Shown here: piece after piece, positions 1 through 64,000 of the stretch | Position numbering within the stretch: the stretch's first letter is position 1 | How the letters are laid out: each line of letters opens with the position of its first letter | DNA from: Escherichia phage AV124 | Direction: 5' to 3' (one strand) | Sequence record: OR352954 | Length of the DNA: 64,000 bases | Notes under the pieces: model-generated | Seen by the model: only the letters and a program-made list of their open reading frames with translations | Database searches by the model: none | What the model was told of the DNA's origin: nothing | Translations under genes and position numbers: made by a program

Positions 1-473
1 CCTTCTCATATGACCCTGAGACAGGTTTGTTTACTTGTATCAATCCTCTCGCTCGTCGTCATTTTGGTAAGGTTGCAGGCACAAAAAGGAAAGATGGGTA
101 TATACGCCTCGGTGTTAAGGTAAGCGGCAAGCTGAAAATGTTTCTCGCGCATAGGGTTGCCTGGGCTTTTTATCACGGTGTGTGGCCTGATGGCCTTATT
201 GACCATAAAGACTGGGACAGACAAAATAATAAAATAGACAATCTCAGGGTTGTTGACAAAAGCACAAATAATTATTATTATTCCCCTTGGAAAGGGAAGT
301 CACAGACAGGTTACAGGGGTGTTAGGATAGATAAAAGGAGAAATCCTCCCAGATATCAAGCTATTTTCTGCGACACTCATCTTGGGATGTTCTCTACAGC
401 AGAAGAGGCATATGCTTGCTATCAAAAGTATGTTATGAAGACACAGGAGATTATCGCAGATGCTGAAATATAA
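1..473 (+). CDS. HNH homing endonuclease with AP2-like C-terminal motif; 5' partial (start lies upstream of window)
   Basis: Reading frame open from window edge; 'HRVAWAFYHG...DHKDWDRQNNKIDNLR' HNH-type motif, 'GYRGV' AP2-like motif. Confidence 0.55.
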   Translation, partial: FSYDPETGLFTCINPLARRHFGKVAGTKRKDGYIRLGVKVSGKLKMFLAHRVAWAFYHGVWPDGLIDHKDWDRQNNKIDNLRVVDKSTNNYYYSPWKGKSQTGYRGVRIDKRRNPPRYQAIFCDTHLGMFSTAEEAYACYQKYVMKTQEIIADAEI

Positions 474-951
474 AGTTGGTGATTTGATTAAAGCTATTCA
501 AGATGGTGAAGTAAATGTTTTTGGTCATGGTTGTAATTGCTTTGTGACTATGGGTAGCGGGATCGCCCCGTTGATCAAAGAAGCATTCCCTAAGATGTAC
601 GCTGCCGACCTGAAAACTGAGAAGGGCGACAAGACCAAGCTGGGAACCTGTACAATGGCCTTTTTGAATGATGGGTCTCTCGTAGGATTTAATCTGTACT
701 CACAGTACGGTTATAATCGCCGCAAACAGGGTCTCAGGGACCTTGACTACAATGCCCTGTATGATTCAATGGTTGAAATGAAAAAGCTCTTACAGAGCTA
801 TACAGACGGCCCTATGGACACCTATCGAATCGGGTTCCCTAAACTAGGTGCTGGGCTTGCAGGGGGTGACTGGAATGTCATCGAAGCAATGATCAAATCA
901 ATCTTCTTTGATTGTGATGTAACTGTGTACATTCTGCCGGAGAAAAAGTGA
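460..951 (+). CDS. macro-domain (ADP-ribose binding/processing) protein
   Basis: 'GDLIKAIQDGEVNVFGHGCNCFVTMGSGIA' and 'IGFPKLGAGLAGG' resemble macro-domain Gly-rich loops (cf. YmdB/MacroD). Confidence 0.55.
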   Translation: MLKYKVGDLIKAIQDGEVNVFGHGCNCFVTMGSGIAPLIKEAFPKMYAADLKTEKGDKTKLGTCTMAFLNDGSLVGFNLYSQYGYNRRKQGLRDLDYNALYDSMVEMKKLLQSYTDGPMDTYRIGFPKLGAGLAGGDWNVIEAMIKSIFFDCDVTVYILPEKK

Positions 952-1120
952 TGACAGAAAAGAAAAACCTACACCCTGATACTGCATATGATCGTATTGT
1001 TGCGGCAATTCGTGCAATCGACCCGAAATTGGTAGACGCCCTTGACAGAAAGGATGCCCTCAACGATATTAATGATGCTTGCTATGAAGTTTTATGGCAA
1101 GATTGGATGGGGGATGATGA

Positions 1121-1330
1121 ATGATTGAACTTAAAGACGGCATGGTGGCCCACACCAAGAAGATCGACCTTCACGTTGGTAACACAGTGTTTACATACAA
1201 TGCACCACGAGGAAAGAGCTTTGTTGTTCTTCTACTTGGCGTAGAGAAGCCGGATGGTCAAGGAGAAGGTATTCAGATTGACGAATGGCTGAATAGTCGT
1301 GGCTGGAAGCTGGAGGGTCCTGATGAGTAA
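1121..1330 (+). CDS. hypothetical protein
   Basis: ORF track; start overlaps upstream gene. Confidence 0.3.
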   Translation: MIELKDGMVAHTKKIDLHVGNTVFTYNAPRGKSFVVLLLGVEKPDGQGEGIQIDEWLNSRGWKLEGPDE

Positions 1331-1541
1331 ATCGGTTTTTGTCATCTATGACACTGTTGACAAATGCCTCTGGAACCACAAAGCCAAGATTGGGTGGATT
1401 AGTTCCGGCGCGGCGAAGAACGCCTGGAATCTTGCCCACGCAACCTGGAGTGGGAAGCAGTATTTTGATGACCAGCAAAGATATGTAGTTCTTGAGCTTT
1501 CTGGCGGACACGTTAGTAAATTATTTGAGGAGAATAAATGA
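1323..1541 (+). CDS. hypothetical protein
   Basis: ORF with ATG at 1323 overlapping upstream stop (ATGAGTAA); translationally coupled small early gene. Confidence 0.3.
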   Translation: MSKSVFVIYDTVDKCLWNHKAKIGWISSGAAKNAWNLAHATWSGKQYFDDQQRYVVLELSGGHVSKLFEENK

Positions 1542-1894
1542 CCATGAATGAATCTGTAGATTCTGCAACCACCCCAATGATCGGTGGTAAGATTTACGCT
1601 GGCGTTATCATCAACGCCCGTCCGTTTGTGGAGGTATGGCCCCGTTGTATTTGTGGTTATCTGGCTGGCAAGGATCATCACAACCGAGGGTTTGATAATG
1701 GCCCTATTCGTACCTCCACGGTGCAAAGCCTGCTGCTGGAGAATGGTAAGCTATTCGCCATCACACTGAATAGCGCTTATCGCCTAGAATCTGTAGATCT
1801 GGCAGCTTTTCTTAATTGTCCTGGGTGGTTCGATGACCTTGATAATTTGATCACTCAGGCTGTAGCTCCTAAAAAGGGGGTGTCCATTGACTAA
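1538..1894 (+). CDS. hypothetical protein
   Basis: ORF track, 118 aa, start overlaps upstream stop. Confidence 0.4.
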   Translation: MTMNESVDSATTPMIGGKIYAGVIINARPFVEVWPRCICGYLAGKDHHNRGFDNGPIRTSTVQSLLLENGKLFAITLNSAYRLESVDLAAFLNCPGWFDDLDNLITQAVAPKKGVSID

Positions 1895-2930
1895 ACCAAT
1901 TAAATACCCAAGCACCGCACAGTTCCGTCAGGTTATCCGCACCATGCATGATAAACTGACGTTCGACGGTCTTGATGAAGAAGGCAATATCAAGCGTAAG
2001 GTTTTGCCACCGGACGCATACTTGATCCCGTACATTGGTACGGTTAAGCTCCACGGCACAAATGGTAGCGTGGTATTCCACTCTGAGGATGAAGTTGTCT
2101 TCCAGTCCAAAGAGCGTGTCGTTACTGTAGGTGACGATAACAATGGCTTCGCGGCTTTCATGTCTCGAAAAGACACCTCAGAGCTGCTTTCCCAGGTTAA
2201 ATACCTGTGTGAAGTCAATGAAGTTGAGTTCCAGTTCCCGGTTGAAATTGCTGGTGAATGGGCTGGTCGCGGCATTCAGAAAGGTGTTGCCATCACTGAA
2301 GTAGAGCCATTCTTTGCTATCTTCCGTGTGGCTGTAGGCCGGGATGAGGCGACGGATACCCTCAACTGGCTACCACCAACGTTCCAGTTTGGAATGGGAT
2401 TGCCGGATGCTCGTATCTACAGTATCCTTGACTTCGGTTACTGGATGGCTAATATCCCATTCAATGAGCCAGAACTTGTCCAGAATGACTTGGCAGAACT
2501 GACTCGTGAAGTGGAAAACAAATGCCCGGCAGGTAAGTTCTTTGGCGTAGAAGGTATCGGTGAAGGCATTGTCTGGTCTCCAAAAGATCCTGAGCTTTCT
2601 AAAATCTCTGGTCTGTGGTTTAAAGTCAAGGGTGATAAACATTCTGTATCCAAAGTTAAGACCCTGGCAGCGATCGACCCAGAACGCCTCGCAAGTATGC
2701 GTGAGTTCGTTGAGTACGCTGTGACGGAAGCACGTCTTGAGCAGGGTGTTAGCGAAGTCGGTCTTGACCAGACTAAGATTGGTGAATTCATTGGATGGAT
2801 TAACCGAGACATCAACAAGGAAGAGGGTGATGTTCTGGAAGCCAGCTCCATGACCATGAAAGATGTTGGTAAGTTTATCAGCAACAAAGCTCGTGCATGG
2901 TACATGACTCGTCTGAGTGAGGAGGGCTAA
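1887..2930 (+). CDS. ATP-dependent RNA ligase, Rnl2-like
   Basis: Nucleotidyltransferase motif I 'VKLHGTN' (cf. T4 Rnl2 KIHGTN), 'EGIVWSP' and 'FKVKG' downstream motifs; N-terminus 'KPIKYPS'; TTG start after GGGGG SD. Confidence 0.7.
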   Translation: MTKPIKYPSTAQFRQVIRTMHDKLTFDGLDEEGNIKRKVLPPDAYLIPYIGTVKLHGTNGSVVFHSEDEVVFQSKERVVTVGDDNNGFAAFMSRKDTSELLSQVKYLCEVNEVEFQFPVEIAGEWAGRGIQKGVAITEVEPFFAIFRVAVGRDEATDTLNWLPPTFQFGMGLPDARIYSILDFGYWMANIPFNEPELVQNDLAELTREVENKCPAGKFFGVEGIGEGIVWSPKDPELSKISGLWFKVKGDKHSVSKVKTLAAIDPERLASMREFVEYAVTEARLEQGVSEVGLDQTKIGEFIGWINRDINKEEGDVLEASSMTMKDVGKFISNKARAWYMTRLSEEG

Positions 2931-3112
2931 TGGCCCTCATTGTAGCCACAACGCGGTCTGTTGAAAAAAGACCTGGACATTCTTTCACCGAGTGTGATAC
3001 CTTGATTTTCGAAGATGAAGAACAGGGAAAAAAGTTTGTTAAAGATAACAAACAGTTTGTCTATAATGTCCAAAAAGCGAGGGTCATTAAAAATGGTGAG
3101 ACCAGAACCTAA
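2930..3112 (+). CDS. hypothetical protein
   Basis: ORF track, 60 aa, ATG overlaps ligase stop. Confidence 0.25.
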   Translation: MALIVATTRSVEKRPGHSFTECDTLIFEDEEQGKKFVKDNKQFVYNVQKARVIKNGETRT

Positions 3113-3278
3113 GTTTAAAGTCGGGCAGACAGTCAAAGATACCTGGAGCGGCAAGGTTGGCCCTATTTCCACCATGTACTTTTCAGAAGGAGACCAGTAC
3201 AACAAGGCAGAATGGGCATATTCTATAGACCATATCGGGTGGTTATTCCATCCAGAGTCTGACTTGGAGTCGGTGTAA
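3093..3278 (+). CDS. hypothetical protein
   Basis: ATG at 3093 in frame of track ORF 3015..3278. Confidence 0.25.
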   Translation: MVRPEPKFKVGQTVKDTWSGKVGPISTMYFSEGDQYNKAEWAYSIDHIGWLFHPESDLESV

Positions 3279-3697
3279 TGGGTCTTCGTGAATACTTAGC
3301 AGTCAAATTAAAACATGCAAAGGGGCAATCTATGGTTAAAGTGAATGGTAATACCATCACGATCAACGGGAATACCGTCGTTAATGGTGACATCATTGGT
3401 GGAGACTTGAGTATTTCTGCAAATGGGGATAAAATCCTCATCAACGGAAAAGAGGTCTATACCACTTCTGATAAAAACATTACCGTAGTCATCCACGGAA
3501 ATACAGGAAGCATAAACACCACATCTGGTGGTGTGAAGGTGTATGGCACAGCAGGTAATGTTAAGACTGTTTCTGGTGATGTCCGTATCGAAACAGGGTC
3601 ACTTGCAGATGTGACTACCGTCTCAGGAGATGTTATAGCAGAAACCATTGAAGGTAATGTGAAAACAGTTTCAGGAGATGTTTCTCACCGTCGTTGA
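3278..3697 (+). CDS. beta-solenoid repeat protein (DUF4097/bactofilin-like repeats)
   Basis: Tandem degenerate repeats 'VKTVSGDV' / 'GNTITINGNTVVNGD'; alternative start ATG 3332 with AAGGGG SD. Confidence 0.4.
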   Translation: MGLREYLAVKLKHAKGQSMVKVNGNTITINGNTVVNGDIIGGDLSISANGDKILINGKEVYTTSDKNITVVIHGNTGSINTTSGGVKVYGTAGNVKTVSGDVRIETGSLADVTTVSGDVIAETIEGNVKTVSGDVSHRR

Positions 3698-3739
3698 TAT
3701 ACAGCCCCATTATGGGGCTTTTTAATTTGGAGTGTAAAT

Positions 3740-4270
3740 TTGAAATTGAAAAATATGATTTTGGCAACCGCCTGTATCCTTTCTCTGACTACCACACCTG
3801 TCTTAGCCAAAGAAAGTGTAAAGAAGCCCAAAGTTATCCATCTTTGTAAGAAGGATGACACAGCGGTAAACATTTTAGCCTGCAACATGTACAAAGAAGC
3901 TCGTGGAGAGAGTGATTCCGGGTTAATGTCGATCGCATTCGTAACTTTGAATCGTAAGGATAACGATAAGTACCCTGGAACAGTAAAGAAGATCGTCTAC
4001 CAGCCCGGACAATTCTCCTGGACATCTTCAGGAACAACGTTTAAAGTCTATGAAAAGGATCGCTGGGAGAAGGCACAAGAGTTTGCAAAAGTTCTGATCA
4101 AGATTCATAAACAAAACAGGGTCGTCTACGATGCTCTGGACATAACACATGGAGCAACCCACTACCATTCACGAAAAGTAAAACCCTACTGGACAAAGGC
4201 CATGCTACGCACAGTCAGGATCGATAACCATATCTATTATAAAGAGAAAGAAGATTCTCAGGGGGCATGA
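3740..4270 (+). CDS. secreted SleB-like cell wall hydrolase (signal peptide)
   Basis: N-terminal 'MKLKNMILATACILSLTTTPVLA' signal peptide; 'YKEARGESDSG...VTLNRKD...IVYQPGQFSW' resembles Hydrolase_2/SleB catalytic domain. Confidence 0.55.
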   Translation: MKLKNMILATACILSLTTTPVLAKESVKKPKVIHLCKKDDTAVNILACNMYKEARGESDSGLMSIAFVTLNRKDNDKYPGTVKKIVYQPGQFSWTSSGTTFKVYEKDRWEKAQEFAKVLIKIHKQNRVVYDALDITHGATHYHSRKVKPYWTKAMLRTVRIDNHIYYKEKEDSQGA

Positions 4271-4274
4271 ACTC

Positions 4275-4430
4275 ATGAAGAAATTCTTAGCAATATTTGT
4301 TTGCATTACCCCTTTGTGTGTGATATTGTCACTGTCACAGCCCATATATTGGGAACAAATTTGTGGAGCATACGCAATAGGTATGGCTACAGCGGCCTTT
4401 AGACTAAATACAAACAACTGCAAAAAGTAG
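4275..4430 (+). CDS. small membrane protein (51 aa)
   Basis: ATG 4275 overlapping hydrolase stop; hydrophobic N-terminus 'MKKFLAIFVCITPLCVILSL'. Confidence 0.3.
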   Translation: MKKFLAIFVCITPLCVILSLSQPIYWEQICGAYAIGMATAAFRLNTNNCKK

Positions 4431-4439
4431 GAGAAGTAG

Positions 4440-6431
4440 ATGATAATCGAGCGTAATGAGAAGAAGGTAGAAGTTAGTACCAACGTCAAACGCTATCAAG
4501 CTGGTATCGCGATCAATGCTGAAACTTTCAGTATCTTGATCGATGGTATTTATGAGGACAAGATCCTTGCTGCCTGTCGTGAACCCCTGTTCAATGCGGT
4601 AGATGCACACACAGAAGCCGGATGCCGGGACAAACCGATTATCATCCACTCCCCAACGGACTTGGAACCGTGGTATTCTGTCAAGGATGGTGGTATTGGG
4701 ATGGACTTTGACATGGTTACCCAGACCTTCATGATGCTGGGATCGTCCACTAAACGTGAATCCAACGATCTGATCGGTGCGAAAGGTATTGGTTCCAAGG
4801 CCCCGTTCACCGTTACGGACATGTTCAGTGTCATCTCTATCAAAGATGGTACTAAAACTGTGTACTCTGTTCATAAAGACCAAGGTATTCCTGAGGTTGT
4901 TCCTCTTCACGAGTCTAAAACCATAGAAGAAAATGGTGTTGAAATCAAATTCAACGTTGATCCGACAGAGACTGAGAAATACCGCCGTGCAATTATTAGT
5001 TGCCTGCGTTATGCTAAGTTCCCTTACGAGATCAATGACCCGTTTGTGACTTCATCTATTCGAGACCGTACCTACCCGGTGCAGTATACGTTCAAAGATG
5101 AAGAATCTGGTTGGATGCTGGAAATGTATTCGTCGGTATCTAACAACGCCGATAGCGTTGTGGTTATGGGACAACAGCCATACAAGTCAAAGTTTCTGAG
5201 CAATAACCCTGAATGGCCTTTAATGATGGTTTCCATTCCGATCGGGGATTGTGACGTAAACCCAGGACGTGAATGGACTATCGAGGGTAAGAATGACCGT
5301 GGATTCGAAGAGCGTCTTAAGGCATTTGTCCAGACTGCCCTTGATCGTCGTGGTGAAGAAATCTATCATGAACTCCGTAAGCTTTCAAATCTGGCTGATG
5401 TATTAGCTTATATGAAGCGGGTAGGTGGTTGGTTTGCCACTAAATATGGTGCAAAGTACATCGCAGAACTCTTCGCAGAGCACACTAACTCTTTGAATAT
5501 TAAAGAGTGCGTGACTTATAATGGTCATGGTGAAAAGCGGAGGATGGATAAGACATACTCTTACACAGACATGATGAACGGCTTCCACCTTGTCTACAAC
5601 GATATTAATAAACTTGTTCGTAGCCGTTGTAATCAGTTATTTGATGTAACAGGCAAGGCCGTCTATCTGACGGACAATCTTGGTGTGGCACAAATGTGTG
5701 ATAATCCATTCTTTGCGGGAATGGTCCATAAGCTGTCGGATTTGGAAAAGCGTCCAGCATCGAAATCGGATAAAAAGTATGGCGGATATAGCCTGTATGA
5801 ACCAGGGCATCCAGTATGGATCATTGAGCAGAGTGGAGCTATTAGGAAAACACGTATCTCCCGTGCGGAATTTGATGATATCAAATATGCCATGGTCTAT
5901 TCTGGTGGTCAGGCACGAGGGACTTGTGACCTTGGGTCTACGGCGTACCTTTCTAACCGTCATCAACCGGAGACCTTCTTGTCAGATCTTGGTATTGATG
6001 ATAAATTATACATCGTACCTTTAAACCGAGTGAGTTGGCTGGATGATGATGTTAGGATGATTACACAGGACGACCTTTATAAGGTTGCAAGTTCAAACCT
6101 GTTGGATTATCATCTTAGTCAGTTAACCAGACAGCGTGAGTATCGCTCTCTCTTGGACGACTTAAAGGGAATAGGTGTAGAGGTTGTCAAAGATCCTGAA
6201 TACAAGCAAAAGGTTAATATGGCTAACACTCTTTACAATATTAAAGGTTATTATAGTGCAGAAAGAACTGCGAAGAGAATCATCAATGGACGTATTCGTG
6301 TTGGGAAAAGTCTGATTAACAAGGTAAAAGAGCGTTACCCGTTGCTGAAACACGTCCCGATGCAACATTTTAACTCACCAGAGGTGGTTGAGTACCGTAA
6401 ATTTATTGATAGCAAAGGAGAAAATAAATGA
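4440..6431 (+). CDS. rIIA: rIIA-like protein (GHKL ATPase N-terminal domain)
   Basis: GHKL-type boxes 'FNAVDAH' and 'GIGMD...GAKGIGSKAPF'; 663 aa; immediately upstream of rIIB-like gene with ATGA overlap. Confidence 0.65.
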   Translation: MIIERNEKKVEVSTNVKRYQAGIAINAETFSILIDGIYEDKILAACREPLFNAVDAHTEAGCRDKPIIIHSPTDLEPWYSVKDGGIGMDFDMVTQTFMMLGSSTKRESNDLIGAKGIGSKAPFTVTDMFSVISIKDGTKTVYSVHKDQGIPEVVPLHESKTIEENGVEIKFNVDPTETEKYRRAIISCLRYAKFPYEINDPFVTSSIRDRTYPVQYTFKDEESGWMLEMYSSVSNNADSVVVMGQQPYKSKFLSNNPEWPLMMVSIPIGDCDVNPGREWTIEGKNDRGFEERLKAFVQTALDRRGEEIYHELRKLSNLADVLAYMKRVGGWFATKYGAKYIAELFAEHTNSLNIKECVTYNGHGEKRRMDKTYSYTDMMNGFHLVYNDINKLVRSRCNQLFDVTGKAVYLTDNLGVAQMCDNPFFAGMVHKLSDLEKRPASKSDKKYGGYSLYEPGHPVWIIEQSGAIRKTRISRAEFDDIKYAMVYSGGQARGTCDLGSTAYLSNRHQPETFLSDLGIDDKLYIVPLNRVSWLDDDVRMITQDDLYKVASSNLLDYHLSQLTRQREYRSLLDDLKGIGVEVVKDPEYKQKVNMANTLYNIKGYYSAERTAKRIINGRIRVGKSLINKVKERYPLLKHVPMQHFNSPEVVEYRKFIDSKGENK

Positions 6432-7663
6432 GCAATCTTTTTAAATCCCGTGCAGATGCTCGTGTTTGTGCTGCAAGTCGTGGTATGAAAGTTGTGGACC
6501 GTGGTGTATCTCCGGCGGTCCTGGCAGAGGGGCGTTGGATGGTTGTCCCCAAAGACAGTATTGGTGCTTCCCCGGAAAAGACGATTTCCTTCGATATGGA
6601 AACTTACCCTGCGCCAACTGCTTCTATGTTCTTTGCGAGTCGGGGAGAAGCCCGAGCATTCTCTAAGACTGTACAGAATGCGAAGATTATCGATCATGCA
6701 AAGACAACAGCAGGACATGACAAAGAGGAGGGGGTTGTCAAGGACCTTGGCAAGCGTGGTAAGCGCTGGGAAGTGGTGTTCGTAGTTTCTGATGTAGAAG
6801 TGAGCATTACTGTTCCTCAGCTTCCAGAACCTACACCTGTGCCTATTAAGATTTCGGTTGTTGATGACACGAAAGCTGATCCCATTGTCATCATGACACC
6901 AGGCAACGTTTCCATCACACTTCCCGATGGAACTATTCATACTCTGGGCAGTAACAGCGAAATCTTTAACGACGTTGGTATGTTACTGTTAAACAACAAG
7001 ATCGACGAAGCCGTAGCTCTTATTGAGGCGGGAATCGCTGCAAAAGCTGAGGTGGCAATCGATCTTGGACCGGATATGAAGCTACTCGACGGTGTTCTAT
7101 ACTGGCACGGCATCAAACAAGAAAGCGGTATTGCTCGCCGTATTGTTTCGGATATCGAGACCGGGAAGTTCGATAACCGTTATGTTGAGTTCATGCGTAA
7201 ACTGATGCTCAACCCTTCTTACAAATCGGTTGAAATGCTGTACGACTTCCTGGAGCATAACAAGTTTGAGATCCTGGAGAATGGCAACATCTTGGCCTAC
7301 AAGGGGCTTAAACGCACTGAGAATGGTCCTCGTGACTGGTTCACAGGCTTGGTCCCTAACTGGGCTAACACCACCGTCACGATGCCAAGAAACATGGTTG
7401 AAGATGACCCAACCAAAGCTTGTAGTCAAGGGCTGCACATCGCTTCCAAGGAATATGCCCGCGATTATGGCAATGTGGTTGAGGTTTCTGTTGACCCGGC
7501 AGACATTGTTAGCGTACCATATAACTACAATAACAAGAAATGCCGATGCTGCCGCTATGAAGTATTGACAGGAAAAGAAAAGCCAGCAGGTGCTCCTGAT
7601 GTTATTGTTGTGGGTGTAAGGGGTGCTATCCTGGACGAAATTTATCTCGATAAGGAGGATTAA
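6428..7663 (+). CDS. rIIB: rIIB-like protein
   Basis: Position directly after rIIA with start/stop overlap; C-terminal 'CSQGLHIASKEYARDYG...VDPADIVSVPYNYN' resembles rIIB family as I recall it. Confidence 0.55.
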   Translation: MSNLFKSRADARVCAASRGMKVVDRGVSPAVLAEGRWMVVPKDSIGASPEKTISFDMETYPAPTASMFFASRGEARAFSKTVQNAKIIDHAKTTAGHDKEEGVVKDLGKRGKRWEVVFVVSDVEVSITVPQLPEPTPVPIKISVVDDTKADPIVIMTPGNVSITLPDGTIHTLGSNSEIFNDVGMLLLNNKIDEAVALIEAGIAAKAEVAIDLGPDMKLLDGVLYWHGIKQESGIARRIVSDIETGKFDNRYVEFMRKLMLNPSYKSVEMLYDFLEHNKFEILENGNILAYKGLKRTENGPRDWFTGLVPNWANTTVTMPRNMVEDDPTKACSQGLHIASKEYARDYGNVVEVSVDPADIVSVPYNYNNKKCRCCRYEVLTGKEKPAGAPDVIVVGVRGAILDEIYLDKED

Positions 7664-8970
7664 TGTCTGATTTTGGAGTGGGAACGGAAGAGGCCTTAGG
7701 TGCTATCATTGAAGGCAAAAACGTTTTCATTACGGGGCCGGGGGGCAGTGGCAAGAGCCATCTGATCAAAACAATCCAATCCCTGTATCCAAGTTCAACA
7801 TTAACAGTGGCCCCGACAGGGGTCGCTTCACTTAATGTTGATGGAATGACAACTCATCGAGCTTTCGGGTTATCAATGGGGATAGCCACAGAAGATGATG
7901 GTAAGACAGTAAAAACTAAACCTAAAAAACTTTTAAAAAGCAAATCTCTTGAGCGTATCATTATTGATGAAATATCTATGGTCCGAGCCGACAAATTGTG
8001 GGAAATGGATCAGAAACTGCGTGTTGCGAGAAGGGAGCCTAAGAAAGCTTTCGGCGGTCTTCAGGTCATCATGTTTGGTGATTTCTTTCAGAACCCTCCC
8101 GTTCTGACAGAGTCTGAAGAAAACGCTTACTTTGAACTCCACAGCACAGAATTATCTTGTTTCTCAGACACTTGGGGAGAGATAAGTCCATACCCTGTGC
8201 TTCTTGACAAGATTTATCGTCAAAACAGCGTGCATTTTTCATCGCTATTGAATCATATGAGGAAAGGCGAGCGTATTGATGAAATAGTTAAATTCCTCAA
8301 CAATCAGTGCTATTCAAAGGGTGCAGCACTGAATGCGATTACCCTAACTTCAACTAATGCCGCAGCGGAGCGTATCAACAAAAAGCATTACGATCAGATA
8401 CCGGGTGAAGAGGTTATTTACAAAGCCTCCAAAACAGGAGATTTTGCCCAGCGTCCAGTTGCTGAGAGTCTACACCTCAAGGTAGGGACTCGTGTCATGA
8501 TCACCGTTAATGATCAGAATCCAGATGAAGACGGTCCTAAATTTGTCAACGGAACGAGGGGTATTATCAAGGCTCTCGGAAAATTTTCGGTAGATGTTGA
8601 GCTGGAAAATGGTAAGATCGTAGAGATCGAAAAGAATGTGTGGGAGAATGTAGAATACTTCCCAAGAAAGGTTATCAAGAATGGTAAGACTGAAGAGGAA
8701 TTGGAAAAGATTGTTGTTGGAACATACACAAACTTGCCCATTCGCCTTGGTTATGCAGTGACCATTCACAAAGCTCAAGGCTTGACTTTGCCAGAGGTTA
8801 ATATAGACTTTGGTTATGGAGCTTTTGCTCCTGGGATGGCCTATGTTGCCTTTAGCAGGGCCACTTCTACAAAAGGTTTAAGATTGTTGCGTCCGGTTAA
8901 AGAACGTGATATTATCGTAGACCAAAGAATTGTTAAATTCTACAAAGACACATTCCCAGGAAAATTTTAG
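7663..8970 (+). CDS. SF1B DNA helicase, Dda/RecD-like
   Basis: Walker A 'GPGGSGKS', 'IIIDEISM', 'VTIHKAQG', 'AYVAFSRA' motifs in Dda/RecD order. Confidence 0.75.
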   Translation: MSDFGVGTEEALGAIIEGKNVFITGPGGSGKSHLIKTIQSLYPSSTLTVAPTGVASLNVDGMTTHRAFGLSMGIATEDDGKTVKTKPKKLLKSKSLERIIIDEISMVRADKLWEMDQKLRVARREPKKAFGGLQVIMFGDFFQNPPVLTESEENAYFELHSTELSCFSDTWGEISPYPVLLDKIYRQNSVHFSSLLNHMRKGERIDEIVKFLNNQCYSKGAALNAITLTSTNAAAERINKKHYDQIPGEEVIYKASKTGDFAQRPVAESLHLKVGTRVMITVNDQNPDEDGPKFVNGTRGIIKALGKFSVDVELENGKIVEIEKNVWENVEYFPRKVIKNGKTEEELEKIVVGTYTNLPIRLGYAVTIHKAQGLTLPEVNIDFGYGAFAPGMAYVAFSRATSTKGLRLLRPVKERDIIVDQRIVKFYKDTFPGKF

Positions 8971-8979
8971 GAGAAAATA

Positions 8980-9438
8980 ATGGCATCATATTCTCGTCTG
9001 GAGCTGGTAGAAAAGTTCCGCAAAGAACTTGAAGTATGGAATCAATGGCAGGTTCCTCGCTCTGAAAAAGCTATGGACACTACCCACATCCAAATGGCCT
9101 CTCTTGACGAGATGATGTCTGCTTATGGGTATGTCCCTCGTCGTCTTTCGAACTTCCCAGAAGTTAAAGATGGTCGCTTTGGCTACCAGCTTGCATTCCC
9201 TCGATGTAAAAAGATTTGTCGCCCATTCTTTATCTCGTTACAGGATGCAGTTAGCATCCATAATGGCAATGGGTACAAGGGGAATCCATTCCGTAGGTTG
9301 GGGGATCGCATGAGTTTTGCTCTACAGAACCGTATTGTTGAGCAGGTGGCGGTTCAGAGGGATAAGTCTTTGGAAGGTGGTATCAAATCAACTAAGAAGT
9401 GGATTAAGTTCTATGAGGAGAACAAAAATGCAGGTTGA
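8980..9438 (+). CDS. hypothetical protein
   Basis: ORF track, 152 aa. Confidence 0.4.
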   Translation: MASYSRLELVEKFRKELEVWNQWQVPRSEKAMDTTHIQMASLDEMMSAYGYVPRRLSNFPEVKDGRFGYQLAFPRCKKICRPFFISLQDAVSIHNGNGYKGNPFRRLGDRMSFALQNRIVEQVAVQRDKSLEGGIKSTKKWIKFYEENKNAG

Positions 9439-9610
9439 AGATTTTACCGACTTGAGTAAGGTAACAACAGAAAAGCTAATGAAACTCCGTGATATCGCTC
9501 AAGATTATCACGATGAGATGCAGCAAGCTGAACTGGAAGCGTGGGAAAGACTCCAAGATATAATTCATGAAATTGTCAAGAGGGCGAAGAATGTTCAAAC
9601 GTCTAATTAA
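9428..9610 (+). CDS. hypothetical protein
   Basis: ATG 9428 (MQVEDF...) in track ORF frame; coiled-coil-like. Confidence 0.3.
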   Translation: MQVEDFTDLSKVTTEKLMKLRDIAQDYHDEMQQAELEAWERLQDIIHEIVKRAKNVQTSN

Positions 9611-9905
9611 CTGGCTCTTTGCCAAAGAGGATGACACCACAGAAAATGAAGTTCGGGTATTCGACTTCACAGAGCAAGGGCCTGGTCATGACATCACTAT
9701 GCGAGTAATCAATGATGGTGAATATGCAGAGGCAGTGGTTGCCCTGAAACTTGCGGATCTGCCGCCTGCGGTTGGTGACTTCATTGTCGTAGTTTTAGAT
9801 GGTGTCCACAATACTTTTGTGGTAGAAACAGTGGAAGGCGTGAGCCTGACAGTTACTAAATTGACCCTGACTCGTTATGAAGGTGCAGAAGATGAAACAT
9901 CGTGA
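9591..9905 (+). CDS. hypothetical protein
   Basis: ATG 9591 inside track ORF 9567..9905. Confidence 0.3.
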   Translation: MFKRLINWLFAKEDDTTENEVRVFDFTEQGPGHDITMRVINDGEYAEAVVALKLADLPPAVGDFIVVVLDGVHNTFVVETVEGVSLTVTKLTLTRYEGAEDETS

Positions 9906-10374
9906 AAATATTTGTAAGCTTATTGATGATTTGAAGCGCATCGCAAGACAAGCAACACCAGGTAAGTGGTGGATAGATTCACATGGCCATGCTATGGTTG
10001 CATTTTCAACGGAAGATGCTGGCATGGAAACAGTGTTTGTGACAGACGGGAATATGGGTCCGGTTGTGCGCCATGAGAACACAGGTAATCTCTCGGCTTG
10101 GCGCAATGATATGGATGCAACATACATTGCGACTGCCTGCCCTCAGAATGTGCTGGCAGTTCTGGAATATCTAAGTTCTGGTGCTAACGCGTGGAATACC
10201 ATAAGCACTTATATGGAAACTCGCCTGCATGGTGATGCAGCCGCTTTACGTAATGATGTAAGCCGGAAGTTGTTTGATGACGGTTGTCATAGTGCAGCAA
10301 TCCATGCAATTCAGTTTATCGAGGCACTGATTGACCAGAATATTGAATTAAAGGCCGAACTGGAGTCTAAATGA
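9892..10374 (+). CDS. hypothetical protein (Ead/Ea22-like motifs)
   Basis: 'ATPGKWW' and 'CPQNVLAVLEYL' resemble motifs common in small lambdoid early proteins. Confidence 0.3.
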   Translation: MKHRENICKLIDDLKRIARQATPGKWWIDSHGHAMVAFSTEDAGMETVFVTDGNMGPVVRHENTGNLSAWRNDMDATYIATACPQNVLAVLEYLSSGANAWNTISTYMETRLHGDAAALRNDVSRKLFDDGCHSAAIHAIQFIEALIDQNIELKAELESK

Positions 10375-10607
10375 TAAAAGATTGTTTTGGGAATGAGGCG
10401 AGAGTTGGCGACAAGATCGCCTTCTCTCAAGGCAATGCTGGAGCAAAAAAGTGGGAATTCGGGGAGATTACCCGGATAACCGATAAGTGCATATATTTTC
10501 ATGGTCGCGCCGGGGGAATGTTCCGTGACTGGCGTGATGATACCGAGCTTCGCCGTGGAGAAGGCGCGTTCGTAATTAATTTAGAAGCGAGAGGACTTAA
10601 TGAGTAA
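10371..10607 (+). CDS. hypothetical protein
   Basis: ORF track. Confidence 0.35.
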   Translation: MIKDCFGNEARVGDKIAFSQGNAGAKKWEFGEITRITDKCIYFHGRAGGMFRDWRDDTELRRGEGAFVINLEARGLNE

Positions 10608-10884
10608 AGCCGCACTTCCTGTAGAGATCGAATTCAGTTATGACCACCCTACTGCTGGTGTCGTCACCGTCGAAGCACTTTATTCTGTGATGGAAGGCGA
10701 CCGTAACAGTCGTGAAAGCGATGTAGATTACAACGGTTTCCAGGATCTGGAGTATTATGCTGTATTCTCTGGAGATAAACAGATCTACGTTGACATTCCA
10801 GATGATGTCCTATACCATCATTTACGCGAGTATATCCGCAATCTTGAAATTGTAGGTTGCTTCCAGGAAGAGGAGGATTTTTAA
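10600..10884 (+). CDS. hypothetical protein
   Basis: ORF track. Confidence 0.35.
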   Translation: MSKAALPVEIEFSYDHPTAGVVTVEALYSVMEGDRNSRESDVDYNGFQDLEYYAVFSGDKQIYVDIPDDVLYHHLREYIRNLEIVGCFQEEEDF

Positions 10885-11102
10885 TGAAACACGAAGTTAA
10901 AGTCGTTGAATTCGAATTCGGTAAACACAGAGGTCCAGACTATGTGGCTAAAGTGTTGGCAGAACATCTTGATGAAGGATATACTATCGTAGGGCAATCT
11001 GAAAGTGCTAGATATCTGACCTACACTCTAGTTAAAATTATCCCAATTTCCATGACGGGTACGGTAACAAATGCCGATCACCAAGGGGTCAGTTTCCACT
11101 AA
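10884..11102 (+). CDS. hypothetical protein
   Basis: ATG 10884 (MKHEVKV...) within track ORF 10857..11102. Confidence 0.3.
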   Translation: MKHEVKVVEFEFGKHRGPDYVAKVLAEHLDEGYTIVGQSESARYLTYTLVKIIPISMTGTVTNADHQGVSFH

Positions 11103-11112
11103 GGGAGGCCGT

Positions 11113-11805
11113 TTGAAGAAGAAAGTGATCATTCTTTATGATTACACTTCGGTCATGGCGCGTCCTTGGTTAGAGGCTGGCTATGAAGTTTGGACTTTTG
11201 ATGGTCAACATTCACCAGGAGTCACCCGCGAGGGTGACCTTGTTAAAGTCGGGATGTGGTTCTTCCACGACAAGACCGTTCAACAAGCTCAAGAGATCAA
11301 AGAAATGGTTGGTGACAATGTTCACATCGTCTTTGGTTTCCCGGAATGTACTCACCTGACCAATGCGGGTTCACGTCATTGGGCTAAGAAAAGAGCAGCA
11401 AACCCTAACTTCCAGAAGGAAGCAATGGAACTTTGCCTATTGGTAGAGAAGGTTGGAGATTTATATAATGTTCCGTGGGCCTTTGAAAACCCTGTCGGTG
11501 TTCTTTCTTCAATGTATCGAAAACCTGATTACATGTTTGATCCTAAGGATTACGGCGGGTATCTCCCAGCCAATGATATACACCCACTATATCCGCACGT
11601 ATACCCTCCTCAGGACGCGTATAACAAGAAGACGTGTATTTGGATGGGTAATGGCGCAAAACAGCCTGACAAGCTTCCTGTGAAGGAATTGTACAAGGAC
11701 AATCCGGGCTGGAAGAAGTGTGGTGGCAAATCCACCAAGACTAAAAATATTCGTAGTTGTACACCTCGCGGTTTTGCGGAGGCGTTTTACCAGAAAAATA
11801 AATGA
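11113..11805 (+). CDS. compact C5-cytosine methyltransferase-fold protein (no obvious target-recognition domain)
   Basis: 'FGFPECTHLTNAG' (cf. motif IV GGPPCQ..S.AG), 'ENPVG' (motif VI ENV), C-terminal 'TPRGFAEAF'; TTG start 11113 after AAGGGAGG. Confidence 0.4.
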   Translation: MKKKVIILYDYTSVMARPWLEAGYEVWTFDGQHSPGVTREGDLVKVGMWFFHDKTVQQAQEIKEMVGDNVHIVFGFPECTHLTNAGSRHWAKKRAANPNFQKEAMELCLLVEKVGDLYNVPWAFENPVGVLSSMYRKPDYMFDPKDYGGYLPANDIHPLYPHVYPPQDAYNKKTCIWMGNGAKQPDKLPVKELYKDNPGWKKCGGKSTKTKNIRSCTPRGFAEAFYQKNK

Positions 11806-13877
11806 GAGGGATAATGGGAAATGGACCGGATTGGGCGGCGTATCGCAAAGGCGGCAATGAAAACCCAAGAGCAGGTTTTGGAAGTAATCGCGGAGGCAAG
11901 TTGAGTTATAGTAACAATCGAGTAGAAGAGACCCTGGAATCAGTGCTGTCTGGCACCCGCATCATGGCTGTTCCCGAAATGAGTCTCTCTCTTGAAGCAG
12001 CACAGTATTTTAAGATCCGTTCTGCGGTATCCCCGGCGGATGGTATCACCCCGGTAGCAACATACTTGCCATATTATGATAAGTATGGGAAACTGACAGG
12101 ATTCAAGAAACGTGACTGGACGCTACAAAAGGAGAAGACGGGACACTTTTCAACTGTTGGCGCTGTGAAGGCATCATCTCAGTTCTTCGGGCAGCATGAA
12201 GCCTCTATGGGTGTTGGTCGTAAACAGATCAATATCGTAGAAGGTGAAGGTGACGTATGCGCAGCATGGCAGGCAGCGTATGAGATGGTCAAGGCTATGT
12301 CTACCAGCCCAAAAGCCAGTAAAGGCGTTAAGGACTGGGCCGATAGCATCCTAAAAGGTATCCGTCATATCCAGAACGACGAAGACATTGGCGGTCTTCC
12401 GACACTACCTTATGTCGGATTAAACTGTGGTACTGCAAACGCTGTTGATACTTTCGCAAACAACGAAAAGTTCATTCGCAGTTATGAGAAGGTAGTCTTA
12501 GGTTTTGATAACGATGAAGCAACAGCGTTAGAAAAAGAAAAGAAAATAAAGAAAGGTAAAGAAGCAACCGACGATGTAGCCAGCTTCCTGCTGTCAGAAA
12601 ACATTTACGTTGTGCGATATCCCAACGAGCGTAATGACCCGGATGGCTTTAAAGACATTCGTGACATGTTTGATGCTGGTAAGATACGTGAACTTTACGC
12701 AATGTTCACCAAAGCAGACGATCGCTATGTTCCTGATAAATTGATCGGTCTTAAGGATATCACCATTGAAAACCTTCGTAAGAAGAAAAAAGATGGTGTT
12801 CCATTACCGGGTATGCCGGGGCTTTACAACCTTACCAGAGGCCCTCGTACTGGTGAGCTTTGGACATTGACCGGGCCGTCTGGTGGTGGTAAGTCTACAA
12901 TCTCTCGTAAGATTGAATACGCAATCATTGATTATCTTCGTGATATGTCAATTCCCCGCCTCGATGGCTGGACCGAGAGTGAGAAAGTAGCTATCATCCG
13001 GCTGGAAGAGGATGAAGAAGAGTCTGTAAACAGCTTGTATGCTGAAGAGCTGAAGGTGGACCCTAAGGCATTTGTTGCTGACCCGGAGCAGTTCTTAACC
13101 GAAGAGCAACACCTTGAAATTCACCAACGCTGGATTAGGGAAGATAAGATTAAGATCTTCGATCACTTTGGTTCTATCCCGACAGACCAGCTTATTCAGA
13201 AACTTAAGCAGATGGTGTTCCTTGATGGTTGTAAATGGATCATCCTCGATCACCTGTCGATGGTAATCTCTGGTCTTAAGTCCGACAACGAACGTCGAGA
13301 CCTTGATAACATCATGACCGAGCTGGCGGCTTTCTGTAAGAAGTACGATGTTTTCATCTTATCAATCAGTCACATGAAGCGTAAAGAACTTCAGCTTCCG
13401 AAAGATAAAGATGGGAATCTATTACCGTTCTGGTATCCGGTCCGTAAAGAAGACCTGCGCGGTTCTGCGGCCCTTGAACAACTCTCATGGGTGGTTCTGG
13501 GTGTTGAACCAGAAGAGCTTCCTGACCGCTCCCGTGGACGTGTACGTATCGTGGTGCTGAAGAACCGCCCACACAAAAAACTGGGTATCGCTGATACAAT
13601 GGTTATGGATGACAACGGGCAGTTCTCCGATGCTTCCGGCTGGGAATGGGAAGATGGGATGTTCAAGCTTAATGGTGAAGTTATGCTTCGTCCTCAGAGT
13701 CTGATCCATCAACTCTCTCTGGAAACTCCGGTTGGAAAGGTAAATGTTCCGGCACCTGAGTATAAGCCAACCATCGATCTTGATAGGACACCAGTCCCTA
13801 CTCTTGATCCTGACGATGATACGCCTTTCGCCCCGATAGGATTGCAATACGCAAAACATGCAATTTATGTAATTTAA
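11802..13877 (+). CDS. primase-helicase, T7 gp4-like (TOPRIM + DnaB-like helicase)
   Basis: TOPRIM 'NIVEGEGDVCAAW', 'VVLGFDNDEA'; helicase Walker A 'GPSGGGKST', 'IILDHLSM'. Confidence 0.8.
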   Translation: MRGIMGNGPDWAAYRKGGNENPRAGFGSNRGGKLSYSNNRVEETLESVLSGTRIMAVPEMSLSLEAAQYFKIRSAVSPADGITPVATYLPYYDKYGKLTGFKKRDWTLQKEKTGHFSTVGAVKASSQFFGQHEASMGVGRKQINIVEGEGDVCAAWQAAYEMVKAMSTSPKASKGVKDWADSILKGIRHIQNDEDIGGLPTLPYVGLNCGTANAVDTFANNEKFIRSYEKVVLGFDNDEATALEKEKKIKKGKEATDDVASFLLSENIYVVRYPNERNDPDGFKDIRDMFDAGKIRELYAMFTKADDRYVPDKLIGLKDITIENLRKKKKDGVPLPGMPGLYNLTRGPRTGELWTLTGPSGGGKSTISRKIEYAIIDYLRDMSIPRLDGWTESEKVAIIRLEEDEEESVNSLYAEELKVDPKAFVADPEQFLTEEQHLEIHQRWIREDKIKIFDHFGSIPTDQLIQKLKQMVFLDGCKWIILDHLSMVISGLKSDNERRDLDNIMTELAAFCKKYDVFILSISHMKRKELQLPKDKDGNLLPFWYPVRKEDLRGSAALEQLSWVVLGVEPEELPDRSRGRVRIVVLKNRPHKKLGIADTMVMDDNGQFSDASGWEWEDGMFKLNGEVMLRPQSLIHQLSLETPVGKVNVPAPEYKPTIDLDRTPVPTLDPDDDTPFAPIGLQYAKHAIYVI

Positions 13878-13933
13878 TACCAACTGAGAGGTGGGCGACG
13901 GTACAGTCTAGCCCACTTTGAATAGGAGGAATC

Positions 13934-16306
13934 ATTAAAGGTCTGTTTATACTGGATAACGAGGCCGATGGCCTGTTAGACGAAGTAACTAAGTACCATT
14001 GTACTTTGCTGAAAGAATTCGGAGTCAACAACTGGAACCTGTTTTTAGACCCCGCACACCCTGAATATGAAAGCGCTGTAGCCTTTGCCAGGAGCAAGAA
14101 GGATGCTAATCTTACAATTCGTTCATACGACGAGCTGGAAAGCTTCCTGAAGACTTGTAGAGCCATTGCGTGTCACAACCTGTTTGGTTATGACCTGCGC
14201 CTGTGGAAGAAGTTATCGGGCATTGAATATGATATGTTCAAAGACCCGAAGTGCATGGGGACGATTGGGGATACACAGGTAAATCTCTACGACACCCTCT
14301 CTATGAGCCGTGTGCTTTATCCTGACCGTCCATTACCTAACGGTTGCCCTGACTCTGTTCTTAACCCGGTAACCGGGAAGCGAGACCGTGTAGGTCCTCA
14401 TGGCCTGTTGGCCTGGGGCTACCGCGTAGCAAACAAGAAAGTTCAGATCGATGACTGGCGTAACCAACCCTTGTGGGAATACGTTAATCGTGTCTGGGAA
14501 GACGTTTTAATCAACGAGTTAGTATGGCAATCCCTGATCGATGAATCTACAGGTGCTCGCTGGCCTGATGACAAGCAGTTCATGTACAAAGATAAACCGG
14601 AAGGGATGCGGCAGATCAACTGGAAGAACGCGCTACGCCGCCGTATGTTGACTGATTACCTGATGATTGAGCAAGAAATTCAGGGTGTTCCATTCAATAA
14701 GCATGAAGCTGAAAAGCTGAGAGACCGTATTGATGTAATGATGAAAGAGATTGAGGAAGAAGTAGAACCTCAACTCCCGCTCAAAGAGATGACGAAGTCT
14801 CAACAGCCAAAATTCCCTGCTAATCCTTTTGATGGTGCAGGAAGAATTTCCCATCACGGGTGGAATTGGTTAGAATACAAGCTGGGATATCCAGTTAATC
14901 GTGAAGCGCTGGAATTCAAAGGTCCACCGAAGACGGCGTTTAAAGGTAACGGTGATGTAAGTGCAGCAGGGGAAAGATACTGTATCCAGAATGGTGTTGA
15001 AGACCCGGCAGCGATGCCAGACTTCATTAGAAGCCAGATAAAGAAAGAGAATACCCTTGTCCCATTGCCACCAGACCTAATGGAAAAGGCAATTGCCGAT
15101 CTTCGTGCTGGAAAGATGCCAGACCTGATGGTTCCGATGAAGATCTCGAACCAGGACGACATCAAGAAGTACCTGATCCGCGATGCGGGATGGAAACCAA
15201 CGCTCTGGCGTGTTAAAGATGTGACGAAAGACCAGTTCAAAAAGACCCGCGATGATGCGGAGGTTGATGGTCTGGTGCGTAAGTACATCGAAGAACTTGG
15301 AGAGTCCGAGTATAAATCTCTGATTCTTGAGCACTTAAATAATAGTGACGCAAAGTTCAATATCTCGGAAAACAAGTTCGACCATCGTCATGGTTCTGAT
15401 CGTGTTTACGAGGAGGTCTTCAAGAAGTTCCGACGCAAAGCTCGTCAACTGCCGACTTCACCACAGTTGAAGGATAACTTTGGCAAGCTGTGTCCTAACC
15501 TTGAAGTTATCGATGTTCACTTGGCTAAACAGATTGTTAAGTGGCTGTCATTACGTAACCGTCGTTCTGTTCTCGACCCTATTGACGAGGATAAAAACGA
15601 TACAGGGCTGTTGAATCATCCTCGCCTGGCGATTGATGGAAAACTTCCAGCTCGTTTCTCTGGTATCACTAACACCGGGCGTTGTAAGCACACCATTTGT
15701 GCAAACATGCCTAAGCCAGATCCTAAGGTGTTGTTGGGTAAAGAGATGCGTGGTCTCTGGGGTGTGACCGATGAATATTACCAGGTCGGTATCGATGGTT
15801 CTAACCTCGAAGGTATGATCGCGGCATGGGGTGCATATCAGTTCGATGGTGGTGAATACCTCCGTATCATGGAAAGTGGAGATGCCCACGCACGAAACGC
15901 CGAGGCATACACCAAAGCTTCTGGTACTCTGGTAACGCGTAACGGTGGTAAAGGGGTAACCTACGGCATCATGTATGGTGCTCAGGCAGCTAAGATTGCA
16001 GCAATGCTTCACATTTCCCTTGACAAGGCACAGGCGGTAATCGATGCTTTCTGGGATAGTAACTTTGGTTTGAAAGGTCGTAAGGAATGGCTTGAAAACT
16101 TCTGGGAAGCAACGGGTAAACGTTATATCCCTGGTCTCGATGGTCGTAAGATTTGGACCCGTTCTAAGCACTCTCTTCTGAATGCTTTCCAGCAAAACGG
16201 TGGTGCATCTCTATTCGATCTGGTTGGTATCCTGCTTCACTGGGAACTGATCAAACGTGGCTGGTATGATGATGACGTTCGTCGCCTGATTTACTACCAT
16301 AAATAA
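13934..16306 (+). CDS. DNA polymerase, family A, T7 gene 5-like; N-terminal segment (3'-5' exo + motifs A and B), ends just before motif C
   Basis: Exo I 'FILDNEADGLLDEVTKYHC' (cf. T7 'IVSDIEANALLESVTKFHC'), 'GPHGLLAWGYR', motif A 'GIDGSNLEG', motif B 'KGVTYGIMYGAQ'; no ATG/GTG/TTG between upstream TGA (13919) and Exo I, so start set at ATT 13934 after AGGAGG. Confidence 0.75.
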   Translation: MKGLFILDNEADGLLDEVTKYHCTLLKEFGVNNWNLFLDPAHPEYESAVAFARSKKDANLTIRSYDELESFLKTCRAIACHNLFGYDLRLWKKLSGIEYDMFKDPKCMGTIGDTQVNLYDTLSMSRVLYPDRPLPNGCPDSVLNPVTGKRDRVGPHGLLAWGYRVANKKVQIDDWRNQPLWEYVNRVWEDVLINELVWQSLIDESTGARWPDDKQFMYKDKPEGMRQINWKNALRRRMLTDYLMIEQEIQGVPFNKHEAEKLRDRIDVMMKEIEEEVEPQLPLKEMTKSQQPKFPANPFDGAGRISHHGWNWLEYKLGYPVNREALEFKGPPKTAFKGNGDVSAAGERYCIQNGVEDPAAMPDFIRSQIKKENTLVPLPPDLMEKAIADLRAGKMPDLMVPMKISNQDDIKKYLIRDAGWKPTLWRVKDVTKDQFKKTRDDAEVDGLVRKYIEELGESEYKSLILEHLNNSDAKFNISENKFDHRHGSDRVYEEVFKKFRRKARQLPTSPQLKDNFGKLCPNLEVIDVHLAKQIVKWLSLRNRRSVLDPIDEDKNDTGLLNHPRLAIDGKLPARFSGITNTGRCKHTICANMPKPDPKVLLGKEMRGLWGVTDEYYQVGIDGSNLEGMIAAWGAYQFDGGEYLRIMESGDAHARNAEAYTKASGTLVTRNGGKGVTYGIMYGAQAAKIAAMLHISLDKAQAVIDAFWDSNFGLKGRKEWLENFWEATGKRYIPGLDGRKIWTRSKHSLLNAFQQNGGASLFDLVGILLHWELIKRGWYDDDVRRLIYYHK

Positions 16307-17275
16307 CATTGTGGCTTTGTGAGGTAACTCACATCGAATAACTCCTTTAATTGCTGGGAGGCTAAGGTTGATATTCACTCGATAATAGAGTAAAATACAA
16401 CTATGTTAATCAGCAGCGAAGAGGATCAATGAAAAGTGTAAACTACCACGGATATGTGGTTTACGAAGACGGAACCATTATCGGAAGGCGCGGGAAACCG
16501 ATGCAAAAGGTAGATAATGGGAGGGGCTACCTAATTGTAAGTCTCTACCTTAATAAAAGAACAACGACAAAAGCTGTGCATGTTTTAGTGGCTGAGTGTT
16601 TCGTTCCCAACCCGGATAACCTCCCAGAGGTTGACCACAAGGATGGTGATAAGACCAACAACCACTACACCAACCTCCGCTGGGTAACAAGAGGTAAGAA
16701 CATAGAACATTGCTACACGTTGGAAGGTAGAAGTGCAACAGGTATTGCCAATGCAAACAGTAAGTTGTCAGAGGGAGAAGTGGAGAAAATCTGCTACCTC
16801 TTGCAGGAAGGCTTTAGTCAAGCTGCCATCCGAGACATGGGCTACCCATACGGAACAGTTAGGGCCATCAAGCAGAGACGACAATGGCTGCATATATCAT
16901 CTTCGTATCATTGGTCTTAACGTTCAGAGGCCAGCCGAAAGGCGTAGACGAGCGAGTGCCGTCGAAATGGGGAGCATCCTGAAAAGGATGGTGATATGGT
17001 CCGATCCTACGTGAAAACGTATGGCAACACGTAATGGTGTGGGCGAGATTAACGACCTCGCTAAACTTTTGGATGAATACCAGCTCCAGGTTCCTAAGAA
17101 ATACCTGAAGAAGTGGGAGTTCGACACCCTGGAAGAGGCAACAGCTTTCGTCAAAGAATGGGAAGCAAAAGGCCGGGTATTTGACGGACATGAATGGAGA
17201 AAGGCCGTCAAAGATGACAACGGTGATAAAGTCAAGGATGCGGAAGGCAATACAGTCTACGAAGGTATTTTCGGG
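16301..17275 (+). mobile_element. insertion interrupting the DNA polymerase gene; candidate group I intron carrying an HNH endonuclease ORF (alternative: gene-splitting homing cassette)
   Basis: Polymerase frame stops at 16304-16306 where motif C is expected; conserved C-terminus resumes downstream; possible P1 pairing CCAU(16297-16300)/GUGG(16311-16314); in-frame G-terminated 3' site at 17275. Confidence 0.3.
16429..16920 (+). CDS. HNH homing endonuclease
   Basis: 'VHVLVAECFV...VDHKDGDKTNNHYTNLRWVTRGKN' HNH_3-type motif; C-terminal HTH-like segment. Confidence 0.75.
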   Translation: MKSVNYHGYVVYEDGTIIGRRGKPMQKVDNGRGYLIVSLYLNKRTTTKAVHVLVAECFVPNPDNLPEVDHKDGDKTNNHYTNLRWVTRGKNIEHCYTLEGRSATGIANANSKLSEGEVEKICYLLQEGFSQAAIRDMGYPYGTVRAIKQRRQWLHISSSYHWS

Positions 17276-17419
17276 GACGATGGTAAAATCCACATCCAGT
17301 ATTGCCCTGTTGGTGAAATGGTCGTAAGATGTGTAGAGAAGGCCGCTCGTATCATGGGCAGTCCTGTACATATCACAGGGGCATATCTTACGGGCGCCAA
17401 TTGGGCGCAATGTCATTGA
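17021..17419 (+). CDS. DNA polymerase C-terminal segment (motif C region to C-terminal His)
   Basis: 'IQYCPVGEMVVRCVEKAARIM...ANWAQCH*' matches T7 DNAP C-terminus '...IQVGC..EEIAQVV...NWAICH*'; first ~85 codons lack polymerase similarity. Confidence 0.6.
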   Translation: MATRNGVGEINDLAKLLDEYQLQVPKKYLKKWEFDTLEEATAFVKEWEAKGRVFDGHEWRKAVKDDNGDKVKDAEGNTVYEGIFGDDGKIHIQYCPVGEMVVRCVEKAARIMGSPVHITGAYLTGANWAQCH

Positions 17420-17437
17420 TATATAAGGATATTTTAT

Positions 17438-18073
17438 ATGGAATTATGGAAAGACATCCCCTCTACGGAGGGGAGATACCAAGTAAGTAATTATGGAAGA
17501 ATAAAAAGGCAACGGTATTCTCGCATAAACAGCAATCAAGCAGCAAGTTGGGAGCAAGTATATGAAACAAAGATATTAAAGCCTTCAAAGGACACACACG
17601 GTTACCTACAAGCTTGTTACCTTGTGGAAGGAGAGAGGACTATAGCCCTGGTCCATAGGCTTGTTGCAGAAGCCTTCCTTGCACCGCCAAGTCAAGAGTT
17701 GATAGATGAATGTATGAAGGCTGGTCACAAAGTGGTTCTTGTCAACCACAAGGATGGAAACCCACTTAACAACCATGTTGACAACCTTGAGTGGTGTACT
17801 CCTTCTTACAACAATGAGTATAGTCCCCAAGATTATTCAAATAGGTCTGGGGATAACTGTAAACATGCGGTTCTTAAAGAATCTGATGTTGACAAAATAC
17901 TGGAACTACGTGGTAAAATGAGTCAGCAGGCCATCGCGGATATGTTCGATGTGAAACAGATCACTATCAGCAACATTTTCACCGGAAGGTCTTGGTCTTC
18001 TTATACCGGAATACCTCGCAAAGAGCGTAACAAAGGAAAACGTGCAGCTAAGACCAAACTGTTATCACAATAG
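17438..18073 (+). CDS. HNH homing endonuclease (NUMOD4-like N-terminus)
   Basis: 'WKDIP..EGRYQVSNYGRIK' then 'VHRLVAEAFL...VNHKDGNPLNNHVDNLEW'. Confidence 0.7.
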   Translation: MELWKDIPSTEGRYQVSNYGRIKRQRYSRINSNQAASWEQVYETKILKPSKDTHGYLQACYLVEGERTIALVHRLVAEAFLAPPSQELIDECMKAGHKVVLVNHKDGNPLNNHVDNLEWCTPSYNNEYSPQDYSNRSGDNCKHAVLKESDVDKILELRGKMSQQAIADMFDVKQITISNIFTGRSWSSYTGIPRKERNKGKRAAKTKLLSQ

Positions 18074-18081
18074 GAGATACC

Positions 18082-18309
18082 ATGTTTCCGAACAAACCTA
18101 AAGAAGCCACCCATTATTTTATGTATCCAGGGCATCCTACTCCGGGTGGTAATTGGGCATACTATGTCAGCTTTTTCAGGAAAGTTGCAGGTGAGTGGAT
18201 GGTGTACACTACCGATACCGACAATGAGTACCCAGGCTGGACATTAGCTTCTCGACGCTATAAGAATAAAAGCTTAGAGACTATGATTGAATATTTGCAA
18301 GAAATTTAA
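18082..18309 (+). CDS. hypothetical protein
   Basis: ORF track, 75 aa. Confidence 0.35.
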   Translation: MFPNKPKEATHYFMYPGHPTPGGNWAYYVSFFRKVAGEWMVYTTDTDNEYPGWTLASRRYKNKSLETMIEYLQEI

Positions 18310-18318
18310 AAAATAGTG

Positions 18319-18347
18319 TTGACACCCGTTTCGAATAGCATTAAAGT
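18319..18347 (+). promoter_or_regulatory. sigma70-like promoter candidate
   Basis: TTGACA (18319-18324), 17-nt spacer, TAAAGT (18342-18347), A/T-rich upstream. Confidence 0.35.
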
Positions 18348-18405
18348 GTATCACATGAAGACGAGAGATCTCGCTTCAAAACAACCTCACAAACAGGAGA
18401 ACGAA

Positions 18406-20436
18406 ATGACCGCAAAATATGAAACCGTACCTTATGCTGACTTCGTAAAAGCTCTGAAAGCTCAGTTCGCTGTCATGCAAGCGCTGGGTGCGCTTTACAC
18501 GGTCGATGTACCGAAAGATGAACTGTACGACCTGTACCTTGATTCTTTCCCGGAAGGCACCAACCTGATGTATAAAGAGCGCCGTGAATACGACTGCAAC
18601 TGCTGCAAGAGCTACATCCGTACTCTGGGCCGCGTAGTTGCTATTCACAACGGCAAGCTGGTATCTATTTGGGACGTTAAAGTTGGTGGTTATTACCAAG
18701 TAGTTGCCGATGCGATGAAAGCGCGTGTTGAAAGCTCCGAGATCCGCGATCGCTTCTTCCACTTCGAAGGCCGCGTTGGTACTGAGAGCAACGTAGTTCT
18801 CCTGGAAAATGGGAAAACCAAAACCTGGACCCACTTCCATCAGGCCCTGCCTCGCGAACTGGTTAAACGTGGTGAAGATATCCCTTCTGCCCTGGGTGAG
18901 TACCGTGACAACGCAACTGTGCTGGCACGTTCTCTGAAAGATATCGATATGGACTCTGCCGAAACGGTAATGGACCTGATCAACCAAGGCTCTCTGTACC
19001 GTGGTGATGAGAAAAAGCACATTGTTGCTGCCTTTATTAAGGCGAAACGTGCATACGACAAAACGCCGGAAGACCAGCGAATGAACTTCTGCTGGAAACA
19101 AAGTGAAACGCTGGGTAGACTGGGTCGCTTCCGTAATGATGTCATCGGAACACTGATGAGCGATCTGGCAGAAGGTGTTGATCTTGAAGCCGCAGTGAAG
19201 TCCTTTGAAGACAAAGTCTCAGGGACCAACTACAAACGTACTACTGCTCTGGTAACTCCGGGCATGATCAAGGCAGCACAAGAGAAAGTTGAAGCCCTCG
19301 GCTTGACTGAATCTCTGGCACGTCGCTTTGCGGTGACCTCTGACCTGACGATCAACAACGTGTTGTTTGCTGACCGTTCTGCAAAGGCCCAAATGAACGT
19401 ATTCGAGCAACTGGCAGCGTCAACCAAAAACGCGCCTAAGTCACTGTCGAAAGTGGAAGAGATCAGCATTGAGGATTTCATCAACAACGTTCTACCGAAA
19501 GCGGACACTATCGAAGCGCTGGTTGAAGGTCGTCTGACACCGAACCTGATGAGCTTGGTTGCCCCGGCAAACGCAGGTGCTCCTAACCTGTTCAAATGGG
19601 ATAACGGCTTCTCCTGGTCGTATAATGGCGAAGTAACTGACTCCATCAAGGAGCGTGTGAAAGCCGCTGGCGGCAGCGTGACTGGTGACCTGCGTGTTTC
19701 GTTGTCTTGGTACAACAGTGATGACCTCGACCTGCACGTATTCGAGCCTGGTGGCGGTCAAATTTACTTCGGTAACAAACGTGGTCGCTCAACGGGTACG
19801 CTGGATGTGGATATGAATGCCTATGGCAAGTCAGACGCACACCATCCGGTTGAGAACGTTACGTGGGAAAATGAGCGTAATATCACGGAAGGTGTTTACA
19901 AGGTTGTTGTTAACAACTATAATAAGCGCATGACTGATCGCGTTGGCTTCGAAGTCCAGATGGAATACAAAGGCCAAGTGTTCAACTTCGCATACCCGCA
20001 AGCTTTGGGTAATAGCAAGAGCCAGACCGTTGTAACATTTAAGTATTCTCGTGCGAAAGGTGTTGAAATTGTAGACAGCATCGGGCATACTAAGCAATCT
20101 AAAGAAGTGTGGGGCGTCTCTACCGAGACCTTCCAGAAAGTTTCTCTGGTGCTAAATTCTCCTAACTTCTGGGATGGTCAGACCAAAGGTAACAAACACT
20201 ACTTCTTTATGCTGGAAGGTTGCATTAACCCTGACGATACTCGTGGCTTCTACAATGAGTATCTGCGTGACGAGCTGCATGAGCATCGTAAAGTGTTCGA
20301 AGTGTTGGGTTCCAAGCTCAAAGCTGAACACTCCGCTGATCAACTGAGCGGCCTGGGCTTCTCGTCTACCCAGCGTAATGAGTTGGTTGTGAAGGTGACT
20401 GGTTCTTTCAACCGCACCCTGAAGATTAAGTTCTAA
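18406..20436 (+). CDS. large hypothetical protein (676 aa), unknown family; E. coli-optimal codon usage
   Basis: ATG 18406 after AGGAGA SD; strong CTG/CGT/GGT/AAA codon bias unlike neighbouring phage genes; no P-loop or recognisable catalytic motif found. Confidence 0.6.
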   Translation: MTAKYETVPYADFVKALKAQFAVMQALGALYTVDVPKDELYDLYLDSFPEGTNLMYKERREYDCNCCKSYIRTLGRVVAIHNGKLVSIWDVKVGGYYQVVADAMKARVESSEIRDRFFHFEGRVGTESNVVLLENGKTKTWTHFHQALPRELVKRGEDIPSALGEYRDNATVLARSLKDIDMDSAETVMDLINQGSLYRGDEKKHIVAAFIKAKRAYDKTPEDQRMNFCWKQSETLGRLGRFRNDVIGTLMSDLAEGVDLEAAVKSFEDKVSGTNYKRTTALVTPGMIKAAQEKVEALGLTESLARRFAVTSDLTINNVLFADRSAKAQMNVFEQLAASTKNAPKSLSKVEEISIEDFINNVLPKADTIEALVEGRLTPNLMSLVAPANAGAPNLFKWDNGFSWSYNGEVTDSIKERVKAAGGSVTGDLRVSLSWYNSDDLDLHVFEPGGGQIYFGNKRGRSTGTLDVDMNAYGKSDAHHPVENVTWENERNITEGVYKVVVNNYNKRMTDRVGFEVQMEYKGQVFNFAYPQALGNSKSQTVVTFKYSRAKGVEIVDSIGHTKQSKEVWGVSTETFQKVSLVLNSPNFWDGQTKGNKHYFFMLEGCINPDDTRGFYNEYLRDELHEHRKVFEVLGSKLKAEHSADQLSGLGFSSTQRNELVVKVTGSFNRTLKIKF

Positions 20437-20442
20437 TTAAAC

Positions 20443-20458
20443 AGCCCCTTCGGGGGCT
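20443..20458 (+). terminator. stem-loop (AGCCCC-TTCG-GGGGCT) after 676-aa gene; weak U-tract
   Basis: Perfect 6-bp stem with TTCG tetraloop 7 nt after stop. Confidence 0.3.
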
Positions 20459-20486
20459 AATATTGAAATCATAGAGGAGATAAAAG

Positions 20487-20882
20487 ATGACCACTACTAA
20501 CCTGTTCGAAGTTGCCACCCGTAAAAAACTGCGTTTTGCAAGTCCGAAAGGTCTACTGACCACAGAAGATCTGTGGGATCTGCCGATGACTGGTAATACC
20601 AGCCTAGATACGGTTTCCAAACTGGCTAACCGTGATGTGAAAGCATCTGCTGAAGAAAGTTTCGTTGTCGAGGCCAGTGCTGTAAATGGCGAAGCAAACC
20701 TGAAGCTGGATATCCTGAAGTACATCATCTCGGTGCGTAAAGCGGAGATCGCGGATCGCCAGGCAGCGAAAGAGAAGGTTGAGCGTAAGCGTAAACTTCT
20801 GGACCTGCTGGCAGAGAAGGATAACGAGAAAGATGCAGCGATGACTCGTGAAGAAATCCTGAAAGAGCTGGAATCTCTGTAA
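20487..20882 (+). CDS. hypothetical protein (131 aa, C-terminal charged coiled-coil-like region)
   Basis: ORF track; GAGGAG SD upstream; same host-like codon usage as upstream gene. Confidence 0.5.
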   Translation: MTTTNLFEVATRKKLRFASPKGLLTTEDLWDLPMTGNTSLDTVSKLANRDVKASAEESFVVEASAVNGEANLKLDILKYIISVRKAEIADRQAAKEKVERKRKLLDLLAEKDNEKDAAMTREEILKELESL

Positions 20883-20892
20883 TCTGCCCGCC

Positions 20893-20913
20893 AAGGCCCT
20901 TCGGGGCCTTTTT
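20893..20913 (+). terminator. intrinsic terminator
   Basis: AAGGCCC-TTCG-GGGCCTT hairpin followed by TTTTT. Confidence 0.6.
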
Positions 20914-20927
20914 GCATTGGAGAAAAA

Positions 20928-21287
20928 ATGAAAGTAACTGGCAAACAAACTGTTGTACAGAACGTGGAAGTAGATATCTCTGATGAAGAGATCATGAATA
21001 TTGTCAAGGCACAAACACCAGACTACCTCGCAGATGTCCTCACCAAAGAACTGCTGAGGAACTTCATCTATAGCTTGCCAGCAGATTTTACTGGTGAGCG
21101 GGCCGTGTGGGAAACACGTAAAAGAGGATATGAACCGTTTCTTGTACTTGTCCATGTAGACGCTTGGTGGGACTACCACAACAATGTTGGTGTGGATGAA
21201 GAAGTCAGACCGCTCACCGAAGAAGAAACGGCAAAATATAATATGATTTGCGGTTTGCGGGACTACATTAAGCATCTGCAAAAATAA
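20928..21287 (+). CDS. hypothetical protein
   Basis: ORF track, 119 aa. Confidence 0.45.
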   Translation: MKVTGKQTVVQNVEVDISDEEIMNIVKAQTPDYLADVLTKELLRNFIYSLPADFTGERAVWETRKRGYEPFLVLVHVDAWWDYHNNVGVDEEVRPLTEEETAKYNMICGLRDYIKHLQK

Positions 21288-21355
21288 TTCAAAAGCCTCT
21301 TGACTTCATGGTTGAGGGGCTTTATTGTTATGGAAGCTAAATAACCTGGGGGGTG

Positions 21356-21523
21356 TATGTTAGAGGCAATCAATTATTTCTTTTTAGTTCTGGCAGCAGT
21401 GGCCTGTGTTTCTTGTGCCTTCGGTGCTGTCTTTTCAAAAGATGAAACACACCGTACGGTGTACGTGCTTTGTGCAGTCATCAACGCCGCTTTTACGGTG
21501 CATCTCTGGAGTATCGCCCTATG
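21356..21523 (+). CDS. small membrane protein (55 aa)
   Basis: ATG 21356, hydrophobic 'FFLVLAAVACVSCAFGAVF'; below the 60-aa track cutoff. Confidence 0.3.
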
Positions 21524-21715
21524 AAGCTTTCACATTTTATTTATGCTGTGTTAGGCCTTATGGCCCTGACCATGCTGACAACGTTGGGGCTTTCATTTAC
21601 AGCAGGTCATGAGCAACAAACAAAAGAAATTTTGGGCGCAGGTTTCGGTATGTTCATGCTTGAATTCTTCCTGCTTCTTTTGGGAGGCGTGATTGTGGAT
21701 ACTTCCGGCTGGTAA
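21520..21715 (+). CDS. small membrane protein (65 aa)
   Basis: ATG 21520 overlapping upstream stop; two hydrophobic segments. Confidence 0.35.
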
Positions 21716-21725
21716 GGAGAAATAA

Positions 21726-21932
21726 ATGCGTGGATTTATGCCTTTGGTGAAACCTTTAGTAATCGTTGGAATAATTGTGGTAGTGGCGCTTTTTATTGTT
21801 GACACAGCAGATACCGTCACTCATAATTGTAAGCCTAACGGTGAGCAACGCCTTGCAAACAGTGCGGATGGCATTGTCGTTGAGAACAAACTGATCTGCG
21901 ACGGTGGTCGCGTGAAGTGGTCTCGCTACTAA
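21726..21932 (+). CDS. small membrane-anchored protein
   Basis: ORF track; 'LVKPLVIVGIIVVVALFIV' TM segment. Confidence 0.35.
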   Translation: MRGFMPLVKPLVIVGIIVVVALFIVDTADTVTHNCKPNGEQRLANSADGIVVENKLICDGGRVKWSRY

Positions 21933-21967
21933 ATCCTGACTAAATAATCTCAAGAGGAGAAAAACAA

Positions 21968-23056
21968 ATGACGATTACTCGCGGCCTTATCTTCGGGAAG
22001 TTTGCACCCCTGACCAACGGGCATATTGAATTCATTCGCCAGGCGGCTTCGCAGGTTAGTGCTCTGTACCTGTTCCTGTCATATGATCAGAAATTCGTTG
22101 ATGCACAACCAGAATGGATTCGTCCAAAGCTGGGGCTTGCTGATCGTTATCGTGACCTGCTGGATGTTATTGCCGATGAGGGACTTGACAACGTGAAGGT
22201 AGACTACGTTGATGAGTCGAATATCCCAGGATACCCTGAAGGCAGTGCTGCCTATGCAAAACTGATCCGTGAAAAGCAACCGTTCGTTAAGTACGATTTT
22301 GCTTTCTCTTCTGAGCCGGAGTATGAGTCTTACTTCAGTGAGTTCTTCCCTGAAGCGAAGCATGTAGTTATCGACGCAGAACGTAAAGCTGTTCCTATCT
22401 CAGCCACGATGATCCGTAATGATCCGTACAACAACTTCTACAACCTAGCGTGGCCTGCACGTAAGCGCTTCATGAAGAAGGTTGCCATCATTGGTGTTGA
22501 GAGTACGGGCAAGACAACCCTGACAAAACATCTGGCGCATACCTTCGGTGCTGGTTGGATTCCTGAGATCGGACGGCTTATCTGTGAGCGTGAATATCAC
22601 TCCAGTGAGTTCGCAATGTCTCGTGAAGACTACCTGCGTATCGCTATGGAGCACCGCCTGAAGGAGATGGAGTTGGCTGGTTGGGGTGATCGTGGGGTTA
22701 TGTTCTCTGACACCACAAACCTGATCACACACTTCTCTGGTGTTTGTGCTGATAAGATCGACTACGCAGACCTGTTGTTCCGGACACTAAGCCGTGAAGA
22801 GAGCTACAACTTCTATGACCTGTTCCTGCTCCTCACACCAGAGGTTCCGTGGGTTGCTGATCCTCTTCGCTTGCAGGATACACCAGAGAAACGTAAAGAA
22901 ACCCATTCTTTGCTTGACACAATGATCAGAGCATCTTACGATACAAGCAAGGTGGTGGTTATCTCCGGCAGTGATTACGAAGAGCGTACTCAGAGAGCTG
23001 AAGAAGCTGTCCGTAAATTGCTGAATATCAAAGGAGAACAAGATGGATCAAACTAA
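21968..23056 (+). CDS. nadR: bifunctional NMN adenylyltransferase / ribosylnicotinamide kinase, NadR-like (no N-terminal HTH domain)
   Basis: NMNAT motif 'GLIFGKFAPLTNGHIEFI' (cf. NadR 'FGKF.PLH.GH'); kinase P-loop 'VAIIGVESTGKTTL'. Confidence 0.8.
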   Translation: MTITRGLIFGKFAPLTNGHIEFIRQAASQVSALYLFLSYDQKFVDAQPEWIRPKLGLADRYRDLLDVIADEGLDNVKVDYVDESNIPGYPEGSAAYAKLIREKQPFVKYDFAFSSEPEYESYFSEFFPEAKHVVIDAERKAVPISATMIRNDPYNNFYNLAWPARKRFMKKVAIIGVESTGKTTLTKHLAHTFGAGWIPEIGRLICEREYHSSEFAMSREDYLRIAMEHRLKEMELAGWGDRGVMFSDTTNLITHFSGVCADKIDYADLLFRTLSREESYNFYDLFLLLTPEVPWVADPLRLQDTPEKRKETHSLLDTMIRASYDTSKVVVISGSDYEERTQRAEEAVRKLLNIKGEQDGSN

Positions 23057-23468
23057 TCTGGCAATTCTTCAGTTCTTGAAAGAGGATTTGGAGAGAACCG
23101 AGGCATGGACTTTCCACTATGTTATTGAGGAGGCCTTAGACCTCAGTCCGATGGTGGTGGACATCTCCCTCACGCAACTGGAGCAGGGTAAGATGATCAC
23201 TCGCTGCCTGTGTGGTTGCAATGGCATTATGATTGCCCCTGGTGGGTATGAGGTGCTTCCAAAGCCTGAAAAGAAAGAGCAGATTCTGGTCTGGAAAACA
23301 GCACAAGGAGATGTTGTCAGGTTGACTCATATGGCAGATGATCATCTCCGTAACGCGATGGTATGGCTTCTGGAGCAGCCCTATTTGAGCGAAGAATACG
23401 AAGGTGTTGGTATAACGACATGGCTCAAGGAGATGTCAATTGAACTGCACAGGAGATTTTCACTATAA
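23043..23468 (+). CDS. hypothetical protein (possible winged-helix N-terminus)
   Basis: ORF track, 141 aa. Confidence 0.35.
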   Translation: MDQTNLAILQFLKEDLERTEAWTFHYVIEEALDLSPMVVDISLTQLEQGKMITRCLCGCNGIMIAPGGYEVLPKPEKKEQILVWKTAQGDVVRLTHMADDHLRNAMVWLLEQPYLSEEYEGVGITTWLKEMSIELHRRFSL

Positions 23469-23662
23469 TGGCGATCAAAGTAATCTCCGAAGGTACTCCG
23501 TTTACGGCAACGTGTAAGAGTTGCAGGTCTGTGGTTGAATACAATTACACGGATACCTATGTATATTCCTACACTGTTGCTCGTGGAATGCGGGTAGGTC
23601 ATGGTGCGTACCGCTGCATCACCTGTCCTGTGTGCTCATCAAGGATCAGGCATAATGGCTAA
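23468..23662 (+). CDS. small zinc-ribbon protein
   Basis: 'CKSCRS' ... 'CITCPVC' Cys pairs. Confidence 0.35.
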   Translation: MAIKVISEGTPFTATCKSCRSVVEYNYTDTYVYSYTVARGMRVGHGAYRCITCPVCSSRIRHNG

Positions 23663-24008
23663 GGTGCTCAACTTCTACCACATTGGTAAAGTGATCCCTG
23701 AAAATGCCGAATACATGGGGCGAGCAATGCCCCATCTAGGCCTGAAGCAATCTAAATTCGCTAACCCATATAAGTTGTCGAAGGATGAGCCTCGTGGAGC
23801 CACCATTGAGCGCTATCGCGTGTGGTTGTGGCAACAGATCCGTTCTGGGAAAATTACTATTCAAGATCTTCTTGACTTGGATGGTAAAGACCTTGTATGC
23901 TTCTGTAAACAGCCGAACAAAGAGGTGGCATGTCATTGTGATGTGATACTTGCGGCAATCGAATGGGCAAAACAGAGGAAGACAAATGGCAATTCATGCA
24001 AAAAGTAA
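23655..24008 (+). CDS. DUF4326-family protein
   Basis: 'YMGRAMP...SKFANPYKL...IERYRVWL...LDGKDLVCFCK...CHCDVIL' matches my recollection of the DUF4326 pattern. Confidence 0.5.
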   Translation: MAKVLNFYHIGKVIPENAEYMGRAMPHLGLKQSKFANPYKLSKDEPRGATIERYRVWLWQQIRSGKITIQDLLDLDGKDLVCFCKQPNKEVACHCDVILAAIEWAKQRKTNGNSCKK

Positions 24009-24222
24009 TGGTCTGCTGATCGGCGGTAAGATCATCGAGGAGACACTGACAGGCTGGGTTTTCCAGGCAATGGATAACAAAGGTACTAATTTTGTGTTCA
24101 AGTCAGATGAGAAGAACCAAGTTTTTGACGGACCGAATGCTGTTGACGAAGCAATGGCTTGGCAAACTAAAGTCCGGGCAGAAATGAAAAATAAAAAGAG
24201 AAAGGGGCGCAAAAATGGCTAA
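23986..24222 (+). CDS. hypothetical protein
   Basis: ATG 23986 with GAGGA SD inside track ORF 23950..24222. Confidence 0.3.
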   Translation: MAIHAKSNGLLIGGKIIEETLTGWVFQAMDNKGTNFVFKSDEKNQVFDGPNAVDEAMAWQTKVRAEMKNKKRKGRKNG

Positions 24223-24475
24223 AGATACATGGGAAGTATTTCAGGATGACGACGAAATAAAGGTCATTGTCTCAGGCTCTCTTGAGGTAGGTGCCGGGTG
24301 GCGATCTTACAGCGACGTGTGTTCAGAGATTAATAACCTTGATGATGCAAAACTCATTGCCGCAGCACCTGAATTGCTTGACGCGGTTCTGGATCTGAAG
24401 TATAAGTTATACGGTAACGGCGCAGCAAGTCCTAAAATCGAGGCACTGTTGAAACGCTTGGAGAGAATTACATGA
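24215..24475 (+). CDS. hypothetical protein
   Basis: ORF track; 'LIAAAPELLDAV' motif common in small phage early proteins. Confidence 0.35.
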   Translation: MAKDTWEVFQDDDEIKVIVSGSLEVGAGWRSYSDVCSEINNLDDAKLIAAAPELLDAVLDLKYKLYGNGAASPKIEALLKRLERIT

Positions 24476-24702
24476 ACAAATACTACTTCGCCTTCGGAAT
24501 GAACCAAGAAACGAAGGATGGTATGTCTCTCGGTAATTACTACGTCTGCATCGAAGCCAAACACCATTACGATGCCAGATTTGAGATGTTCGATGCTCGT
24601 GGCAGTTCTTGGTCTTTTTGCTACACAGAAGAAGAATTTGCTGGACAACCAGAAAAATATGGATTAAAGTCTATTTCGTTAGACGAAGTTCGTATCCGAT
24701 AA
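24472..24702 (+). CDS. hypothetical protein
   Basis: ORF track, 76 aa. Confidence 0.35.
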   Translation: MNKYYFAFGMNQETKDGMSLGNYYVCIEAKHHYDARFEMFDARGSSWSFCYTEEEFAGQPEKYGLKSISLDEVRIR

Positions 24703-24722
24703 ACAATAGGAGAAAAGATTAC

Positions 24723-25424
24723 ATGATGAATCTATACGTAAAAACAACCTGGACAGACTTCTATGGTTGGACAAAACTCGAATACCTTTGGCTTCTAATC
24801 TGTTCTGCATCCATTGCAACGGTCTCTATCGTTACAGGTGGTACGGTGGTGGAGTTTATTTCCTCCGTCACAGGCATCGTCGGTGCGATTCTGGTTGCGA
24901 AAGGTAAACTTTCCAGCTACTATTGGGGCTTCATTGCCACGGTTCTGTATGCATATATCTCTTTCACGTACAAGTTGTACGGTGAGACGATTATGTACAC
25001 CCTGTTGTTCACCCCCATGCAGGTCATTGGCGGGGTGATCTGGGCGCGTAAGTTAACCGTCTCTGCGGATGGTGAGCGTGCGGATGTCATAAAGAAATAT
25101 CTGACCACAAAACAGCGCTGGATTGTTGGTATCGGGACATTGGTGACGATCGGATTATACGCCGAGTTCGTTAGCCTATTGAAAGGAAGTATGCCGGGTC
25201 TAGATTCTGCGACAGCAATCCTGTCAGTTCTAGCAACCTACCTGATGATGGTTCGTTATGCAGAACAATGGCTGATTTGGCTACTGGTGAACACTGTTGC
25301 AATTGTTATGTGGGTACAAGCTACGATTCATCATCAAGGAGCTGGTTCTGCAATTTTGGCTATGTGGGTCACATTCTGGCTCAACTCTCTTTATGGTTGG
25401 TATAAGTGGAGAAAGAATGGCTAG
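24723..25424 (+). CDS. pnuC: nicotinamide riboside transporter PnuC-like
   Basis: ATG 24723 after AGGAG; polytopic membrane protein ~233 aa with PnuC-like C-terminal 'WLNSLYGWYKW'. Confidence 0.7.
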   Translation: MMNLYVKTTWTDFYGWTKLEYLWLLICSASIATVSIVTGGTVVEFISSVTGIVGAILVAKGKLSSYYWGFIATVLYAYISFTYKLYGETIMYTLLFTPMQVIGGVIWARKLTVSADGERADVIKKYLTTKQRWIVGIGTLVTIGLYAEFVSLLKGSMPGLDSATAILSVLATYLMMVRYAEQWLIWLLVNTVAIVMWVQATIHHQGAGSAILAMWVTFWLNSLYGWYKWRKNG

Positions 25425-25538
25425 AAAACTAGTGTACGGGGTGGGCGAGTGATTCAACGCTTTACGGAAGTTCTAGACGGTATACTGGAAGACATTTCAA
25501 ATTTACGTGAAACAACCAATTTTGGAGGGGGGTAATAT

Positions 25539-25910
25539 ATGATTGGATTTTGGGAATGGTTGACCATGCACAACAACTGGGTTCCTGGCGTTATCATGTA
25601 TGCAATGATGTTGCTATGGGCTTTGGTCATCGCTTTCCGTAGTACGTGGAAAGGGTATGTTGTTGCAATCGTCTTGATGGCTGGTGTTGGTGGTACACTG
25701 TTTAACTTCCTCAGCACATACCTTGACGGTTATGGAATGTATCAGCGCCATTATACTACTTGCGCAAAGCCAGAGGCTGTGGTATCATTCTATGTGTTTG
25801 ATGCAAAGAAAGAGCGCTGTTATAAACCTGTTGTTGGATTTGCACCTGTTGATGATAATCAGGTAAAGACTCTGACACCGAAACAAATGGAGACTGGAGA
25901 ATGGCTTTAA
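25539..25910 (+). CDS. membrane protein, unknown function
   Basis: ORF track; 2-3 hydrophobic helices. Confidence 0.4.
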   Translation: MIGFWEWLTMHNNWVPGVIMYAMMLLWALVIAFRSTWKGYVVAIVLMAGVGGTLFNFLSTYLDGYGMYQRHYTTCAKPEAVVSFYVFDAKKERCYKPVVGFAPVDDNQVKTLTPKQMETGEWL

Positions 25911-26185
25911 CTCGTGAAGAACGCACAGGTGCCAAGTTTGTCGAGATGTATGAAGCAAGCTTAGGGGACAATCCTAATCTGGAAGAACAGTTAGTTCTCT
26001 CATATTTCAAGAAAAATGTAGAGGACCTGCCCGTGGACTTGTCTGATCCAACAAGTTTCCACAAAGCATTCCGGCAGGTTGACATCTGCCGTAAAGGTTA
26101 TCAAGACATGGTGATTTGGTCCCTGATGTCTGGTGGAGAATTAAATACAATCTGGAAAGTTTTGGAGGAATTTTATGCTAATTGA
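25901..26185 (+). CDS. hypothetical protein
   Basis: ORF track. Confidence 0.35.
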   Translation: MALTREERTGAKFVEMYEASLGDNPNLEEQLVLSYFKKNVEDLPVDLSDPTSFHKAFRQVDICRKGYQDMVIWSLMSGGELNTIWKVLEEFYAN

Positions 26186-26477
26186 TGAACTTGGTGTTAG
26201 TGGCCTTGTCCCAGATGCTTGGGCAGAGGCATATGGTAAGCCACAAGCTGATCCTCATTCTGTTTTCGCAGAGCTGCTTGGTGTAACACGACAACAAGCG
26301 AAGGTAATCAATTATGAGTATATGTACTCTGAAGAGGCCAAGCATGTTCGGGCGATCAAACTGTGGCATCTGGCGGGAAAAGAAACTCGGTATGTTTACC
26401 GGAAGCTTGCTAACCTCTTGTTGGAGAATGGGGTTATTGTTCCTCCACTGAGAGAAATTCTTGAAGAGATGGATTGA
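26175..26477 (+). CDS. hypothetical protein
   Basis: ORF track. Confidence 0.35.
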   Translation: MLIDELGVSGLVPDAWAEAYGKPQADPHSVFAELLGVTRQQAKVINYEYMYSEEAKHVRAIKLWHLAGKETRYVYRKLANLLLENGVIVPPLREILEEMD

Positions 26478-26478
26478 A

Positions 26479-26883
26479 ATGACTAAAATCCGAAAATTTT
26501 TCAAATGGTTATTGGGGTTATTCAGTACAACAACGGTCGTATCTATAGGGAAAGGAAACAGCACTTTTGTTAGCCAAACAACCAAGGTGACCACAATATC
26601 TTCTGAAGAGCTTAATGAGATGCTCAACAAAGCCTTTCGTCAAGCAAGACAAAATAGTGAGCGTAGATTGAAAATGTCACCCCCAACGCCACCTTCACCG
26701 CCTAAAAGACGTGTGGTCGTGGAGGATGGCGGTTATCGCCGGAGAAATGATGATGCGGCGATCATCAATACAACCACGATTAGTGATACGTATACCCATC
26801 ATACGCCAAGTCACTCGTCAAGTAGTCATGACTCGTATTCCTCCTGTGATTCGAGTTCATCATTTTCAGGTAGTTGTGATTAA
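26479..26883 (+). CDS. hypothetical membrane-anchored protein with Ser/His-rich low-complexity C-terminus
   Basis: ATG 26479; 'FFKWLLGLFSTTTVV' TM; C-terminal 'HHTPSHSSSSHDSYSSCDSSSSFSGSCD'. Confidence 0.35.
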   Translation: MTKIRKFFKWLLGLFSTTTVVSIGKGNSTFVSQTTKVTTISSEELNEMLNKAFRQARQNSERRLKMSPPTPPSPPKRRVVVEDGGYRRRNDDAAIINTTTISDTYTHHTPSHSSSSHDSYSSCDSSSSFSGSCD

Positions 26884-26892
26884 GGAGATAAA

Positions 26893-27114
26893 ATGAAAAT
26901 TGGTTTCTTAGGTCTTTTGGCGTTGGTATTTATCACGCTTAAACTGTGCGGCGTGATCGCCTGGTCTTGGTGGCTTGTTCTACTGCCGCTCTACTTCGGG
27001 TTGGCACTTGTTGTTAGTTTCGGGGTGGTTTTTGTTCTCGGAGCTTTCGGTGTATTCGCTGCTTCTGCGCTTATTGAAAAACTCAAATTCTGGAATAAAA
27101 AATCTGGAAAATAA
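26893..27114 (+). CDS. small two-helix membrane protein
   Basis: ORF track; mostly hydrophobic 73 aa. Confidence 0.35.
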   Translation: MKIGFLGLLALVFITLKLCGVIAWSWWLVLLPLYFGLALVVSFGVVFVLGAFGVFAASALIEKLKFWNKKSGK

Positions 27115-27170
27115 TTATTGACATAACGAGTGTAAAGGGGTAAGATACCCCTTCACTCATAAATGGAGGA

Positions 27171-27512
27171 TTGATGACTGAAGAAGTAACCCCTACCAAC
27201 GAAGCACGATTCCTTGGACTAGACCCCAATCAGTTCGGAACTGTGGTCTTCCTCTCAAGTGCCAGCGTTCAGATGGCTGACCATATCAATTCTGAACCCG
27301 TCAGAAAAGAAATGGAACGTTTAATCAGTGAAGGCAAACACGAAACTATCGAAACGGCGTTGGCCTGGGTTCGTGGTCAGCGTAATGCTGTGATGCAACT
27401 GAGCGGAGCTTCAACCTTCGCGCAAAACCTTTTGGCGCAAGTTGAAGATATGTTGGTTGATCAACTTCTTGCTGTACCAGTTACACAAGCCGTTGAAGAA
27501 AAATCTGAGTAA
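27171..27512 (+). CDS. hypothetical protein
   Basis: ORF track, 113 aa. Confidence 0.4.
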   Translation: MMTEEVTPTNEARFLGLDPNQFGTVVFLSSASVQMADHINSEPVRKEMERLISEGKHETIETALAWVRGQRNAVMQLSGASTFAQNLLAQVEDMLVDQLLAVPVTQAVEEKSE

Positions 27513-27525
27513 TAAAGGAGAGAAG

Positions 27526-28713
27526 ATGAGCGTAGTAAACGAATACAAAGACCCAATGTCCGGCAAAGTAAACCACTTCGCAAAAGGCAGCATCAAATTC
27601 ATCAGCATCAAACCCGTGAAGAATGCTGATCAAGATGGTATTAAGCGTACCCACATCCCTGCACGTAACGGTCAACCTGCTAAGGTGATTGAAGCCACCC
27701 ACACTATCAGCTTTTTAATGCAGGAAGTTGATGCGGATAATAACGTGGTAGACCCACAGAGCCAAGGCGATTGGATTGGTATGGGTGAGAAGAAACTTCA
27801 CGCCAGCCACACGGATAAGGTTCAGGTCAAGTTTGATTCCGGTTATAAAGATATTCTAGCTGGCATGGTTGTATCTTTCCCGCTGAAAGTCTCTAAGAAT
27901 GGGGATAAAACCTATATCAACGGCACTTTAAGCGGTAAGACATTCAACATTCTGGATGAAAGCAAAGCGGGCCAAGCTGCCCCTCGTCAACAGCAGTCTT
28001 CTGCCCAGGCAGCACAGTCGGGCGGTGGTGTTAAGATCTATGGTGAGATTACCGAAATCGTAGGTAATCTGGCGACTGTTAATGACGAGAAGAACGGCCC
28101 CGGCGGTGTAGTTCTTTCCGATGAACAACTGGCACAGGTATCTGTTGGTGGACGAATGACTGCCTTTGTGGATATGTCTAACGGTAACATCCTGAATGGA
28201 TTCAAAGCTTACGGCCCCGCAGGTCAGAACAACGGCGGTTCTGGTGGTAAAAAGAGTGGTGGGTACGACCAATTTGGTGTTGAAACAGGGCACGCCATTA
28301 ACGGTCTGAAAGAGTTGATGGGTGCTGGTTATAAAGTGAAGGATGAGCTGGAGACAGCTAAAGCCATTCACCGTGCCACATTGGATATGAAAGCGTTCGT
28401 TGCGGAGCGTACTGGTAAGCCAGTCGATTCTAACCCGGTTGGTGCAAGTGCAGGCAACGCAATTCTGGTTGCATGTAGCCGTTTCAATGCTAAGTCAGAT
28501 GTTTCTGAAGCAACGATTCTGAACGCAGCCAAAGATGTGTATACAAAGCTCTCTGAGCCGCTTTATACGTTCATTAGTGAAAGTGCCAAGGGTGCCGATC
28601 AAACTCCGTCACAGCCCGTCCAGGAGCGTTTAACGACACCTCCTGCCCAAGAGGCGCCCGCTATGGATTTTGATGAGCCACCGATGGACTGGGACGAAGA
28701 AATACCGTTTTGA
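27526..28713 (+). CDS. single-stranded DNA-binding protein-like, with E. coli SSB-type acidic C-terminal tip
   Basis: C-terminus 'EPPMDWDEEIPF*' (cf. E. coli SSB '...EPPMDFDDDIPF'); Gly/Gln-rich linker 'GPAGQNNGGSGGKKSGG'; ATG 27526. Confidence 0.55.
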   Translation: MSVVNEYKDPMSGKVNHFAKGSIKFISIKPVKNADQDGIKRTHIPARNGQPAKVIEATHTISFLMQEVDADNNVVDPQSQGDWIGMGEKKLHASHTDKVQVKFDSGYKDILAGMVVSFPLKVSKNGDKTYINGTLSGKTFNILDESKAGQAAPRQQQSSAQAAQSGGGVKIYGEITEIVGNLATVNDEKNGPGGVVLSDEQLAQVSVGGRMTAFVDMSNGNILNGFKAYGPAGQNNGGSGGKKSGGYDQFGVETGHAINGLKELMGAGYKVKDELETAKAIHRATLDMKAFVAERTGKPVDSNPVGASAGNAILVACSRFNAKSDVSEATILNAAKDVYTKLSEPLYTFISESAKGADQTPSQPVQERLTTPPAQEAPAMDFDEPPMDWDEEIPF

Positions 28714-29141
28714 TAATGAAAAGATGTTCTAATTGTGGGGCTGAAAAGCCCCTTGAACAATTTCAGATCAGGAGGGCTTCTAAGGATGGATATACCGCAT
28801 CGTGCAAGATTTGTCTTAAGGAACGCGACCGAATCAGGGACCAAGATCCTGAACGTAAAGCAATGAAAGAACGATACGTTAAAGGTATCGGAAGAGAAGC
28901 GGCAGCACGAGCAAAGCGGAAGTATATCGAGAAGAATCCGAAGAAGAGATCTGTGCATATAAAAACAGGTAATGCGATCCGTGACGGCAAGATATTTAAA
29001 CAGCCTTGTGAAGTTTGCGGAAGTGAAAATGTACAAGCTCATCATTGTGATTACGATAAACCTTTAGAGGTTATGTGGCTATGTCCTATTCATCATGAAG
29101 AGTGGCACAGGCAATACGGCGAGGCAAAGAACGCTATATAA
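28710..29141 (+). CDS. HNH endonuclease (Cys-rich, zinc-binding type)
   Basis: 'CSNCG...CKIC' and 'CEVCGSENVQAHHCDYDKPLEVMWLCPIHHEEWH'. Confidence 0.65.
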   Translation: MIMKRCSNCGAEKPLEQFQIRRASKDGYTASCKICLKERDRIRDQDPERKAMKERYVKGIGREAAARAKRKYIEKNPKKRSVHIKTGNAIRDGKIFKQPCEVCGSENVQAHHCDYDKPLEVMWLCPIHHEEWHRQYGEAKNAI

Positions 29142-29147
29142 AAGAAA

Positions 29148-29172
29148 AGGCTCCCAAATGGGAGCCTTTTTT
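29148..29172. terminator. bidirectional intrinsic terminator between convergent gene blocks
   Basis: AAGGCTCCC-AAAT-GGGAGCCTT hairpin flanked by A-run on one side and T-run on the other. Confidence 0.6.
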
Positions 29173-29173
29173 A

Positions 29174-30934
29174 TTACGGTCTTTGATAGACAGCTACATC
29201 ATAGACAGTCCCTCTTCCACAATAGGTTACTTGTAGAATTGTAACTGAATTTGCAGTAGTGCTGATCGTACCACCATTTATGATTTTATAAGATGCATCA
29301 AGGGTGACGGCATGTCCGCCAGTTGCATCCTGGAACAGATAGATCGTGGCAGTAAAAGCACTACCAAGATTTGCCCAAGGCCCGATAGTTAAAGTATTTG
29401 TCACATCTACGTTGTAGATGTTATTCATCTTCGTCAGATCAGAGCCTGTCCCTCCTGGTGTCCAAGTTGTTCCTGCGGAAGGTGTGGTAACAGAACCAGG
29501 GGTTGTTCCTACAAAATTCGCAGTGACCTTAGGAGCCGTTGCTTCACCCGTAATAACGAGGGATGCACCTTTTAGAGACCCGTATGCCTCTATTGTGGTG
29601 GTTGCCAGAACGGAGTTAGGGTTAATGTCCTTCCCGTTGACATCAACAGAAACGCCCGTTAGAGTACCAAGTACGTTAAGATTGTTTACAGTTGTTGTGC
29701 CTGTCCCACCATTATTAAGGTTGGCGTTTCCAGTAACTGTAAGGTTGGTGCTTACCGTAGCTGCCCCAGTAACTGCAAGCAGGCCCGTGATGGAGAGGTT
29801 TCCTGCAACAGAGCTAGCACTACCGGCTGTAAATCCCCCAGTTAATGTGCTGTTTCCATCGACTGTTAATGAACTTACTACGCCTAAATTCTGAATAGAG
29901 GCACTTCCGAGAGTTGTTACACCGTTTACAGTTAGATCAGACCCTATCTCGGCTGTTGTCGTTGTGGCAATAGAGTTGGGGAGAATGTCTAAGCCATCAA
30001 CACCGACATTGACACCGGACAACGAACCCGTTACTCTTACGTTTTCAAGTTCTGTCGTTCCGGTTACCTTAAGTCTTGGTTCCGTAGAGGCCTTGGAAGA
30101 GTTCCCTCGGATATACACATAGTCGAAGGTGTTATTACCGACACCAGTTAATGACATTGTGGTGTTATCTGCACTAGCTGTCCCATTCACAATAACTGCG
30201 GAAGTCAGATTATTGGTTTGAACAGAGTTCGGAGATATGATAGTCTTCAGATAGTTAGAGGCAGCGGTGTAGTCAAAAGAAAGAGTGGCAGTTTGTCCAG
30301 ATAACGAAATTTTCTGGAATTTACCAAGCACACCAGAGGCATCAAGCGTCCCACCAAATTGGGATGTCCCAGAAACAACCAATGTGTTAAGGGTTGAAGC
30401 ACCAACCACCGTAAGAGCAGCATAACTTGGAGAAGACCCAGCAAGAGAATTGATCGCTGCTGCGACAGCCAAGTTGACAAATGCAGTTGTCGCTATTGCA
30501 CCACTATTACTTCCCTGAGCAGGGGTAGGCGCTGTCGGAGAACCGACAAATGCAGGGGTATTAAGAGGTGCAAATTTTTCAGAAACTACAACGGAGTCAT
30601 TATAAACTTTCCAAGCGGTGCTTGTGGACGGATCGGCAGGTAAAGTGATAGGTGTAGATGGTGACGCTCCTGGGGCATACCACCAGAAAGTCCCTGCTGA
30701 ATTGGTGAAGGAATACAGTTGATTAAAAACTGTCGCCTGTGTACCAGCCACCCAAGGTTGTGGTGGTGTTTTAAAATACACATTGTCAAGAAGCGCTTTA
30801 CGTAATGTTGGAATCGTGCTACCATCTTCTACAATAACAGTGTCGATCGCCGATCCGTTGACCACCTTATGGAGACGCTCAGAATCCTCGATAACCTGAT
30901 CCACAGCCTGTTCAAATTGTGTTGTATCAGCCAT
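29174..30934 (-). CDS. tail fibre protein (long, repeat-rich)
   Basis: 586 aa, Thr/Ser/Gly/Asn/Val-rich beta-repeat composition typical of fibre shafts; last gene of late block. Confidence 0.55.
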   Translation of the reverse strand: MADTTQFEQAVDQVIEDSERLHKVVNGSAIDTVIVEDGSTIPTLRKALLDNVYFKTPPQPWVAGTQATVFNQLYSFTNSAGTFWWYAPGASPSTPITLPADPSTSTAWKVYNDSVVVSEKFAPLNTPAFVGSPTAPTPAQGSNSGAIATTAFVNLAVAAAINSLAGSSPSYAALTVVGASTLNTLVVSGTSQFGGTLDASGVLGKFQKISLSGQTATLSFDYTAASNYLKTIISPNSVQTNNLTSAVIVNGTASADNTTMSLTGVGNNTFDYVYIRGNSSKASTEPRLKVTGTTELENVRVTGSLSGVNVGVDGLDILPNSIATTTTAEIGSDLTVNGVTTLGSASIQNLGVVSSLTVDGNSTLTGGFTAGSASSVAGNLSITGLLAVTGAATVSTNLTVTGNANLNNGGTGTTTVNNLNVLGTLTGVSVDVNGKDINPNSVLATTTIEAYGSLKGASLVITGEATAPKVTANFVGTTPGSVTTPSAGTTWTPGGTGSDLTKMNNIYNVDVTNTLTIGPWANLGSAFTATIYLFQDATGGHAVTLDASYKIINGGTISTTANSVTILQVTYCGRGTVYDVAVYQRP

Positions 30935-30945
30935 TTAAGGTCTCC

Positions 30946-31221
30946 TTATTTAATTTCTTGTTTATCTTCATCTTCCGCTGCCTTTATAGCTAAACCCCAG
31001 CGAAGTGAGATTAGCTTGCTTATAAGTTGTGGAGCTGCTACAGTAGGTGCATATACCCACATGTACCATTCTGTAAGGGTTCCTTTAAATCCCCAGTACA
31101 GGAAAACAGCCGTCATGGATGCCAGACCTATATTGCTCCAAAACTTGGTATGTGAGGCCTTATCAGGGTCTATAGGGGACCTGACTAAGTCCTTTAGGAA
31201 CTTCATTATTCGAGTTGGCAT
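30946..31221 (-). CDS. small membrane protein (holin-like?)
   Basis: ATG 31221 (MPTRIMKF...) within track ORF; hydrophobic 'IGLASMTAVFLYWGF'. Confidence 0.3.
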   Translation of the reverse strand: MPTRIMKFLKDLVRSPIDPDKASHTKFWSNIGLASMTAVFLYWGFKGTLTEWYMWVYAPTVAAPQLISKLISLRWGLAIKAAEDEDKQEIK

Positions 31222-31234
31222 TTTACCTCGGGGA

Positions 31235-31708
31235 TCAATGAGTGAAGAATGGTAATGCCCTGGCAATCACCAACAGGCTTATGACAGTTGCAGTTTTTAT
31301 CCATTCCTTTATCGTCGTGTCTTTAAAATTTGCACAAAGTATGATAATTTCCATCCAAGTTTGGTAGGAAGAATTTATTACAAAATCAAAGAGTCCGGGG
31401 ATTATTAACGGAAACTGCATGGATATTATCTGGCAGAAGAGAATTGGCACTGCTACAGAGAGTGTTAGCTTTTTCTTCCATCCCGATAATATACACGCAG
31501 CACCAAAGATAAAAGAGATATCTAGGAACCAACATAGATTAAGGTAAAGAGATAGATCGAAAAACTGGGTGTTTGAAGAAAACCACCATAGGAGGGTATT
31601 CTCAAGAAAGATATGGACCATGCCAAAAACAGACATGATCCTTATACCTTTGTCAGAATGAAACAACAAAATAATAAAGCACAGAAAATAGAATACTGAG
31701 CTTATCAT
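31235..31708 (-). CDS. polytopic membrane protein in an AT-rich segment
   Basis: 157 aa with at least 4 hydrophobic helices; local GC visibly lower than flanks. Confidence 0.4.
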   Translation of the reverse strand: MISSVFYFLCFIILLFHSDKGIRIMSVFGMVHIFLENTLLWWFSSNTQFFDLSLYLNLCWFLDISFIFGAACILSGWKKKLTLSVAVPILFCQIISMQFPLIIPGLFDFVINSSYQTWMEIIILCANFKDTTIKEWIKTATVISLLVIARALPFFTH

Positions 31709-32019
31709 TTTGCGGATCTTTCCATTAACATCTGGAATTGCTTGGTGAGGTCTGTTCTTAAATCACCAACATCTCCCTTGATGTCCCTTCTAAGATCGGA
31801 AACATCATCCCTAATCGCTTTTAGCTTTTTATCTAAGATATCATCCAGCTTTTCTTTAGTGACCATTTCGGCCCTTATACGGATGATATCTTTGTCAAGC
31901 TCATCAAGGCGCTCTTGAGTCTTTTTGTAATCCGAGTACGTTATTCTTAGGACTCCGATCAGGACAAAGGTAATAACCCCCCAGACCGCCTTCAGGATAG
32001 CAAACAGGTCAATAGACAT
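31705..32019 (-). CDS. membrane-anchored coiled-coil protein (i-spanin-like architecture)
   Basis: N-terminal TM 'LFAILKAVWGVITFVLIGVL' then charged heptad-like region. Confidence 0.35.
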   Translation of the reverse strand: MSIDLFAILKAVWGVITFVLIGVLRITYSDYKKTQERLDELDKDIIRIRAEMVTKEKLDDILDKKLKAIRDDVSDLRRDIKGDVGDLRTDLTKQFQMLMERSAK

Positions 32020-32028
32020 AGTGCCCCC

Positions 32029-32508
32029 TTAGGCTGTCTGCGGAAGCTCTGGTTGAGGGTCTCCCTTGGTCCATCCTCTGAGATCGATGATATATTTCTT
32101 CATTGTCTCAACCTTATCTTCTTCACCCAGTGCAGCGTAAGTTGATAGCAGTATCGCGGCCCTTTGGAAAAGTCCTTGTTTCTTATTTTCAAAGATTCTG
32201 TCTTCCATCCACTCCACTTTTTCGAACTCTTCACCGTTAAAGATATGAGTTCTATTAGAGAAATCACTTGGGAGAGAATCTACAAGACGAAAGTAACAAT
32301 CTTCCGGGAAGAATTTGGTCGGGTCCGTATCTGCCATATAGACCTGACCGTTAGAATCGTATTGAATATATAGGCCTTTTTGTTTTTCTTTTAATTGAGA
32401 TACAAAATCGTACCAATCTTGACCGTTCTCATCTTTTAGATATAAGGCGCCAGGAACCGCAACCTTTTCTGGAGAATATCTAACCCATTTCATATCAGTT
32501 ATTTTCAT
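32029..32508 (-). CDS. putative tail fibre assembly protein
   Basis: Start overlaps stop of upstream fibre gene (TAATG); position and size typical of Tfa chaperones. Confidence 0.35.
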   Translation of the reverse strand: MKITDMKWVRYSPEKVAVPGALYLKDENGQDWYDFVSQLKEKQKGLYIQYDSNGQVYMADTDPTKFFPEDCYFRLVDSLPSDFSNRTHIFNGEEFEKVEWMEDRIFENKKQGLFQRAAILLSTYAALGEEDKVETMKKYIIDLRGWTKGDPQPELPQTA

Positions 32509-33554
32509 TAAAGCCCCACTGTATACCAAATGCCATCAAGAGCTTTCTGTAAAAATCTGAACCTTATCTCATCAATGTCGTGAAGATAAACATCTCCGCT
32601 GGCGTTCGCATCAATCAGGCCAGTCAATACAGAGCCGTCAGGTCCACGCGCGAAACGTCCACCTGGACCATAATTCTCAAAATCAACGTTGACTTTGTTT
32701 TGTTCTCCACTCCAACGAATGTCAGAAACCCCAATACTGATATGAAGATCACCATTGGCATTTGCAGCGGTACTATTTACTGCACGAACAATGGATCTTC
32801 CACCAACGGTTGCGTTGTTGGAGTTTACTACGAGGTTTTGTAACGTAGCTGTACCACTAACACCAAGACTGGTTGTCTGAATATTACCACCATTATTAAT
32901 GGTTGTCGATGCTAAGGTTCCTGTAGTCATCGTACCTGTGGCTGTAATATTACCCTGGACCCTTAACAGCGCAGTGTTTGTACCAGTTGCATTAAGCTCC
33001 ATCATGTTGAATGGTGAAACTGTAGCAGAGTTGTTTACAGGAACAAAGCGGAACCTCATGATATCAACATTAGATTGTCCAGCTACACCCGGATTATCAC
33101 CAATTACAAAATCCAAATAGGTTTGGTCAGTACCTAAGGTGGTTGTGATGTGTGCAGTATCGCTTGCATCAGATGGGAAGGTAATACGCGGAACAGTCAA
33201 AGGACCTGTCATCGTGTCACCTTCAACATTCACATAACGATTATCCCCTTCAGCTTTACTATAGACCTCTAGATTAGTACGAGCTGTGGCCTTATTCTCC
33301 ACATCACTTAAGTTCTGGTCTTTTCTTAAATAATCGGCTGCCATACCAGGAATTTGCTCAGTGGAAATGTAAGACATCCACCAAGTCATCATGTTAAGAA
33401 CATAGTTAAGTTCTTCACAAGCGGGTTTCTCACCCAAATCCCAACCCTTATCCCAAAGATCAGCGATAGGGGAGATTTTATTTGCAGTATGAGCATTAGG
33501 TAACACGACGTCACTTTCAGCCCATATCTGAAGAGGAATAGTAGGAATTGCCAT
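32508..33554 (-). CDS. tail fibre protein
   Basis: 'GDNRYVNVEGDTMTGPL' motif typical of phage tail fibres; repetitive Thr/Asn/Gly shaft. Confidence 0.6.
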   Translation of the reverse strand: MAIPTIPLQIWAESDVVLPNAHTANKISPIADLWDKGWDLGEKPACEELNYVLNMMTWWMSYISTEQIPGMAADYLRKDQNLSDVENKATARTNLEVYSKAEGDNRYVNVEGDTMTGPLTVPRITFPSDASDTAHITTTLGTDQTYLDFVIGDNPGVAGQSNVDIMRFRFVPVNNSATVSPFNMMELNATGTNTALLRVQGNITATGTMTTGTLASTTINNGGNIQTTSLGVSGTATLQNLVVNSNNATVGGRSIVRAVNSTAANANGDLHISIGVSDIRWSGEQNKVNVDFENYGPGGRFARGPDGSVLTGLIDANASGDVYLHDIDEIRFRFLQKALDGIWYTVGL

Positions 33555-33563
33555 GATTCTCCC

Positions 33564-34193
33564 TTATAATAGTGTGTTCTCTTCTTCGGAGGTATAGATA
33601 AGACTGGATAGGCCACCAGGCCCTGTTCGCGATGTGCTTACAGACCCAAAACCAATTGCATAGGAATCGTTTTTAAACCCAAAAGGTAGCCCTTCTGATT
33701 TTACCAGTCGAAGGTACGTAGGCATAGGGAGCATATCTTTTATTTCTTGTATAGCTGTTTCTATCTCGAAACAGCTATTAAAGATATTGATATCAAAACG
33801 ATAATTATCACCTTTGTAAGTGGTAAAATTCTCGGCTCCGAAGAGTTGCTTCAGCGTCCCAATTACCTCAGGCCTGGTCCCGTGTTTAGCTGTGCTTGAG
33901 AGCAGGATTGTGATAATGGCACGATAATTCATATCACTCAAGCCATTTCTGTCAATTCCCACTTGAGCACCAATCTCATCCAAGTTGACTCCTCCGGCAT
34001 TCTGGAGGAGACGCCCTTCTGCAAGATTGACCATCATCTCATCTACAGCCTTCATTCGTTCCAGATACACGGATAAAAATTTTACAAGGTTTTCTTTTTC
34101 CCGTAAAAAGTCCCCCGGCAGGTAGTCAATACCGTCCGAAACGAAATCATCCAATGGATGGATGTGGTTGACATCTTTTATCGTATCTGCCAT
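33564..34193 (-). CDS. baseplate protein (gpI/XkdU-like position)
   Basis: Position between baseplate J-like gene and tail fibre. Confidence 0.35.
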   Translation of the reverse strand: MADTIKDVNHIHPLDDFVSDGIDYLPGDFLREKENLVKFLSVYLERMKAVDEMMVNLAEGRLLQNAGGVNLDEIGAQVGIDRNGLSDMNYRAIITILLSSTAKHGTRPEVIGTLKQLFGAENFTTYKGDNYRFDINIFNSCFEIETAIQEIKDMLPMPTYLRLVKSEGLPFGFKNDSYAIGFGSVSTSRTGPGGLSSLIYTSEEENTLL

Positions 34194-34201
34194 AATCCCT
34201 C

Positions 34202-35695
34202 TTAGATTATCTGTAGGAATGTAATATTATCAGTGTCGATAGAGAATACCTCATCCATCCCTGCAACAACATCAGAGGTTGTATAGGAAGTATCAGGATC
34301 TCCGACGTTCTTGACATCCACATAAAGTTGTGTAAATCTACCAGCAGAGATAGAAGAACCTACAGCAGATACAAGCTGGATGTTGTATAAAGTGTCAGCA
34401 ATGTTAAGCGGGTCAATAACACCTTTGAGGGCGGACTTTATAGTATCCTGTTCAGTGGTTGAGAGGACCTTTCCTTTATAACGGACACGGATAGCCAAAT
34501 CCCGTGCCTGTGCTTTACTGTGATAAATTCGTTCTGTCTGATTATCCTCAGTAGGGACATCATAAAAAACATTACCATAGGTAGCGTTAGACAAAGCAAT
34601 TGAATTATAAAGTGCCTTGCTAATATCTTCAGTAGACCCACCATACACCACGGTCTCAAACTTGTACGGTGGTATTCCATTCTGGTCTGTAGTCCCTGTG
34701 TTATTTGAGAAGATTTTAACCTTACTTACACCACTCACCCCAAGGACAGCACTCACCACCGCAGGTCTGGTCGCAGCCGCACTCGATGCTGTTGTGTTAG
34801 AAGCCCTGACCTTGTATTCGGTGTCGGTCTCAACATCTGTACCCTCTGTGAAGGCATTCATGTTGTTAAGGCTGATGAACCCACCCGGTGTTGGGGAAAT
34901 CGAGGTTACGGTGTTTTTCTCTCTCGACAGTTCACCTGCCTCAACAGCAACAACATCCATTGTGATTGTACGTTCACCAACAATTGGTGATGTCCTGAAA
35001 TCAACACGGCTATTAAGGCCGATCATTTCAAGATTAGTATCATACCCAATGTACAATGCCCCGTTTTGAGAGTCAATGATGATCCTATCATTATTAAGCT
35101 CGGAGGTATTGTTGACAATAAAGCTCTTGACAGAGGCCATGAAAGTGTTAAGCTGAGAGCTATTAGGTGTTTTATTGGTCAACTGAAGAGTTGTTTGACT
35201 TGTGGTTCCGGTGTTTTGATTATTGATCTGGAAACTATAAGTACCTACAACCCAGTCCTTATTGAGAATTTTTTGTGCCAGTATGTTACCTGCAAGGGTG
35301 GTGTCGTCATTTAATACAAATGTACCACTATCAAGTGTGTATGTGTTTTGGGCATATACCATGTTGTAAGGGACAGTATTATTAACTGTCATCTCAACAG
35401 ATCCTGAACTTTTTGTCTTCCCTCGACGATAAACACCTCTTCGGGAAAGCAGCTCATCAAGATAAATCCCCTCAGCCCCTGCAAGGGTCTGAGCCGAATA
35501 AACTGACGCTGCCAGAAGGATAATCTGATATTCCCTTTCGTTGAAAATTGTTGTCAACTTGTCAGCAATTGTGTTAGTTTGCGTGTTGAAATTTTCACCA
35601 AAAGTTCTAATGAGGGTCTGTTTTGTGTCTGCGATAAGGTCATCAAGAGAGGGGATAGTGAAACCGTAATCGCTCAATCCATATTGAGTTGCCAA
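34202..35695 (-). CDS. baseplate wedge protein, gpJ/gp6-like
   Basis: 497 aa; position and size consistent with Baseplate_J family. Confidence 0.45.
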   Translation of the reverse strand: MATQYGLSDYGFTIPSLDDLIADTKQTLIRTFGENFNTQTNTIADKLTTIFNEREYQIILLAASVYSAQTLAGAEGIYLDELLSRRGVYRRGKTKSSGSVEMTVNNTVPYNMVYAQNTYTLDSGTFVLNDDTTLAGNILAQKILNKDWVVGTYSFQINNQNTGTTSQTTLQLTNKTPNSSQLNTFMASVKSFIVNNTSELNNDRIIIDSQNGALYIGYDTNLEMIGLNSRVDFRTSPIVGERTITMDVVAVEAGELSREKNTVTSISPTPGGFISLNNMNAFTEGTDVETDTEYKVRASNTTASSAAATRPAVVSAVLGVSGVSKVKIFSNNTGTTDQNGIPPYKFETVVYGGSTEDISKALYNSIALSNATYGNVFYDVPTEDNQTERIYHSKAQARDLAIRVRYKGKVLSTTEQDTIKSALKGVIDPLNIADTLYNIQLVSAVGSSISAGRFTQLYVDVKNVGDPDTSYTTSDVVAGMDEVFSIDTDNITFLQII

Positions 35696-35787
35696 TTCGT
35701 CCTCCTTTCAGGACCATGATTCTTTTGTATATTTTACCATACGCGGCAGTGTTTTGCAAATAAAGGGGAAGAAGCTACAAATGAAAA

Positions 35788-35807
35788 AACCACCCCGAAG
35801 GGTGGTT
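35788..35807 (-). terminator. intrinsic terminator (minus strand)
   Basis: AACCACCC-CGAA-GGGTGGTT hairpin overlapping stop of upstream gene, followed on minus strand by TTTTTT. Confidence 0.5.
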
Positions 35808-36639
35808 AGTTGCCGGACAAAGAGTCTTCCAAGGCTGAAAGGCGCTTGTCAAGATCCTCCTGCACCGCTATTGTTGCTCTAAGTATCCAGAATAAAAGCT
35901 CTTCTTTTCTGAAAGCGTACTCCTCGCCTGCTGGGTTATCACCATTAGCTTCCCACTTATCATAGCAAAATGCTGAGTATTTCGTCCAATCAAGACCATA
36001 CTTAAGCATAATCTTGATAGCATCTTGTACAGTAGGTCCCGAATGGAGTCTAGCTAAACCTTTTTCAGAAGAGTATTTTGCCAACCATTGCCAGACAGAG
36101 TCTAGTTTTCCAATCTCATAGAACGCTTTTACTTCTGCGGTTGAAATTTGGCGAAGGTTGGTTTTCTTTTTCTTATTGGAAGTAGAAATCACACTATTCA
36201 CAGCATAAACTTGATTCCAACGAAGAGCTGTAGTACCGTTTGAAATAAAGTTATCCCGCTTAGGGTAAAATGCTGCTAATGATGTAGATATCTGGACACC
36301 ATAAGATCTTTGCACTGGGCTTATAGATATTGTATCTGCATATGTCCCAACTTCGTTTCCAGAGGTGGCAAAATAATACCCATTAGATAGATTTTGCCAC
36401 TTGTTTGAAAGACTGTCCAGAACTTGCTGGACAGTTGATCCTGAATGTGTCCCGACCAAAGAGGCCCCTGAGACATCCATGATATCACCTTTCTTTAAGA
36501 TTCCAATATCAGAAATGAACTTACTAATAGTGGTTTTTTCTGTATCAACAGATGACTGGATGATTAGCTCATCAGTATCTGATACCAACACCTTATCAGA
36601 AAGATTTCTTATCTTAATGACTGGCAAATCAATTGACAT
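35806..36639 (-). CDS. tail fibre with shared N-terminal anchor motif and C-terminal intramolecular-chaperone-like domain
   Basis: ATG 36639 (MSIDLPVIKIRNL...) after SD; N-terminus paralogous to four other tail proteins; C-terminus resembles S74-type chaperone domains. Confidence 0.45.
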   Translation of the reverse strand: MSIDLPVIKIRNLSDKVLVSDTDELIIQSSVDTEKTTISKFISDIGILKKGDIMDVSGASLVGTHSGSTVQQVLDSLSNKWQNLSNGYYFATSGNEVGTYADTISISPVQRSYGVQISTSLAAFYPKRDNFISNGTTALRWNQVYAVNSVISTSNKKKKTNLRQISTAEVKAFYEIGKLDSVWQWLAKYSSEKGLARLHSGPTVQDAIKIMLKYGLDWTKYSAFCYDKWEANGDNPAGEEYAFRKEELLFWILRATIAVQEDLDKRLSALEDSLSGN

Positions 36640-36700
36640 ATTAACCTCGTTTTTAAGTCCCTCGTGACACGAAACGGATTTCTTTAAAGCCCCGTAACCG

Positions 36701-37501
36701 TTAGGCTGCAATCTTGCCAATCCGCTCCATCAGATATGCAAAAATCACATCCTGGGCACTAGTCCCGTAGGAATACAGACCAGGTATCACTATTGCATCT
36801 GACAGTACAGACGTCAGAGGTGAAACAGACCCATCTCCTGCTCCGCCCAAATTCATTTTTTGAGACGTGGTGTATTCAGGTATCGTATAGCCAGTCACCT
36901 GTCTGGTTGTTACCGCAGACTGGTCAGACCTTTGGTATGCAATAGCGTAAGCCCCTGTATTTTTGTTAGAACACATAACCACGGCGCAAAACAGACCAGC
37001 CCCCATATTTGATGGAGTGAAAGGGACATCTGGCTGTGTGCCACCATTAAAAAACACAGGGAAACTACCAGATGAAGTTGTGCGAATACCAACCCCATGA
37101 GGTGTTGTTTCTTGGGTTGCGATGGCTATCCTATCTGTCGGGGCTGATGATAATGCACCTGAAGGCAACTGGTAGATGAAGGCGAACGTATTGATGTTTG
37201 CGTCCATAACCACTTCGGTATCACCAGCCATACCGGATGCACCGGAGAAATTAATCCCCTGCAAAACAGGCCCATTCAGCTTTGTGGATGGCTCGAGGCC
37301 TGACTGGGAATTGAATTTTCCACCATCTACCCGGTTTGCGAGTGCGGAAACTTTTTGCCCGATCCCTAGTTTGATAAAATCAACCGTTGCAGGCGACCAT
37401 ATAGTGGGGTTTAAATTTGCCAGTGCTATTTCCGCAGCTGTCAAAGAATAAACGGGAAGCAATGGGTTATTTAACCCTGTGTCAGTGTAAAGAAGGCGCA
37501 T
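36701..37501 (-). CDS. tail-associated protein (putative fibre/adhesin)
   Basis: 266 aa Gly/Ser/Thr-rich; within tailspike cluster. Confidence 0.35.
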   Translation of the reverse strand: MRLLYTDTGLNNPLLPVYSLTAAEIALANLNPTIWSPATVDFIKLGIGQKVSALANRVDGGKFNSQSGLEPSTKLNGPVLQGINFSGASGMAGDTEVVMDANINTFAFIYQLPSGALSSAPTDRIAIATQETTPHGVGIRTTSSGSFPVFFNGGTQPDVPFTPSNMGAGLFCAVVMCSNKNTGAYAIAYQRSDQSAVTTRQVTGYTIPEYTTSQKMNLGGAGDGSVSPLTSVLSDAIVIPGLYSYGTSAQDVIFAYLMERIGKIAA

Positions 37502-37513
37502 TTTTTTTTATCC

Positions 37514-40036
37514 TCAGAAAACGTTGATTCGAAAAGCCGGTAACCAGTCGTAGAGGGTTACAGATGTATCGTATACCCACGCGATTCCGGCAGAAGATCT
37601 TACACACCCTCGTGCGCCCAAGGTCTTACCAGAAGGTTTGACAGTCGCACCGCTTTGAAGAGGATTTTCTACTGTCGCATAGGAAACCCGTCCAAAACGG
37701 CCAGTAGGAGCAGATGCTAGGTTAATCAGCACGCCCTTTCCGTCCGAGCTGATCGCTATGCTAGAAATGGCAGGGGGTGACGCCGATTCATCTGTGTAGT
37801 TAAAACCGTAATTTGCCAGGCCATCAATACTAATATTGGTCGTGTCTATCACCAGGTTGGTATACGAAGGGATGTTTATTTGTATTTGCGTGGGGGAGTT
37901 CCATACAAAACCATTCGGAACCATACCATACCAGCCGCTCGTAAACCACTCCTGGATAATTGCTCTTGCCACAGCCGCTCCACGTTTATTTTGTGCAGCA
38001 CAGGTGAGGTGCAAACCGTCCGTAATAAAATCGTACTGATACAAGGTATTTACGCAACGGAACTGCTCACGGCCATGTAGGTTGTTTACTGACATCCTTA
38101 CACGCTGGCCTGTAAACGCACCATGCCCGTCATTGACATACCCCAGCTGGGTGATGGCGATGATCGGCGGTTCGTTTTGACCAGTCCTTGCCATGATGTC
38201 ACTGATGACTTGCCTCTGGTACTGCTTCATCCTAGACTCATACATCCCTTCCCGCAACCCAGACCAGTCCTCGTCTGACTCTCCTTGCATCCAGTCAACG
38301 CAGAGAACAATCGGCAGCCAGCCACGCGCTTTACAGGCCGTCACGCAGTCTTCGATTGAATCCAGCATGTATTGGTACACGGCATTACCGCGTTTTTGGT
38401 ACTCGTATGCCTGCCCGGATTGGGCACACACGATTGATAGTGTGCGCGGCATGATTCCGGTAGCTGCAGCCATATCGCGAATGAAGGTGTTTGCCAAGCC
38501 AGATGCTGCAGTCTCCTTATCAGTGCCGCTTACTGCCTCAACCAGTGGCACCAGAGTAGTGCTGCGTGCCCCCGTTCTCCTGACCCCGCCAGATAGCATA
38601 AACGCGTTATCAGGATAAACTGGCGTCGACGCGATAATGGTTTGATCCGCATCTGGGCAATAGCCGCGTGCATTAGACTGCCCGGCAGTTACAAAAATGA
38701 AGCATACCGGAACATCTTCTGAATACGGGTAAGCCGTAGACCCTGACAAATGGAGTCCATACTCAGGGAGGATAGTCATATCATCGCCGCCACCCCCTCC
38801 ACTCTCCTGGTTAACAAGAACCAAGCCGCTATCGGAGTAGATCCAGTGATGGCCGCCAACCGTGTAAGCCTCAACGATCTGGTTTGTCGTGGCGTCAACG
38901 ATCATGCGCCACACCTTTTCACCGCCGATAAATTGCGGCACTGCCCCCTCAGTTCCGAGCGCATATAACTCAGCCTCTTGCGGCGTGAGCACTTCATAAT
39001 ATTTTCCGTCAGGACCAATTTGTATTAACCGCCCAGCGGCGTTTAAAAAAGGAGCCACTCTTTTTGTCTCCGGGTCATAACCCGCCAGGGCCACACTGTT
39101 TGATGATATCTGGTATGCGTAGTCGTCACGAGCTATCAACCTATCTGTCGGATTAAGAACCCCTGAATTATTCACATACTCATTTGCTAGGGTTGAGTCT
39201 GAAGAATTTCTAACCCAACAATGTGCCCCATTTGGGATATTACCTGCCGCAACCTCATTCTGGGCTACCGCCAGCGATTCATATCCCCGGATGGTATTTA
39301 TAATGGCCCCTGTTCCTGGAACAGCCGCGACTTCTTGAGCAACCCCTGCATTATTCTTGTACACTTTGAACGCTACAGAGCTACCACTTCCCTGAGGCAC
39401 TTGGAAATATTGTCCATCCGTAGTTGCAGCAAGACCTTCACTAACAGATGCGTATAAGTTTCCCAGCTCAGAGGCCTGCAATGCATATGCTTGTGCCTCA
39501 TCTCTCGCATCTTCTGCTTGGTCTTTTGCCTCAACTGCTTCGTTTTTGATTTCTGTTACTTCATCGAGCAGACTCAAACCACCAACAGTTACCCATGCAG
39601 ATGCTGAAACACCACCTGTTGTAGACGGGGTGGATTTTTCGGGTACTGTCTTGGGGAATGTCCCTCCCCATGTGTAACATTGCGCTCCTGCAATATGCCA
39701 AATAGCATCGTTGGCATAGGTTAATGTTGCACCATCTTCGAAAGAACCTTCTACCAAAGTTAGCCCAAGATCATGAAGTGCTCTTCTCCATAATTCTCTC
39801 TCATTTGCACGGGCAGTGTCAAGACTTTGTTGGACATGTGTCCCATCAGAGGTCCCTATAAGGGAGGCACCGCCATCCGCCGCCAAATCCCCTTTGTTAG
39901 CCAAGTCTAAGTCGGAGATAACCTGGGAGACAGTGGCCTTTTTGGTCTTATCTGGTTGTTCTACAACAAGGTAGTCGTCTCCGACCACTTGGGTTGCGGA
40001 GGGTAACTCCGCAATTTTAATTGTATCAAAGGCCAT
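37514..40036 (-). CDS. tailspike with SGNH/sialate-O-acetylesterase-like domain
   Basis: ATG 40036 (MAFDTIKIAELP...) after GGAGGG SD; anchor motif 'IAELPSATQVVGDDYLVVEQPDKTKKATVSQV'; 'FVTAGQSNARG' and 'DGLHLT' esterase blocks. Confidence 0.55.
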   Translation of the reverse strand: MAFDTIKIAELPSATQVVGDDYLVVEQPDKTKKATVSQVISDLDLANKGDLAADGGASLIGTSDGTHVQQSLDTARANERELWRRALHDLGLTLVEGSFEDGATLTYANDAIWHIAGAQCYTWGGTFPKTVPEKSTPSTTGGVSASAWVTVGGLSLLDEVTEIKNEAVEAKDQAEDARDEAQAYALQASELGNLYASVSEGLAATTDGQYFQVPQGSGSSVAFKVYKNNAGVAQEVAAVPGTGAIINTIRGYESLAVAQNEVAAGNIPNGAHCWVRNSSDSTLANEYVNNSGVLNPTDRLIARDDYAYQISSNSVALAGYDPETKRVAPFLNAAGRLIQIGPDGKYYEVLTPQEAELYALGTEGAVPQFIGGEKVWRMIVDATTNQIVEAYTVGGHHWIYSDSGLVLVNQESGGGGGDDMTILPEYGLHLSGSTAYPYSEDVPVCFIFVTAGQSNARGYCPDADQTIIASTPVYPDNAFMLSGGVRRTGARSTTLVPLVEAVSGTDKETAASGLANTFIRDMAAATGIMPRTLSIVCAQSGQAYEYQKRGNAVYQYMLDSIEDCVTACKARGWLPIVLCVDWMQGESDEDWSGLREGMYESRMKQYQRQVISDIMARTGQNEPPIIAITQLGYVNDGHGAFTGQRVRMSVNNLHGREQFRCVNTLYQYDFITDGLHLTCAAQNKRGAAVARAIIQEWFTSGWYGMVPNGFVWNSPTQIQINIPSYTNLVIDTTNISIDGLANYGFNYTDESASPPAISSIAISSDGKGVLINLASAPTGRFGRVSYATVENPLQSGATVKPSGKTLGARGCVRSSAGIAWVYDTSVTLYDWLPAFRINVF

Positions 40037-40234
40037 TTTTTGCCCTCCAAGAAGTTTATTTAGAATAGTCAATGATGACTGTCATATAATTGTTAAAGCT
40101 TTACATGGCAGGGGTGGGCTATCATACCCGCAACGGTAGGCTGTTCTTCCCTAACCGTTGCAGGCCGTAGTTAGTGTGAATTGTTGCGTATGTCATTATT
40201 GTGGTCTATTTATACAAACAATAATATTCATAAA

Positions 40235-41914
40235 TTACATAGATGGAAGTAGTGAAACGTTCACCGATCTAGCCAAACCATCTACGCTGGTAAGCAATAC
40301 TGTAATTTCCCCATCTGTTGCTGATATAGACAAAGCAACCTTGACCCCTGTGCCAGAAAGGCCAATCCTTCCAGAGTTTGCGACAATTCCGCTGGTGATG
40401 ATATCAAGATAGAAGTTGTTTTCGTGCCTTACACCTATAGGTATTTTTATATAATCACTCTGCGCAGTACTACCAATCCTACACTCAATCAATATGGCTC
40501 TGGTGATATACGTATCATATATGCCTTGCAAAATATTAGTTTTAGTGAATGATAATGTTGCGCCAGCAGATGCGGCAAGGATTCCTGAAGAAAGTGGCCC
40601 TATTATACGTCTACCATTGACTACCTGATTCATCCCCACGTTTACATCGTCATTAATCCCAAGACATCCAGTAATAGACTTCCTTACCGTCGAGGCTTTT
40701 TGATTAATGGCAGATGTCACAAATCCAGTCATATCCGAGCCTGAAATAAGAAGTGTTCCACCTCCAGCCCCAAGTATTGACACGTTGAAAGATGGCGATG
40801 TTGTCCCGCCGTCTCCGCTATCGTTTGCACCCTTCCCGGTTCTTACGTTTCCAATTTGTAACTTGCCATTATCAATGATGATGAAGTTAGCAGAGTAATC
40901 ACTTCCCTCTGGCTGGCTTGCGCCGCATCGCCTTACGTCAGCGCCGGTTACAATCCATTGTGCATCTTTGCCAGCCACTACACCGCCACGCCCAGCGCGG
41001 TCGCACAATTCGCCAATAATTGTATTTTCTACGGACTCATAAGCATAATAGTTGTCTGTGGCATTCCATTCGTTTCTGCATGAATCAAAGTTGTTGTTAT
41101 TTGATCCACCAGTCAAGGCAACGCCGCGATTGTTTGCGTTAATCACGCAAGCAACAAGGTTGGAATCAATCAGGTTTCTCACACCGTCACCGCACCCAGA
41201 CACAGAACAACGGGTGGCAAACAACGTCCCGGTGTAACCAGACCAACCAAGACCAACCGTAAAGTTGTATATGCCGCAACCTTCAAATCGCGTGCCGTTA
41301 AATTGCTCTGAAGAATTGGTGGAATAGAGCAGATAAGTAGTTCTATCTCTACCGTTAAAAACAATATCCCTGAAAACGTGCCTTTTGTTGGAGTAAAACG
41401 GGAACGTTTTTCCTGTAGCCACTTCAATCACAACGCCGCAATCGTCAAATGCACTGTCTGTCAATGGGTTGTATGGCCTAAAGCAACCCTCACCAATCAT
41501 AAAGAAACCAGAAGGTAGTGTGGCAGGGGAGTTCCCAAAGATGTAGCGACCTTTTACCCTAGGCAGGCATAGTGTCATTACTCCGTCAGAAATAGCATCC
41601 TTTAACGCATAGTCACAATCAACCTTAGCCCCGGTTGTTGAAAGAAGGGTTGCACGGTCAGTATCGTTCAAATAGCTAAAAATTGACTTTTGCGTTATTT
41701 CATCAAGTGGCGCTTTGCCTTTGTATACTTTACCAGAACCATCCGGCTGCGCCAAAGCCGCCAGCGTTGACTGCCCAACAACATCTCCAAGATAATTTAA
41801 AACTTGAAATAAAGTTGCCTTCTTTGTATCGTCGGGTTGATCGACCACGATCAGATCGTCTTCTGTTAGAGTGTCCGCGCTTGGCAACTCTGAAATTTTA
41901 ACACTCTGTAGCAT
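40235..41914 (-). CDS. tailspike, right-handed beta-helix type (putative depolymerase)
   Basis: ATG 41914 (MLQSVKISELPSAD...); anchor motif; Gly/Asn/Ser/Thr-rich beta-helix-like body. Confidence 0.5.
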   Translation of the reverse strand: MLQSVKISELPSADTLTEDDLIVVDQPDDTKKATLFQVLNYLGDVVGQSTLAALAQPDGSGKVYKGKAPLDEITQKSIFSYLNDTDRATLLSTTGAKVDCDYALKDAISDGVMTLCLPRVKGRYIFGNSPATLPSGFFMIGEGCFRPYNPLTDSAFDDCGVVIEVATGKTFPFYSNKRHVFRDIVFNGRDRTTYLLYSTNSSEQFNGTRFEGCGIYNFTVGLGWSGYTGTLFATRCSVSGCGDGVRNLIDSNLVACVINANNRGVALTGGSNNNNFDSCRNEWNATDNYYAYESVENTIIGELCDRAGRGGVVAGKDAQWIVTGADVRRCGASQPEGSDYSANFIIIDNGKLQIGNVRTGKGANDSGDGGTTSPSFNVSILGAGGGTLLISGSDMTGFVTSAINQKASTVRKSITGCLGINDDVNVGMNQVVNGRRIIGPLSSGILAASAGATLSFTKTNILQGIYDTYITRAILIECRIGSTAQSDYIKIPIGVRHENNFYLDIITSGIVANSGRIGLSGTGVKVALSISATDGEITVLLTSVDGLARSVNVSLLPSM

Positions 41915-41976
41915 CTTATATTTACCCCTCTTCTTAACATTAGTACATTTTACCACAAAGTTCAAAGATTTAAAAG

Positions 41977-41996
41977 AAGGGACCTTACGGTCCCTT
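41977..41996 (-). terminator. intrinsic terminator (minus strand)
   Basis: AAGGGACC-TTAC-GGTCCCTT hairpin after stop of 547-aa gene, T-rich tract follows on minus strand. Confidence 0.5.
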
Positions 41997-42001
41997 GCTA
42001 A

Positions 42002-43645
42002 TCATGTTCCAAATCCAACAATTCTATATTTCAAGGATGAGTTGTTGGTTGTGATGGAGACAACAACACCACCATCGGTTGTCCCATCTACTGTGGACAA
42101 AGTAAAGAGTCTTGAACCACCTGTCGTAGAACCAGTTCCTGGTGTCTGGTCATGATTACCGATAACCGTATAAGTGACCACCCCTTCCCGGTTAGTAGCA
42201 ATCAGTTCAACAGCCTGCGCCCAACTTGTTTGAGCAGAGGTCCAAACATCGATAAAAATTTTCTTGGTTGTCCGGTTCGGTATGGTGATAAGTTGAGTAT
42301 CTCCGGCGGCATAAAGCCCTTTAGTCCTAGTGTGATATTCGATCCATTGTAGATTATAACCCGGACTGGAAGTTGTCGGTTCTTGAGAGGTGTAGGACCA
42401 TCTTGTTACTTCCCCGACTTGGCTAACATGCTCAATTTTTCTTGAAAACTTATCTCTCAGCACGAAACTATAAGACCTCACACCATTGCTTTGGAGGTCT
42501 ACGTCAGCCTCTTTAGGATTTGGGTAGCTCCCTGTACCACCTACTTCGAACAGATCTTTTTTGCCAGCATCTGGCGCAATCCATCCATTTTTATCCATGT
42601 TGGCAAAGAATTCCTCAAATGCAAGCCAATACGATTCTTGATGCCCCAGAAGGTTGGGGTGAACAGTTTGCCCACTGTTAAACAATGAGCTAATGCCATA
42701 CTTGGCAAGGGCATCGAACCAATATTTTTCGACATCGATAAGAACACAACCCATTTCTACAGCAATCTGGCGAATAGCATCGTTTCCTCGCAAGAAACGA
42801 TGGCCCACCGTAATGGTCACACCATTCCATACTAAATCTACATTTGACTCGGCAGCGGAAGGGATGATACTATCATCAGAAACGGGGGCCGGGGAAGGGG
42901 AAGGCCATACTTGGGCGACACCCGGAGGCATACTCCAAGAATAAATGGGGATATTAGGATGTGGGGTGGTAGTAAGAATAACGTCACCACCTGCATCCCT
43001 AACATTTCTGATTGCAGCTCTTAATCTTTGCTTAAACCCATTCTCGTTGAAAGTCTGACCTGCGTTGTAGTTTGCTGTGGGAAAATCATTCATCCCATAC
43101 ACGAATAAGGCAATATCTGGATATGTCCCAGTAGCAACAACAGCAGGCCATTGGTCAACCAAAAAATTATTGATCGTTGACCCGTTTACAGACCTATTTA
43201 CAAAGGATAGTGGATATATCCCACCTTTATTAATGGATTTGTTAAAGAATTCAAAGAATTTAGCCACAGGAGCTTGGGTGGCAGGATCTGGTAATGTTGC
43301 ACCATTCCCCACAGAAGACCCAAATCCGTACAGTAGAAACTGCGTCTGCCCAGAGGCACCATGACGATAGGCGGTTAGTTTGTTAATAAGTTGGGGAAAG
43401 AGTGCCTGTGAATTCCCCGAAGCAGCCCTAATGGATTCCTCAACTGTTTTACCTGTGGCTGTCCCTATAAGGCTCGCACCATCATCATCAGCAAACATAG
43501 TTTCTCTGGATATATCCATATCAGAAACTAGTTGACTTAAGGTTGTCTTTTTCGTAGCATCTACTTGCTCCACAACAAGCAGGTCAGTCCCTGCAAGTGT
43601 AGAGGATGGAGGAAGTTCCGAGATCCTTGTGGTTGGTATTGACAT
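42002..43645 (-). CDS. tailspike with SGNH/GDSL-hydrolase-like domain
   Basis: Anchor motif 'ISELPPSSTLAGTDLLVVEQVDATKKTTLSQL'; 'YGFGSSVGNG' (block I) and 'YGMNDF' (block III). Confidence 0.5.
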   Translation of the reverse strand: MSIPTTRISELPPSSTLAGTDLLVVEQVDATKKTTLSQLVSDMDISRETMFADDDGASLIGTATGKTVEESIRAASGNSQALFPQLINKLTAYRHGASGQTQFLLYGFGSSVGNGATLPDPATQAPVAKFFEFFNKSINKGGIYPLSFVNRSVNGSTINNFLVDQWPAVVATGTYPDIALFVYGMNDFPTANYNAGQTFNENGFKQRLRAAIRNVRDAGGDVILTTTPHPNIPIYSWSMPPGVAQVWPSPSPAPVSDDSIIPSAAESNVDLVWNGVTITVGHRFLRGNDAIRQIAVEMGCVLIDVEKYWFDALAKYGISSLFNSGQTVHPNLLGHQESYWLAFEEFFANMDKNGWIAPDAGKKDLFEVGGTGSYPNPKEADVDLQSNGVRSYSFVLRDKFSRKIEHVSQVGEVTRWSYTSQEPTTSSPGYNLQWIEYHTRTKGLYAAGDTQLITIPNRTTKKIFIDVWTSAQTSWAQAVELIATNREGVVTYTVIGNHDQTPGTGSTTGGSRLFTLSTVDGTTDGGVVVSITTNNSSLKYRIVGFGT

Positions 43646-43657
43646 TTTTTCTCCCGA

Positions 43658-44272
43658 TTATTTAATAGTATTAATTGTGTTGTCTTCTGGCGTAACAATA
43701 GGCGTACTTTTACGAGTTAGTAATGATCCGGGGGTCACCGGATTTTCCATATCGCCTGCCCAAGTATTCCACCAAGTTGCATCACCAGTCTTAGGTAATC
43801 TAAAGTTGATAAGGTAGTATAACTTATTTCCCCAAGGTATCCAACCCTCATCCCCGCAAAGAGTTGTTGTTTCAGGCACCGGCGTCGGGTAGTAGTAATC
43901 ATCACCGCCTACGAAGGCTATTCTTACAATCTCCTGCTCTTTTGTTAAGACTTCAAAGAAGGCAGAATAGCTTCTTGTTGTATGGTCCATTACAGACTGG
44001 AAATCTGCAATTTCTAAAACATCTGGTTCAAGACGGGTTATTTCCTTTATCTTATTATCAAGGACCGTCTTCATAACCTTTTTGCTTATGTAGGTTCTAT
44101 AGGGAAATCCAAAGGTCTCATCAAAATACCAATCCCCTGCCCACACATTAAACCTTAGCCATAAGCGCTGTCGTAGACTTACTTGATTGGAGTCTATCAA
44201 CTGAAGACCTGTAGAAACATCAAGGTCTCCTGTTACCGGGTCCATTAAGAAGTCAGAATAAAGTGTCGCCAT
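43658..44272 (-). CDS. baseplate protein (XkdS/gp25-like position)
   Basis: 204 aa; position within baseplate/fibre cluster. Confidence 0.3.
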   Translation of the reverse strand: MATLYSDFLMDPVTGDLDVSTGLQLIDSNQVSLRQRLWLRFNVWAGDWYFDETFGFPYRTYISKKVMKTVLDNKIKEITRLEPDVLEIADFQSVMDHTTRSYSAFFEVLTKEQEIVRIAFVGGDDYYYPTPVPETTTLCGDEGWIPWGNKLYYLINFRLPKTGDATWWNTWAGDMENPVTPGSLLTRKSTPIVTPEDNTINTIK

Positions 44273-44283
44273 TGCTCCTCACC

Positions 44284-45519
44284 TTAAAGTTGGTCTGGGA
44301 ATGCGTTATTCTCAGAAATGATATTAGAAATTCCATCTACAATTGCGGTAGACGCCCTTTTAACGCCTATTCCAAGACCATTTTTTACAGTTACCGATCC
44401 TGTTACTGTTCCCTTGGCATTATCCAGCCAAGCACAACCCGCCTGATTGGCAATGGTCCCGGCGGTATTACCAAGACGCATATTCCCATCCATTACAACA
44501 GGTCCGTACTCAGTATCTCCATGAATATCACATGTTCCTGACTCTATAACAACCATACCGCCAGACACATTATGGTTAAAAGTCCCACCATTGAGTATCA
44601 TTGTGGTTGTTTCATGATTAGATGCCCCTTGAGCAGATTGTCCTGGAGCATCTCCATTATAGCTACCATCACAACCATTGAGTATCATGAGGCCAGCGCC
44701 TCCAGTTGGGGCATGTTGTCCAAAACCATCGTTACTTATACGATAAGCCTTTACATTGGTACATTCTATTCTTTCATTTCTTCCTGTACCACCAACGCCT
44801 CCATTAGCACAGTATTCAACCACAGAGTCATACACCGTTAGAAAACCTGTACCAGCAGGTTGAGTTGATAAGCCGCAGGATATCCCATTAATCATACAAT
44901 ATCTTGAGACTACATCCCTTACCGTAAGTAACCCGAAACCAACCGTACCGACACCGAAGTTTCTTCTTGAAACCTCTATTTGATGGGTATTCGGGTCTGA
45001 ATCATCAGGAAGCCTGACGTATATTGTCGAACCACTATAGCCGTATTGTCCTAAACCTGGAGTTGTTGGGGTGGTAGTATTCTGGACAAGCTTAAGATAA
45101 AAATCATCTTTGTCGGCTATTGTCTCTGTCATCGTGGTAACAACCACTTGCATTACAGATGTGTAATTTATAACCTTAGAATAAATGTTTCCAGAGAGTA
45201 CCCATCCTGAAGTATGCATTTCAGAACCATATATGTGCCAAGGTTCATTGTCAATACCCTCCAAGAAAACATTCATGGAAGTATCAAAAATAACTTCCTG
45301 GCGTAAAGGGTTTGTTTCTGGTGCAGCAATTTTTATGACATAGTCAGGAAGCCCAGCGCAGAGACCTAGTGCGAGGGACAAGGAGTTGACAGGATTGTTT
45401 AATGATCCTGTTCCTGCTGCGGAACCTCTCACAGTATCAACATAAAGAGGGTTTGGTGGGTATGTCCTAAGGACCCCCGGCGTGGGAACTCCTGTTCTCC
45501 AAGTTTGGGTAACACTCAT
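44284..45519 (-). CDS. beta-helix tail protein (tailspike-like, no anchor motif)
   Basis: Gly/Thr/Asn-rich repeats 'NGG.GG.G' typical of pectin-lyase fold. Confidence 0.4.
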   Translation of the reverse strand: MSVTQTWRTGVPTPGVLRTYPPNPLYVDTVRGSAAGTGSLNNPVNSLSLALGLCAGLPDYVIKIAAPETNPLRQEVIFDTSMNVFLEGIDNEPWHIYGSEMHTSGWVLSGNIYSKVINYTSVMQVVVTTMTETIADKDDFYLKLVQNTTTPTTPGLGQYGYSGSTIYVRLPDDSDPNTHQIEVSRRNFGVGTVGFGLLTVRDVVSRYCMINGISCGLSTQPAGTGFLTVYDSVVEYCANGGVGGTGRNERIECTNVKAYRISNDGFGQHAPTGGAGLMILNGCDGSYNGDAPGQSAQGASNHETTTMILNGGTFNHNVSGGMVVIESGTCDIHGDTEYGPVVMDGNMRLGNTAGTIANQAGCAWLDNAKGTVTGSVTVKNGLGIGVKRASTAIVDGISNIISENNAFPDQL

Positions 45520-45520
45520 C

Positions 45521-46273
45521 TTATGCCACCTTTGTCAATCTTACTGCCAGAAGAACAATAGCTGTTGCAACGGTATCGTTAGCTGATGTACCATTTCTAC
45601 CGACACGGACAGTGGTATGTCTTGTTGGGTCAACAGTTAGATCTTGCAATATCTGTGATTCAACCGCAATATACGGTGTTGCATTTGCCACGGGAATTAC
45701 TGCTCCGCCTGCTGGCGCTTGGTTGAATGATTCCCCTGCTGACCAACTGTTGATCAAACCTGAAAAGCTTACTGAACCAGAATTAGATACCATATTTGAC
45801 CAGATCAAGGAGATTCTCATCTTTGTCCAATGGGACGGGAGGTCTATCATCTTTGATACGGAAGCATCTACACCGTGATTAAACTGCCAGCCCCCAAGAC
45901 GTTGTGCGACAGCTCCGTAAGTTGCTGTTCCAATAACGAGATCGAAATCTTTCGCAGGAATGACTATGGAAGTTACAGCATTTTCAGGATCTGCGGTAAT
46001 TGCGTCAACGGATGTTTGAAGTTCTGTAAATTGTTGTTTTGTTGGTAGCTGGCTAGCTGTCTGTTCTGCGCTATCTGCTGCTTGGACGGCTTCATCTTTG
46101 GCAGCAACCGCCTCATCCTTGATGTCAGTAATGTCTTGAATAATTCCAATATCATTCATTGCCTTATCAAATGTAGCTTTCTTAGTTCCACCTGCCTGCT
46201 CAAATATGATAAGGTCGTTACCAGAAACGCTATCTGCATCAGGAAGCTCTGGAATACGGATTGTAAGACTCAT
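45521..46273 (-). CDS. short tail fibre with shared N-terminal anchor motif
   Basis: 'IPELPDADSVSGNDLIIFEQAGGTKKATF' anchor; 'EAVAAKDEAVQAAD' helical segment. Confidence 0.45.
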   Translation of the reverse strand: MSLTIRIPELPDADSVSGNDLIIFEQAGGTKKATFDKAMNDIGIIQDITDIKDEAVAAKDEAVQAADSAEQTASQLPTKQQFTELQTSVDAITADPENAVTSIVIPAKDFDLVIGTATYGAVAQRLGGWQFNHGVDASVSKMIDLPSHWTKMRISLIWSNMVSNSGSVSFSGLINSWSAGESFNQAPAGGAVIPVANATPYIAVESQILQDLTVDPTRHTTVRVGRNGTSANDTVATAIVLLAVRLTKVA

Positions 46274-46285
46274 TATGTTTTCCTT

Positions 46286-46987
46286 TTATTGGTTTGGGGC
46301 ATCAGTATTGTTCTGACCACCATCATCTGTCCAAGTATAGTGATGTGTATGGCGAATAAAATAATCATAAAAATCATTCATGTTGACACCACGCGCAGTA
46401 ATAATATTGCCATCAGGGGTAACTTGAGCGCCATTCATCTTAATCGTACCACCAGATTCTGCTGTCAGGTTTGCCGCTCCATTATCGAATTTGAAATTCC
46501 CAGATTGGTCAACCACTAATTTACCTACTGGCGTCTCCAGTGTGAAATCACCAGCAGGCGTCATTGAGAAATGCACCTTGTCGTTCCAAAGTTCAACATT
46601 GTCTGGATCTATGGTCATGGCATTCCCATCGCTGTGAACACCAATTATTGCCCACCCTGGGAACATATTATGAGTTGTCTGGTCATTATTATCATTCTCA
46701 TTTCTTTCTGAGAAGCTTAGACCCACAATATCACCAGGCTTCACAGGAAGCGTTAGGCGGGCTTTTCCTCCATTACCTGAAGGCATTGATAGAGGAACAT
46801 CAAAAACAGAACCATAGGCATCCACGGTGCCATCTGGGAAGTTTGTACTTGCAAGGGGTTGAACTGTTGCAGATGGGATGCTATAGTCTACATCAACTAC
46901 CTTTGCCCTTAGCCCTGTGTGAATATCTCTGGCCTGTTTCGCAAACCATTGATTAAGGGCTGCATCCATACGAGTTATTGCTGCCAT
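46286..46987 (-). CDS. baseplate central spike-like protein (His-rich apex)
   Basis: ATG 46987 overlapping upstream stop; C-terminal 'FIRHTHHYTWTDDGG' His cluster reminiscent of spike-tip metal sites. Confidence 0.35.
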   Translation of the reverse strand: MAAITRMDAALNQWFAKQARDIHTGLRAKVVDVDYSIPSATVQPLASTNFPDGTVDAYGSVFDVPLSMPSGNGGKARLTLPVKPGDIVGLSFSERNENDNNDQTTHNMFPGWAIIGVHSDGNAMTIDPDNVELWNDKVHFSMTPAGDFTLETPVGKLVVDQSGNFKFDNGAANLTAESGGTIKMNGAQVTPDGNIITARGVNMNDFYDYFIRHTHHYTWTDDGGQNNTDAPNQ

Positions 46988-47976
46988 TAGCCCTCCACAA
47001 TTCCACCACGGGTTTCTGCAAGTCCTAACTCTGTGATCCAATCCCCACCTTCGAGCTGGCCTTTGTGAGTTAAGTATACAACCTTGTAAAAACCTGTATA
47101 TTTCTGGCTCTTTAAAAATACCGTTGATTCTGGTATGATAGCGCCATTCATTTCTGTTACCACCACCAACCCAGCGTCTTCTTTTATCTCTGCGGAAGTA
47201 GGTTCATGAGGCTTAGAGGATTTTCTCTTAGACTTCGCCTTTTTTTCCTGTCTCCTCTTTGCAGGCTCGGGGTTCTGTGGCGTTGGAGAATCATGCATAC
47301 CAGATTCAGCGCTGATCTCAAAAACTGCCCTTTGAAATCTTTTCCCTTGCGTTGTCCAGTATACAGCCCCATCTTGAACACTGAAAGTAGACCCTGTATT
47401 CTTGGCTAATCTCTCCAGGTTATTTGCGGCGAGACCCGTAAAGGACATAGAGTGCTGAAGCGTCTGGTCTCCAAACTTGACGATTTTACCAACAGGGAGC
47501 TTCATATCAGAAGCGAGATCACTAATTACCGTATCTATTGGCGTACCTTTCTTATAAGAGCGGGAGGTCTTTGCCGTTTTAATGTTTACTGTCGCATCAC
47601 CGAGGATCATCTTTGTCTGACGGGTATTGCCGTCCCACTTATCCTGAACAAACTCTACGGTCCCAGAAAAGATAGTCTGATTCTCACCATCAAACCCGGC
47701 CTCAAGAACGATAGCAATGGACTCTCGTTGGTTAGCATCGAGGTAGCTCACCGTCTCATCGGAGAGGTTGTAGATGGTAACATACCCTTTATTAGGCTCC
47801 TTCGAGTTGTCTTTTTTGACCTCGAACTCGATGTTTGCGGCACCAGTTTCATTACTGATATAATACGCATCTTTGGCGTTCTGATTAGTGTAATCTGAGA
47901 TATTGGTAGGCTTTTCACCAACATACACTGGTTTGCCTATCGTTAGCTTATAGGTTCTTGTTCTGTAAGCAGGCAT
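46987..47976 (-). CDS. baseplate hub/assembly protein
   Basis: Position after tape measure cluster; Lys-rich internal segment. Confidence 0.3.
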   Translation of the reverse strand: MPAYRTRTYKLTIGKPVYVGEKPTNISDYTNQNAKDAYYISNETGAANIEFEVKKDNSKEPNKGYVTIYNLSDETVSYLDANQRESIAIVLEAGFDGENQTIFSGTVEFVQDKWDGNTRQTKMILGDATVNIKTAKTSRSYKKGTPIDTVISDLASDMKLPVGKIVKFGDQTLQHSMSFTGLAANNLERLAKNTGSTFSVQDGAVYWTTQGKRFQRAVFEISAESGMHDSPTPQNPEPAKRRQEKKAKSKRKSSKPHEPTSAEIKEDAGLVVVTEMNGAIIPESTVFLKSQKYTGFYKVVYLTHKGQLEGGDWITELGLAETRGGIVEG

Positions 47977-47979
47977 TGT

Positions 47980-48333
47980 TTACTCCTCAGCGGTCGTTAC
48001 CTCATCATCAGGAGACGAGTAAAGTAGTTGCAAGTCTGACAAAAATCCAATATTGTATCTCCCTACACGTTTAGTTGATTGAGTAAAAGAAAATACTCTC
48101 AACTGACCATCGGGAATATTGTCAAGATATTTGAAAGGCGCGAATATATCGAAAATTGTAGTTAATTTGAAAGATATTGTAGGTTCAGAACCAACATCCC
48201 CGAAATAGACAAGCCAAGACTCATCTCTTTCGTTCCATTGAAAACGCATTTCATAAGTTTGGCTATCTAGAACCACACGCATTGTCTGATCAGCAAAGCC
48301 GTCTATGTCCCAAGAAAATGTGATCGCCGCCAT
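47980..48333 (-). CDS. tail/baseplate protein, unknown
   Basis: ORF track, 117 aa. Confidence 0.3.
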   Translation of the reverse strand: MAAITFSWDIDGFADQTMRVVLDSQTYEMRFQWNERDESWLVYFGDVGSEPTISFKLTTIFDIFAPFKYLDNIPDGQLRVFSFTQSTKRVGRYNIGFLSDLQLLYSSPDDEVTTAEE

Positions 48334-49205
48334 TAGTTACCTACCGCTTTATTATAGTCGATGATATTACCATTTTGGTCCTTGAGCTTGCCATCCGGCG
48401 TCAACGTACCAACCACCTGGTCTTGCTTGGTATAATCGCCGATACCCATCTCATCTGCAACCTTTTGCCAACCATCTTGATTAGGACCAGCAAACTTAGT
48501 TCTCCTTGCAGTGACTTCTACTTCGTCATCTGTAGCCGAAGACTGAACAGAACCTTTCTGCTTTGTTTTCCCACCAGATTTTTTAGGGTCGGTATATACC
48601 GTGGCTAAGGCTGTCTTCCCAAGGGTAAAAGTACGGAACTCTGTAAACTCAAGTTGGAACACCAAAGCCGCCCCATCAGAATTGCTACGACTTGCTTCCA
48701 AGGAAGTCAAGATATAGTTTTCAATGATACGATCTTCCGTTACAAGCGTAACGATTTGGCGATCAGTGATGAGCCTTTCTAAAACCTCTAAGGCCTTTTC
48801 AGGACGTCGTGATTCGACAGGATTGTTAGGGTCGGTATCTTTGTCGATATAGTTGTTTTCGATCATATATAGTGGTGAGCTGTTTATTCTCGCACTAAAA
48901 GAGAATTTACCATCCTCTATTACGCCGTGATCACTGTATTTGACCTTATTCTCTACTGCGTAGGAGGTTTTGTCAACAGTTCTTGTATACGTATGGTCTT
49001 CAACAACATCAAATAAGATCGCAATATTATCCGTATAGTTTTTATTTTTTAATTCTACATTCCTTCCGCCATTATTAAGGCCGCTAGCAAACAACGTATA
49101 TTGAACTTCACTACTGGCATTCTGAGCCGTAGAGATCTTTTGCTCAACGTTTGCTGTAGCCTTACCTTGTTGCGGTTTGGACTGGTTGCTTGCTACAACT
49201 GCCAT
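48333..49205 (-). CDS. tail protein distal to tape measure (baseplate hub/DNA-circulation position)
   Basis: 290 aa immediately after TMP gene. Confidence 0.35.
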   Translation of the reverse strand: MAVVASNQSKPQQGKATANVEQKISTAQNASSEVQYTLFASGLNNGGRNVELKNKNYTDNIAILFDVVEDHTYTRTVDKTSYAVENKVKYSDHGVIEDGKFSFSARINSSPLYMIENNYIDKDTDPNNPVESRRPEKALEVLERLITDRQIVTLVTEDRIIENYILTSLEASRSNSDGAALVFQLEFTEFRTFTLGKTALATVYTDPKKSGGKTKQKGSVQSSATDDEVEVTARRTKFAGPNQDGWQKVADEMGIGDYTKQDQVVGTLTPDGKLKDQNGNIIDYNKAVGN

Positions 49206-49265
49206 AAAACCTCCTCAATAAGCTTGTTATGATTTTATCATAAATCTTCAAATAAAACAACGAAA

Positions 49266-49283
49266 AAGGGGCCGAAGCCCCTT
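49266..49283 (-). terminator. intrinsic terminator after tape measure gene (minus strand)
   Basis: AAGGGGC-CGAA-GCCCCTT hairpin then TTTTCGTTGTTTTATTT on minus strand. Confidence 0.55.
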
Positions 49284-49286
49284 GTG

Positions 49287-51698
49287 TTAATCTGGGACAC
49301 CAAGGATTAAATTGATGTTGCCCATATTCGATGCTTCGATCTGTTGGTCAATCATATCCTTCAGCTCTCCGGCATCCAGTTTGATAGTTATCTCACCAGA
49401 GACAGGCTCTGTCGGAATAACCATAGGCGGGGCAGCAGAAGACTTACCATTCGCCCCAGGCATCTGATTGTTCAGATAATCTAGGGTTGCCTTATCAGGC
49501 CCCCAGAGGTTAGAGAACCAGCTTCCTGTTTTTCCACTGACAATGCTATCATGCACATTGGAGAACACTTTACCACGCTCTTCGTTGAAGTCGCTGTACG
49601 GATTATATCTGTCGTTAAGTTCAGATCCTAAAGTGAACAGGGACAGCAGTCCACCTAAGGAACCTGCCCCTTTAAAGAACTTACCTACACGAGAGAATCT
49701 ACCACCCTTAGCAGGGCCAGCTCCGCCACCACCTTCGCCACCTTTAGGCGTAGCTCCATCACCTTTACCAAAAACAGCACCAATACTCTTGATCGCCCCA
49801 GCAAGGCCTGCGATCTTAGCGAGGATGTTGAACACCCTGACCAGAGATGTTGCAAAGAATATAGCACCTATTCCCCAGCCTACCCAGTTCCATGTCTTAG
49901 AAATATCTTCCCCATTCTTTCTGAATATGGGAATATATCTTTCTAAGATCGCATTAACCATCGTAAAGGCATTATACAGAGCATAAGGTATCTTCATAAA
50001 CCCGTCTATGAATCCTGCGACAAACTGCCCCACAGCTGCGGCGAGTGGACCATTAGAGTCCAAGATCTTGGCAAGGTTATTAAATGTCTCTGTCATCTTA
50101 TCACCAAAACCAGATTCGAAGATCTTGTTCTGGAAGTTCATCCAAGTCTGGGTAAGGCGTTGCATAGCAACCCGGTTACCTTGTAAAGCTTTCTGTAGTG
50201 CTCCACCCTTGTTAGCAGCTTCAGCATAGTATTTAGCAACGAACGGAAGCACTTTAGCAGCCTTCAGCTCACCCTTCTGCATCATATCCATCAATTTAGT
50301 AACGTCGATGGTGGAGTCGTTAAAAGCTTCTTGCGATGCCTTTATGAACACCTGTAATGATCCGGGGATACCTTCAGCAAGCTGTTGCTTAAGTTCTTCA
50401 GCCATGATCTGGCCTTTACCCATCATCTGTTGAATAGCTGTAATACCGCGTTGGTATTTTACAGGGTCAACCTGAAGGGCAGTTGCATACTCAGAGAATG
50501 ACTTGAAGAGTTGGTCGTTTTGTGATTTAGTAAGCACACCGTTTGCTGCGATAGACATTTGTGTGTAACCCTGGGCCGCTACCTTAAGGTCGAGACCTAA
50601 ACGATACGCCTGGTTTCTCACAAATTCAATACGCTTACCAGCCTCTGCGGAGTCATCGGATACCATCAGCATTGTTGCTTCCATACCCTGGAAGAACTGA
50701 CCCGTTTTCAGAACACTTGCAGCGGCATTAAACGCCCCGTATGCTGCTGTAACGCTGATCAATGTGCTACGTAAAGTTCTCAGACCATCATTCAGGGAAA
50801 GAGTATTAGCGCTGGCCTTACGAAGTCCAGTTTCCATAGAGGCAAGTTCTGCACGGAAATTTGATGCCTTCATGTTCCCGCTCTTCATATAGCGGTTGAC
50901 TAAAGAATCATACCCCGGCATCTTTCTTGCATATTTGTCACCATACTTGGCACGAAGACGAACGTTGGCGTTAGAGATTGTGCTGATCTTCGCTTCACGC
51001 GCTCTTGCTCTTCTCCCTGCCTCGCGCTCTTCATCGCGAATCATTTTCTCTCTGGCTTTATTGTCAGCCTTGTCCTGTTTTACTTGTTCTCGGCGTATTC
51101 TCGCATGGCCACGTTCCATTGCCTTGCGTTGCTGTTCAGCAACTTTCGGGTCATAAGCCGTAGCATTTGCATTGAGAATCGGAGATCCCCAGCCCTGAGA
51201 ACCTTTATTTTTTAGACTCTCTTCATATGCTGCCATGCGAGCGGCAGCGATAGAAGGATTCGTACCATACGTACCATTCTTAGCCGCAAGCTTTTCTTGT
51301 TGACGCAGTTGAGCCTTTAAAGCATTATAGTTTGCCTGAGATTCTGGAGACCGTCCAGCCGTTAATCTCGATACGGCTGCTTTTCTCCTGGCTTTTTCTA
51401 TCTTATCAATGGCCTCTCTTGCACGAGCTTCCTTTTTAGCCATCGCGATGTTATGTGCGGTAGTTTTTGCTGCTTCAGCTCGTTCTACTTGATTGAGACG
51501 CTTGTTTACCATCCTTGCTTGCATGGCAGAACGTTTAAGAGCAGCAGCGGGATCGGCTTTAGCAGAAGAAAAAGCTTTCCCGGTCTTTTCCCATTCGGAG
51601 CGAATTTGCTTTACAGCCTTCAAGGCGCGTCCAAAGGACGTTTTGTCAACGTCCCATGTGACCTTGTTGACTGTAGAAGTCACTATAATATTTGCCAT
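49287..51698 (-). CDS. tail tape measure protein
   Basis: 803 aa; N-terminal Ala/Lys/Arg/Glu coiled coil, central hydrophobic block, Gly-rich segment; follows frameshifted chaperone. Confidence 0.8.
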   Translation of the reverse strand: MANIIVTSTVNKVTWDVDKTSFGRALKAVKQIRSEWEKTGKAFSSAKADPAAALKRSAMQARMVNKRLNQVERAEAAKTTAHNIAMAKKEARAREAIDKIEKARRKAAVSRLTAGRSPESQANYNALKAQLRQQEKLAAKNGTYGTNPSIAAARMAAYEESLKNKGSQGWGSPILNANATAYDPKVAEQQRKAMERGHARIRREQVKQDKADNKAREKMIRDEEREAGRRARAREAKISTISNANVRLRAKYGDKYARKMPGYDSLVNRYMKSGNMKASNFRAELASMETGLRKASANTLSLNDGLRTLRSTLISVTAAYGAFNAAASVLKTGQFFQGMEATMLMVSDDSAEAGKRIEFVRNQAYRLGLDLKVAAQGYTQMSIAANGVLTKSQNDQLFKSFSEYATALQVDPVKYQRGITAIQQMMGKGQIMAEELKQQLAEGIPGSLQVFIKASQEAFNDSTIDVTKLMDMMQKGELKAAKVLPFVAKYYAEAANKGGALQKALQGNRVAMQRLTQTWMNFQNKIFESGFGDKMTETFNNLAKILDSNGPLAAAVGQFVAGFIDGFMKIPYALYNAFTMVNAILERYIPIFRKNGEDISKTWNWVGWGIGAIFFATSLVRVFNILAKIAGLAGAIKSIGAVFGKGDGATPKGGEGGGGAGPAKGGRFSRVGKFFKGAGSLGGLLSLFTLGSELNDRYNPYSDFNEERGKVFSNVHDSIVSGKTGSWFSNLWGPDKATLDYLNNQMPGANGKSSAAPPMVIPTEPVSGEITIKLDAGELKDMIDQQIEASNMGNINLILGVPD

Positions 51699-51710
51699 AA
51701 TTTCCTCAAT

Positions 51711-51743
51711 AAAAAAGCCAGGCTCCTGAAAAGGAACCTGGCT
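51711..51743 (-). terminator. stem-loop plus U-run immediately upstream of tape measure start (attenuator/terminator candidate)
   Basis: AGCCAGG...CCTGGCT 7-bp stem, then TTTTTATT, GAGGAA SD, ATG on minus strand. Confidence 0.3.
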
Positions 51744-51748
51744 TGAGA

Positions 51749-52135
51749 TTAACCTCTTCTGCCTTTGCTTCGGGGTTTAGCTGCTTCGGCGTCTGCTCTC
51801 GATTTCTCTTCTTTCTCATTAACATCGTTGATGAAATCTTCGACATCGAGATATTCGTTTAGCTTAAGCAAATATTCCATATCGGCAGACTCAAGGGAGA
51901 TATAAGATTCTCCCTTAAAGTTCTTCAGAGCACGGCACCAGAGATAGTCGAACCACGTCAGGGAACTATTTTTTCTTGCATAATCAATAGCTCTTTGGAC
52001 GACTTTAGAAATTTTGGACGGTGTTATTCCGCTGCCACTTCCGTCGGTTCCTGATCCACCGTCGCTACTTGGTGAACCATCCCGAAGTTGCCCAGAAGTC
52101 CCTGAAGGTCTGCGAAACCGTCTTTCGTGAAAAAA
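51749..52135 (-). other. -1 frame extension of the tail assembly chaperone (gpGT-like fusion via programmed frameshift)
   Basis: Slippery heptamer T_TTT_TTC (complement of 52129-52135) in 0 frame; -1 frame open with no start codon for ~125 codons to TAA at 51749-51751 (checked codon by codon). Confidence 0.5.
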
Positions 52136-52503
52136 CAGCCGTAGTTAATCTTCAGAACCTCCGCTACCAATTTGATCAGATCCAACATCTTGTCCTGGAA
52201 GATTGTATCAATATCAATCTTGCCAGCCATTCCGTTCACAGACACATCTTCAAGGATGAGGTCGAATAATTTTTCGATATCATCTTGCTCCATCTGCTCA
52301 AACAGGTATAGAATTGCGGTAGGTAGTGCTTCAGAGAGGTTAGACCCTCCGGTAAACAATGCACCACTAATAGTAGCCATTGGAACTGCGATATAACGAC
52401 CAATCTTAGGAAGGTTTTTCATAACCTTGGACGGAGACCAGTGTGTGATTACAAAGTTCTTACCAGCCAGATCGATTTCTGTGGTAGGTCTAAAATTCAT
52501 CAT
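52024..52503 (-). CDS. tail assembly chaperone (gpG-like, 0-frame product)
   Basis: ATG 52503 (MMNFRPTT...) after AGGAG; sits between tube and tape measure genes. Confidence 0.55.
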   Translation of the reverse strand: MMNFRPTTEIDLAGKNFVITHWSPSKVMKNLPKIGRYIAVPMATISGALFTGGSNLSEALPTAILYLFEQMEQDDIEKLFDLILEDVSVNGMAGKIDIDTIFQDKMLDLIKLVAEVLKINYGCFFTKDGFADLQGLLGNFGMVHQVATVDQEPTEVAAE

Positions 52504-52584
52504 GTGTACGCTCCTGCGTCTTTTAAAGTGTGGATATCCATGCGTGTTTGAAAAGGCCACATCCTTGTGGCACACGAAACGCTA

Positions 52585-53058
52585 TTAGATGATACCTGCA
52601 AGGCCAGCCAGACCGAAGCCTGTAGCGTACAGAGTATCTGGGCTTAACCATGCGTCCAGGATTCCGATTTCCCAGTCCATTTGGCCTACTTCAGTACCGT
52701 AGGTCAGGTCAGGCTGTTTCTGAATCCAACCAACTGTGCTCAGACCCATACCCTGGGAGCCTTCAAGAAGGACAGGGAAGAAAATCAGACCAGTGATGGA
52801 AGCTTGTTTCTGCCAGTTAGCCAAGTACCCGTTCCATACCGAAGTGTTCTGTAGAGAGACAGTCAGGACACCAGATTGGTTACGAGACAGCGCTGCTGAC
52901 AGTTCACCATCAACCCCCATGTGGGGGATGATGTTATCTTCGTTGCGAGCAACGACGATCTTGGTATCCGCTGCGAACCCAGTGACGCGCTGAGTCATCA
53001 TATAGAGACGCGCTTTCTGTGGGTCGTAGGCATACGGGGTTAAAATTCTTGTATCCAT
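52585..53058 (-). CDS. tail tube protein
   Basis: 157 aa, directly downstream of sheath-size gene and upstream of chaperone/TMP. Confidence 0.5.
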   Translation of the reverse strand: MDTRILTPYAYDPQKARLYMMTQRVTGFAADTKIVVARNEDNIIPHMGVDGELSAALSRNQSGVLTVSLQNTSVWNGYLANWQKQASITGLIFFPVLLEGSQGMGLSTVGWIQKQPDLTYGTEVGQMDWEIGILDAWLSPDTLYATGFGLAGLAGII

Positions 53059-53061
53059 TTA

Positions 53062-54558
53062 TTACACTCCTGCTGTTACTTGTCCGCTGGAAGAAGTAGA
53101 CCCGGTTTTGTCTAGCAGAACAGAGATGCGAATCTTGACGAAATGCAAGGAACTGTTGTAGACTAACTCTACCTTAACATTGTTAAGGGTACGAGATGCA
53201 AGGTCGTTAGATGGGATGCTTGCACGAAGCGGAATTGTTACAACCGGATCGTAGAACACCTTGTTGACGGAATCATATCCGGTCAAAATAGACCCATTAG
53301 TGATACCGACGTTCAGAGGACTGTTCATCAGGACTGCTTTTAGGTTCGGCATATCATCATCGCTCATCTTCATGGAAAGGCCAAGATTAGAACGGCGAGA
53401 CATATATGCGAAGATACTCTCTTCACTTCTGAATTTCAGCCAGTGTCCGAAACGAACTACGTCAACATACTGACCGGAAGCACACTTACCTTCCCAGAAT
53501 GCACCAACACCATTAATCATACGATAGAAGTTCAGGTTCTGTCCCCAAATTGTTGGGCGATCGGAAGAACTGAGTGTTGGAGCAACTACGCCAGGCATTG
53601 TCTTCAGGTGAATAGAATCACCATATGAAGGATCATTAGAAGCCATAGCCCCTATGATTCCTCCTTCGGAGAATGCACTATCCGCAAGAGGGTCGTACAT
53701 ACCAATACTGGTATCATATTGGAGAGCTTTTAGCTGATTAGCGATAGAATTGCCATCAACAACCAAGGATAGTTGGTCAGCTGTTGAATATACATGCAGC
53801 TTATAATTAGCAGATGCATAAGCGGCTGCACCAAGAATCGCAGATGCAATATGTTGCTCTGTACTCAGGAAATACCAGTTGTTATTTGCGGTTTCAATCT
53901 CCGGGAGAATTCCGCTAACTGTTTCCGTAGAGGTATTTGTAAGTGTACAATTACCATAATCGATACCGATGCTGAATGGCTCGCCGATAACATCAGAAGA
54001 TGTTGCCATAATGCCCTGGTCAGATTCGGTTGTAACCACCTCGTCATTGTTAGTCGCCAGCAGAGAGCCGTCGCCTTTCGGGGTGATTGTTACAACACCA
54101 GCGGTAGCTACTGCACCGACAATTACGTTAAGCGTGGTATCAGAGTTGATTGCAGATGCTAGGGCTGTTGCAATACTGTCTGGCGTAGATGCGGCAGTAA
54201 CAGGAATAACGATGCTTTTAGTATATGCGCCTGCTGCAACGTTGAAACTTACCGGGTTATTAGGATCTACGTTTGTCTGCCCTGTGAAATTGATAACTGT
54301 TGATTCCCATGCTTGTCTTCCGATCATAAGCGCTTGGGGGCGGAAAGTCCCAGCAAAGGCTTTTGTCGCAAAAGTATACGCAGGGGAACCTACAGCGAAA
54401 CCATCCGCAGCGAGTTCATCCAGATCTGTATATGTACGTACTCGTTCTGGGAAAACGTTGTGAATTGCGATAAATAGAGGGGTTTCAAACCCTACGGTGT
54501 CGATTGGTTGTGTCCCGAGAACAACCGTTACGTCAACAACCTTATCATTATAAGCCAT
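53062..54558 (-). CDS. tail sheath protein
   Basis: 498 aa; sheath-tube-chaperone-TMP order typical of contractile tails. Confidence 0.5.
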   Translation of the reverse strand: MAYNDKVVDVTVVLGTQPIDTVGFETPLFIAIHNVFPERVRTYTDLDELAADGFAVGSPAYTFATKAFAGTFRPQALMIGRQAWESTVINFTGQTNVDPNNPVSFNVAAGAYTKSIVIPVTAASTPDSIATALASAINSDTTLNVIVGAVATAGVVTITPKGDGSLLATNNDEVVTTESDQGIMATSSDVIGEPFSIGIDYGNCTLTNTSTETVSGILPEIETANNNWYFLSTEQHIASAILGAAAYASANYKLHVYSTADQLSLVVDGNSIANQLKALQYDTSIGMYDPLADSAFSEGGIIGAMASNDPSYGDSIHLKTMPGVVAPTLSSSDRPTIWGQNLNFYRMINGVGAFWEGKCASGQYVDVVRFGHWLKFRSEESIFAYMSRRSNLGLSMKMSDDDMPNLKAVLMNSPLNVGITNGSILTGYDSVNKVFYDPVVTIPLRASIPSNDLASRTLNNVKVELVYNSSLHFVKIRISVLLDKTGSTSSSGQVTAGV

Positions 54559-54590
54559 TGATTTCCTCTTCTTCTATTTCTTTCATAAAG

Positions 54591-55136
54591 TTATTGTTGA
54601 TCATCTGGAGCCGGATAGTAATAAACCATCTCTGCATTCACCCTTTCGATATCCTCGAAGGCCCCTGTATCTGTCACGCCAACGCAGACGTTAAACGTGA
54701 TAAGTACAGTTGCACGGTTTTCGAAGGTTTGCATGTTCAACGGAACTCTCTGGCGCGATACCGTTGAGGAAGAAGAATATGCAAATGGGGAATTGGTTGG
54801 AAAATACTTGTCGCAGATGTAGGGGAGGCTCAAGGCCTGTAGAATCCGAGTTAATGCATTTGATGCTTTTCCTCGAAATGCTGTCAGGTTGTAAACCACC
54901 TCGTAGTTGTGAGTTATTACAGCGTTACCGCTCTCATCTACCCACTCGTTCGCAGCCCAGTCCATCTGGTCAGCGGTAACTTGGTTGAGCATGATGAACT
55001 CACCCTCTACCTTGGATATGACGTCTCCGTCCCCGTCAATTATTTTTCTCCCCGTGACTTCTTTGCAAAATCTGGCGAGCGTAACTGCGAGGGCGTCAAA
55101 AATATCATCGGAGTTTGTTACGAAGTCTGCCATCAT
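54591..55136 (-). CDS. neck/tail terminator protein
   Basis: Small late gene between head and sheath genes, overlapping neighbours. Confidence 0.3.
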   Translation of the reverse strand: MMADFVTNSDDIFDALAVTLARFCKEVTGRKIIDGDGDVISKVEGEFIMLNQVTADQMDWAANEWVDESGNAVITHNYEVVYNLTAFRGKASNALTRILQALSLPYICDKYFPTNSPFAYSSSSTVSRQRVPLNMQTFENRATVLITFNVCVGVTDTGAFEDIERVNAEMVYYYPAPDDQQ

Positions 55137-55570
55137 AGGCCTCCTTCTGTCCCCGCAGGCGTAGAGATCACATACGCTCTGTAACGGCTCACCCCTGTCG
55201 TCTGATACGGATCAGACTTGATAACAGTAAACCATTCCATTTCCCCACGGGAATTCATGAGCTGGATTTGATCTGCTAGCAGGAAAGAACCTTCGACAGG
55301 ACCTTTAAGAAGAGTTGACGAATATACAGTGAATGAATCATACTGTCTGCCGCCAGCCTCGGTCAACTGAGAAGTGTAGTCTCTTGCTGCCTTGCCTGTC
55401 AGAGGCTGAACAACGCATTCCAAGACATCAAACTCTTCATACTGAATAGCGATCTCTTGGTTTTCGAATGGATTGTCTGGGTCTGGCTGGGAAAAAGTAC
55501 GATGTCTTCCGATGAAGGTCTTTCTCGGAATCAGCTTATTCCTGCCTATTAGTCTGTAGCCTGGTGTCAT
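55133..55570 (-). CDS. head-tail adaptor/neck protein
   Basis: ORF track, start-stop overlap with neighbours. Confidence 0.3.
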   Translation of the reverse strand: MTPGYRLIGRNKLIPRKTFIGRHRTFSQPDPDNPFENQEIAIQYEEFDVLECVVQPLTGKAARDYTSQLTEAGGRQYDSFTVYSSTLLKGPVEGSFLLADQIQLMNSRGEMEWFTVIKSDPYQTTGVSRYRAYVISTPAGTEGGL

Positions 55571-56040
55571 TTAGTCCCCTTCCCAGTGGAAATCTTATAG
55601 GTTGCAGATGACTTCAGGTCGCCGTAGTGGAACATGGCCTCTTTAAATCCTTTGACATCAGCCCACGCATCAGATACGATGTTATTAGGGAACAGACCAC
55701 CTTCGATGACATATCTAATCTTGTCTGCACCTGCTTGACCGATTTGTTTCAGGACTGGAGTCGGGTCTTGTGCTCCCGCAGCCAATTGACCAAAGAGGTC
55801 GATCTGAAATTTTTTAAGTTCTTTCTGGAAAAGAACACCCGCGCTGGTCATGAAAGTACGAGCCGGGAGGTTATTCCAACCCTCTTGATGAATCGCTGCA
55901 AGAGTTGCAGTATTCAGGCCGGAATAGTGAGGATCGTCGAAAAAGCCGTAGCTTACCTGACGATAATCCAGCTTCTTAACCACATTAAAGAAGTTCATCA
56001 GCTGGCTAAGATCTTGCGTACTTGTGAAATTTGGTCTCAT
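55567..56040 (-). CDS. head completion/neck protein
   Basis: ORF track. Confidence 0.3.
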   Translation of the reverse strand: MRPNFTSTQDLSQLMNFFNVVKKLDYRQVSYGFFDDPHYSGLNTATLAAIHQEGWNNLPARTFMTSAGVLFQKELKKFQIDLFGQLAAGAQDPTPVLKQIGQAGADKIRYVIEGGLFPNNIVSDAWADVKGFKEAMFHYGDLKSSATYKISTGKGTK

Positions 56041-56105
56041 GACTGCATCCGTTTAGGTATTTTACCACATTATCTTAGCAAAATCAATGATAAAGGTTTG
56101 GATAA

Positions 56106-56624
56106 TTAGTAAGGCCAACGGCGAGGGTATCGACGAGGAATTCCGGGTACTCCAGTCTGTGGAATTATGCCACCCACATCGAAAGGTCCACGGGAGTTTC
56201 TGTCGTATTTAACACGGTTGAACTCGTCTTCACGAACGCCCCCAACGATAACAAGGCCTCTGACCGCACTTAAGCAATCATTGACATAGTCAGGGTTTTC
56301 AAGCAGCCAGTCGAGGAAGTCTTTCCAATTCTGGTAAGGAGAACCACCTTTAATCTGGATAGTTTCATCACCAATCTTTTCAAGGCGATCCGTGATTGAT
56401 GCCTCTCCTGTGTTCACTTCCTGAAGAATCAACCAACGTACCACGTCAACAAGGGTATTGTAAATAACGTAGTAAACGGTGCATGGCGTGTTATCATCAC
56501 TGGGGTAATTAGCCTTTGATTTCTCTATTGCCAAAAAGGCAAGGATAATCTCGTCGGGTAAGACTTCCGGGGAAATGGACCCAAGGAGCAGGCGGATATA
56601 AGCAACAATTTCTTGGTCTGTCAT
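56106..56624 (-). CDS. head-tail connector protein
   Basis: ORF track, 172 aa. Confidence 0.3.
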   Translation of the reverse strand: MTDQEIVAYIRLLLGSISPEVLPDEIILAFLAIEKSKANYPSDDNTPCTVYYVIYNTLVDVVRWLILQEVNTGEASITDRLEKIGDETIQIKGGSPYQNWKDFLDWLLENPDYVNDCLSAVRGLVIVGGVREDEFNRVKYDRNSRGPFDVGGIIPQTGVPGIPRRYPRRWPY

Positions 56625-56656
56625 TTTCGCTCCTTCAAGCTCTTCTATTTATCAAT

Positions 56657-56722
56657 ATCTTATCATAGAACGTCGATTTTGTCATCAAAAACACTTGACA
56701 TCGTGGAACAGGGTGCTATTCT
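56657..56722. promoter_or_regulatory. divergent promoter candidates
   Basis: Plus strand: TTGACA (56695-56700), 16-nt spacer, TGcTATTCT extended -10 (56714-56722). Minus strand: ATGACA (56685-56680), 17-nt spacer, TAAGAT (56662-56657). Confidence 0.35.
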
Positions 56723-56748
56723 CAAAGAAAATTATTGAGGAGAATCCC

Positions 56749-57147
56749 ATGAAAGCAGTAATAGCCGGTGTTATCACAGCCATCGTTGTCTCGGGTGGAC
56801 TTATCTACTTTATGAAAACCAACCCCAATATGAACAAATTCGACGATGTTTCTTCAAGCTGGTTGTCGGCTGAAGAAAAAACAGAGGCCATTCATCGGAT
56901 TGCTGGGATGAAATGCGATACAGAATTCAGAAAGGCATTCATTCCCGGCACTCTGACGACGCAGACAGGTATGTTAGATGAGATGGAAGAACAAGAAGAT
57001 AGTTTCCAAGTAATGAGAAATATGGGGATAGTGAACGGTACTGTTCTTGCAACAGGAACTTACATCTGTAAATATTATAAGGATGGCCGACAACCTTATC
57101 TTCAGGTATCTTTGAAACCGGAGGCGAGACCGCTACTAAAAAAATAA
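56749..57147 (+). CDS. membrane-anchored protein encoded opposite to the structural operon (moron)
   Basis: ATG 56749 after GAGGAG SD; N-terminal TM 'AVIAGVITAIVVSGGLIYF'; own promoter and terminator. Confidence 0.5.
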   Translation: MKAVIAGVITAIVVSGGLIYFMKTNPNMNKFDDVSSSWLSAEEKTEAIHRIAGMKCDTEFRKAFIPGTLTTQTGMLDEMEEQEDSFQVMRNMGIVNGTVLATGTYICKYYKDGRQPYLQVSLKPEARPLLKK

Positions 57148-57163
57148 GGCCCCGGAGGGCCTT
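57147..57163. terminator. bidirectional terminator
   Basis: AGGCCC-CGGA-GGGCCT hairpin between convergent stops; T-run on minus side, TTATATT on plus side. Confidence 0.5.
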
Positions 57164-57167
57164 TATA

Positions 57168-57464
57168 TTACGCCATAATGCCAGCAGCCTTCAGCTTGGA
57201 AAGAAGGGCATTAAAGTCGGTAACCAGTCCAGCTACGTCAGTCGCCACCGTGTTGGCCTGTGTTTCTGCCATTTTAACACCGCCAACCACAGAAGTGGTT
57301 GCAGCCACGGGAGCAAAAGTGGTAGGCTTGCCAGTAATGTCGGCCCATGCCACAGCTCCACCGCCTGCGACAGCGATTACATCAGCGAAGGAAATAACTC
57401 CGCCAGTTGCAAGGTCAATCAGTTTTGTACCGTAGACCAGTCCAGCTACACCAGATGTTGCCAT
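57168..57464 (-). CDS. virion protein paralogous to N-terminus of the collagen-like protein
   Basis: 'MATSGVAGLVYGTKLIDLATGG' resembles '[23 protein letters not shown]' of upstream gene. Confidence 0.4.
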   Translation of the reverse strand: MATSGVAGLVYGTKLIDLATGGVISFADVIAVAGGGAVAWADITGKPTTFAPVAATTSVVGGVKMAETQANTVATDVAGLVTDFNALLSKLKAAGIMA

Positions 57465-57476
57465 TTTTCAATCTCC

Positions 57477-58616
57477 TTAGATTGCGGGTAATTGTGTTGC
57501 AGATTCAGGTACAACCTGTTCTGCGATTAACAAAATAGTTGAAGGGATGAATGTTGATCCAACAGCGGAAATCAAACACTGAGTCCCGTTTGTCGCCATA
57601 TTGCCATTAACATCCACGCTGAACATATTGAGTAAGTTAATTGTATCCTGTTGAGATGTACCTTGTACACGAGCTGCCGTTAGTCTGTTACCGACTGAAG
57701 GTGGGAAATTTAATTCTATCGCACGGTTACTTGAACTACTCGACCAAGTTCCAATCAAATTCAGCTTAAAGTAAACGCTAAAGTTTGAGTTGTATACAAT
57801 CATCTTATCGACGGTGGTATTGAAGAGCGGAGATAAACTACCGGAATGGGGTATATTCTTCAGAAGAGTGATAAGATTTGTTTCTGGACCTATCGTTACA
57901 TCTGTAAGATTTGTCCAAGTAACTTCCACCTTTCTTCTTATACGAGATTCCGCAGGGGTTCCTGGCTCACCATCATCACCTTTTGGTCCCTCTGGACCCT
58001 GAGGTCCAGATGGGCCTTGTGGACCAGCAGGCCCTGTAGGCCCGACCGGGCCTGTAGCACCTTGTGCTGCCATTAATGCCCAGTGTGTGGCAGAAGCCGG
58101 GTCTCCAGTAGGAGGCACTCCAGTTGACGTCAGTGTGTTGAAATACAATGCCCCGTTGTAAACAGCAGCATCGTTCTCAACATATGTTGTCGTTGAGGAA
58201 TAGTTACCTTTAAACTCTAGACCCGTAGCCCCAGAAGGTCCCGTAGGTCCCTGTGGCCCCGTTGGGCCTTGAGGCCCTTGAGGGCCAGTTGGTCCTGCTG
58301 GTCCTTCTTCACCTTGAGGCCCTTCCGGGCCTTGAACTCCACGAGGTCCCTGCGGGCCTTGGGTTCCAGGTATTCCTTGGATTCCCTGAGGACCTGTAGC
58401 CCCATCCTGCACATTTATAATCGTTTTTACAGCATCTTGGTCAGCTGCTTTTAATATCTCTTTACCAATATCAGACGCATCGGTGATAGATTCAACAGTA
58501 ATCTCACCTGACCCGCCATTCATGATATCATCAAAATCGATCTTATTACCAGTCTTCTGACTAACAAGTGTTCTTCCATAAACAACACCAGCTACGCCAG
58601 CCGAAGCTATTGACAT
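57477..58616 (-). CDS. collagen-like repeat virion protein (head or tail fibre)
   Basis: Two Gly-X-Y tracts '[19 protein letters not shown]...' and '[34 protein letters not shown]'. Confidence 0.6.
57957..58403 (-). repeat. coding Gly-X-Y (collagen triple-helix type) tandem repeats
   Basis: Periodic GGNCCN nonamers on plus strand; corresponds to aa ~72-132 and ~186-220 of the 379-aa protein. Confidence 0.7.
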
Positions 58617-58632
58617 ACTCTACCTCTCAGGC

Positions 58633-59166
58633 TTAAGCTGTCAGCGCTGCCTCAAGATCAGCCAACATGTTTTCGAAGGTCTTGGTCTTCGACAGAGTAA
58701 CACCTTTGTTTGCTGCGAATTCAGCAAGTTTATCTTTGCTGCCTTTTTTATCCGCATCATCTCGTAAAGCAGAGGCTTCCGCAATAATTGCTTTCACATC
58801 GGGGTTTACTTGCTCATTGGCTTTTGCATTATCTTCTATAACCTGTGCAACCACGGTTTCTTCAACCTTTTGTTTAGCCACTGACGACTTAACATCAGAA
58901 GGTGGTGTAATCTCACCATTAAAGAATACGATAAAGTTGCCCATTCTCAGGGTGGAGGCCTTAGTATCTACAGGAAGACCTGACAGGTCTGCAAGTTCCT
59001 GGAAGAACTCCATGAAAGAACGAAAAGCCTTCATTTGCTTACCAAGGGCGAATCCATTTAGGGGTAAGCGGCTTGAAGCACTAATGTTCAATTCGGGAAT
59101 GTATGCACCAAAGAACTTGAAAAGCTCTACCTTGTTCGGGAAAATGCGATAATTTTGATTTGCCAT
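58633..59166 (-). CDS. hypothetical virion protein
   Basis: ATG 59166 (MANQNYRIF...) after AAGGAG; downstream of capsid terminator. Confidence 0.4.
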   Translation of the reverse strand: MANQNYRIFPNKVELFKFFGAYIPELNISASSRLPLNGFALGKQMKAFRSFMEFFQELADLSGLPVDTKASTLRMGNFIVFFNGEITPPSDVKSSVAKQKVEETVVAQVIEDNAKANEQVNPDVKAIIAEASALRDDADKKGSKDKLAEFAANKGVTLSKTKTFENMLADLEAALTA

Positions 59167-59229
59167 AGAATCTCCTTTGATCCTCATAAACCTCTTGACA
59201 TATAAGATCACTATGCTAATCTTAAAATG

Positions 59230-59260
59230 AAAAAAGGGAGAGGTGATTAACACCTCCCCC
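59230..59260 (-). terminator. intrinsic terminator after major capsid gene (minus strand)
   Basis: 10-bp stem (one mismatch) GGGGGAGGTG/CACCTCTCCC with TTAAT loop, then TTTTTT on minus strand. Confidence 0.55.
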
Positions 59261-59284
59261 TCTTAGAGGTAGCTTTAAGCTATA

Positions 59285-60298
59285 TTACGCGAAAGTACCA
59301 GTCAGTTTAACAACCAGCTCTGGGCGGCAGTTAACTGTCAGGAAGGAAGTTTCAGACTCTACCTTCTCTTCACGCAGGTAAGCAGAAGATTTGTACCACA
59401 GGTACAGTTCTTGTGCCGGAGTATTCGCTTCACGAACATCATCTGCTGGCGCATAGTGGATCTGGAACATGTTGTCGATACCGCGCGGCAGCATGTAAGC
59501 TTCACCGTCCGGGATGTAACCGGAGATATCTTCGATGTACAGAACGTTTTTGTGAACGAAGGAACGGTTGTTAGCGTTTTCCTGACCTTCACCAAGACGA
59601 CGACGCAGCGGCTCTTGAGTAGAGCTGTAGTATTGGTATGCGTTCATGATCAGCGGGTGAGCGATGAAAGCAGAGAACCATTTACGAGAAGCCAGGACTA
59701 CGATGTCGTAGTTGTTTCCGTTGTCACCAGCGTTGTCGATGATGAATGCACGACCATCGTTTTCGAGCAGGTCAGACGGGTCAACTGCAACGTCAGTGAA
59801 ATCTACGTTAACAACTTCCTGGGTAACACCCCATTCGGTGAAGTAGTTATACTGAGCGGTCGGGTCCTGCGGTGCCCAAGATTTACCCATGATTGCCTGA
59901 AGCATTGCTTTTTCTTTAAGCTGTTCATGAGAAATACGGATACGACGAACAACACGTTCAACTACGTCCTGTACAGATTTAGGAGCATCCGCAGTGAAAT
60001 ATTTACGGAAGTTCTGTACGTCTGCCGGAGTGATCTGACGATCCAGCGGGAAGAACGGGATGTTGAAGTTTTTCAGTTGGGCCTTTTCAGTACCAACGTA
60101 GTTACGTTCACCCTGACGACGACGAGCTGGGAAGTCGGTTACAACTTCGTCAACACGCTCGATCTGGGCGATAGTAGAGACACCGTGATAAGCCTCGAAA
60201 AGGTTCATGTTGGTGATCATACGGTACTGACGAGGTACGATTTCCAGAGTTGCGCCTAGATCGACGATCTGGAAATCATTAGTGCGTACTACTGCCAT
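59285..60298 (-). CDS. major capsid protein (lambda gpE-like family suspected)
   Basis: 337 aa; follows scaffold and decoration genes; followed by strong terminator; pattern resembles Phage_cap_E proteins. Confidence 0.6.
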   Translation of the reverse strand: MAVVRTNDFQIVDLGATLEIVPRQYRMITNMNLFEAYHGVSTIAQIERVDEVVTDFPARRRQGERNYVGTEKAQLKNFNIPFFPLDRQITPADVQNFRKYFTADAPKSVQDVVERVVRRIRISHEQLKEKAMLQAIMGKSWAPQDPTAQYNYFTEWGVTQEVVNVDFTDVAVDPSDLLENDGRAFIIDNAGDNGNNYDIVVLASRKWFSAFIAHPLIMNAYQYYSSTQEPLRRRLGEGQENANNRSFVHKNVLYIEDISGYIPDGEAYMLPRGIDNMFQIHYAPADDVREANTPAQELYLWYKSSAYLREEKVESETSFLTVNCRPELVVKLTGTFA

Positions 60299-60318
60299 TA
60301 TTTTCTCCTTGGTGTAGA

Positions 60319-60738
60319 TTAGATAGACGTTACTGGGATCTCAACGGAGCCGTCGTAATATTTATCAGTGATCTTCAGACCTTTGGCCTCAAGAGCAGCG
60401 ATAGCAGCAGCGTTGATAGCAGTAGTACCGTCAGCAAAGAACAGTTTGGATTTGTTCAGGGTCAGACCACGAACAGCCACAACGAAGTTGTATTTAGTAC
60501 CAACAACAAACTCACGAGGAGCATCGTATGCAGGAACCAAATCGCGGTCGGTGATTACACCAAATGCGCTTGCAGCGTCGGAAGTTGCAGCCAGAGTACC
60601 ATCAGACTTGACGATCATCCCAGCCTTCAGCCCTGCGGAATAAGTGATTTCCATTTCCAGGAAGCTGTAGCCCTGATCAGAAGAATCAACTTTACCCAGG
60701 ACGATGTCAGAGTAGTACCCTTGAATCGGATTAGCCAT
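60319..60738 (-). CDS. head decoration protein (gpD-like)
   Basis: 139 aa immediately upstream of capsid gene; 'GTLAATSDAASAFGVI' resembles gpD-type core. Confidence 0.4.
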   Translation of the reverse strand: MANPIQGYYSDIVLGKVDSSDQGYSFLEMEITYSAGLKAGMIVKSDGTLAATSDAASAFGVITDRDLVPAYDAPREFVVGTKYNFVVAVRGLTLNKSKLFFADGTTAINAAAIAALEAKGLKITDKYYDGSVEIPVTSI

Positions 60739-60757
60739 TTATATTATCTCCTCGATA

Positions 60758-61753
60758 TTAGGCAGTTTTGCGAGCGCGAGCAGCTTCTAGAGCTTTCTGC
60801 ACGTTTGCTTTAAGAACGTCTTCGGCAGATTTAGCCAGGTCATCAGTCACAACCTCTTGGTTGATGCCATTTTCCTGAGTGCCGAACTCTTTCTTCACAG
60901 TTTCAACTTCTGTTTCCAGTTCGCTAATACGAGCTTGGGCTTTTTCCAGAAGAGCCACCACTGGGGCGTTAGCTTTTTCAATGATGAAGTCAGCAAGAGA
61001 TTCATGATCTTCTTCAGCGGCAAAAGTAAAACCTTTGGCTTTTGTAAGAGCATTTTTCTTTTCTGCTTCAACAGCAGCCTTGATAATCAGTTCTGCTTGG
61101 GCATTTTTTGCATTAGCTTCTTCAAGCTTTTTAACCAGGTCCAGGTACTCCTGGGATTTGGTTACATCAACAGTATCGGACACAGAGGTCTCCTTGTTTT
61201 CAATTGTATTTTGAACAGGTACGTCTGGTTTAGCAGCGTCCTTGATGACCTCAGTCTCCTGAGTGTCTTTGGCATCAAAAATGACACCGTGCTCTGCAAC
61301 ACCCTTCTCAAACATCTGTTGGAGTTTGATTAGTTCATATTGCTTCACAAGGTCCAGCTCTTCACCTGCATTTGCAGCTTTGGCGATAGAGATGGACTCC
61401 ATCTTCGATTCTAACCATTCTTGGTTATCATCATTCCAACGTTGCAGCCACTCATCATCAGGATTTTCAGCAGCAGCGTTTTCCAGTTCTGTTTCGAAGC
61501 CCAAAAGTTTGGCAAGGAGTTCAGCATCACTACTCCACATATCGAAGAAGCGACGAAGGAATTCTTCAAAGCTCATATCGACAGTAACTTGGCGAAGTGC
61601 CTTAACCACGTCTTTGGTAATCTGTTCAGGTGCAAGGTCAGACTTCATCAGAAGACTAACCGGACGCATATTTGCAGAATAACCTTGACTCTTGTGGCAG
61701 AGTGCGATACCCTTATCCTTAATAGTTTTGGCCTTGACTACGAGTGCGCTCAT
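60758..61753 (-). CDS. scaffolding protein
   Basis: 331 aa, Ala/Glu/Lys-rich predicted coiled coil; between portal-proximal gene and capsid. Confidence 0.5.
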   Translation of the reverse strand: MSALVVKAKTIKDKGIALCHKSQGYSANMRPVSLLMKSDLAPEQITKDVVKALRQVTVDMSFEEFLRRFFDMWSSDAELLAKLLGFETELENAAAENPDDEWLQRWNDDNQEWLESKMESISIAKAANAGEELDLVKQYELIKLQQMFEKGVAEHGVIFDAKDTQETEVIKDAAKPDVPVQNTIENKETSVSDTVDVTKSQEYLDLVKKLEEANAKNAQAELIIKAAVEAEKKNALTKAKGFTFAAEEDHESLADFIIEKANAPVVALLEKAQARISELETEVETVKKEFGTQENGINQEVVTDDLAKSAEDVLKANVQKALEAARARKTA

Positions 61754-62379
61754 TCGTTTTCCTCGGCAATCTCAATCCCGAAATCGAGTCCGGTGATTTC
61801 ACCAGTCTCCTTGTCTGTGTAGCCAGAGCATTGAATGCTCAGTCCACCGACAGCGTTGGCCTTTTTCAAGAGCCACAGTTCAGGATCATTGTATTTAACC
61901 TTAGCTACCCAGGTGCCAGCTTTAATGATTTGCTCGCTACCGATAACCACGACATCGAACTCTTCTTGAATCCAAGTCTTCTCGATGGTAAAGGCATCAG
62001 TCTCGACAATGTGGAACAGGTTCTCTTTAACAAGACCAGCCGCTCGCGCAGCATCGAAACTTTCCTTACCTTTGACGATTGTCTCTGGAGACATCCATTC
62101 ACCGTGGGCATCCCTAGTGTTTGGTTCATAAATGACTTCGTAAGAAATCATTTGTTCTCCAGCATCTTTGACAACAGATACAGGCTTGGCATTCTTTTGA
62201 ATTGCTGTCTTCTTCAGCCCTACATGGAGTACATCTTTAGATGCTTTCTCAATAGCGGCTTCAGGAGATAGGCCTGAATCAATCAGGCCATTTGCGAGAA
62301 CCAGTACCTTGCTCTTCTGAATGAGAGACAGATTCGATACTGATGCAGGAAGGTCAGCAATACTTGAGTATTTCATCAT
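61750..62379 (-). CDS. head morphogenesis protein (possible prohead protease)
   Basis: Position between portal and scaffold; no catalytic motif recognised. Confidence 0.3.
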   Translation of the reverse strand: MMKYSSIADLPASVSNLSLIQKSKVLVLANGLIDSGLSPEAAIEKASKDVLHVGLKKTAIQKNAKPVSVVKDAGEQMISYEVIYEPNTRDAHGEWMSPETIVKGKESFDAARAAGLVKENLFHIVETDAFTIEKTWIQEEFDVVVIGSEQIIKAGTWVAKVKYNDPELWLLKKANAVGGLSIQCSGYTDKETGEITGLDFGIEIAEENE

Positions 62380-62443
62380 TTTCCCCGTTGATAGTTATTT
62401 TAACACCGTTTATTTTCTTTTGCAAGTTATTTCAGTGAGTTGC

Positions 62444-63991
62444 TTAGTTATCCAAGTTAGAGACAGAATTATCTCTTACTTTAGACGTCCCATTACCAGA
62501 AGTACCTTGCTTCATTCCATCACCGGAGCGACTGGTATCTTCCCCAAGGATCTTGAGTAGTTCCTCTTGAGATGTGTTTTCAGGAATCTCTTCATCAAAC
62601 CCACCAACCTCAAGGATCTTATTGATAACTGTAGGTGTCTTCGGCAGATAACCAACAGCACCAATTCTCTGAACAAATTTGGAGAAGCTTTCCATATCAA
62701 CTTCCTGGATAGCTCCAGGCTTAAGTCTCGGCATGTCTTCATCAGACAAACGGATATTATTAAGAGCGAGTAGTTGAGGAATCAAGTTCTTGTTGAATGA
62801 TTCACAAATAATATCGATATCTCGTTGAACAAAATGCCCGTGGATTGTTTGTTTTGATTCCGACAGGTTGTAAGACCCTTGACCATCATTCCCTAAGTTG
62901 ATGAACCCCGCACCAAATCTGTCCAAGATCGCCTTCTTACGCTCTTGTATTAGATCCTTGGTACTATACTGTTTACCAACCCCATCGATTCCCTTAAGGG
63001 TCATCTTATACTGCTCACCGCCCTTATCATTCATATCTGAAGGTAAGATGAAGTAAGATTGTTCACCTGAGTGTGCGTTTGCAGCGTCAGCCATCAGACC
63101 ACGAACCATATCTGCTTCAGGTGATCTCGGGTCCATAGACGCCTTATTCAGAATTGAAGAAGGGATCTTTAATTCAATGATACCACCGAGGTCCTTAGAT
63201 GCCCCTATAACTTCAAGGTTTTCGATCAGGATTTTTTCACGGAATGCACGGTAACAACCAACAAGAGGTGATACACCTGTAGGGTTTGATTCTGTCCCAC
63301 CAAGAGACATTATCATCAACTTATTCACAGGGATGAATTTCTCATCCGCACTTCCTGACAGATTTGTGACGAGACTCATAGCCCCAGCAATCTGGTTCAT
63401 CCCGTTCTGAAAATTAGCAAAAGCCAGTGCGCTTTGATAAACACCCGTAATTGTCCTTCCATCATCGCTGAAGACAAAAGGTTTTGTACGAGAGAGGCTT
63501 GACTGAGGACGGAAAGCAATTTTGTCGATCGTCATATAGCCTGCGTACTTAGATGGCGCGGATTCTGTTCTGTAGACCTTTTCGAATACAGAGAAACCAT
63601 ACTCGTTAAATGTCGCAGCACTTCTCGCCACATCGCGAAGCGTCTGTTGGTTAGCAAGATTCTTCAGAGCATACTCGACGAAATCTGCCGCTTTTTTAGA
63701 CTCTTCACTATCTCGGTTGAAAAGAATTTTAAAATCATTGAAAGCCTTGGTGACAAAAACATATTTCGTATCCAGCGCTGTGGCAACAGTATGGTCTTGC
63801 TTCATGGAATCCACTGTTGCGAGGAACATAGGCCAGCGGAGTTCTTCAACCTTCATAATCTCAGATTCAGCACGAATCTGAGACAATGCTCCACTACCAA
63901 GTTCTCCAGTACGGACACGACTCACAGCAAGGTTTTCATTCCCTGCTTTTGCCACCGCATTCTTTCTTTTTCTGTTTCTGCGATTTGACAC
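62444..63991 (-). CDS. portal protein (putative)
   Basis: 515 aa; first gene of the visible late block, upstream of protease/scaffold/capsid. Confidence 0.5.
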   Translation of the reverse strand: MSNRRNRKRKNAVAKAGNENLAVSRVRTGELGSGALSQIRAESEIMKVEELRWPMFLATVDSMKQDHTVATALDTKYVFVTKAFNDFKILFNRDSEESKKAADFVEYALKNLANQQTLRDVARSAATFNEYGFSVFEKVYRTESAPSKYAGYMTIDKIAFRPQSSLSRTKPFVFSDDGRTITGVYQSALAFANFQNGMNQIAGAMSLVTNLSGSADEKFIPVNKLMIMSLGGTESNPTGVSPLVGCYRAFREKILIENLEVIGASKDLGGIIELKIPSSILNKASMDPRSPEADMVRGLMADAANAHSGEQSYFILPSDMNDKGGEQYKMTLKGIDGVGKQYSTKDLIQERKKAILDRFGAGFINLGNDGQGSYNLSESKQTIHGHFVQRDIDIICESFNKNLIPQLLALNNIRLSDEDMPRLKPGAIQEVDMESFSKFVQRIGAVGYLPKTPTVINKILEVGGFDEEIPENTSQEELLKILGEDTSRSGDGMKQGTSGNGTSKVRDNSVSNLDN

Positions 63992-64000
63992 GAGTCATCC

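Follow-up and report, generated by a model that had tools for sequence, protein, structure and literature searches.

An Rnl2-type RNA ligase of a Mydovirus-like phage and its likely place in a dispersed RNA-repair toolkit

Introduction

Gene sets for the repair of RNA in phages have reportedly been described by Burroughs and Aravind. The documented case of phage tRNA repair is that of T4 RNA ligase 1 (Rnl1), acting with Pnkp against PrrC; in T4, tRNA-specific repair belongs to Rnl1 and its own C-terminal domain, while the biological role and natural substrate of the second T4 ligase, Rnl2, are stated as not known (PMC3884662). Rnl2 (gp24.1; PDB codes 1s68, 2hvq and 2hvr) seals duplex nicks, its C-terminal domain being required for step 2, and can also seal RNA 3'-OH nicks on a DNA template (PMC3884662). 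That domain comprises residues 244-329 and contains an R266-D292 salt bridge (PMC4599027). For jumbo phages, Iyer et al. 2021 describe repair sets that bring together Rnl1, Rnl2, kinase and phosphoesterase (PMC7824862). Other systems among the closest known are the trypanosome RNA-editing ligases REL1 and REL2 (PDB 1xdn), the Rnl5 ligases (Deinococcus DraRnl and Naegleria NgrRnl; PDB 5cot) and bacterial Pnkp/Hen1, in which Clostridium thermocellum Pnkp unites kinase, metallophosphoesterase and Rnl4 ligase.

The ligase considered here is encoded in a 64,000-nucleotide stretch of Escherichia phage AV124 (sequence record OR352954), hereafter the window. The window is that of a Mydovirus-like phage, and its relative KB57 is about 94-97% identical to it at the nucleotide level over most of its length. 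On its face the gene is ordinary: relatives (dozens of Vequintavirinae genomes) already have it under the name 'RNA ligase 2', and its enzymology is predictable from T4 Rnl2. Its interest lies in an unusually clear context that connects an enzyme of Rnl2 type with RNA end-healing: in this subfamily the ligase is found fused to a metallophosphoesterase, and its gene inserted between those for the phosphoesterase and Rnl1/kinase.

Results and Discussion

The ligase gene

The coding sequence occupies positions 1887-2930 on the + strand, exactly as originally predicted, and specifies 347 amino acids, with a TAA stop codon at 2928-2930. Read directly from the sequence, the start region (1875-1889, + strand) consists of an AGGGGG Shine-Dalgarno sequence at 1875-1880 and, six bases further on, a TTG start codon at 1887-1889. 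The same start is annotated in the relatives KB57 and Mydo. It overlaps the tail of an upstream open reading frame (ORF; 1538-1894), whose TAA stop codon lies at 1892-1894, and this overlap suggests that the two genes are translationally coupled.

We also considered, by eye, a programmed frameshift fusing the two products, and rejected it for the view that these are two coupled genes. To enter the ligase frame, which opens no earlier than 1866, ribosomes translating the upstream ORF would have to shift by +1; the A-rich run present (CCU AAA AAG GGG) lends itself to a -1 shift, leading to the wrong frame, and the succession of AGGGGG, six bases and TTG fits ordinary re-initiation.

A terminator-like hairpin (AGCCCCATTATGGGGCT) followed by a T-run, found at 3703-3719 on the + strand as a pattern match in a consensus scan, probably ends the transcription unit holding the ligase, while the count of candidates in a promoter scan was no higher than the shuffled expectation. 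The assignment of the gene to an early block is plausible from the gene order, with rIIA/rIIB, helicase and polymerase genes on the same strand. An Rfam scan of the ligase region of the window gave no matches, and in a PADLOC scan no defence-system family matched either the ligase or the product of the upstream ORF.

Motifs, fold and family

Comparison with 73 homologues bears out both the motif I and the downstream motifs on which the original prediction of an Rnl2-like, ATP-dependent RNA ligase was made. Motif I, KLHGTN (residues 54-59; 2046-2063, + strand), aligns with K35-N40 of T4 Rnl2, and K54, H56, G57, T58 and N59 are invariant; K54 is predicted to be the AMP-accepting lysine. Motif Ia is likewise present and invariant. 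In motif III, GEWAGR (2253-2270, + strand), residues G123, E124 and G127 are invariant, with E124 aligning to T4 Rnl2 E99 in HMM alignments. Profile alignment matches E226 of motif IV, GEGIVW (2559-2576, + strand; G225, E226, G227 and V229 all invariant), with E204 of the T4 enzyme, and K246 and K248 of motif V, KVK (2622-2630, + strand), with K225 and K227. K246, again, does not vary, and at least 90% of the sequences have K248.

Directly upstream of motif IV, the related contig L090 has an 836-nt insert bearing an endonuclease; a group I intron was considered, and an Rfam scan of the insert gave no matches.

The active site is accompanied by clear matches to RNA ligase families. The protein scores 33.3 bits against Pfam PF09414 (RNA_ligase; cutoff 27) and matches PHROG 548 ('RNA ligase') over its full length with an E-value of 2.9e-77; its homologues number 3593 at E<=1e-5. 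By sequence comparison, therefore, the family match is far beyond chance. The motif I KxxG lysine together with motifs III, IV and V places it among the ATP-dependent ligases and covalent nucleotidyltransferases, and the catalytic domain is structurally nearer to Rnl2/REL1 than to Rnl1, Rnl3, Rnl4 or DNA ligases.

The chain can be divided into a nucleotidyltransferase domain at around residues 46-250, a flexible linker (residues 252-258) and an all-helical C-terminal domain of Rnl2 type (2679-2924, + strand). In the AlphaFold2 model (pLDDT 92) this last domain forms four helices at residues 265-346, and its R283 and D308, invariant among the 73 homologues, align with the salt-bridge pair R266-D292 of T4 Rnl2. 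The top Foldseek match is full-length T4 Rnl2, covering both domains, with an E-value of 7.9e-12, ahead of the catalytic domain alone at 7.3e-8. At the profile level T4 Rnl2 is the sole significant PDB match; the family profile matches it with an E-value of 2.6e-9, the alignment extending through residue ~323 (chain position 324). Taken on its sequence and model, the protein is thus predicted to be a catalytically competent, ATP-dependent ligase of Rnl2 architecture.

The resemblance to T4 Rnl2 extends to the layout of nucleotidyltransferase and four-helix domains, to motifs I (KxHGTN), Ia, III (GE.AG), IV (EG.V) and V (K.K), and to the Arg-Asp pair of the C-terminal domain. Both enzymes come from large lytic phages that also encode an Rnl1-type ligase, to judge by relatives in the case of the window's phage. 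However, the two proteins are only about 17-18% identical, the N-terminal segment of the window ligase is ~20 residues longer and carries a family-specific KYPST.QFR motif, and, by profile alignment, D120 and K209 of T4 Rnl2 are replaced by R147 and S231. The score against NCBIfam TIGR02307, the Rnl2 equivalog, is 20.8 bits where the cutoff is 197.15, and the match is limited to residues 50-161. This indicates a divergent Rnl2 subfamily, represented by PHROG 548, rather than an equivalog of the T4 protein. Features of other groups were sought and not found in the ligase and its setting: the PF09511 (RNA_lig_T4_1) catalytic domain and tRNA-recognition C-terminal domain specific to Rnl1; the Rnl5 arrangement, as in DraRnl and NgrRnl, of an N-terminal OB-like domain fused to a catalytic domain without a C-terminal domain; and the Hen1-type RNA 2'-O-methyltransferase partner of bacterial Pnkp/Hen1.

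Upstream neighbours

The ORF at 1538-1894 (+ strand) encodes a 118-residue putative accessory beta-barrel protein. Longer ligases of other phages have a homologous stretch as their N-terminal extension; some phages have the module joined to the ligase in this way, and others lack it. The database label of 'methyltransferase' was rejected, since the protein has no Pfam or NCBIfam match and its fold is an RFTS-like barrel. The annotation of this small, rare protein is thereby corrected to that of a ligase-associated module, and a two-subunit ligase is suggested. In this optional partner the window ligase differs from T4 Rnl2.

In the same gene string lies a Macro-domain protein of 163 residues, Poa1p/DarG-like (460-951, + strand). 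Its score against Pfam Macro, 21.5 bits, falls just below the cutoff of 22; it also matches NCBIfam DarG (2.7e-9), PADLOC DarG (6.6e-11) and PDB entries 6lfu and 5m3i. Although labelled 'phosphatase' in relatives, it resembles, as far as sequence comparison goes, ADP-ribose-1''-phosphate phosphatase and DarG and not an RNA-end phosphatase. The Macro gene is found within 1.4 kb upstream of the ligase in all 13 Vequintavirinae-type loci, abutting it in SSBI34, yet a functional link between the two remains uncertain.

End-healing enzymes in relatives

The original prediction noted no RNA-end kinase or phosphatase in the window and suggested that the healing partner might lie outside it. Both points agree with our results. 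Searches of the window by tblastn with the healing proteins of KB57 and of contig L002 gave no match, and the window segments missing from KB57 encode HNH endonucleases, a DUF4326 protein, tail-fibre/collagen-like proteins and the like, with no kinase or phosphatase among them. No tRNA genes were found in the window. In KB57, a metallophosphoesterase, an Rnl1-family ligase, a cRec domain protein and a P-loop AAA_33 kinase are encoded together at 73.4-76.3 kb, ~17 kb past the position matching the window end. Pfam confirms Metallophos, Rnl1 (PF09511), cREC_REC and AAA_33 domains there, and also RlaP and a CCA-adding enzyme in the same genome. KB57 further has 16 tRNA genes, in a cluster beginning ~4 kb beyond the window end. 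Among Klebsiella phage records the kinase occurs in 36 and the phosphoesterase in 39. We infer from these relatives that the cassette is present in the window's own phage. In this lineage the ligase sits beside the Macro-domain and endolysin genes, not beside the healing cassette.

The partner envisaged originally was a kinase/phosphatase, and in this respect the wording needs amendment. A T4-type bifunctional 5'-kinase/3'-phosphatase was found neither in the window nor in the annotation of KB57. Whereas T4 has Pnkp, the healing enzymes of the window's lineage are separate proteins, the Metallophos protein, the cRec protein and the stand-alone AAA_33 kinase being its functional analogues in KB57. 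The combination of kinase, calcineurin-type phosphoesterase and ATP-dependent ligase follows the same logic as bacterial Pnkp/Hen1, and the cRec, RlaP, Macro and CCA-enzyme components match published inventories of phage repair (PMC7824862).

Elsewhere the association is closer. Two proteins (P0031 and P0034), 58-63% identical to the window ligase, are Metallophos-ligase fusions that echo the domain fusion of Clostridium thermocellum Pnkp; their Metallophos domain shares homology with KB57_100 (E 3e-30), and in contig L002 genes for an Rnl1-family protein and an AAA_33 kinase come next after the fusion. Loci L023-L026 carry, in order, cRec, phosphoesterase, a ligase of the window's family, Rnl1 and kinase; loci L032-L033 carry ligase, phosphoesterase and Rnl1, with a kinase additionally in L033; and locus L049 carries CCA enzyme, RlaP and ligase. 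By single-sequence searches of low sensitivity, a healing or Rnl1 gene was detected within 10 kb of the ligase in 21 of 80 loci; in the other 59, several of them on short contigs, no repair neighbour was detected at this limited sensitivity. Since the ligase occurs inside the cassette or fused to the phosphoesterase, a role in RNA repair is well supported by context.

Proposed function and alternatives

The interpretation that we favour, and hold to be somewhat more probable than not, is that this Rnl2-architecture ligase belongs to a dispersed RNA-repair toolkit that reseals RNAs broken by defence systems, with the barrel protein as an accessory. By analogy with T4 Rnl2, the enzyme would adenylylate itself on K54, transfer the AMP to a 5'-phosphate and seal 3'-OH/5'-PO4 breaks, preferably duplex nicks with an RNA 3'-OH strand; the sealing of such nicks through a ligase-AMP intermediate is what we infer from the conserved motifs. 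The metallophosphoesterase and cRec protein would remove 2',3'-cyclic or 3'-phosphates and the P-loop polynucleotide kinase would phosphorylate 5'-OH ends. Judged by close relatives, the toolkit would also include the Rnl1-type ligase, the RlaP nucleotidyltransferase, the CCA-adding enzyme and the 16 tRNA genes, all outside the window. Its purpose would be the resealing of RNAs of host or phage, and of tRNAs in particular, after breakage by host ribonuclease defences, and the ligase most likely helps the phage to mend RNAs cut by those defences, with healing enzymes encoded elsewhere. The barrel protein may serve as an optional accessory or targeting subunit. As to division of labour, the Rnl1-type paralogue would handle breaks in anticodon loops and the Rnl2-type ligase those in base-paired regions.

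This last point bears on the original description of the gene as a candidate tRNA-repair counter-defence, which cannot be kept as worded: the documented tRNA-repair ligase is T4 Rnl1, with Pnkp and against PrrC, and not Rnl2. That the window ligase itself reseals PrrC/RloC-type anticodon-loop breaks with a kinase/phosphatase, as T4 Rnl1 does with Pnkp, would accord with the repeated linkage or fusion of its family with phosphoesterase and kinase and with a lineage so rich in tRNA functions. We nevertheless consider it unlikely, because the healing cassette of relatives has an Rnl1-family ligase (PF09511) of its own, because tRNA-specific repair in T4 depends on Rnl1 and its C-terminal domain, and because the C-terminal domain here is of Rnl2 and not Rnl1 type. 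Anticodon-loop sealing is more plausibly assigned to the Rnl1-type paralogue, the more natural sealer given its position in the cassette. A different pathway altogether, linked to NAD/ADP-ribose, might engage the ligase with its Macro neighbour instead of classical kinase/phosphatase healing, for example in clearing ADP-ribose-derived by-products of repair or stripping ADP-ribose from nucleic-acid ends before sealing. The conserved proximity of the two genes, the likeness of the Macro protein to ADP-ribose-1''-phosphate phosphatase and DarG, the Macro and NAMPT genes near the ligase in Vibrio relatives and the proposal by Iyer et al. of a role in NAD-dependent RNA repair for some phage Macro domains (PMC7824862) all point in this direction. 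We regard it as very unlikely, however: no Tpt1/KptA-type 2'-phosphotransferase is annotated in KB57, the two genes are adjacent in a single phage lineage and no more than loosely close in Vibrio phages, the Macro domain might just as well counter DarT or ADP-ribosylation on its own, and the company of the ligase outside the Vequintavirinae lineage is that of phosphoesterase, kinase and Rnl1 genes.

That the gene shares its block with those for rIIA/rIIB, helicase, primase-helicase and DNA polymerase might, on the other hand, suggest a housekeeping role in phage nucleic-acid metabolism unrelated to host defence, such as the sealing of RNA-containing nicks in RNA:DNA hybrids during replication, in line with the DNA-templated activity of T4 Rnl2 (PMC3884662), or the processing of phage transcripts or tRNAs. 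This too has little probability in our estimation. An ATP-dependent DNA ligase is separately encoded by the phage (KB57_108 in the relative), the recurrent partners of the ligase family are RNA end-healing enzymes, and the gene looks accessory: many related phages keep kinase and phosphoesterase without it, the records numbering 620 for the kinase, 1346 for the phosphoesterase and 157 for the ligase.

A more specific idea, which agrees with the enzyme's architecture and the reported chemistry of cleavage but which we rate as quite unlikely, is that the ligase, alone or with its barrel partner (1538-1894), might be a dedicated counter to metal-dependent tRNases such as AriB. This enzyme, the Toprim nuclease of PARIS, nicks the anticodon stem of tRNA-Lys to leave 3'-OH and 5'-phosphate ends (PMC12409363). 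Such a product would be a duplex nick of the kind that an Rnl2-type enzyme seals, needing no end healing, which would explain why the ligase stands apart from the kinase/phosphoesterase cassette. If true, this would for the first time give the Rnl2 class a biological function, a question since 2002.

For the division of labour envisaged in our preferred interpretation, that of a dispersed RNA-repair toolkit, the Klebsiella and Salmonella phages of this lineage, having both Rnl1- and Rnl2-type ligases and being open to standard genetics, would make suitable test cases.

The ligase gene and its setting

The open reading frame (ORF) lies, as originally predicted, at 1887-2930; on the + strand, it encodes a protein of 347 amino acids and ends in a TAA stop at 2928-2930. 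Its TTG start codon (1887) comes six bases past the sequence AGGGGG (1875-1880), within the final codons of another ORF, at 1538-1894; the orthologues in the related phages KB57 and Mydo are annotated with identical start and length. The KLHGTN motif, from which, with downstream motifs, an Rnl2-like ligase had been proposed, occupies residues 54-59. Pfam family PF09414 (RNA_ligase) matches residues 48-248 with 33.3 bits (cutoff 27), PHROG 548 "RNA ligase" covers the protein end to end (E = 2.9e-77) and 3593 homologues were found in a large protein database at E≤1e-5. The ORF is real, and the motif is no chance occurrence.

Megablast assigns the window to Vequintavirinae, among the Klebsiella phages of the Mydovirus group (KP12, KB57, Mydo, KNP2 and BIS47), with around 93% identity across its first 6 kb. 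The ligase protein is 98% identical to its counterparts there, which are labelled "RNA ligase" or "RNA ligase 2". The gene is of known type and already annotated in relatives; the present analysis adds a connection, drawn from gene context, between an Rnl2-type ligase and end-healing enzymes, and it recognises an upstream beta-barrel module.

Downstream of the ligase, a 139-residue protein (3278-3697, + strand; phrog_3163, unknown function) consists of short Gly/Val/Asn-rich repeats (VSGDV and similar) and looks beta-helical. Just past it, the region's strongest terminator-like hairpin (3703-3719) probably marks the end of the ligase transcription unit.

Fold and active site

In an AlphaFold2 model based on 73 homologues (mean pLDDT 92), a nucleotidyltransferase domain (approximately residues 46-250) is joined by a disordered linker (252-258) to a four-helix bundle (265-346). 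Its best Foldseek match in the PDB was full-length T4 Rnl2 (2hvr_A), with both domains aligned (E = 7.9e-12), followed by the T4 Rnl2 catalytic domain alone (1s68; E = 7.3e-8) and by Rnl3, Rnl5, Rnl1 and REL1 (E around 1e-5 to 1e-6). A profile of the ligase family found T4 Rnl2 as its sole match in the PDB (E = 2.6e-9), profile positions 50-333 aligning to chain positions 31-324.

This alignment was used to map ligase residues onto T4 Rnl2 (equivalents in brackets): K54, H56, T58 and N59 in motif I (K35, H37, T39, N40), K75 in motif Ia (R55), E124 in motif III (E99), F146 in motif IIIa (F119), E226 in motif IV (E204), K246 and K248 in motif V (K225, K227), and R283 and D308 in the C-domain (R266, D292), the last two equivalents forming a C-domain salt bridge in T4 Rnl2 (PMC4599027). 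Across the 73 family members, K248 is kept in at least 90% and all the other mapped ligase residues are unchanged. Two positions of T4 Rnl2, D120 and K209, are not conserved, being replaced by R147 and S231. The architecture is genuinely that of Rnl2, with an intact active site. With the NCBIfam Rnl2 equivalog TIGR02307 the score is 20.8 bits, far below the cutoff of 197; the ligase belongs to a divergent subfamily in which no characterised member was found.

Probable end-healing partners outside the window

The window aligns to KB57 from 139.4 kb to the end of that genome and then to KB57 1-56.8 kb. As the original prediction had it, the window lacks an RNA-end kinase/phosphatase: neither the healing proteins of KB57 nor those of a 58-kb contig, L002, gave a tblastn match there, and in the window segments absent from KB57 the gene products are HNH endonucleases, tail proteins and a DUF4326 protein, with no healing enzyme among them. 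No tRNA genes were found in the window. The suggestion that partners might lie elsewhere in the genome fits KB57, where a cluster at 73.4-76.3 kb, some 17 kb beyond the point where the window ends, encodes a calcineurin-type metallophosphoesterase (KB57_100), an Rnl1-family ligase (KB57_103; PF09511), a cREC_REC cyclic-phosphate-processing receiver domain (KB57_104) and an AAA_33 P-loop kinase (KB57_105), all four assigned by Pfam. Sir2 and ATP-dependent DNA ligase genes follow directly downstream. KB57 further has 16 tRNA genes and encodes, besides an RlaP nucleotidyltransferase, a CCA-adding enzyme that includes an HD domain.

The kinase and phosphoesterase, present in 36 and 39 Klebsiella phage records respectively, are far commoner among phage records overall (620 and 1346) than the ligase (157), and the healing core thus appears common, with the Rnl2-like ligase as an accessory addition. 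Separately, just upstream of the KB57 region matching the window start, an overlapping gene pair (KB57 133492-134942; L005 33492-34942) encodes a 325-residue 'thymidylate kinase' lacking a Pfam match and a 169-residue protein scoring 23.3 bits against HD_4, under the Pfam cutoff of 27.2. The two proteins may form a module for nucleotide metabolism or may heal RNA ends as an HD-kinase pair.

The ligase family and the healing core are also linked directly. In two protein clusters of about 525 residues (P0031 and P0034), an N-terminal Metallophos domain, homologous to KB57_100 (34% identity, E = 3e-30), is fused to a ligase 58-63% identical to that of the window. On L002 the fusion gene follows a cRec gene and precedes genes for an Rnl1-family protein, an AAA_33 kinase (56% identical to KB57_105) and a DNA ligase. 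When the ORFs of 80 related loci from IMG/VR were searched with single-sequence phmmer queries, a phosphoesterase, Rnl1, cRec or kinase gene lay within 10 kb of the ligase in 21. Gene runs include cRec, phosphoesterase, ligase, Rnl1, kinase and DNA ligase (L023-L026), ligase, phosphoesterase and Rnl1 (L032-L033, the latter also with kinase) and CCA-adding enzyme, RlaP and ligase (L049). Judged by gene neighbourhood, this recurrent, independent guilt by association ties the family to RNA repair, and the context matches RNA-repair inventories of jumbo phages (PMC7824862). In the lineage of Mydovirus, Seunavirus and Salmonella phage SSBI34, the gene's conserved setting differs: Macro gene, small ORFs, ligase, small ORFs and a SleB-type endolysin.

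Upstream neighbours

Compared with KB57 and Mydo, the 118-residue ORF at 1538-1894 represents an exact insertion of 347 nt. Seunavirus, GAP31, Hena1 and other phages keep it directly ahead of the ligase gene, and some longer ligases carry a homologous N-terminal extension: those of SSBI34 (469 residues, E = 2e-8; annotated as one continuous CDS) and Acinetobacter phage ABPH49 (455 residues, E = 9e-8), and P0157. PHROGs and RefSeq label the family "methyltransferase", yet it has no Pfam match. When 1.84 billion representative proteins were searched exhaustively with a profile, only 32 members were found, mostly small stand-alone proteins. We interpret the ORF as encoding an accessory module, optional for the ligase, with a putative targeting or regulatory role. 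A precedent in principle, although not a homologous one, comes from trypanosomes, whose REL1 and REL2 act via separate partners with an OB fold (PMC4599027). In P0171 (388 residues), a borderline family member (E around 1e-3), the module is fused to a C-terminal region with a QueD/PTPS-like HGH motif, read by eye, a hint that the barrel may also serve together with other enzymes that modify RNA or nucleotides.

The 163-residue Macro-domain protein at 460-951 (+ strand), labelled 'phosphatase' in relatives, resembles the ADP-ribose-1''-phosphate phosphatase of yeast and the macrodomain of the antitoxin DarG; it is not an RNA-end phosphatase. Its gene is conserved upstream of the ligase across Vequintavirinae and directly adjoins it in SSBI34; the product might counteract DarT or ADP-ribosylation, or be tied to RNA repair.

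Possible function

By homology to T4 Rnl2, the ligase would adenylylate K54, hand the AMP on to a 5'-phosphate and close 3'-OH/5'-PO4 breaks. For AMP transfer on nicked duplex it would presumably need its C-domain, as T4 Rnl2 does (PMC3884662). The proposed tRNA-repair counter-defence is partly supported: the ligase identity and the out-of-window partners hold; the tRNA-resealing role, hypothetical for this ligase, was borrowed from Rnl1, known phage tRNA repair being that of T4 Rnl1 with Pnkp against PrrC (PMC3884662). Because the lineage has an Rnl1-type ligase among its healing enzymes, we infer, as the most economical reading, a division of labour in which that paralogue would act on anticodon loops and the present ligase on breaks in paired regions. 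One further possibility, compatible with the data, is that the ligase may act on tRNA-Lys that AriB, the nuclease of PARIS, has nicked in its anticodon stem; the ends left are 3'-OH/5'-phosphate (PMC12409363), and such a tRNA would be an ideal Rnl2 substrate in no need of healing.

Probable mobile elements and variable segments

Three HNH-type homing endonuclease genes (HNH_3, + strand) lie at 27-473, 16429-16920 and 17438-18073, the third also having NUMOD4 and HTH domains. They are probably mobile insertions, since in the window-KB57 alignment the second and third fall within segments lacking a KB57 counterpart and KB57 matches only from 466 onwards, just beyond the first, which overlaps the Macro gene start. 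In a near-identical phage (98-99.9% at nucleotide level; L090, a Logan SRR23984091 contig), the ligase gene itself carries an 836-nt insertion (11016-11851, equivalent to window 2552|2555) directly upstream of motif IV. The 224-residue ORF inside this insertion looks like a homing endonuclease, given a faint match to NUMOD3 and a GIY-YIG-like motif noted by eye. The ligase flanks are called as ORFs of 264 and 142 residues and no group I intron was found in the insertion with Rfam; it may represent an intron, a split gene or a pseudogene.

The tail-fibre/depolymerase region at 36615-46293 (- strand) is largely unrelated to KB57 (no match or around 78% at nucleotide level) between flanks 91-97% identical to it, on this alignment a typical host-range module swap. 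A protein at 57477-58616 that combines collagen repeats and a needle-knob domain is likewise window-specific.

Follow-up and report, generated by a model that had tools for sequence, protein, structure and literature searches.

The SleB-like hydrolase encoded directly upstream of rIIA and rIIB in Escherichia phage AV124 is best read as an accessory muralytic enzyme that is exported by the Sec pathway and belongs to the core genes of the Vequintavirinae, and not as the principal endolysin, a reading that we hold with about even confidence. The window analysed here, 64,000 nucleotides of sequence record OR352954, is ~94% identical to the Klebsiella phages KP12, VLCpiM5a and Mydo (Mydovirus, Vequintavirinae; the rV5 group). 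The initial annotation described a secreted SleB-like hydrolase, a 51-aa hydrophobic protein, and then rIIA and rIIB, and all four open reading frames are present on the + strand at the positions given here, together with associated features:

3703-3729, + strand: intrinsic-terminator-like hairpin (terminator scan, MFE)
3740-4270, + strand: SleB-family (Hydrolase_2) hydrolase gene (176 aa, TTG start, PF07486, PHROG 938)
3740-3808, + strand: predicted signal peptide, aa 1-23, MKLKNMILATACILSLTTTPVLA (n/h/c layout; predicted SPase I cut after Ala23)
4275-4430, + strand: small inner-membrane protein gene (51 aa, PHROG 24442)
4440-6431, + strand: rIIA homologue (663 aa, PHROG 612, PF13589)
6428-7663, + strand: rIIB homologue (411 aa, PHROG 609)
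7663-8970, + strand: PIF1-like helicase, the next gene in the tightly packed string (PF05970, E=3.2e-29)

The hydrolase gene lies inside a long + strand block with the rII, helicase, primase, and polymerase genes. The rIIA product matches PHROG 612 over its full length (residues 1-657; E=4e-133) and begins with a GHKL-type ATPase-like domain (PF13589, E=6.3e-7); the rIIB product matches PHROG 609 (E=1.4e-63), is annotated as rIIB in Mydo and other relatives, and its start overlaps the rIIA stop by 4 nt. The adjacency to rII, which had been offered as a hint of a role in lysis, is real, but it is conserved synteny only. Certrevirus phages have no rII at the locus, although the hydrolase is retained there, as is a small membrane ORF that is disrupted in CR9, and in Vequintavirus and Avunavirus the slot contains no small ORF and the hydrolase stop abuts rIIA.

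The domain, fold, and catalytic Glu of the hydrolase are established. It matches Pfam Hydrolase_2 (PF07486) across profile positions 1-100 of 100 (E=1.4e-19; 71 bits, cut-off 27) as well as PHROG 938, which is labelled ‘endolysin’ (2.9e-29), the label also used by the Mydo annotators. The SleB catalytic domains in the PDB (4F55 and 4FET) are matched by sequence, and an AlphaFold model (pLDDT 88) is paired with the same two structures by Foldseek with probability 1.00 and target-normalised TM scores of 0.74-0.78. Glu53 is invariant in 25 of 25 homologues and aligns with the first Glu of the SleB GESRGE motif, and the C36/C48 pair co-occurs in 20 of the 25. The mature domain is basic, with ~153 aa and ~17.5 kDa. 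The equivalog for SleB proper (TIGR02869) is not reached, at 44.4 bits against a cut-off of 236.5, and a Pfam search finds no N-terminal peptidoglycan-binding domain; judged by these searches, the hydrolase shares just its catalytic domain with the spore cortex-lytic SleB proper. With the Bacillus SleB enzymes it has in common the catalytic-domain fold and the catalytic Glu (E-x-R-G-E motif), but it lacks their N-terminal peptidoglycan-binding domain, is predicted to be exported to a Gram-negative periplasm, and cannot have the muramic-δ-lactam cortex as its substrate.

The N-terminus, MKLKNMILATACILSLTTTPVLA followed by KE, reads as the n/h/c layout of a signal-peptidase-I signal, with a basic n-region (MKLK), a hydrophobic h-region (NMILATACILSL), and TTTPVLA before KE. 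Position -3 is A, V, T or S in 24 of 25 homologues and position -1 is A, S or G in 23 of 25; a cleavage motif of the type Pro-x-x-Ala then Lys-Glu is kept across genera while the h-region sequence varies, and residues 1-30 have low pLDDT in the AlphaFold model. The hydrolase is therefore predicted to carry a cleavable signal peptide of the Sec type, the type that the initial annotation had recognised. A lipoprotein (SPase II) signal was rejected, since the ATAC at residues 9-12 would leave a 7-residue h-region and Cys12 occurs in only 12 of 25 homologues. It is very unlikely that the protein is a SAR endolysin, whose weakly hydrophobic N-terminal anchor would stay uncleaved and keep the enzyme membrane-bound and inactive until the membrane is depolarised. 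In favour of this reading, Ala, Thr, Ser, and Cys make up 9 of the 19 residues of the hydrophobic segment, and the PAK_P4 homologue has an anchor-like N-terminus with no AXA motif; however, the h-region is just ~11 residues, the Gly-rich stretch typical of SAR domains is absent (the segment has no Gly), and genera that differ in the h-region retain an AXA-type cleavage motif, so SAR identity was rejected. Lys44 of fOg44 and SAR endolysins such as P1 Lyz and R21 reach the wall via Sec rather than through a holin hole, and some Sec-routed endolysins pair with a small two-TMD protein (a pinholin). These belong to other catalytic families, and the putative partner in the window lacks recognised holin homology; since the hydrolase signal has the look of a cleavable one and the host is Gram-negative, nothing that would tether the enzyme or keep it latent is apparent.

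Of the two readings in the initial annotation, a lysis module or early cell-wall remodelling, the first, in which the hydrolase and its small neighbour form that module, is weakened because relatives encode a GH19 endolysin elsewhere and sister genera have validated endolysins. The GH19 enzyme (Mydo_131) has no signal, is encoded between glutaredoxin and PhoH ~48 kb from the SleB locus, and occurs, at 98.9% identity or more, in each of the 32 Mydovirus-type records listed; its locus falls outside the window, and its presence in the phage studied here is expected from these relatives, which are ~94% identical. Purified and biochemically active endolysins of sister genera are PVP-SE1gp146 (PMC3352856) and LysECP26 (PMC9728275). 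The endolysin types of the sister genera differ (λ-lysozyme-like, the modular PVP-SE1gp146, and an M15 peptidase), so that the canonical type varies by genus while the SleB-like gene is present in all Vequintavirinae genera. There is no classical contiguous holin-endolysin-spanin cassette: the spanins lie beside TerL in VLCpiM5a and in Mydo/KP12, and these and the GH19 gene near PhoH are tens of kb from the hydrolase. That the late-region membrane cluster contains no endolysin holds for the scanned part of the window, where a search for other muralytic genes turned up just membrane proteins to which no function is assigned and others associated with tail fibres; the late region does include a holin candidate at 30949-31209 on the - strand, and the candidate in rV5 is gp129. 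Genome position does not tell the Mydovirus GH19 gene apart from that of the hydrolase, since the neighbours of the GH19 gene are likewise of the early/middle type. Two ‘endolysins’ of the KP12 paper, peg.279 and peg.319, were rejected as Mydovirus genes, being on short contigs with best matches that are bacterial or prophage. A canonical endolysin together with an extra exported Hydrolase_2 protein is likewise found in phAPEC8-like and T5-like phages and in PAK_P3/P4. The small phages CW02 and PBC5 were considered as possible cases of a sole Hydrolase_2 endolysin; in PBC5 the domain is within a 2,186-aa protein.

The 51-aa ORF behaves as a real gene under purifying selection, to judge from its substitutions relative to FENT2 (pN 0.29 vs pS 0.72), and is kept in Mydovirus and Seunavirus. 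Its product matches PHROG 24442, which is of unknown function (1.3e-11). TMD1 (aa 4-21) is strong and TMD2 (aa 29-42), which is rich in Ala and Gly, is weak; the C-terminus is basic, with a net charge of +3 to +5 in the family. On a 15-residue Kyte-Doolittle scale (KD15) TMD1 scores up to 2.9, and TMD2 scores 1.3 in the window and reaches 2.0 in Seunavirus. Across 1.84 billion proteins the family forms only three clusters; one of them was examined for its gene context, and its 67 aa protein is likewise encoded between Hydrolase_2 and rIIA. No holin-family homology was found in Pfam, NCBIfam, or the PHROG lysis families. Three unrelated small two-TMD proteins fill the slot downstream of the hydrolase in different genera, an observation that is new here; they give no BLASTP alignment and share no common profile, and are therefore treated as positional analogues. 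The pairing of the hydrolase with a membrane partner is the part of the lysis-module proposal that gains support from these proteins, and the small protein may act as such a partner, as its position suggests.

The hydrolase/small membrane protein arrangement has already been described in sister phages. For Pectobacterium phage CB7 (Certrevirus), a signal peptide was described in 2020 for the SleB-like ortholog CB7_83, which is toxic when expressed in E. coli according to an unpublished remark, and the downstream two-TMD protein CB7_82 was proposed as a class II holin candidate (PMC7344957). The window hydrolase is ~49-53% identical to the Certrevirus homologues, and both loci have a small two-TMD protein downstream, a position upstream of the helicase/primase block, and a terminator-type hairpin upstream of the hydrolase. 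CB7_82 nevertheless shares no sequence relationship with the small protein of the window: it has 65 aa and lacks the basic C-terminus, whereas the latter has 51 aa and belongs to PHROG 24442. In Certrevirus, moreover, rIIA/rIIB are absent from the locus and the hydrolase starts with ATG rather than TTG. The Seunavirus PVP-SE1 encodes a ‘cell wall hydrolase SleB’ (gp243) that is 82% identical to that of the window, then a small-protein homologue (gp244, 41-47% identity; gene 244 as annotated does not use the reading frame of the conserved small ORF), and then rIIA/rIIB, with a terminator stem and TTG start identical to those of the window. The Seunavirus small protein differs in its longer and more hydrophobic TMD2 and its RKARKR tail.

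It is possible, though unlikely, that the locus is a second or even the primary lysis cassette, with the hydrolase as endolysin and the two-TMD protein as a class II or pinholin-type holin that would collapse the membrane potential and so time when the already exported enzyme turns lytic. Lys44 of fOg44 and the SAR endolysin/pinholin pairs are the models for such a cassette. The endolysin labels of PHROG 938 and the Mydo annotators, the predicted N-in/C-in topology of the small protein with its two TMDs and basic C-terminus, the holin-like pattern of three unrelated proteins in one slot, the CB7_82 proposal and CB7_83 toxicity (PMC7344957), and the retention of the hydrolase as a core gene while canonical endolysins are swapped between genera are all consistent with it. 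However, every relative carries a canonical endolysin, the late region holds a better holin candidate (and rV5 has its own in gp129), the Vequintavirus and Avunavirus slots are without a small ORF, TMD2 is weak in the window, the small protein resembles no holin family, and a cleaved signal would leave a pinholin no membrane tether to release. Furthermore, among 47 signal-bearing hydrolase homologues outside the Vequintavirinae, only two are adjoined by a small TM ORF.

The accessory reading is also informed by how the gene is likely to be expressed. The upstream hairpin (AGCCCC-ATT-ATGGGGCT and a T-rich run; MFE -11.7 kcal/mol, z = -2.1) ends 1 base before the hydrolase RBS (GGAG, 3730-3733; 6 nt upstream of the TTG), and in Mydovirus there is no room between the two for the gene's own sigma-70 promoter; in Stephanstirmvirinae a sigma-70 promoter is present at this position. 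All 10 Vequintavirinae loci compared have equivalent hairpins, with different stems, directly before the hydrolase gene, against 10 of 133 other genes, and most genera use TTG or GTG to start the gene; both features are new here. Because the gene is directly behind a leaky terminator and has a TTG start, the hydrolase is probably made at a low level, from early/middle infection onward. The rV5 late-promoter-like motif TGGTAAAATA has 15 matches in the window (~5 expected) and is found upstream of late genes on the - strand, with none near the hydrolase in the window and none near the GH19 gene in VLCpiM5a, and it therefore does not discriminate their timing.

Timing can be viewed by analogy in PAK_P3, whose gp151, at only ~30% identity to the window hydrolase, from a different phage group and with an anchor-like N-terminus, has transcripts both at 3.5 min and at 13 min (log2FC 0.62, not significant). 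This early as well as late transcription is a new observation here; the putative endolysin gp28 is late (log2FC 3.3), and reads fall 3- to 9-fold across the hairpin upstream of gp151. PAK_P3 gp151 and PAK_P4 gp154 are Hydrolase_2 proteins with hydrophobic N-termini, encoded behind a terminator among ligase, helicase, and nucleotide-metabolism genes and additional to a late endolysin cassette, but unlike the window hydrolase they have no small membrane ORF or rII adjoining, and the N-terminus resembles an uncleaved anchor. The PAK_P3 authors proposed, purely speculatively, a peptidoglycan-recycling role for gp151. An auxiliary metabolic function, in which the hydrolase would turn over peptidoglycan to release muropeptides or precursors for recycling and lysis would not be its purpose, fits the expression of gp151 and the location of such genes among nucleotide-metabolism and replication genes in many phages. 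We consider it quite improbable, as no recycling genes adjoin the window hydrolase, turnover of the sacculus would bring little metabolic gain, and the mechanism overlaps with that of an accessory enzyme. Early periplasmic remodelling of peptidoglycan could instead hinder later phages. Such a superinfection-exclusion or competition factor is suggested only by the rII adjacency and by analogy with Imm, Sp, and Llp, envelope proteins that T-even and T5 phages export early. It is extremely improbable: none of the analyses gave a supporting result, and an enzyme that cleaves glycan strands should make penetration easier, not harder.

If the hydrolase is an accessory enzyme, as we prefer, leakage through the terminator and initiation at TTG would supply a low level of preprotein from early/middle infection, which would be exported by Sec and cut after Ala23, as the conserved AXA-type motif suggests. 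The mature enzyme, probably stabilised by a C36-C48 disulfide, would then cleave the glycan strands of host peptidoglycan via Glu53 in the manner of the lytic transglycosylase SleB; being already periplasmic, it would have access to the wall independently of a holin. As infection proceeds it would thin or remodel the sacculus and assist the GH19 endolysin and spanins in completing lysis, and the 51-aa protein with its two TMDs, whose gene follows that of the hydrolase after 4 nt, could be a co-expressed membrane partner that modulates it, either holin-like or as a regulator. In favour of this account are the established domain, fold, and Glu, the conserved signal features and Cys pair, the separate endolysins and the spanins, the recurrence of an extra exported Hydrolase_2 protein in other phage groups, the toxicity of CB7_83, the hairpins and weak start codons, and the PAK_P3 transcription. 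Several observations weigh against this account: diverse small two-TMD genes beside a muralytic gene are a classic holin-endolysin signature, conservation in all genera could equally mean an ancestral lysis enzyme, the GH19 gene has early/middle-type surroundings too, and the timing comes from a distant homologue in another phage group.

It is conceivable, if rather doubtful, that the exported SleB-type enzyme and its interchangeable two-TMD partner constitute a system for ‘sacculus-priming’ or lysis that is independent of a holin and ancestral in the Vequintavirinae, to which the frequently exchanged cytoplasmic endolysins are later add-ons. Such a system would be expressed at a trickle via the leaky terminator and weak start codon, would act from early infection, and would have analogues in T5-like, phi92/phAPEC8-like, and PAK_P-like phages.

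For the window the main value of these findings is corrective, as a warning against taking this locus for the lysis cassette of the phage. The gene is nonetheless widespread, with Hydrolase_2 genes in more than 1,300 phage genomes of the collection, and in every large virulent phage group examined it is additional to a normal endolysin and has an export signal or hydrophobic N-terminus. If the hydrolase does weaken or remodel the wall while infection is under way, lysis in these therapeutic-type phages would be more than an end-point event gated by a holin, and the hydrolase would be of practical interest as a muralytic module that is naturally targeted to the periplasm.

The four open reading frames of the initial annotation (hydrolase, small membrane protein, rIIA and rIIB) were all recovered where it had placed them, and are bordered by a hairpin and a helicase gene:

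3703-3729 (+), terminator-like hairpin with a GC-rich stem and T-rich run, ending one base short of the hydrolase ribosome-binding site
3740-4270 (+), hydrolase, 176 aa, with a TTG start 6 nt past GGAG
4275-4430 (+), small membrane protein, 51 aa, PHROG 24442 (unknown function)
4440-6431 (+), rIIA, PHROG 612 (4e-133), with a GHKL-like N-terminal domain
6428-7663 (+), rIIB, PHROG 609 (1.4e-63)
directly after rIIB (+), PIF1-like helicase, the next gene of the string

Because successive genes from hydrolase to helicase are separated by only 4, 9, -4 and -1 nt, the string is very probably co-transcribed. It lies in a plus-strand block of replication and early-type genes that extends to ~31 kb and is followed by a minus-strand block of structural genes, as judged from GC skew and ORF orientation. 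Window positions 3000-9000 are 93-95% identical over their full length to Klebsiella phages KP12 and VLCpiM5a, Proteus phage Mydo and ~20 further Mydovirus records, and by sequence the phage is a member of the genus Mydovirus, subfamily Vequintavirinae (rV5-like myophages). Several relatives carry ~0.6-1.3 kb of extra DNA in this interval, which breaks the alignment into 2-3 pieces (KP12, KNP2 and BIS47 were compared); HNH endonuclease genes are annotated in these relatives and are absent from the window. Further upstream, an HNH_3 homing-endonuclease-like ORF (27-473, +; E=5e-15) overlaps a downstream 163-aa ORF (460-951, +) whose product is borderline for a Macro domain (PF01661; 21.5 bits, cut-off 22). 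Immediately 5′ of the hairpin, 3278-3697 (+) encodes a 139-aa protein with a match to PHROG 3163 (unknown function), conserved in position in Seunavirus; its short repeats (…GNT.T.NG… and …VKTVSGDV…) suggest a beta-helix-like fold.

The conserved string is real: rIIA/rIIB are preceded by genes for a SleB-type catalytic domain predicted to be exported and for a small membrane protein particular to the lineage. The finding is genuine although largely described before. The initial annotation had offered either a lysis module or early wall remodelling, and this idea has already been published with regard to a sister genus: a 2020 paper on the Certrevirus phage CB7 (PMC7344957) describes an orthologue, CB7_83, that resembles SleB and has a signal peptide, together with CB7_82, an overlapping 65-aa protein with two transmembrane domains (TMDs) proposed to be a class II holin. 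CB7_83 was reported to be toxic when expressed in E. coli (data not shown), and other Certrevirus phages have similar small proteins after the SleB-like gene, with rIIA/rIIB absent there (PMC7344957).

The hydrolase matches Pfam Hydrolase_2 (PF07486; 71 bits, E=1.4e-19), PHROG 938 ('endolysin') and, at the sequence level, the SleB catalytic domains in the PDB; near-identical genomes annotate the gene as 'endolysin' or 'cell wall hydrolase SleB'. The AlphaFold prediction made from 25 homologues (pLDDT 88) is confident for residues 31-170 and poor for residues 1-30, and 4F55 and 4FET (TM 0.74-0.78) are the only structures it significantly resembles. Glu53 aligns with the first Glu of the SleB GESRGE motif and is invariant in the homologues. 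C36 and C48 of the mature domain co-occur in 20/25 homologues, a pattern that may reflect folding in the oxidising periplasm.

The N-terminus reads MKLK, then NMILATACILSL, then TTTPVLA, with predicted cleavage before KE. When 25 homologues drawn from several genera are aligned, the hydrophobic core is freely variable, 24 of them have A/V/T/S at -3 and 23 have A/S/G at -1, and the residues after the predicted cleavage site are usually Lys-Glu/Asp, a pattern that fits a signal peptidase I substrate. We rejected a SAR anchor, as there is no Gly-rich segment and the cleavage pattern is conserved, and also a lipoprotein signal, as the sole Cys of the segment (residue 12) is not conserved. Among homologues from viral contigs, at least 47 of 72 distinct sequences are extended at the N-terminus by a signal- or anchor-like segment and 12 lack such an extension; the Hydrolase_2 proteins of T5-like phages also carry a signal (MKAALLLVAALTFSFSSQA, followed by S). 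In the VLCpiM5a record (ON602736.1) the SleB-like CDS (25238-25621 of locus L004) is truncated, an annotation error by which the signal peptide is lost.

A hairpin equivalent to that at 3703-3729 is present in every Vequintavirinae genus examined, at 10/10 hydrolase loci from five or six genera, compared with 10/133 other plus-strand genes in the same loci, although the loci are related and the counts are not a statistic of independent trials. Besides the window, the relatives' loci with a hairpin upstream of the hydrolase are L001, L005, L006, L008-L010, L014, L020, L021, L023 and L025, and PAK_P4 has an annotated terminator at the equivalent place. Stem sequences vary from genus to genus (AGCCCC/GGGGCT, CCCCGC/GCGGGG and GGCTCAGT/ACTGGGCC), and it is therefore the structure that is conserved, not the sequence. 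The TTG start, also chosen by the curators of Mydo, is found in Mydovirus, Seunavirus, Avunavirus, the Erwinia-phage group, phAPEC8 and PD06, with GTG in Vequintavirus and ATG in Certrevirus; phAPEC8 and PD06 have a sigma-70-like promoter (TTGCAA-N17-TATACT or TACAAT) between the hairpin and the ribosome-binding site. In combination, the hairpins, start codons and sigma-70-like promoters suggest attenuated expression, driven by host polymerase, of a product that would be harmful in excess.

The rV5 'late promoter-like' motif TGGTAAAATA (one mismatch or fewer) occurs 15 times in the window, with ~5 expected and none of 100 shuffles reaching 15; sites include 35730-35739 (-), 56058-56067 (-), 62396-62405 (-) and 12 others, and exact copies precede minus-strand late-gene starts by 18-35 nt. 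None is located within positions 1-12,000. The only expression data found concern a distant homologue, PAK_P3 gp151, whose normalised counts are similar in the 3.5-min and 13-min samples (class 'no change'; log2FC 0.62, not significant); gp28, the putative endolysin of that phage, is late (log2FC 3.3). Counts for gp151 are 3- to 9-fold lower than those for gp152, the gene upstream of it, and the PAK_P3 authors suggested that gp151 is an auxiliary gene degrading wall material.

A second endolysin is encoded by the relatives. The supplement of the KP12 paper (PMC9902359) lists KP12.peg.198, a GH19 protein adjoining PhoH, and in VLCpiM5a the corresponding ORF (29103-29702 of locus L002, -) matches Glyco_hydro_19 and PHROG 181 'endolysin' (6e-71), the gene having been left unannotated in ON602736.1. 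By tblastn, each of the 32 listed Mydovirus-type records has the gene at ≥98.9% identity; the Mydo copy is CPT_Mydo_131 'endolysin', flanked by glutaredoxin and PhoH. The product has no hydrophobic N-terminus, and the gene maps ~48 kb from the SleB locus, beyond the 64-kb window; the i- and o-spanin genes, adjoining the terminase gene, are likewise outside it. For the GH19 endolysin, a plausible candidate holin is the ~87-aa late-region membrane protein (PHROG 1322) of 30949-31209 (-), just past the tail-fibre genes; by inspection, it has two hydrophobic stretches and its C-terminal tail is acidic/basic. Two further KP12 'endolysins', peg.279 and peg.319, best match bacterial or prophage proteins and have coordinates on short contigs, although it was peg.319 that was cloned and purified under the name of KP12 endolysin (PMC9902359). 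Both appear to derive from Mu-like and P2-like prophage contigs and not from the 146-kb Mydovirus genome, and of the three only peg.198 is a Mydovirus gene.

Purified and active endolysins of other types are known from sister genera, namely PVP-SE1gp146 (modular and thermostable; PMC3352856) and LysECP26 of an rV5-like phage (lysozyme-like; PMC9728275); rV5 gp89 is a Phage_lysozyme protein and the CB7 endolysin a T5-type peptidase (PMC7344957). SleB-like homologues occur in all genera, and it is the other enzyme that differs between them (PMC7344957). The same doubling of a canonical endolysin and an exported Hydrolase_2 is reported or seen in Phapecoctavirus, T5-like phages and PAK_P3/PAK_P4.

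In the 51-aa protein, a strongly hydrophobic segment (aa 4-21) is joined by a WEQ loop to a weak second one rich in Ala/Gly (aa 29-42), and the tail is basic; in its 57-aa Seunavirus counterpart (41-47% identity) the second segment is clearly hydrophobic and the tail reads RKARKR. The window's protein shows purifying selection (pN 0.29, pS 0.72 relative to FENT2) and matches no holin family among Pfam, NCBIfam and PHROG profiles. Among 1.84 billion protein representatives, a profile search gave only three clusters (51, 57 and 67 aa), a member of the last also sitting between Hydrolase_2 and an rIIA-like gene. In PVP-SE1, gene 244 (1497-1661 of locus L008) is annotated in a frame other than that of the conserved small membrane protein. 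The Erwinia-phage group has at this position an unrelated two-TMD protein of 76-77 aa, with no BLASTP similarity to the Seunavirus protein, followed by an rIIA-sized (660-aa) ORF, and Certrevirus has an unrelated two-TMD protein of 62-65 aa; in Vequintavirus and Avunavirus the position is empty and the hydrolase gene abuts rIIA. Outside the subfamily, a small transmembrane ORF lies beside the hydrolase in only 2 of the signal-bearing loci.

That non-homologous small membrane proteins replace one another here argues for a functional link to the hydrolase. The pattern resembles that of holins, yet the partner is dispensable in the two genera that lack it. The main alternative, that the two proteins form a true holin-type lysis pair, retains appreciable weight because of this replacement pattern and because the hydrolase is a core gene. 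The idea of a functional pairing gains support, and the reading as the phage's lysis module is weakened by the second endolysin of the relatives, a result of the kind that the initial annotation had named as counting against it. The tie to rIIA/rIIB appears to be one of synteny only, which Certrevirus has lost.

The hydrolase belongs to a widespread class of exported phage Hydrolase_2 proteins. We favour a role for it as an accessory periplasmic muralytic enzyme, present at low levels and probably made before the late phase, that would thin or remodel the sacculus and help the spanins and the GH19 endolysin, the small membrane protein being its putative modulator.

Follow-up and report, generated by a model that had tools for sequence, protein, structure and literature searches.

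A putative minimal DNA cytosine-5 methyltransferase lacking a target-recognition domain in the replication block of Escherichia phage AV124

An experimentally studied relative of the protein described here is Dcm of phage K42, a phage that is 95% identical to the BASEL phage KarlJaspers (bioRxiv 10.1101/2023.08.16.553469). All four K42 mutants that escape retron Ec86 map to the 711-bp dcm gene. The authors modelled K42 Dcm on DNMT3A and assigned catalytic or substrate roles to C82, E128, K175, and K176. In vivo, the wild-type enzyme raises 5-methylcytosine (5mC) on the retron msDNA, as determined by LC-MS, while the C82A/E128A/K175A/K176A quadruple mutant does not; similarly, the wild-type enzyme and not the quadruple mutant activates the retron Ec86 (Eco1) defence. 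Mutation of the CCTGG site of the msDNA abolishes the defence, and K42 Dcm is non-toxic in MG1655 cells devoid of the retron. The CCWGG specificity of K42 Dcm is assumed from E. coli Dcm and is backed only by the msDNA mutants (bioRxiv 10.1101/2023.08.16.553469; PMC12640716 refers to this preprint as Cell Rep 2024;43:114857). Because the msDNA was made in vivo and read by LC-MS, methylation at the DNA level and methylation of the nucleotide pool are inseparable in this study. The KarlJaspers dcm gene corresponds to bas06_0055 (711 bp). Of note, the BASEL label "Dcm-like C5 cytosine methyltransferase" covers two architectures, a difference that the shared name hides: the KarlJaspers protein belongs to a minimal, 236-aa family, while the gene at 320-1309 of Escherichia phage EmilieFrey encodes a canonical HhaI-like protein of 329 aa that is 30% identical to M.HhaI.

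[quoted passage not shown]

The window analysed here is a 64,000-nucleotide stretch of Escherichia phage AV124 (sequence record OR352954). One of its genes encodes a 230-aa protein that aligns with KarlJaspers Dcm over its full length (43% identity, E 2e-66), and all four of the residues mutated in K42 are conserved, such that C82, E128, K175, and K176 align with C79, E125, K172, and K173. The protein is probably an orphan DNA cytosine-5 methyltransferase that depends on SAM, is reduced to the catalytic large domain, and is made together with the replication proteins. A reading from the sequence only had proposed a minimal DNA cytosine methylase, a proposal now strengthened by this relative, in which 5mC on DNA depends on the cysteine, the glutamate, and the two lysines.

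Locus and gene

Over the 3.2 kb around the gene, about 30 Klebsiella phages of the genus Mydovirus (Vequintavirinae), e.g., KpS8, VLCpiM5b, and BIS47, show 96-97% identity to the window. The gene is part of a co-directional early/replication block composed of rIIA/rIIB, a Dda-like helicase gene (7663-8970), six small ORFs, the methyltransferase gene, the primase-helicase gene directly downstream, and a family A DNA polymerase gene starting at 14006, in agreement with its earlier assignment to a replication module. In rV5 and HK578, as in the window, the methyltransferase gene is found among or beside replication genes (helicase or primase).

The coding sequence is contained in an ORF at 11071..11805 (+), and GenBank relatives annotate the methyltransferase as a 244-aa form starting at ATG 11071. 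TTG 11113 appears to be the better start, since a GGGAGG sequence is located 4 nt before it and directly behind the TAA stop of the upstream gene (11100-11102), and the N-termini of the homologs (MKK...) coincide with that of the protein read from this codon. Three orthologs retain the TTG, and the gene preceding it in a Salmonella relative stops 10 nt short of this codon. The dN/dS ratio is 0.063 against the 81%-identical Salmonella-phage ortholog and 0.072 against the KpS8 ortholog. The gene is thus genuine and under strong purifying selection (dN/dS about 0.06; 1192 clusters). The coordinates of the gene, its product, and its downstream neighbour are collected in Table 1.

Table 1. Features of the methyltransferase gene, the encoded protein, and the neighbouring gene, in window coordinates
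Feature	Position	Strand	Remarks
Shine-Dalgarno GGGAGG	11103..11108	+	4 nt before the TTG start; read from the sequence
CDS, 230-aa minimal C5-methyltransferase (putative)	11113..11805	+	TTG start; TGA stop at 11803-11805
Motif I equivalent, L8-Y9-D10-Y11-T12-S13	11134..11151	+	Profile alignment with M.HhaI L17-F18-A19-G20-L21-G22
Asp30, end of strand 2	11200..11202	+	Aligns with M.HhaI Glu40 (motif II, ribose-binding acid)
Motif IV catalytic loop GFPECTHLTNAG, aa 75-86	11335..11370	+	Cys79 at 11347-11349
Motif VI ENPVG, aa 125-129	11485..11499	+	Profile alignment
Family-specific conserved insertion YLPANDIHPLYPHVYPPQDAYN, aa 150-171	11560..11625	+	Inside motif VIII; alignments
Lys172-Lys173 and strand 7 (TCIWMG)	11626..11649	+	Model and alignments
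Residual segment at the usual TRD place, aa 180-212	11650..11748	+	Mostly coil; model and global alignment
C-terminal motif IRSCTPRGFAEAF, aa 213-225	11749..11787	+	R214, P218, G220, and A224 nearly invariant
Primase-helicase gene (PHROG 239)	11814..13877	+	Alternative ATG 11802 gives an ATGA overlap

The ATGA overlap with the primase-helicase gene, from which translational coupling had been proposed, is present in the sequence (ATG 11802, TGA 11803-11805). Strict coupling, on the other hand, is no more than a possibility, as relatives have the primase-helicase annotated from ATG 11814, behind GAGAGGGA. In the Salmonella relative, a small ORF is situated between the two genes. No terminator-like site was found between the methyltransferase and primase-helicase genes, and, given this absence, their tight packing, and their common direction, co-transcription of the two is likely.

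The window interval 11113-13877 is syntenic with 4971-7803 of rV5, with identities of 38% for the methyltransferases and 54% for the primase-helicases. The rV5 protein, gp226, is closer to T1-like and HK578 proteins (53-55%), whereas the window protein has more in common with a Vibrio-phage homolog (50%) and with metagenome proteins (about 60-65%). These unequal identities and the different closest relatives suggest, at the level of sequence comparison, that one allele of the family was replaced by another at a fixed locus. A target-recognition domain (TRD) supplied in trans was considered and rejected: all-against-all BLASTP of the neighbouring ORFs at seven loci yields no partner gene conserved across phage lineages, since the neighbours share nothing beyond Vequintavirinae synteny.

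Several other features of the surroundings merit mention. In rV5, a 441-aa adenine-methyltransferase-like gene (gp230, 2385-3710) lies between the helicase gene and gp226, and the matching interval of the window holds only small ORFs without assigned function. Two ORFs of the window, at 9567-9905 (112 aa) and 10857-11102 (81 aa), match "DNA ligase" PHROGs (phrog_10936 and phrog_10384, respectively), and their relatives are labelled DNA ligase in GenBank. Both are far too short for a ligase, and the label is therefore probably propagated annotation noise. The DNA polymerase gene is interrupted (14006-17419), with an N-terminal ORF of 766 aa (14006-16306) followed by an HNH endonuclease ORF (16429-16920; phrog_59, E 8e-40) and a separate 132-aa ORF (17021-17419) that falls on positions 169-295 of 295, the C-terminal end, of a phage DNA polymerase profile (phrog_8888). 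In KpS8, a single CDS of 880 aa encodes the polymerase and an HNH gene comes next, and VLCpiM5b has the polymerase annotated in two pieces. The interruption looks like a homing-endonuclease insertion or an intron.

Family, fold, and motifs

The protein matches PHROG 757 (phrog_757, "DNA methyltransferase") with E 1.7e-80, its residues 1-230 falling on profile positions 13-219 of 247, and a translation without amino-acid differences over the 230 residues is labelled "DNA methyltransferase" in Klebsiella phage VLCpiM5b. By tblastn, the family occurs in 1506 of 50,697 phage records. It is found in Vequintavirinae (rV5 gp226), Dhillonvirus (HK578 gp32), Drexlerviridae (Shfl1p86), and Webervirus, as well as in phages of Vibrio and Campylobacter. 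When 1.8 billion cluster representatives were scanned exhaustively with HMMER, 1192 family clusters at 50% identity were returned (E<=0.001), and most of the best 150 representatives are 190-260 aa long. The gene thus belongs to a very common phage family already annotated as methylase, and it is genuine but largely ordinary; the kind of enzyme is already known, because GenBank contains an annotated protein with zero differences and experiments exist for a relative.

Among the longer members, P0208, P0216, and P0238 have low-complexity N-terminal extensions of 170-200 aa that are rich in Ala, Pro, Ser, and Glu. Fusion partners were sought in these and other longer members and were rejected, as the extensions are of low complexity and contain no Pfam domain. 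The three proteins look eukaryotic or giant-virus-like, and the catalytic Cys context is lost in P0238 (APPGRD).

Conventional profile searches do not recognize the family. None of the best 120 homologs has a precomputed Pfam domain, and the window protein matches no Pfam family at E<=10, hence falling below the PF00145 gathering threshold. No significant methyltransferase match to the window protein was obtained with Pfam, NCBIfam, or phmmer and hmmsearch against the PDB, and neither an 11-member nor an 83-member family profile finds anything significant in the PDB. The only methyltransferase in the HMM-versus-PDB list is DNMT2 (4h0n; E 0.07), with motifs I-IV in register, and PF00145 is the only Pfam family matched more than once (5 of 83 members, all sub-threshold, best E 0.0039). 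Sequence-HMM methods are too insensitive for the PHROG 757 family. The methylase homology that had been expected from a profile search is therefore missing with Pfam and NCBIfam, a negative outcome that more sensitive methods overturn.

An AlphaFold2 model built from the 83-sequence family alignment has a mean pLDDT of 96.8 and a pTM of 0.92. Its 49 best Foldseek matches in the PDB are the catalytic domains of DNMT3A, DNMT3B, and DNMT3C (E 8e-7 to 7e-5, TM about 0.44), followed by DNMT1. By this model, the window protein is of C5-methyltransferase fold. In profile-profile comparison, hhalign against M.HhaI alone (sequence verified as identical to PDB 10mh) gave the right register with no significance, and for this reason a canonical alignment of eight C5-methyltransferases was built from M.HhaI, E. 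coli Dcm, and six phage enzymes. Local hhalign of the family against this profile yields E 1e-4 and a probability of 57% over 116 columns, with motifs I, II, IV, and VI in register. A forced global alignment places PDYMF/DYGG on LDYSF/LDYG and strand 7 on RIYMICF. The fold search, the profile-profile alignment, and the PHROG membership agree with the earlier description of a compact C5-methyltransferase fold without a TRD.

The PC-type catalytic motif, ENPVG, and the C-terminal TPRGFAEAF noted earlier are all present in the translation. The Pro-Cys nucleophile of motif IV occurs as F76-P77-E78-C79, where the residue next to the cysteine is Glu instead of Pro, and Cys79 aligns with M.HhaI Cys81 and K42 Dcm Cys82. 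In motif VI, E125-N126-P127 pairs with E119-N120-V121 of M.HhaI, so that the Glu-Asn-Val motif has its counterpart here; Glu125, aligned with M.HhaI Glu119 and K42 Dcm Glu128, is invariant in 83 family members, among which Asp30 is nearly invariant.

Motif I is divergent, as had been remarked, with YDYTS in place of FxGxG such that the aromatic residue is retained and both glycines are replaced (profile alignment with M.HhaI). In about 250 family sequences, motif I follows the pattern (F/Y)-D-x-(T/S)-G. Where canonical enzymes have the first glycine, these sequences have Y, F, G, R, H, L, V, or yet other residues, and the catalytic Cys is preceded by P, E, V, or D. The FPEC/YDYT(S/G) clade is without the first motif I glycine and the window protein is without both; in the window protein and its nearest relatives, the second glycine is also replaced, by Ser (YDYTS). 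In an 11-sequence alignment, the window clade has Gly47 after strand 3, a position held by Asp/Asn in the homologs from rV5, HK578, and Shfl1. Position 11 in motif I differs from member to member across the whole family, even in branches near the active K42 enzyme. Because motif I varies family-wide while the catalytic and ribose-binding positions are conserved, its divergence appears to be largely a family trait and not evidence of inactivation. However, given YDYTS without glycines, FPEC, and Gly47 in place of the motif III Asp/Asn, cofactor binding could differ from that of the tested K42 enzyme (FDGSG, FPPC).

The loss of both motif I glycines and of the motif III acid in the window clade, the failure of any canonical methyltransferase HMM to recognize the protein, and the proximity of the primase-helicase gene would also fit a catalytically dead or weak methyltransferase-like binder, i.e., a DNMT3L-like partner, a replisome DNA-binding factor, or a host-defence decoy. 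Such a binder is quite improbable. Cys79, Glu125, Asn126, Asp30, and Lys172 show little or no variation across 83 diverse members, whereas the catalytic Cys is missing from dead paralogs such as DNMT3L. The low dN/dS and the family-wide variability of motif I position 11, which extends to relatives of the active K42 enzyme, likewise argue against it.

The C-terminal portion departs further from canonical enzymes. In the forced global alignment, QxRxR of motif VIII is replaced by LPxxD, a 17-aa insertion, and K172-K173, of which K173 falls on M.HhaI Arg165; K172 and K173 are also the counterparts of the K175 and K176 mutated in K42 Dcm. The conserved insertion at aa 150-171 is a candidate substitute for substrate contacts. 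The last core strand, strand 7, spans aa 174-179, and 51 residues remain to the end of the protein at aa 230. The very short TRD place described earlier is borne out, comprising about 25 mostly coil residues compared to about 80 in M.HhaI (forced global alignment); the segment opens with a "GF.MP" element aligned to M.HhaI "FQFP". With so few residues after strand 7 and at the TRD place, the modelled protein is essentially the large catalytic domain of a C5-methyltransferase without the small domain. Only one C-terminal motif is found, IRSCTPRGFAEAF, also written RSCTPRGFAEAF and including TPRGFAEAF (aa 217-225, 11761-11787). It aligns weakly (E 0.006) to the canonical motif IX RKLHPRECARVM, although as a terminal helix in the model it could equally well take the role of motif X.

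An arginine in this motif, Arg214, brings CmoX to mind and with it a C5-methyltransferase chemistry that uses a non-SAM cofactor, e.g., host carboxy-SAM, for the transfer of another C5 group, e.g., carboxymethyl. This chemistry is very improbable here. Arg214 is at most a candidate equivalent of Asn304, and the sole profile alignment of Arg214 sets it on Arg272 of motif IX. K42 Dcm likewise bears the arginine and gave 5mC in E. coli, and DNMT3A and DNMT3B have an Arg in motif X but use SAM as the cofactor. Furthermore, the CmoX hallmark SPPC is absent, the window protein having FPEC, and neither a CmoA homolog nor a ligase was found in the 64-kb window.

Proposed activity and its significance

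For an orphan DNA cytosine-5 methyltransferase, we infer activity, cofactor, and role of the window protein, with 5mC formation taken from the homolog. The target cytosine would be flipped into the pocket of the enzyme, where the Cys79 thiolate would attack C6, Glu125 would protonate N3, and Lys172/Lys173 would contact the base. The methyl group would then be transferred from SAM to C5, and β-elimination would release 5-methylcytosine. As there is no TRD, DNA contacts would have to come from the catalytic loop, the 22-residue insertion (aa 150-171), and possibly oligomerisation as in DNMT3A/3B, and a short or relaxed specificity is to be expected. The likely benefit would be the shielding of phage DNA from cytosine-sensitive restriction, and a cost is known in relatives, in which the enzyme triggers the retron Ec86 (Eco1) defence.

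A literature search found no methylome or restriction data on cytosine methylation for Mydovirus, rV5, or CB7. Motif depletion was considered as a clue to specificity and set aside as uninformative: under a simple zero-order base-composition model, CCWGG occurs at 1.20, GCGC at 0.61, and CG at 0.80 of expectation. By the same count, GATC stands at 1.06 of the base-composition expectation in window 1-64000.

The lack of a TRD also bears on the substrate, and an active C5-pyrimidine methyltransferase could instead act on a non-duplex substrate, i.e., on RNA, including tRNA as in the case of Dnmt2, on DNA that is single-stranded or being replicated, or on free dCMP/dCTP. Dnmt2 (3QV2) was given as the best HHpred match of the CB7 homolog by the authors of the CB7 phage paper, and DNMT2 is the one methyltransferase (E 0.07) in the HMM-versus-PDB list above. 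The substrate of K42 Dcm was retron msDNA, a hairpin-bearing single-stranded DNA made in vivo, and the loops of the recognition region are highly conserved across hosts, unlike sequence-specific TRDs. A non-duplex substrate is nevertheless unlikely. The best structural matches are DNA enzymes (DNMT3A/B, CmoX, 3g7u, and M.HhaI) and not Dnmt2, and, judged by these matches and by the absent TRD, the closest similarity is not to Dnmt2 including its TRD, as a Dnmt2-type tRNA m5C enzyme would require. Mutation of the msDNA CCTGG abolished defence, and K42 Dcm was non-toxic in retron-less MG1655, where bulk 5mC incorporation would be expected to be toxic via McrBC. To our knowledge, nucleotide-level C5 methylation in phages is carried out by thymidylate-synthase homologs. 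The modification of free nucleotides, raised as an alternative in the sequence-only reading, finds no support here and may be regarded as unlikely.

A bolder proposition, which is doubtful, concerns the family as a whole: its members would be large-domain-only C5-methyltransferases that read DNA via the motif VIII insertion or oligomerisation, with little or no specificity or with a preference for single-stranded or replicating DNA, and the FPEC/YDYT(S/G) clade would bind the cofactor differently or use a non-SAM cofactor. If this were true, Mydovirus DNA would carry a modification so far undescribed.

The PHROG 757 family merits closer study than its routine label implies. With about 1500 genomes, it is among the commonest methyltransferase-like genes of enterobacterial phages, yet Pfam and NCBIfam do not see it. 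It has no specificity-setting domain, and one of its members triggers retron Ec86 (Eco1). Knowledge of the targets of these enzymes would improve the prediction of phage sensitivity to restriction, modification-dependent nucleases, and retrons, which is relevant to Klebsiella phage therapy candidates, e.g., the Mydovirus group. How a TRD-less enzyme chooses its target is a question for the whole family and not for the window locus, as is the behaviour of the FPEC/YDYT(S/G) clade compared to the tested FDGSG/FPPC enzyme.

Comparison with known methyltransferases

Phage CmoX (PDB 8yf3) is a protein of 333-372 aa with a TRD. None of the CmoX features (TRD, SPPC, linked cmoA/cmoY) was found in the window protein or the 64-kb window. 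A link to the Cx-SAM pathway and a second canonical C5-methyltransferase were both considered and rejected, as the 64-kb window holds no CmoA, Dcm, or HhaI homolog.

The PF00145 enzymes (M.HhaI, E. coli Dcm, and M.HaeIII) and the window protein agree in the order and register of motifs I, II, IV, VI, VII, VIII, and "FxFP" and in the catalytic Cys and Glu. In contrast to these canonical enzymes, the window protein has no TRD and a recognisable form of just one of motifs IX and X, and QxRxR is exchanged for the insertion and the Lys-Lys pair.

DNMT3A and DNMT3B resemble the window protein in structure (TM about 0.44), but the identity is only 14-18%. The DNMT3 enzymes have a short TRD loop together with motifs IX and X in about 280 aa, DNMT3L-assisted tetramers, and regulatory domains.

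The Dcm-like proteins of PHROG 757 (K42/KarlJaspers bas06_0055, rV5 gp226, HK578 gp32, and Shfl1p86) belong to the same family as the window protein and align with it over the full length, with 36-40% identity to the rV5, HK578, and Shfl1 homologs. All share a length of about 230 aa, the absence of a TRD, the catalytic Cys and Glu, and Lys-Lys, and the genes are often located beside helicase or primase genes. They differ in that the window clade has YDYTS/FPEC and K42 Dcm has FDGSG/FPPC, and the window clade shows greater similarity to sequences from Vibrio phages and marine metagenomes (50-65% identity) than to the syntenic rV5 protein.

Follow-up and report, generated by a model that had tools for sequence, protein, structure and literature searches.

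The DNA polymerase gene of this phage, which belongs to the Klebsiella Mydovirus group (Vequintavirinae), almost certainly has a rare ATT as its start codon, as judged from sequence comparison. The codon lies at position 13934 of the window, by which we mean the whole stretch of 64,000 nucleotides that was analysed. Translation of the T7-like family A polymerase encoded there would begin at the near-cognate AUU 13934-13936, a reading to which we give a probability of roughly 0.85. We consider it a new and well-supported case of a known phenomenon, initiation at AUU, and at the same time a correction of the annotation. From the alignments AUU, which is comparatively well supported, and probably also AUA in a sister clade, would serve as natural start codons in an essential phage gene. 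The literature was searched, and no report was found of an AUU start of the polymerase, nor of the hairpin that precedes it. The features discussed are collected in Table 1.

Table 1. Features of the polymerase locus (positions in the window)
Feature	Position	Strand	Basis or remark
Conserved RNA hairpin, polymerase 5' UTR	13889..13918	+	MFE fold, covariation, RNAalifold, covariance model
In-frame TGA	13919..13921	+	Closes the polymerase frame upstream
Shine-Dalgarno sequence AGGAGG	13924..13929	+	Conserved in relatives; unpaired in the consensus fold
ATT, proposed polymerase initiation codon	13934..13936	+	4 nt after AGGAGG; aligns with orthologue starts
DNA polymerase exon 1 (789 codons)	13934..16300	+	Colinear with the uninterrupted KpS8 polymerase up to 16300; PF00476
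Exo I codons GAT AAC GAG	13955..13963	+	D8-N-E10, numbering from 13934
TTG, polymerase start in public annotations of relatives	14006..14008	+	Most likely an internal Leu codon (L25)
Group I intron with HNH endonuclease ORF (16429-16920)	16301..17071	+	771-bp insertion relative to KpS8
DNA polymerase exon 2 (115 codons and stop)	17072..17419	+	Comparison with KpS8

The polymerase, its intron and the Exo I motif

Judged from its sequence and from a structural model, the protein is a T7-like family A DNA polymerase with a DEDD 3'-5' exonuclease, similar to T7 gp5, and domain, residues and fold agree on this. The polymerase domain was recognized by DNA_pol_A (PF00476) with 34.6 bits against a cutoff of 34.3, and a phmmer comparison with T7 polymerase gave an E-value of 9e-17. 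For the N-terminal 230 aa the AF2 model has a pLDDT of 75, with values above 90 over residues 1-120 except for dips to 81-86 in three 10-residue blocks. When this model was searched with Foldseek, the top 27 matches were chains of T7 polymerase, at a TM-score of about 0.4, which represents a moderate match.

The gene is interrupted in polymerase motif C, where the intron is inserted between YYH and DEY; the last base is T in the 5' exon and G in the intron, and the ORF within the intron carries an HNH_3 domain. The Rfam family RF00028 matches at 16291-17023 with 39.3 bits (E 1e-7), which is below the gathering score. The predicted spliced product of 904 aa agrees with the KpS8 polymerase, read from its own ATT, at 896 of the 905 positions compared. 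In the related phage CB7, splicing of HNH introns has been shown by RT-PCR (PMC7344957).

The sequence-only reading had pointed out that a start at TTG 14006 would delete the aspartate and the glutamate of Exo I, and this is correct, as in the alignment to T7 polymerase both D8 and E10 lie upstream of that codon. D8, E10, D87 and D190 are invariant among 13 diverse homologues, and a profile search against the PDB aligned D8/E10 with D5/E7 of T7 polymerase and D87 with its D65. The D5A/E7A variant of T7 polymerase is devoid of exonuclease activity; it is the form present in PDB entries 6n7w and 6n9u. A start at TTG 14006 would strip two of the four invariant carboxylates from the proofreading site. 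The 23 codons at 13937-14005 are under strong purifying selection when compared with 11 relatives, synonymous differences greatly exceeding non-synonymous ones (12 to 2 against Mydo, 9 to 0 against SalP219).

The start region and its counterparts in relatives

The in-frame TGA and the AGGAGG described in the sequence-only reading are both present on the plus strand, and it also holds that the interval contains no ATG, GTG or TTG; the first canonical start in frame is TTG 14006, from which the ORF listing draws the polymerase frame (14006..16306). After the TGA the codons read ATA (13922), GGA, GGA, ATC (13931), ATT (13934), AAA, GGT, CTG (13943), TTT, ATA (13949), CTG (13952), GAT (13955), AAC and GAG (13961). 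The near-cognate candidates that had been named (ATC 13931, ATT 13934 and CTG 13943) are there, but they are not the only ones, since ATA 13922, ATA 13949 and CTG 13952 also occur. Exo I had been placed about 7 codons past the TGA, which is nearly right for the conserved beta-strand LFILDNE, beginning about 8 codons after it, but not for the Asp, which is the 12th codon.

The TGA closes the polymerase frame and therefore no start is possible 5' of it; upstream of the TGA there is no ATG, GTG or TTG in the polymerase frame, nor any amino-acid conservation in relatives. The absence of a canonical start from about 11 codons has a chance of roughly 0.57 and is not improbable alone. AGGAGG shows no enrichment in the window (20 observed against 27.5 expected), and therefore a copy placed exactly 4 nt before the conserved N-terminus and kept in all relatives is meaningful. 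Among relatives the Shine-Dalgarno sequence varies between AGGAGG, CGGAGG, AAGGAG and GAGGGAG, and its distance from the start, 4 nt here, is 3-5 nt in most closer relatives and about 8-10 nt in rV5-like phages and ICP1. ATC 13931 was rejected as a start for its spacing of only 1 nt from the Shine-Dalgarno sequence, and ATA 13922 because it overlaps that sequence. A mini-ORF running from TTG 13918 to TAA 13936-38, which overlaps the ATT, was also rejected as a coupling device, since it has no Shine-Dalgarno sequence, lies within the hairpin stem and ends in a stop that is not kept in the ATA clade. An unusual initiator tRNA encoded by the phage was discarded, there being no tRNA genes in the window.

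Comparison with orthologues, which had been proposed as a check, aligned ATT 13934 codon-for-codon with ATG or TTG starts. ATG is found at this position in Mydo/NDO71, PVP-SE1, 4MG, GAP31, Av-05, A7_1, ICP1 and rV5-like phages; TTG in L020, L021, L024 and Vibrio phage F100; and ATA in SSE121, SalP219, FENT2, NINP13076 and LNA4, which form one Salmonella/Enterobacter clade. ATT itself is shared by at least 13 Klebsiella phages that were sequenced independently, by Raoultella phage Ro1 and by two metagenomic contigs. The aligned codon is always start-capable (ATG, TTG, ATT or ATA), though these would encode different residues if internal, and homology stops there, with a stop codon just upstream in most relatives. 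As in genes of the infC/pcnB type, an AUN codon thus stands where more than 12 diverse relatives have ATG or TTG, behind a closely spaced AGGAGG and with no canonical start between TGA 13919 and D8/E10. The suggestion of a rare start codon such as AUU is supported by the orthologue alignment and by the Shine-Dalgarno spacing, which together narrow it to ATT 13934. A pattern scan of IMG/VR for further start-codon variants returned 7 loci only, with no new codon type.

Most sequenced members of the ATA clade have a TTG three codons downstream, and SalP219-type genomes have an in-frame GTG inside the hairpin; because of these codons the start in that clade is less certain than the AUU start described here.

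The comparisons show where the N-terminus lies, that the segment is constrained as coding sequence and that Shine-Dalgarno sequence and hairpin are conserved; from this we infer that ribosomes initiate on the AUU. The AGGAGG would direct initiation at AUU 13934, where initiator tRNA would decode the codon as fMet, and the product would read M-K-G-L-F-I-L-D-N-E..., reaching its full 904 aa once the intron at 16301-17071 is removed. The ATT, like the ATA of the sister clade, derives by a third-position change from the ATG that other Vequintavirinae have at exactly this position; the ATT start persisted through substantial divergence, which argues that it is functional and not a defect. An AUU start would be expected to be weaker and sensitive to IF3 and growth state, and could in this way affect the level of polymerase. 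AUU is a proven start codon in E. coli, in infC and pcnB, and in reporters initiation at AUA, AUC, AUU and CUG amounts to about 1-2% of that at AUG (bioRxiv 10.1101/063800), while for a phage hydrolase AUA, AUU and AUC gave 5-7.5% of AUG (PMC5499595). Such weakness in reporter assays seems odd for an essential replicase and speaks against AUU 13934. The occurrence of ATG, TTG, ATT and ATA in one gene across relatives offers a natural test set for start-codon strength.

Alternatives to initiation at AUU

Initiation might instead take place at another near-cognate codon, chiefly CUG 13943 or else AUA 13949 or CUG 13952, giving a slightly shorter protein that retains Exo I. CUG initiates in reporters at a level similar to AUU (bioRxiv 10.1101/063800), the position of CUG 13943 is occupied by a TTG annotated as start in SSE121, SalP219 and PVP-SE1, and Met1 of T7 polymerase falls opposite it in the profile alignment. 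However, this codon varies synonymously among relatives (CTG, TTG, CTT, TTA), as expected of an internal Leu. Its distance from AGGAGG is 13 nt, when most closer relatives keep 3-5 nt to the equivalent of 13934, and the residues before it, K2 and G3, are themselves conserved as coding sequence. We therefore regard such a start as unlikely in place of AUU 13934, although all three codons are conceivable as minor starts beside it. A start at TTG 14006, which would produce a polymerase lacking the Asp and Glu of Exo I and so lacking proofreading, appears very unlikely. It is the first canonical start in frame and is the one used in the RefSeq records of KpS8, BIS47, KB57 and Ro1, with DP annotated from still later, but there is no Shine-Dalgarno-like sequence within 20 nt upstream of it and the constrained codons before it include the invariant D8 and E10. 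Moreover its position holds CTG, CTT, ATC or TTG in relatives and is not kept as a start, and the segment before 14006 is clearly part of those orthologues in which ATG or TTG stands in place of ATT 13934. That databases place the start at TTG 14006 is an artefact of gene callers, which disallow ATT. In the inspected polymerase records (KpS8, BIS47, KB57, DP and Ro1) at least the first 24 residues are missing, including two catalytic residues of proofreading. The interval 13884-13960 is without any annotated feature in 12 of the 13 near-identical phages, and in the other, K45PH128C2, the only feature there is a 'virion structural protein', with no polymerase. The correction thus concerns a systematic annotation error, which could misdirect structural and phylogenetic studies of therapeutic Klebsiella phages as well as their engineering.

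The other option offered by the sequence-only reading, a sequencing or assembly error that destroyed a canonical ATG, has a precedent in the original rV5 record (DQ832317), in which an extra base, evident from comparison with isim and rV5_ev146, splits the polymerase N-terminus; this probable error is also the reason why rV5, with its out-of-frame ATG, was rejected as a second start-less polymerase. For the phage studied here an error is refuted, since the string AGGAGGAATCATTAAAGGTCTG recurs in all the Klebsiella phages, the Raoultella phage and the contigs listed above for ATT. Positions 13884-13960 are identical at 76 of 77 sites in 13 independently sequenced phages, the sole difference in the sequences inspected being C/T at 13917, and in the diverged clade this context surrounds an ATA. 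Equally negligible is the probability of recoding, in which the N-terminus would come from an upstream ORF through readthrough of the TGA, frameshifting or an unrecognised upstream exon. The TGA lies directly upstream and an intron does exist elsewhere in the gene, but translation of three frames revealed no start and no conserved coding sequence upstream in any of them, and no intron-like Rfam match was found near 13900. The upstream DNA is swapped for unrelated insertions in KB57, Ro1, SalP219 and FENT2, and the N-terminus obtained with AUU 13934 is as short as that of T7 polymerase, where Exo I occupies residues 5-7.

The upstream hairpin and comparison with known systems

The hairpin preceding the gene consists of 11 bp, 8 outer and 3 inner pairs, with a 2-nt 3' bulge (TA, the A being conserved) and a hexaloop GGUACA (consensus RRUAYA), and 5 nt separate its base from the Shine-Dalgarno sequence downstream. 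In the covariation analysis 98.3% of cells were paired, with compensatory changes in 9 of the 11 pairs, which was reached by none of 500 shuffles, and RNAalifold independently predicts the identical helix. A covariance model found the hairpin at a single site in the window, which scored 52 bits against 13.7 bits for the second-best site. Each related locus likewise gave one match, in every case ahead of the polymerase Shine-Dalgarno sequence. In the four phages with unrelated insertions upstream, the hairpin, the Shine-Dalgarno sequence and the start all keep their places. Rfam 15 gave no match to the hairpin or 5' UTR near 13880-13940, even at E-values up to 1. The hairpin does not resemble an intrinsic terminator, being followed by GAAUAGGAGG with no U run, and no terminator-like site was called at 13880-13930. 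We rejected a repeated promoter or terminator motif, considering this lack of a U run, the single copy in 64 kb and at each locus, and the absence of a sigma-70-like promoter nearby. An extension in which a conserved upstream CC(A) pairs with the GG of the Shine-Dalgarno sequence appears in the single-sequence MFE fold but is not supported by RNAalifold, and was also discarded.

This covarying hairpin, previously undescribed and polymerase-specific across several Vequintavirinae genera, is a candidate for translational control of a T7-like polymerase. By analogy with T4, we tentatively suggest, as a possibility that is still rather doubtful, that the hairpin with its RRUAYA loop and bulged A, the Shine-Dalgarno sequence and the start codon make up a putative protein-binding translational operator of the polymerase, possibly autogenous like that of T4 gp43, under which the start codon may have been free to weaken from AUG to UUG, AUU or AUA. 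If true, this would represent a new class of cis-regulatory RNA, one that Rfam lacks, and an instance of convergent evolution with the family B polymerase of T4. In T4 and RB69, the gene 43 hairpin is a translational operator for autogenous repression of DNA polymerase, and there too a conserved hairpin with a conserved loop adjoins the polymerase ribosome-binding site (PMC3014915). The likeness is one of analogy only: the polymerase belongs to family B there and to family A here, the loop is -UAAC- (PMC3014915) instead of RRUAYA, and the stems are unrelated.

By sequence as well as by fold, T7 gene 5 is the best match to the polymerase. Both are family A enzymes with an N-terminal DEDD exonuclease and Exo I within the first 10 residues, and in both cases the polymerase gene follows a gp4-like primase/helicase gene. 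However, identity in the exonuclease domain is about 18%, the protein has 904 aa here against 704 aa in T7, and T7 starts at AUG, whereas the gene described here has a group I intron and is preceded by a conserved hairpin. HNH homing endonucleases, free-standing or carried by introns, are found in the polymerase genes of Vequintavirinae, such as Pectobacterium phage CB7, while the NDO71/KNP2/Mydo group has an HNH ORF inserted at the very site of the polymerase start. This ORF appropriates the hairpin and Shine-Dalgarno sequence of the polymerase, whose own reading then begins at an ATG overlapping the HNH stop (ATGA).

The start codon itself is best compared with those of E. coli infC, encoding IF3, and pcnB, where an AUU start follows a Shine-Dalgarno sequence in the place in which related genes have AUG, GUG or UUG, and where, as here, the non-canonical codon is phylogenetically conserved. 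The gene described here differs in being a phage replicase with no evident IF3 feedback logic and in having a sister clade that uses AUA. Initiation at AUU is proven for infC and pcnB, whereas the start of the phage polymerase is proposed from sequence comparison.

Start region of the polymerase gene and its public annotation

Klebsiella phages DP, KpS8, BIS47, KB57 and others share 97-98% identity with the region around the polymerase start; they are members of the genus Mydovirus (subfamily Vequintavirinae). Re-reading the sequence confirmed the in-frame TGA at 13919-13921 and the AGGAGG at 13924-13929 reported by the sequence-only reading. The codons that follow the TGA in frame are ATA GGA GGA ATC ATT AAA GGT CTG TTT ATA CTG GAT AAC GAG, the last three forming the Exo I motif. 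The same reading had found no canonical start between the TGA and this motif, and this also held: the earliest one in frame is TTG 14006, which is without a Shine-Dalgarno sequence. The window has 20 copies of AGGAGG against 27.5 expected, so the motif is not enriched and its position at 13924-13929 is no by-product of composition.

The equivalent of TTG 14006 is indeed the annotated polymerase start in KpS8, BIS47, KB57 and Ro1, and DP is annotated from a later position. A 77-nt query (13884-13960) matched 13 different phages, each at 76/77; 12 of them have no annotated feature over that stretch and the thirteenth, K45PH128C2, carries there only a 'virion structural protein' feature and no polymerase. 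Public polymerase records carry a systematic annotation error.

Even with an ATG available, start calls do not agree: the RefSeq record of PVP-SE1 (related locus L029, 601-612) is annotated from a TTG at codon 4, not from the ATG. In NINP13076 (L041, 162) the annotated polymerase start is a GTG that lies within the stem of the hairpin. In the RefSeq record of BIS47 (L003, 6310-6700) a gene downstream of the polymerase is labelled 'DNA-directed RNA polymerase'; an RNA polymerase would not be expected in the Vequintavirinae.

Features of the polymerase locus in the window
Feature	Position	Details
gp4-like primase/helicase ORF	ends 13877	DnaB_C domain
Conserved hairpin	13889-13918	GAGGUGGGC-GAC [GGUACA] GUC-UA-GCCCACUUU
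Family A, T7-like DNA polymerase	gene next after primase/helicase	PF00476; phmmer vs T7 polymerase E 9e-17
Group I intron, 771 bp	16301-17071	splits polymerase in motif C (YYH|DEY)
HNH_3 ORF inside intron	16429-16920	HNH_3 domain

Start codons among relatives and the exonuclease site

Twenty-odd related loci from GenBank phages and IMG/VR were compared. In every one the start codon falls exactly opposite ATT 13934, and all share the N-terminal pattern (start)-K/R-G-L-F/Y-I-x-D-x-E. The codon at this position is ATG in PVP-SE1, 4MG, GAP31, GE_vB_MG, Av-05, L022, L023, A7_1, ICP1 and the rV5-like phages isim and rV5_ev146, and also in Mydo and NDO71, whose ATG overlaps the stop codon of the HNH gene that precedes it; TTG in L020, L021, L024 and Vibrio phage F100; ATT in the window, 13 Klebsiella phages, Ro1 and two metagenomic contigs; and ATA in SSE121, SalP219, FENT2, NINP13076 and LNA4. 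All four codons are start-capable, though as internal codons they would specify Met, Leu or Ile. Homology ends at this codon, with a stop a few codons upstream in most relatives. The Shine-Dalgarno sequence lies 4 nt from it in the window, 3-5 nt in most closer relatives and about 8-10 nt in the rV5-likes and ICP1; the spacer AATC is common to the phages with ATT and ATA, and ATG relatives with AGGAGG have a 3-nt spacer.

The sequence-only reading had weighed a rare start codon such as AUU against a sequence error. Over the region, the ATT allele shares about 83% identity with the ATA allele, and the non-AUG state appears to be an old, stable condition and no recent lesion. CTG 13943 is a less likely start: it lies 13 nt from the Shine-Dalgarno sequence, and the CTG, TTG, CTT and TTA found in relatives are ordinary synonymous leucine variation. 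The rV5 record DQ832317 (L026, ~591-620) reads TGGTCTCTTCGAT, where isim and rV5_ev146 have TGGTCGTTCGAT; the extra base, probably a sequencing error, divides the N-terminal part of the polymerase between 'ORF 229' and a truncated 'ORF 228'.

The 23 codons between 13937 and 14005 carry far more synonymous than non-synonymous differences (12 vs 2 against Mydo, 9 vs 0 against SalP219, 13 vs 2 against L022), and the stretch that the database start leaves out is coding and essential. D8, E10, D87 and D190, counted from 13934, are invariant among 13 aligned homologues with identity as low as 46%; the profile of this alignment matches T7 DNA polymerase (E 5e-7) with D8/E10 opposite T7 D5/E7 and D87 opposite D65. 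Residues 1-230 were modelled with AlphaFold, and pLDDT exceeds 90 over 1-120, except for three 10-residue blocks dipping to 81-86; the model's 27 best PDB matches are T7 polymerase chains, including entries described as the D5A/E7A variant, which is exonuclease-deficient. Since D8/E10 are invariant and aligned with T7 D5/E7, a protein started at TTG 14006 would be without half of the catalytic carboxylates.

From these comparisons, translation of the polymerase very probably starts at ATT 13934 (probability about 0.85). In the best-supported reading, the initiator tRNA would initiate at this AUU on a strong, closely spaced Shine-Dalgarno sequence, and the polymerase level may be lower or growth-state dependent. 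AUU is a proven E. coli start codon (infC, pcnB). In a systematic reporter study AUA, AUC, AUU and CUG reached 1-2% of AUG (bioRxiv 10.1101/063800), and in an older phage hydrolase construct AUA, AUU and AUC gave 5-7.5%; non-AUG starts respond especially strongly to IF3, ppGpp and nutrient state (PMC5499595). AUU initiation itself is already known, and the polymerase start would be a new, unusually well-supported case.

Insertions in and around the polymerase gene

In NDO71 (L005, 1684-2243), KNP2, Mydo and K54 phages (also L010, L017, L018), an HNH-AP2 endonuclease ORF lies at the polymerase start. It begins with an ATG 4 nt after the same AGGAGG, at the exact site of the window's ATT, and is preceded by the intact polymerase hairpin; it uses both hairpin and AGGAGG. 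The polymerase start in these phages is an ATG that shares bases with the HNH stop (gATGAgaggt). The polymerase codons just after the insertion differ almost only synonymously from the allele lacking the HNH ORF, which would fit an endonuclease target lying in those codons.

The group I intron scores 39.3 bits with Rfam RF00028, below the gathering score. The predicted spliced polymerase has 904 aa, and 896 of 905 compared positions match the uninterrupted KpS8 protein; such introns have been shown to splice in CB7, a related phage (PMC7344957). The polymerase stop is followed directly by a free-standing NUMOD4 + HNH_3 (+ HTH) endonuclease gene (17438-18073). KpS8 has an annotated HNH endonuclease at the equivalent position, and homology with the window resumes only at 18070.

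The interval from the primase/helicase stop to the conserved CCAACUGAG-hairpin block (13878-13883; equivalents in L004, L006, L007, L008) is an insertion hotspot, where a 155-aa ORF (KB57), an HNH gene (Ro1) and small ORFs (SalP219, FENT2) are found.

A conserved hairpin upstream of the Shine-Dalgarno sequence

In 11 distinct sequences including rV5, 98.3% of the hairpin cells are paired, with compensatory double changes at 9 of 11 pairs; none of 500 shuffles and no slid register came close, and RNAalifold predicted the same helix on an independent alignment. The thermodynamic z-score alone is unremarkable (-1.84), and support is comparative. The loop follows the consensus RRUAYA, and the 2-nt bulge keeps its A almost without exception. 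G·U pairs occupy six cells; read from the other strand they would be A·C mismatches, and this favours a sense-strand RNA element. A covariance model gives a single match in the 64-kb window (52 bits, against 13.7 for the next best) and one per related locus, in each case 4-5 nt before the Shine-Dalgarno sequence of the polymerase, and the hairpin stays with the polymerase despite unrelated upstream insertions (KB57, Ro1, SalP219, FENT2). It has no Rfam match, and neither a run of U after it nor a sigma-70-like promoter nearby was found.

The 13 near-identical phages each differ from the window at one position. Among the related genomes inspected, a C-to-T change at 13917 is seen in the window only; it replaces a G-C pair in the hairpin by G·U and keeps the structure.

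On this comparative evidence we regard the hairpin as a putative polymerase-specific cis-regulatory RNA; a role in mRNA processing or stability is as likely as one in translational repression. No prior report of the polymerase AUU start or of the hairpin was found in the literature searched, an incomplete collection, and the hairpin is the more novel item. T4 and RB69 gp43 repress their own translation via a hairpin-plus-RBS operator (PMC3014915). This operator would be the closest analogy to the window's hairpin, although the two have no sequence relationship.
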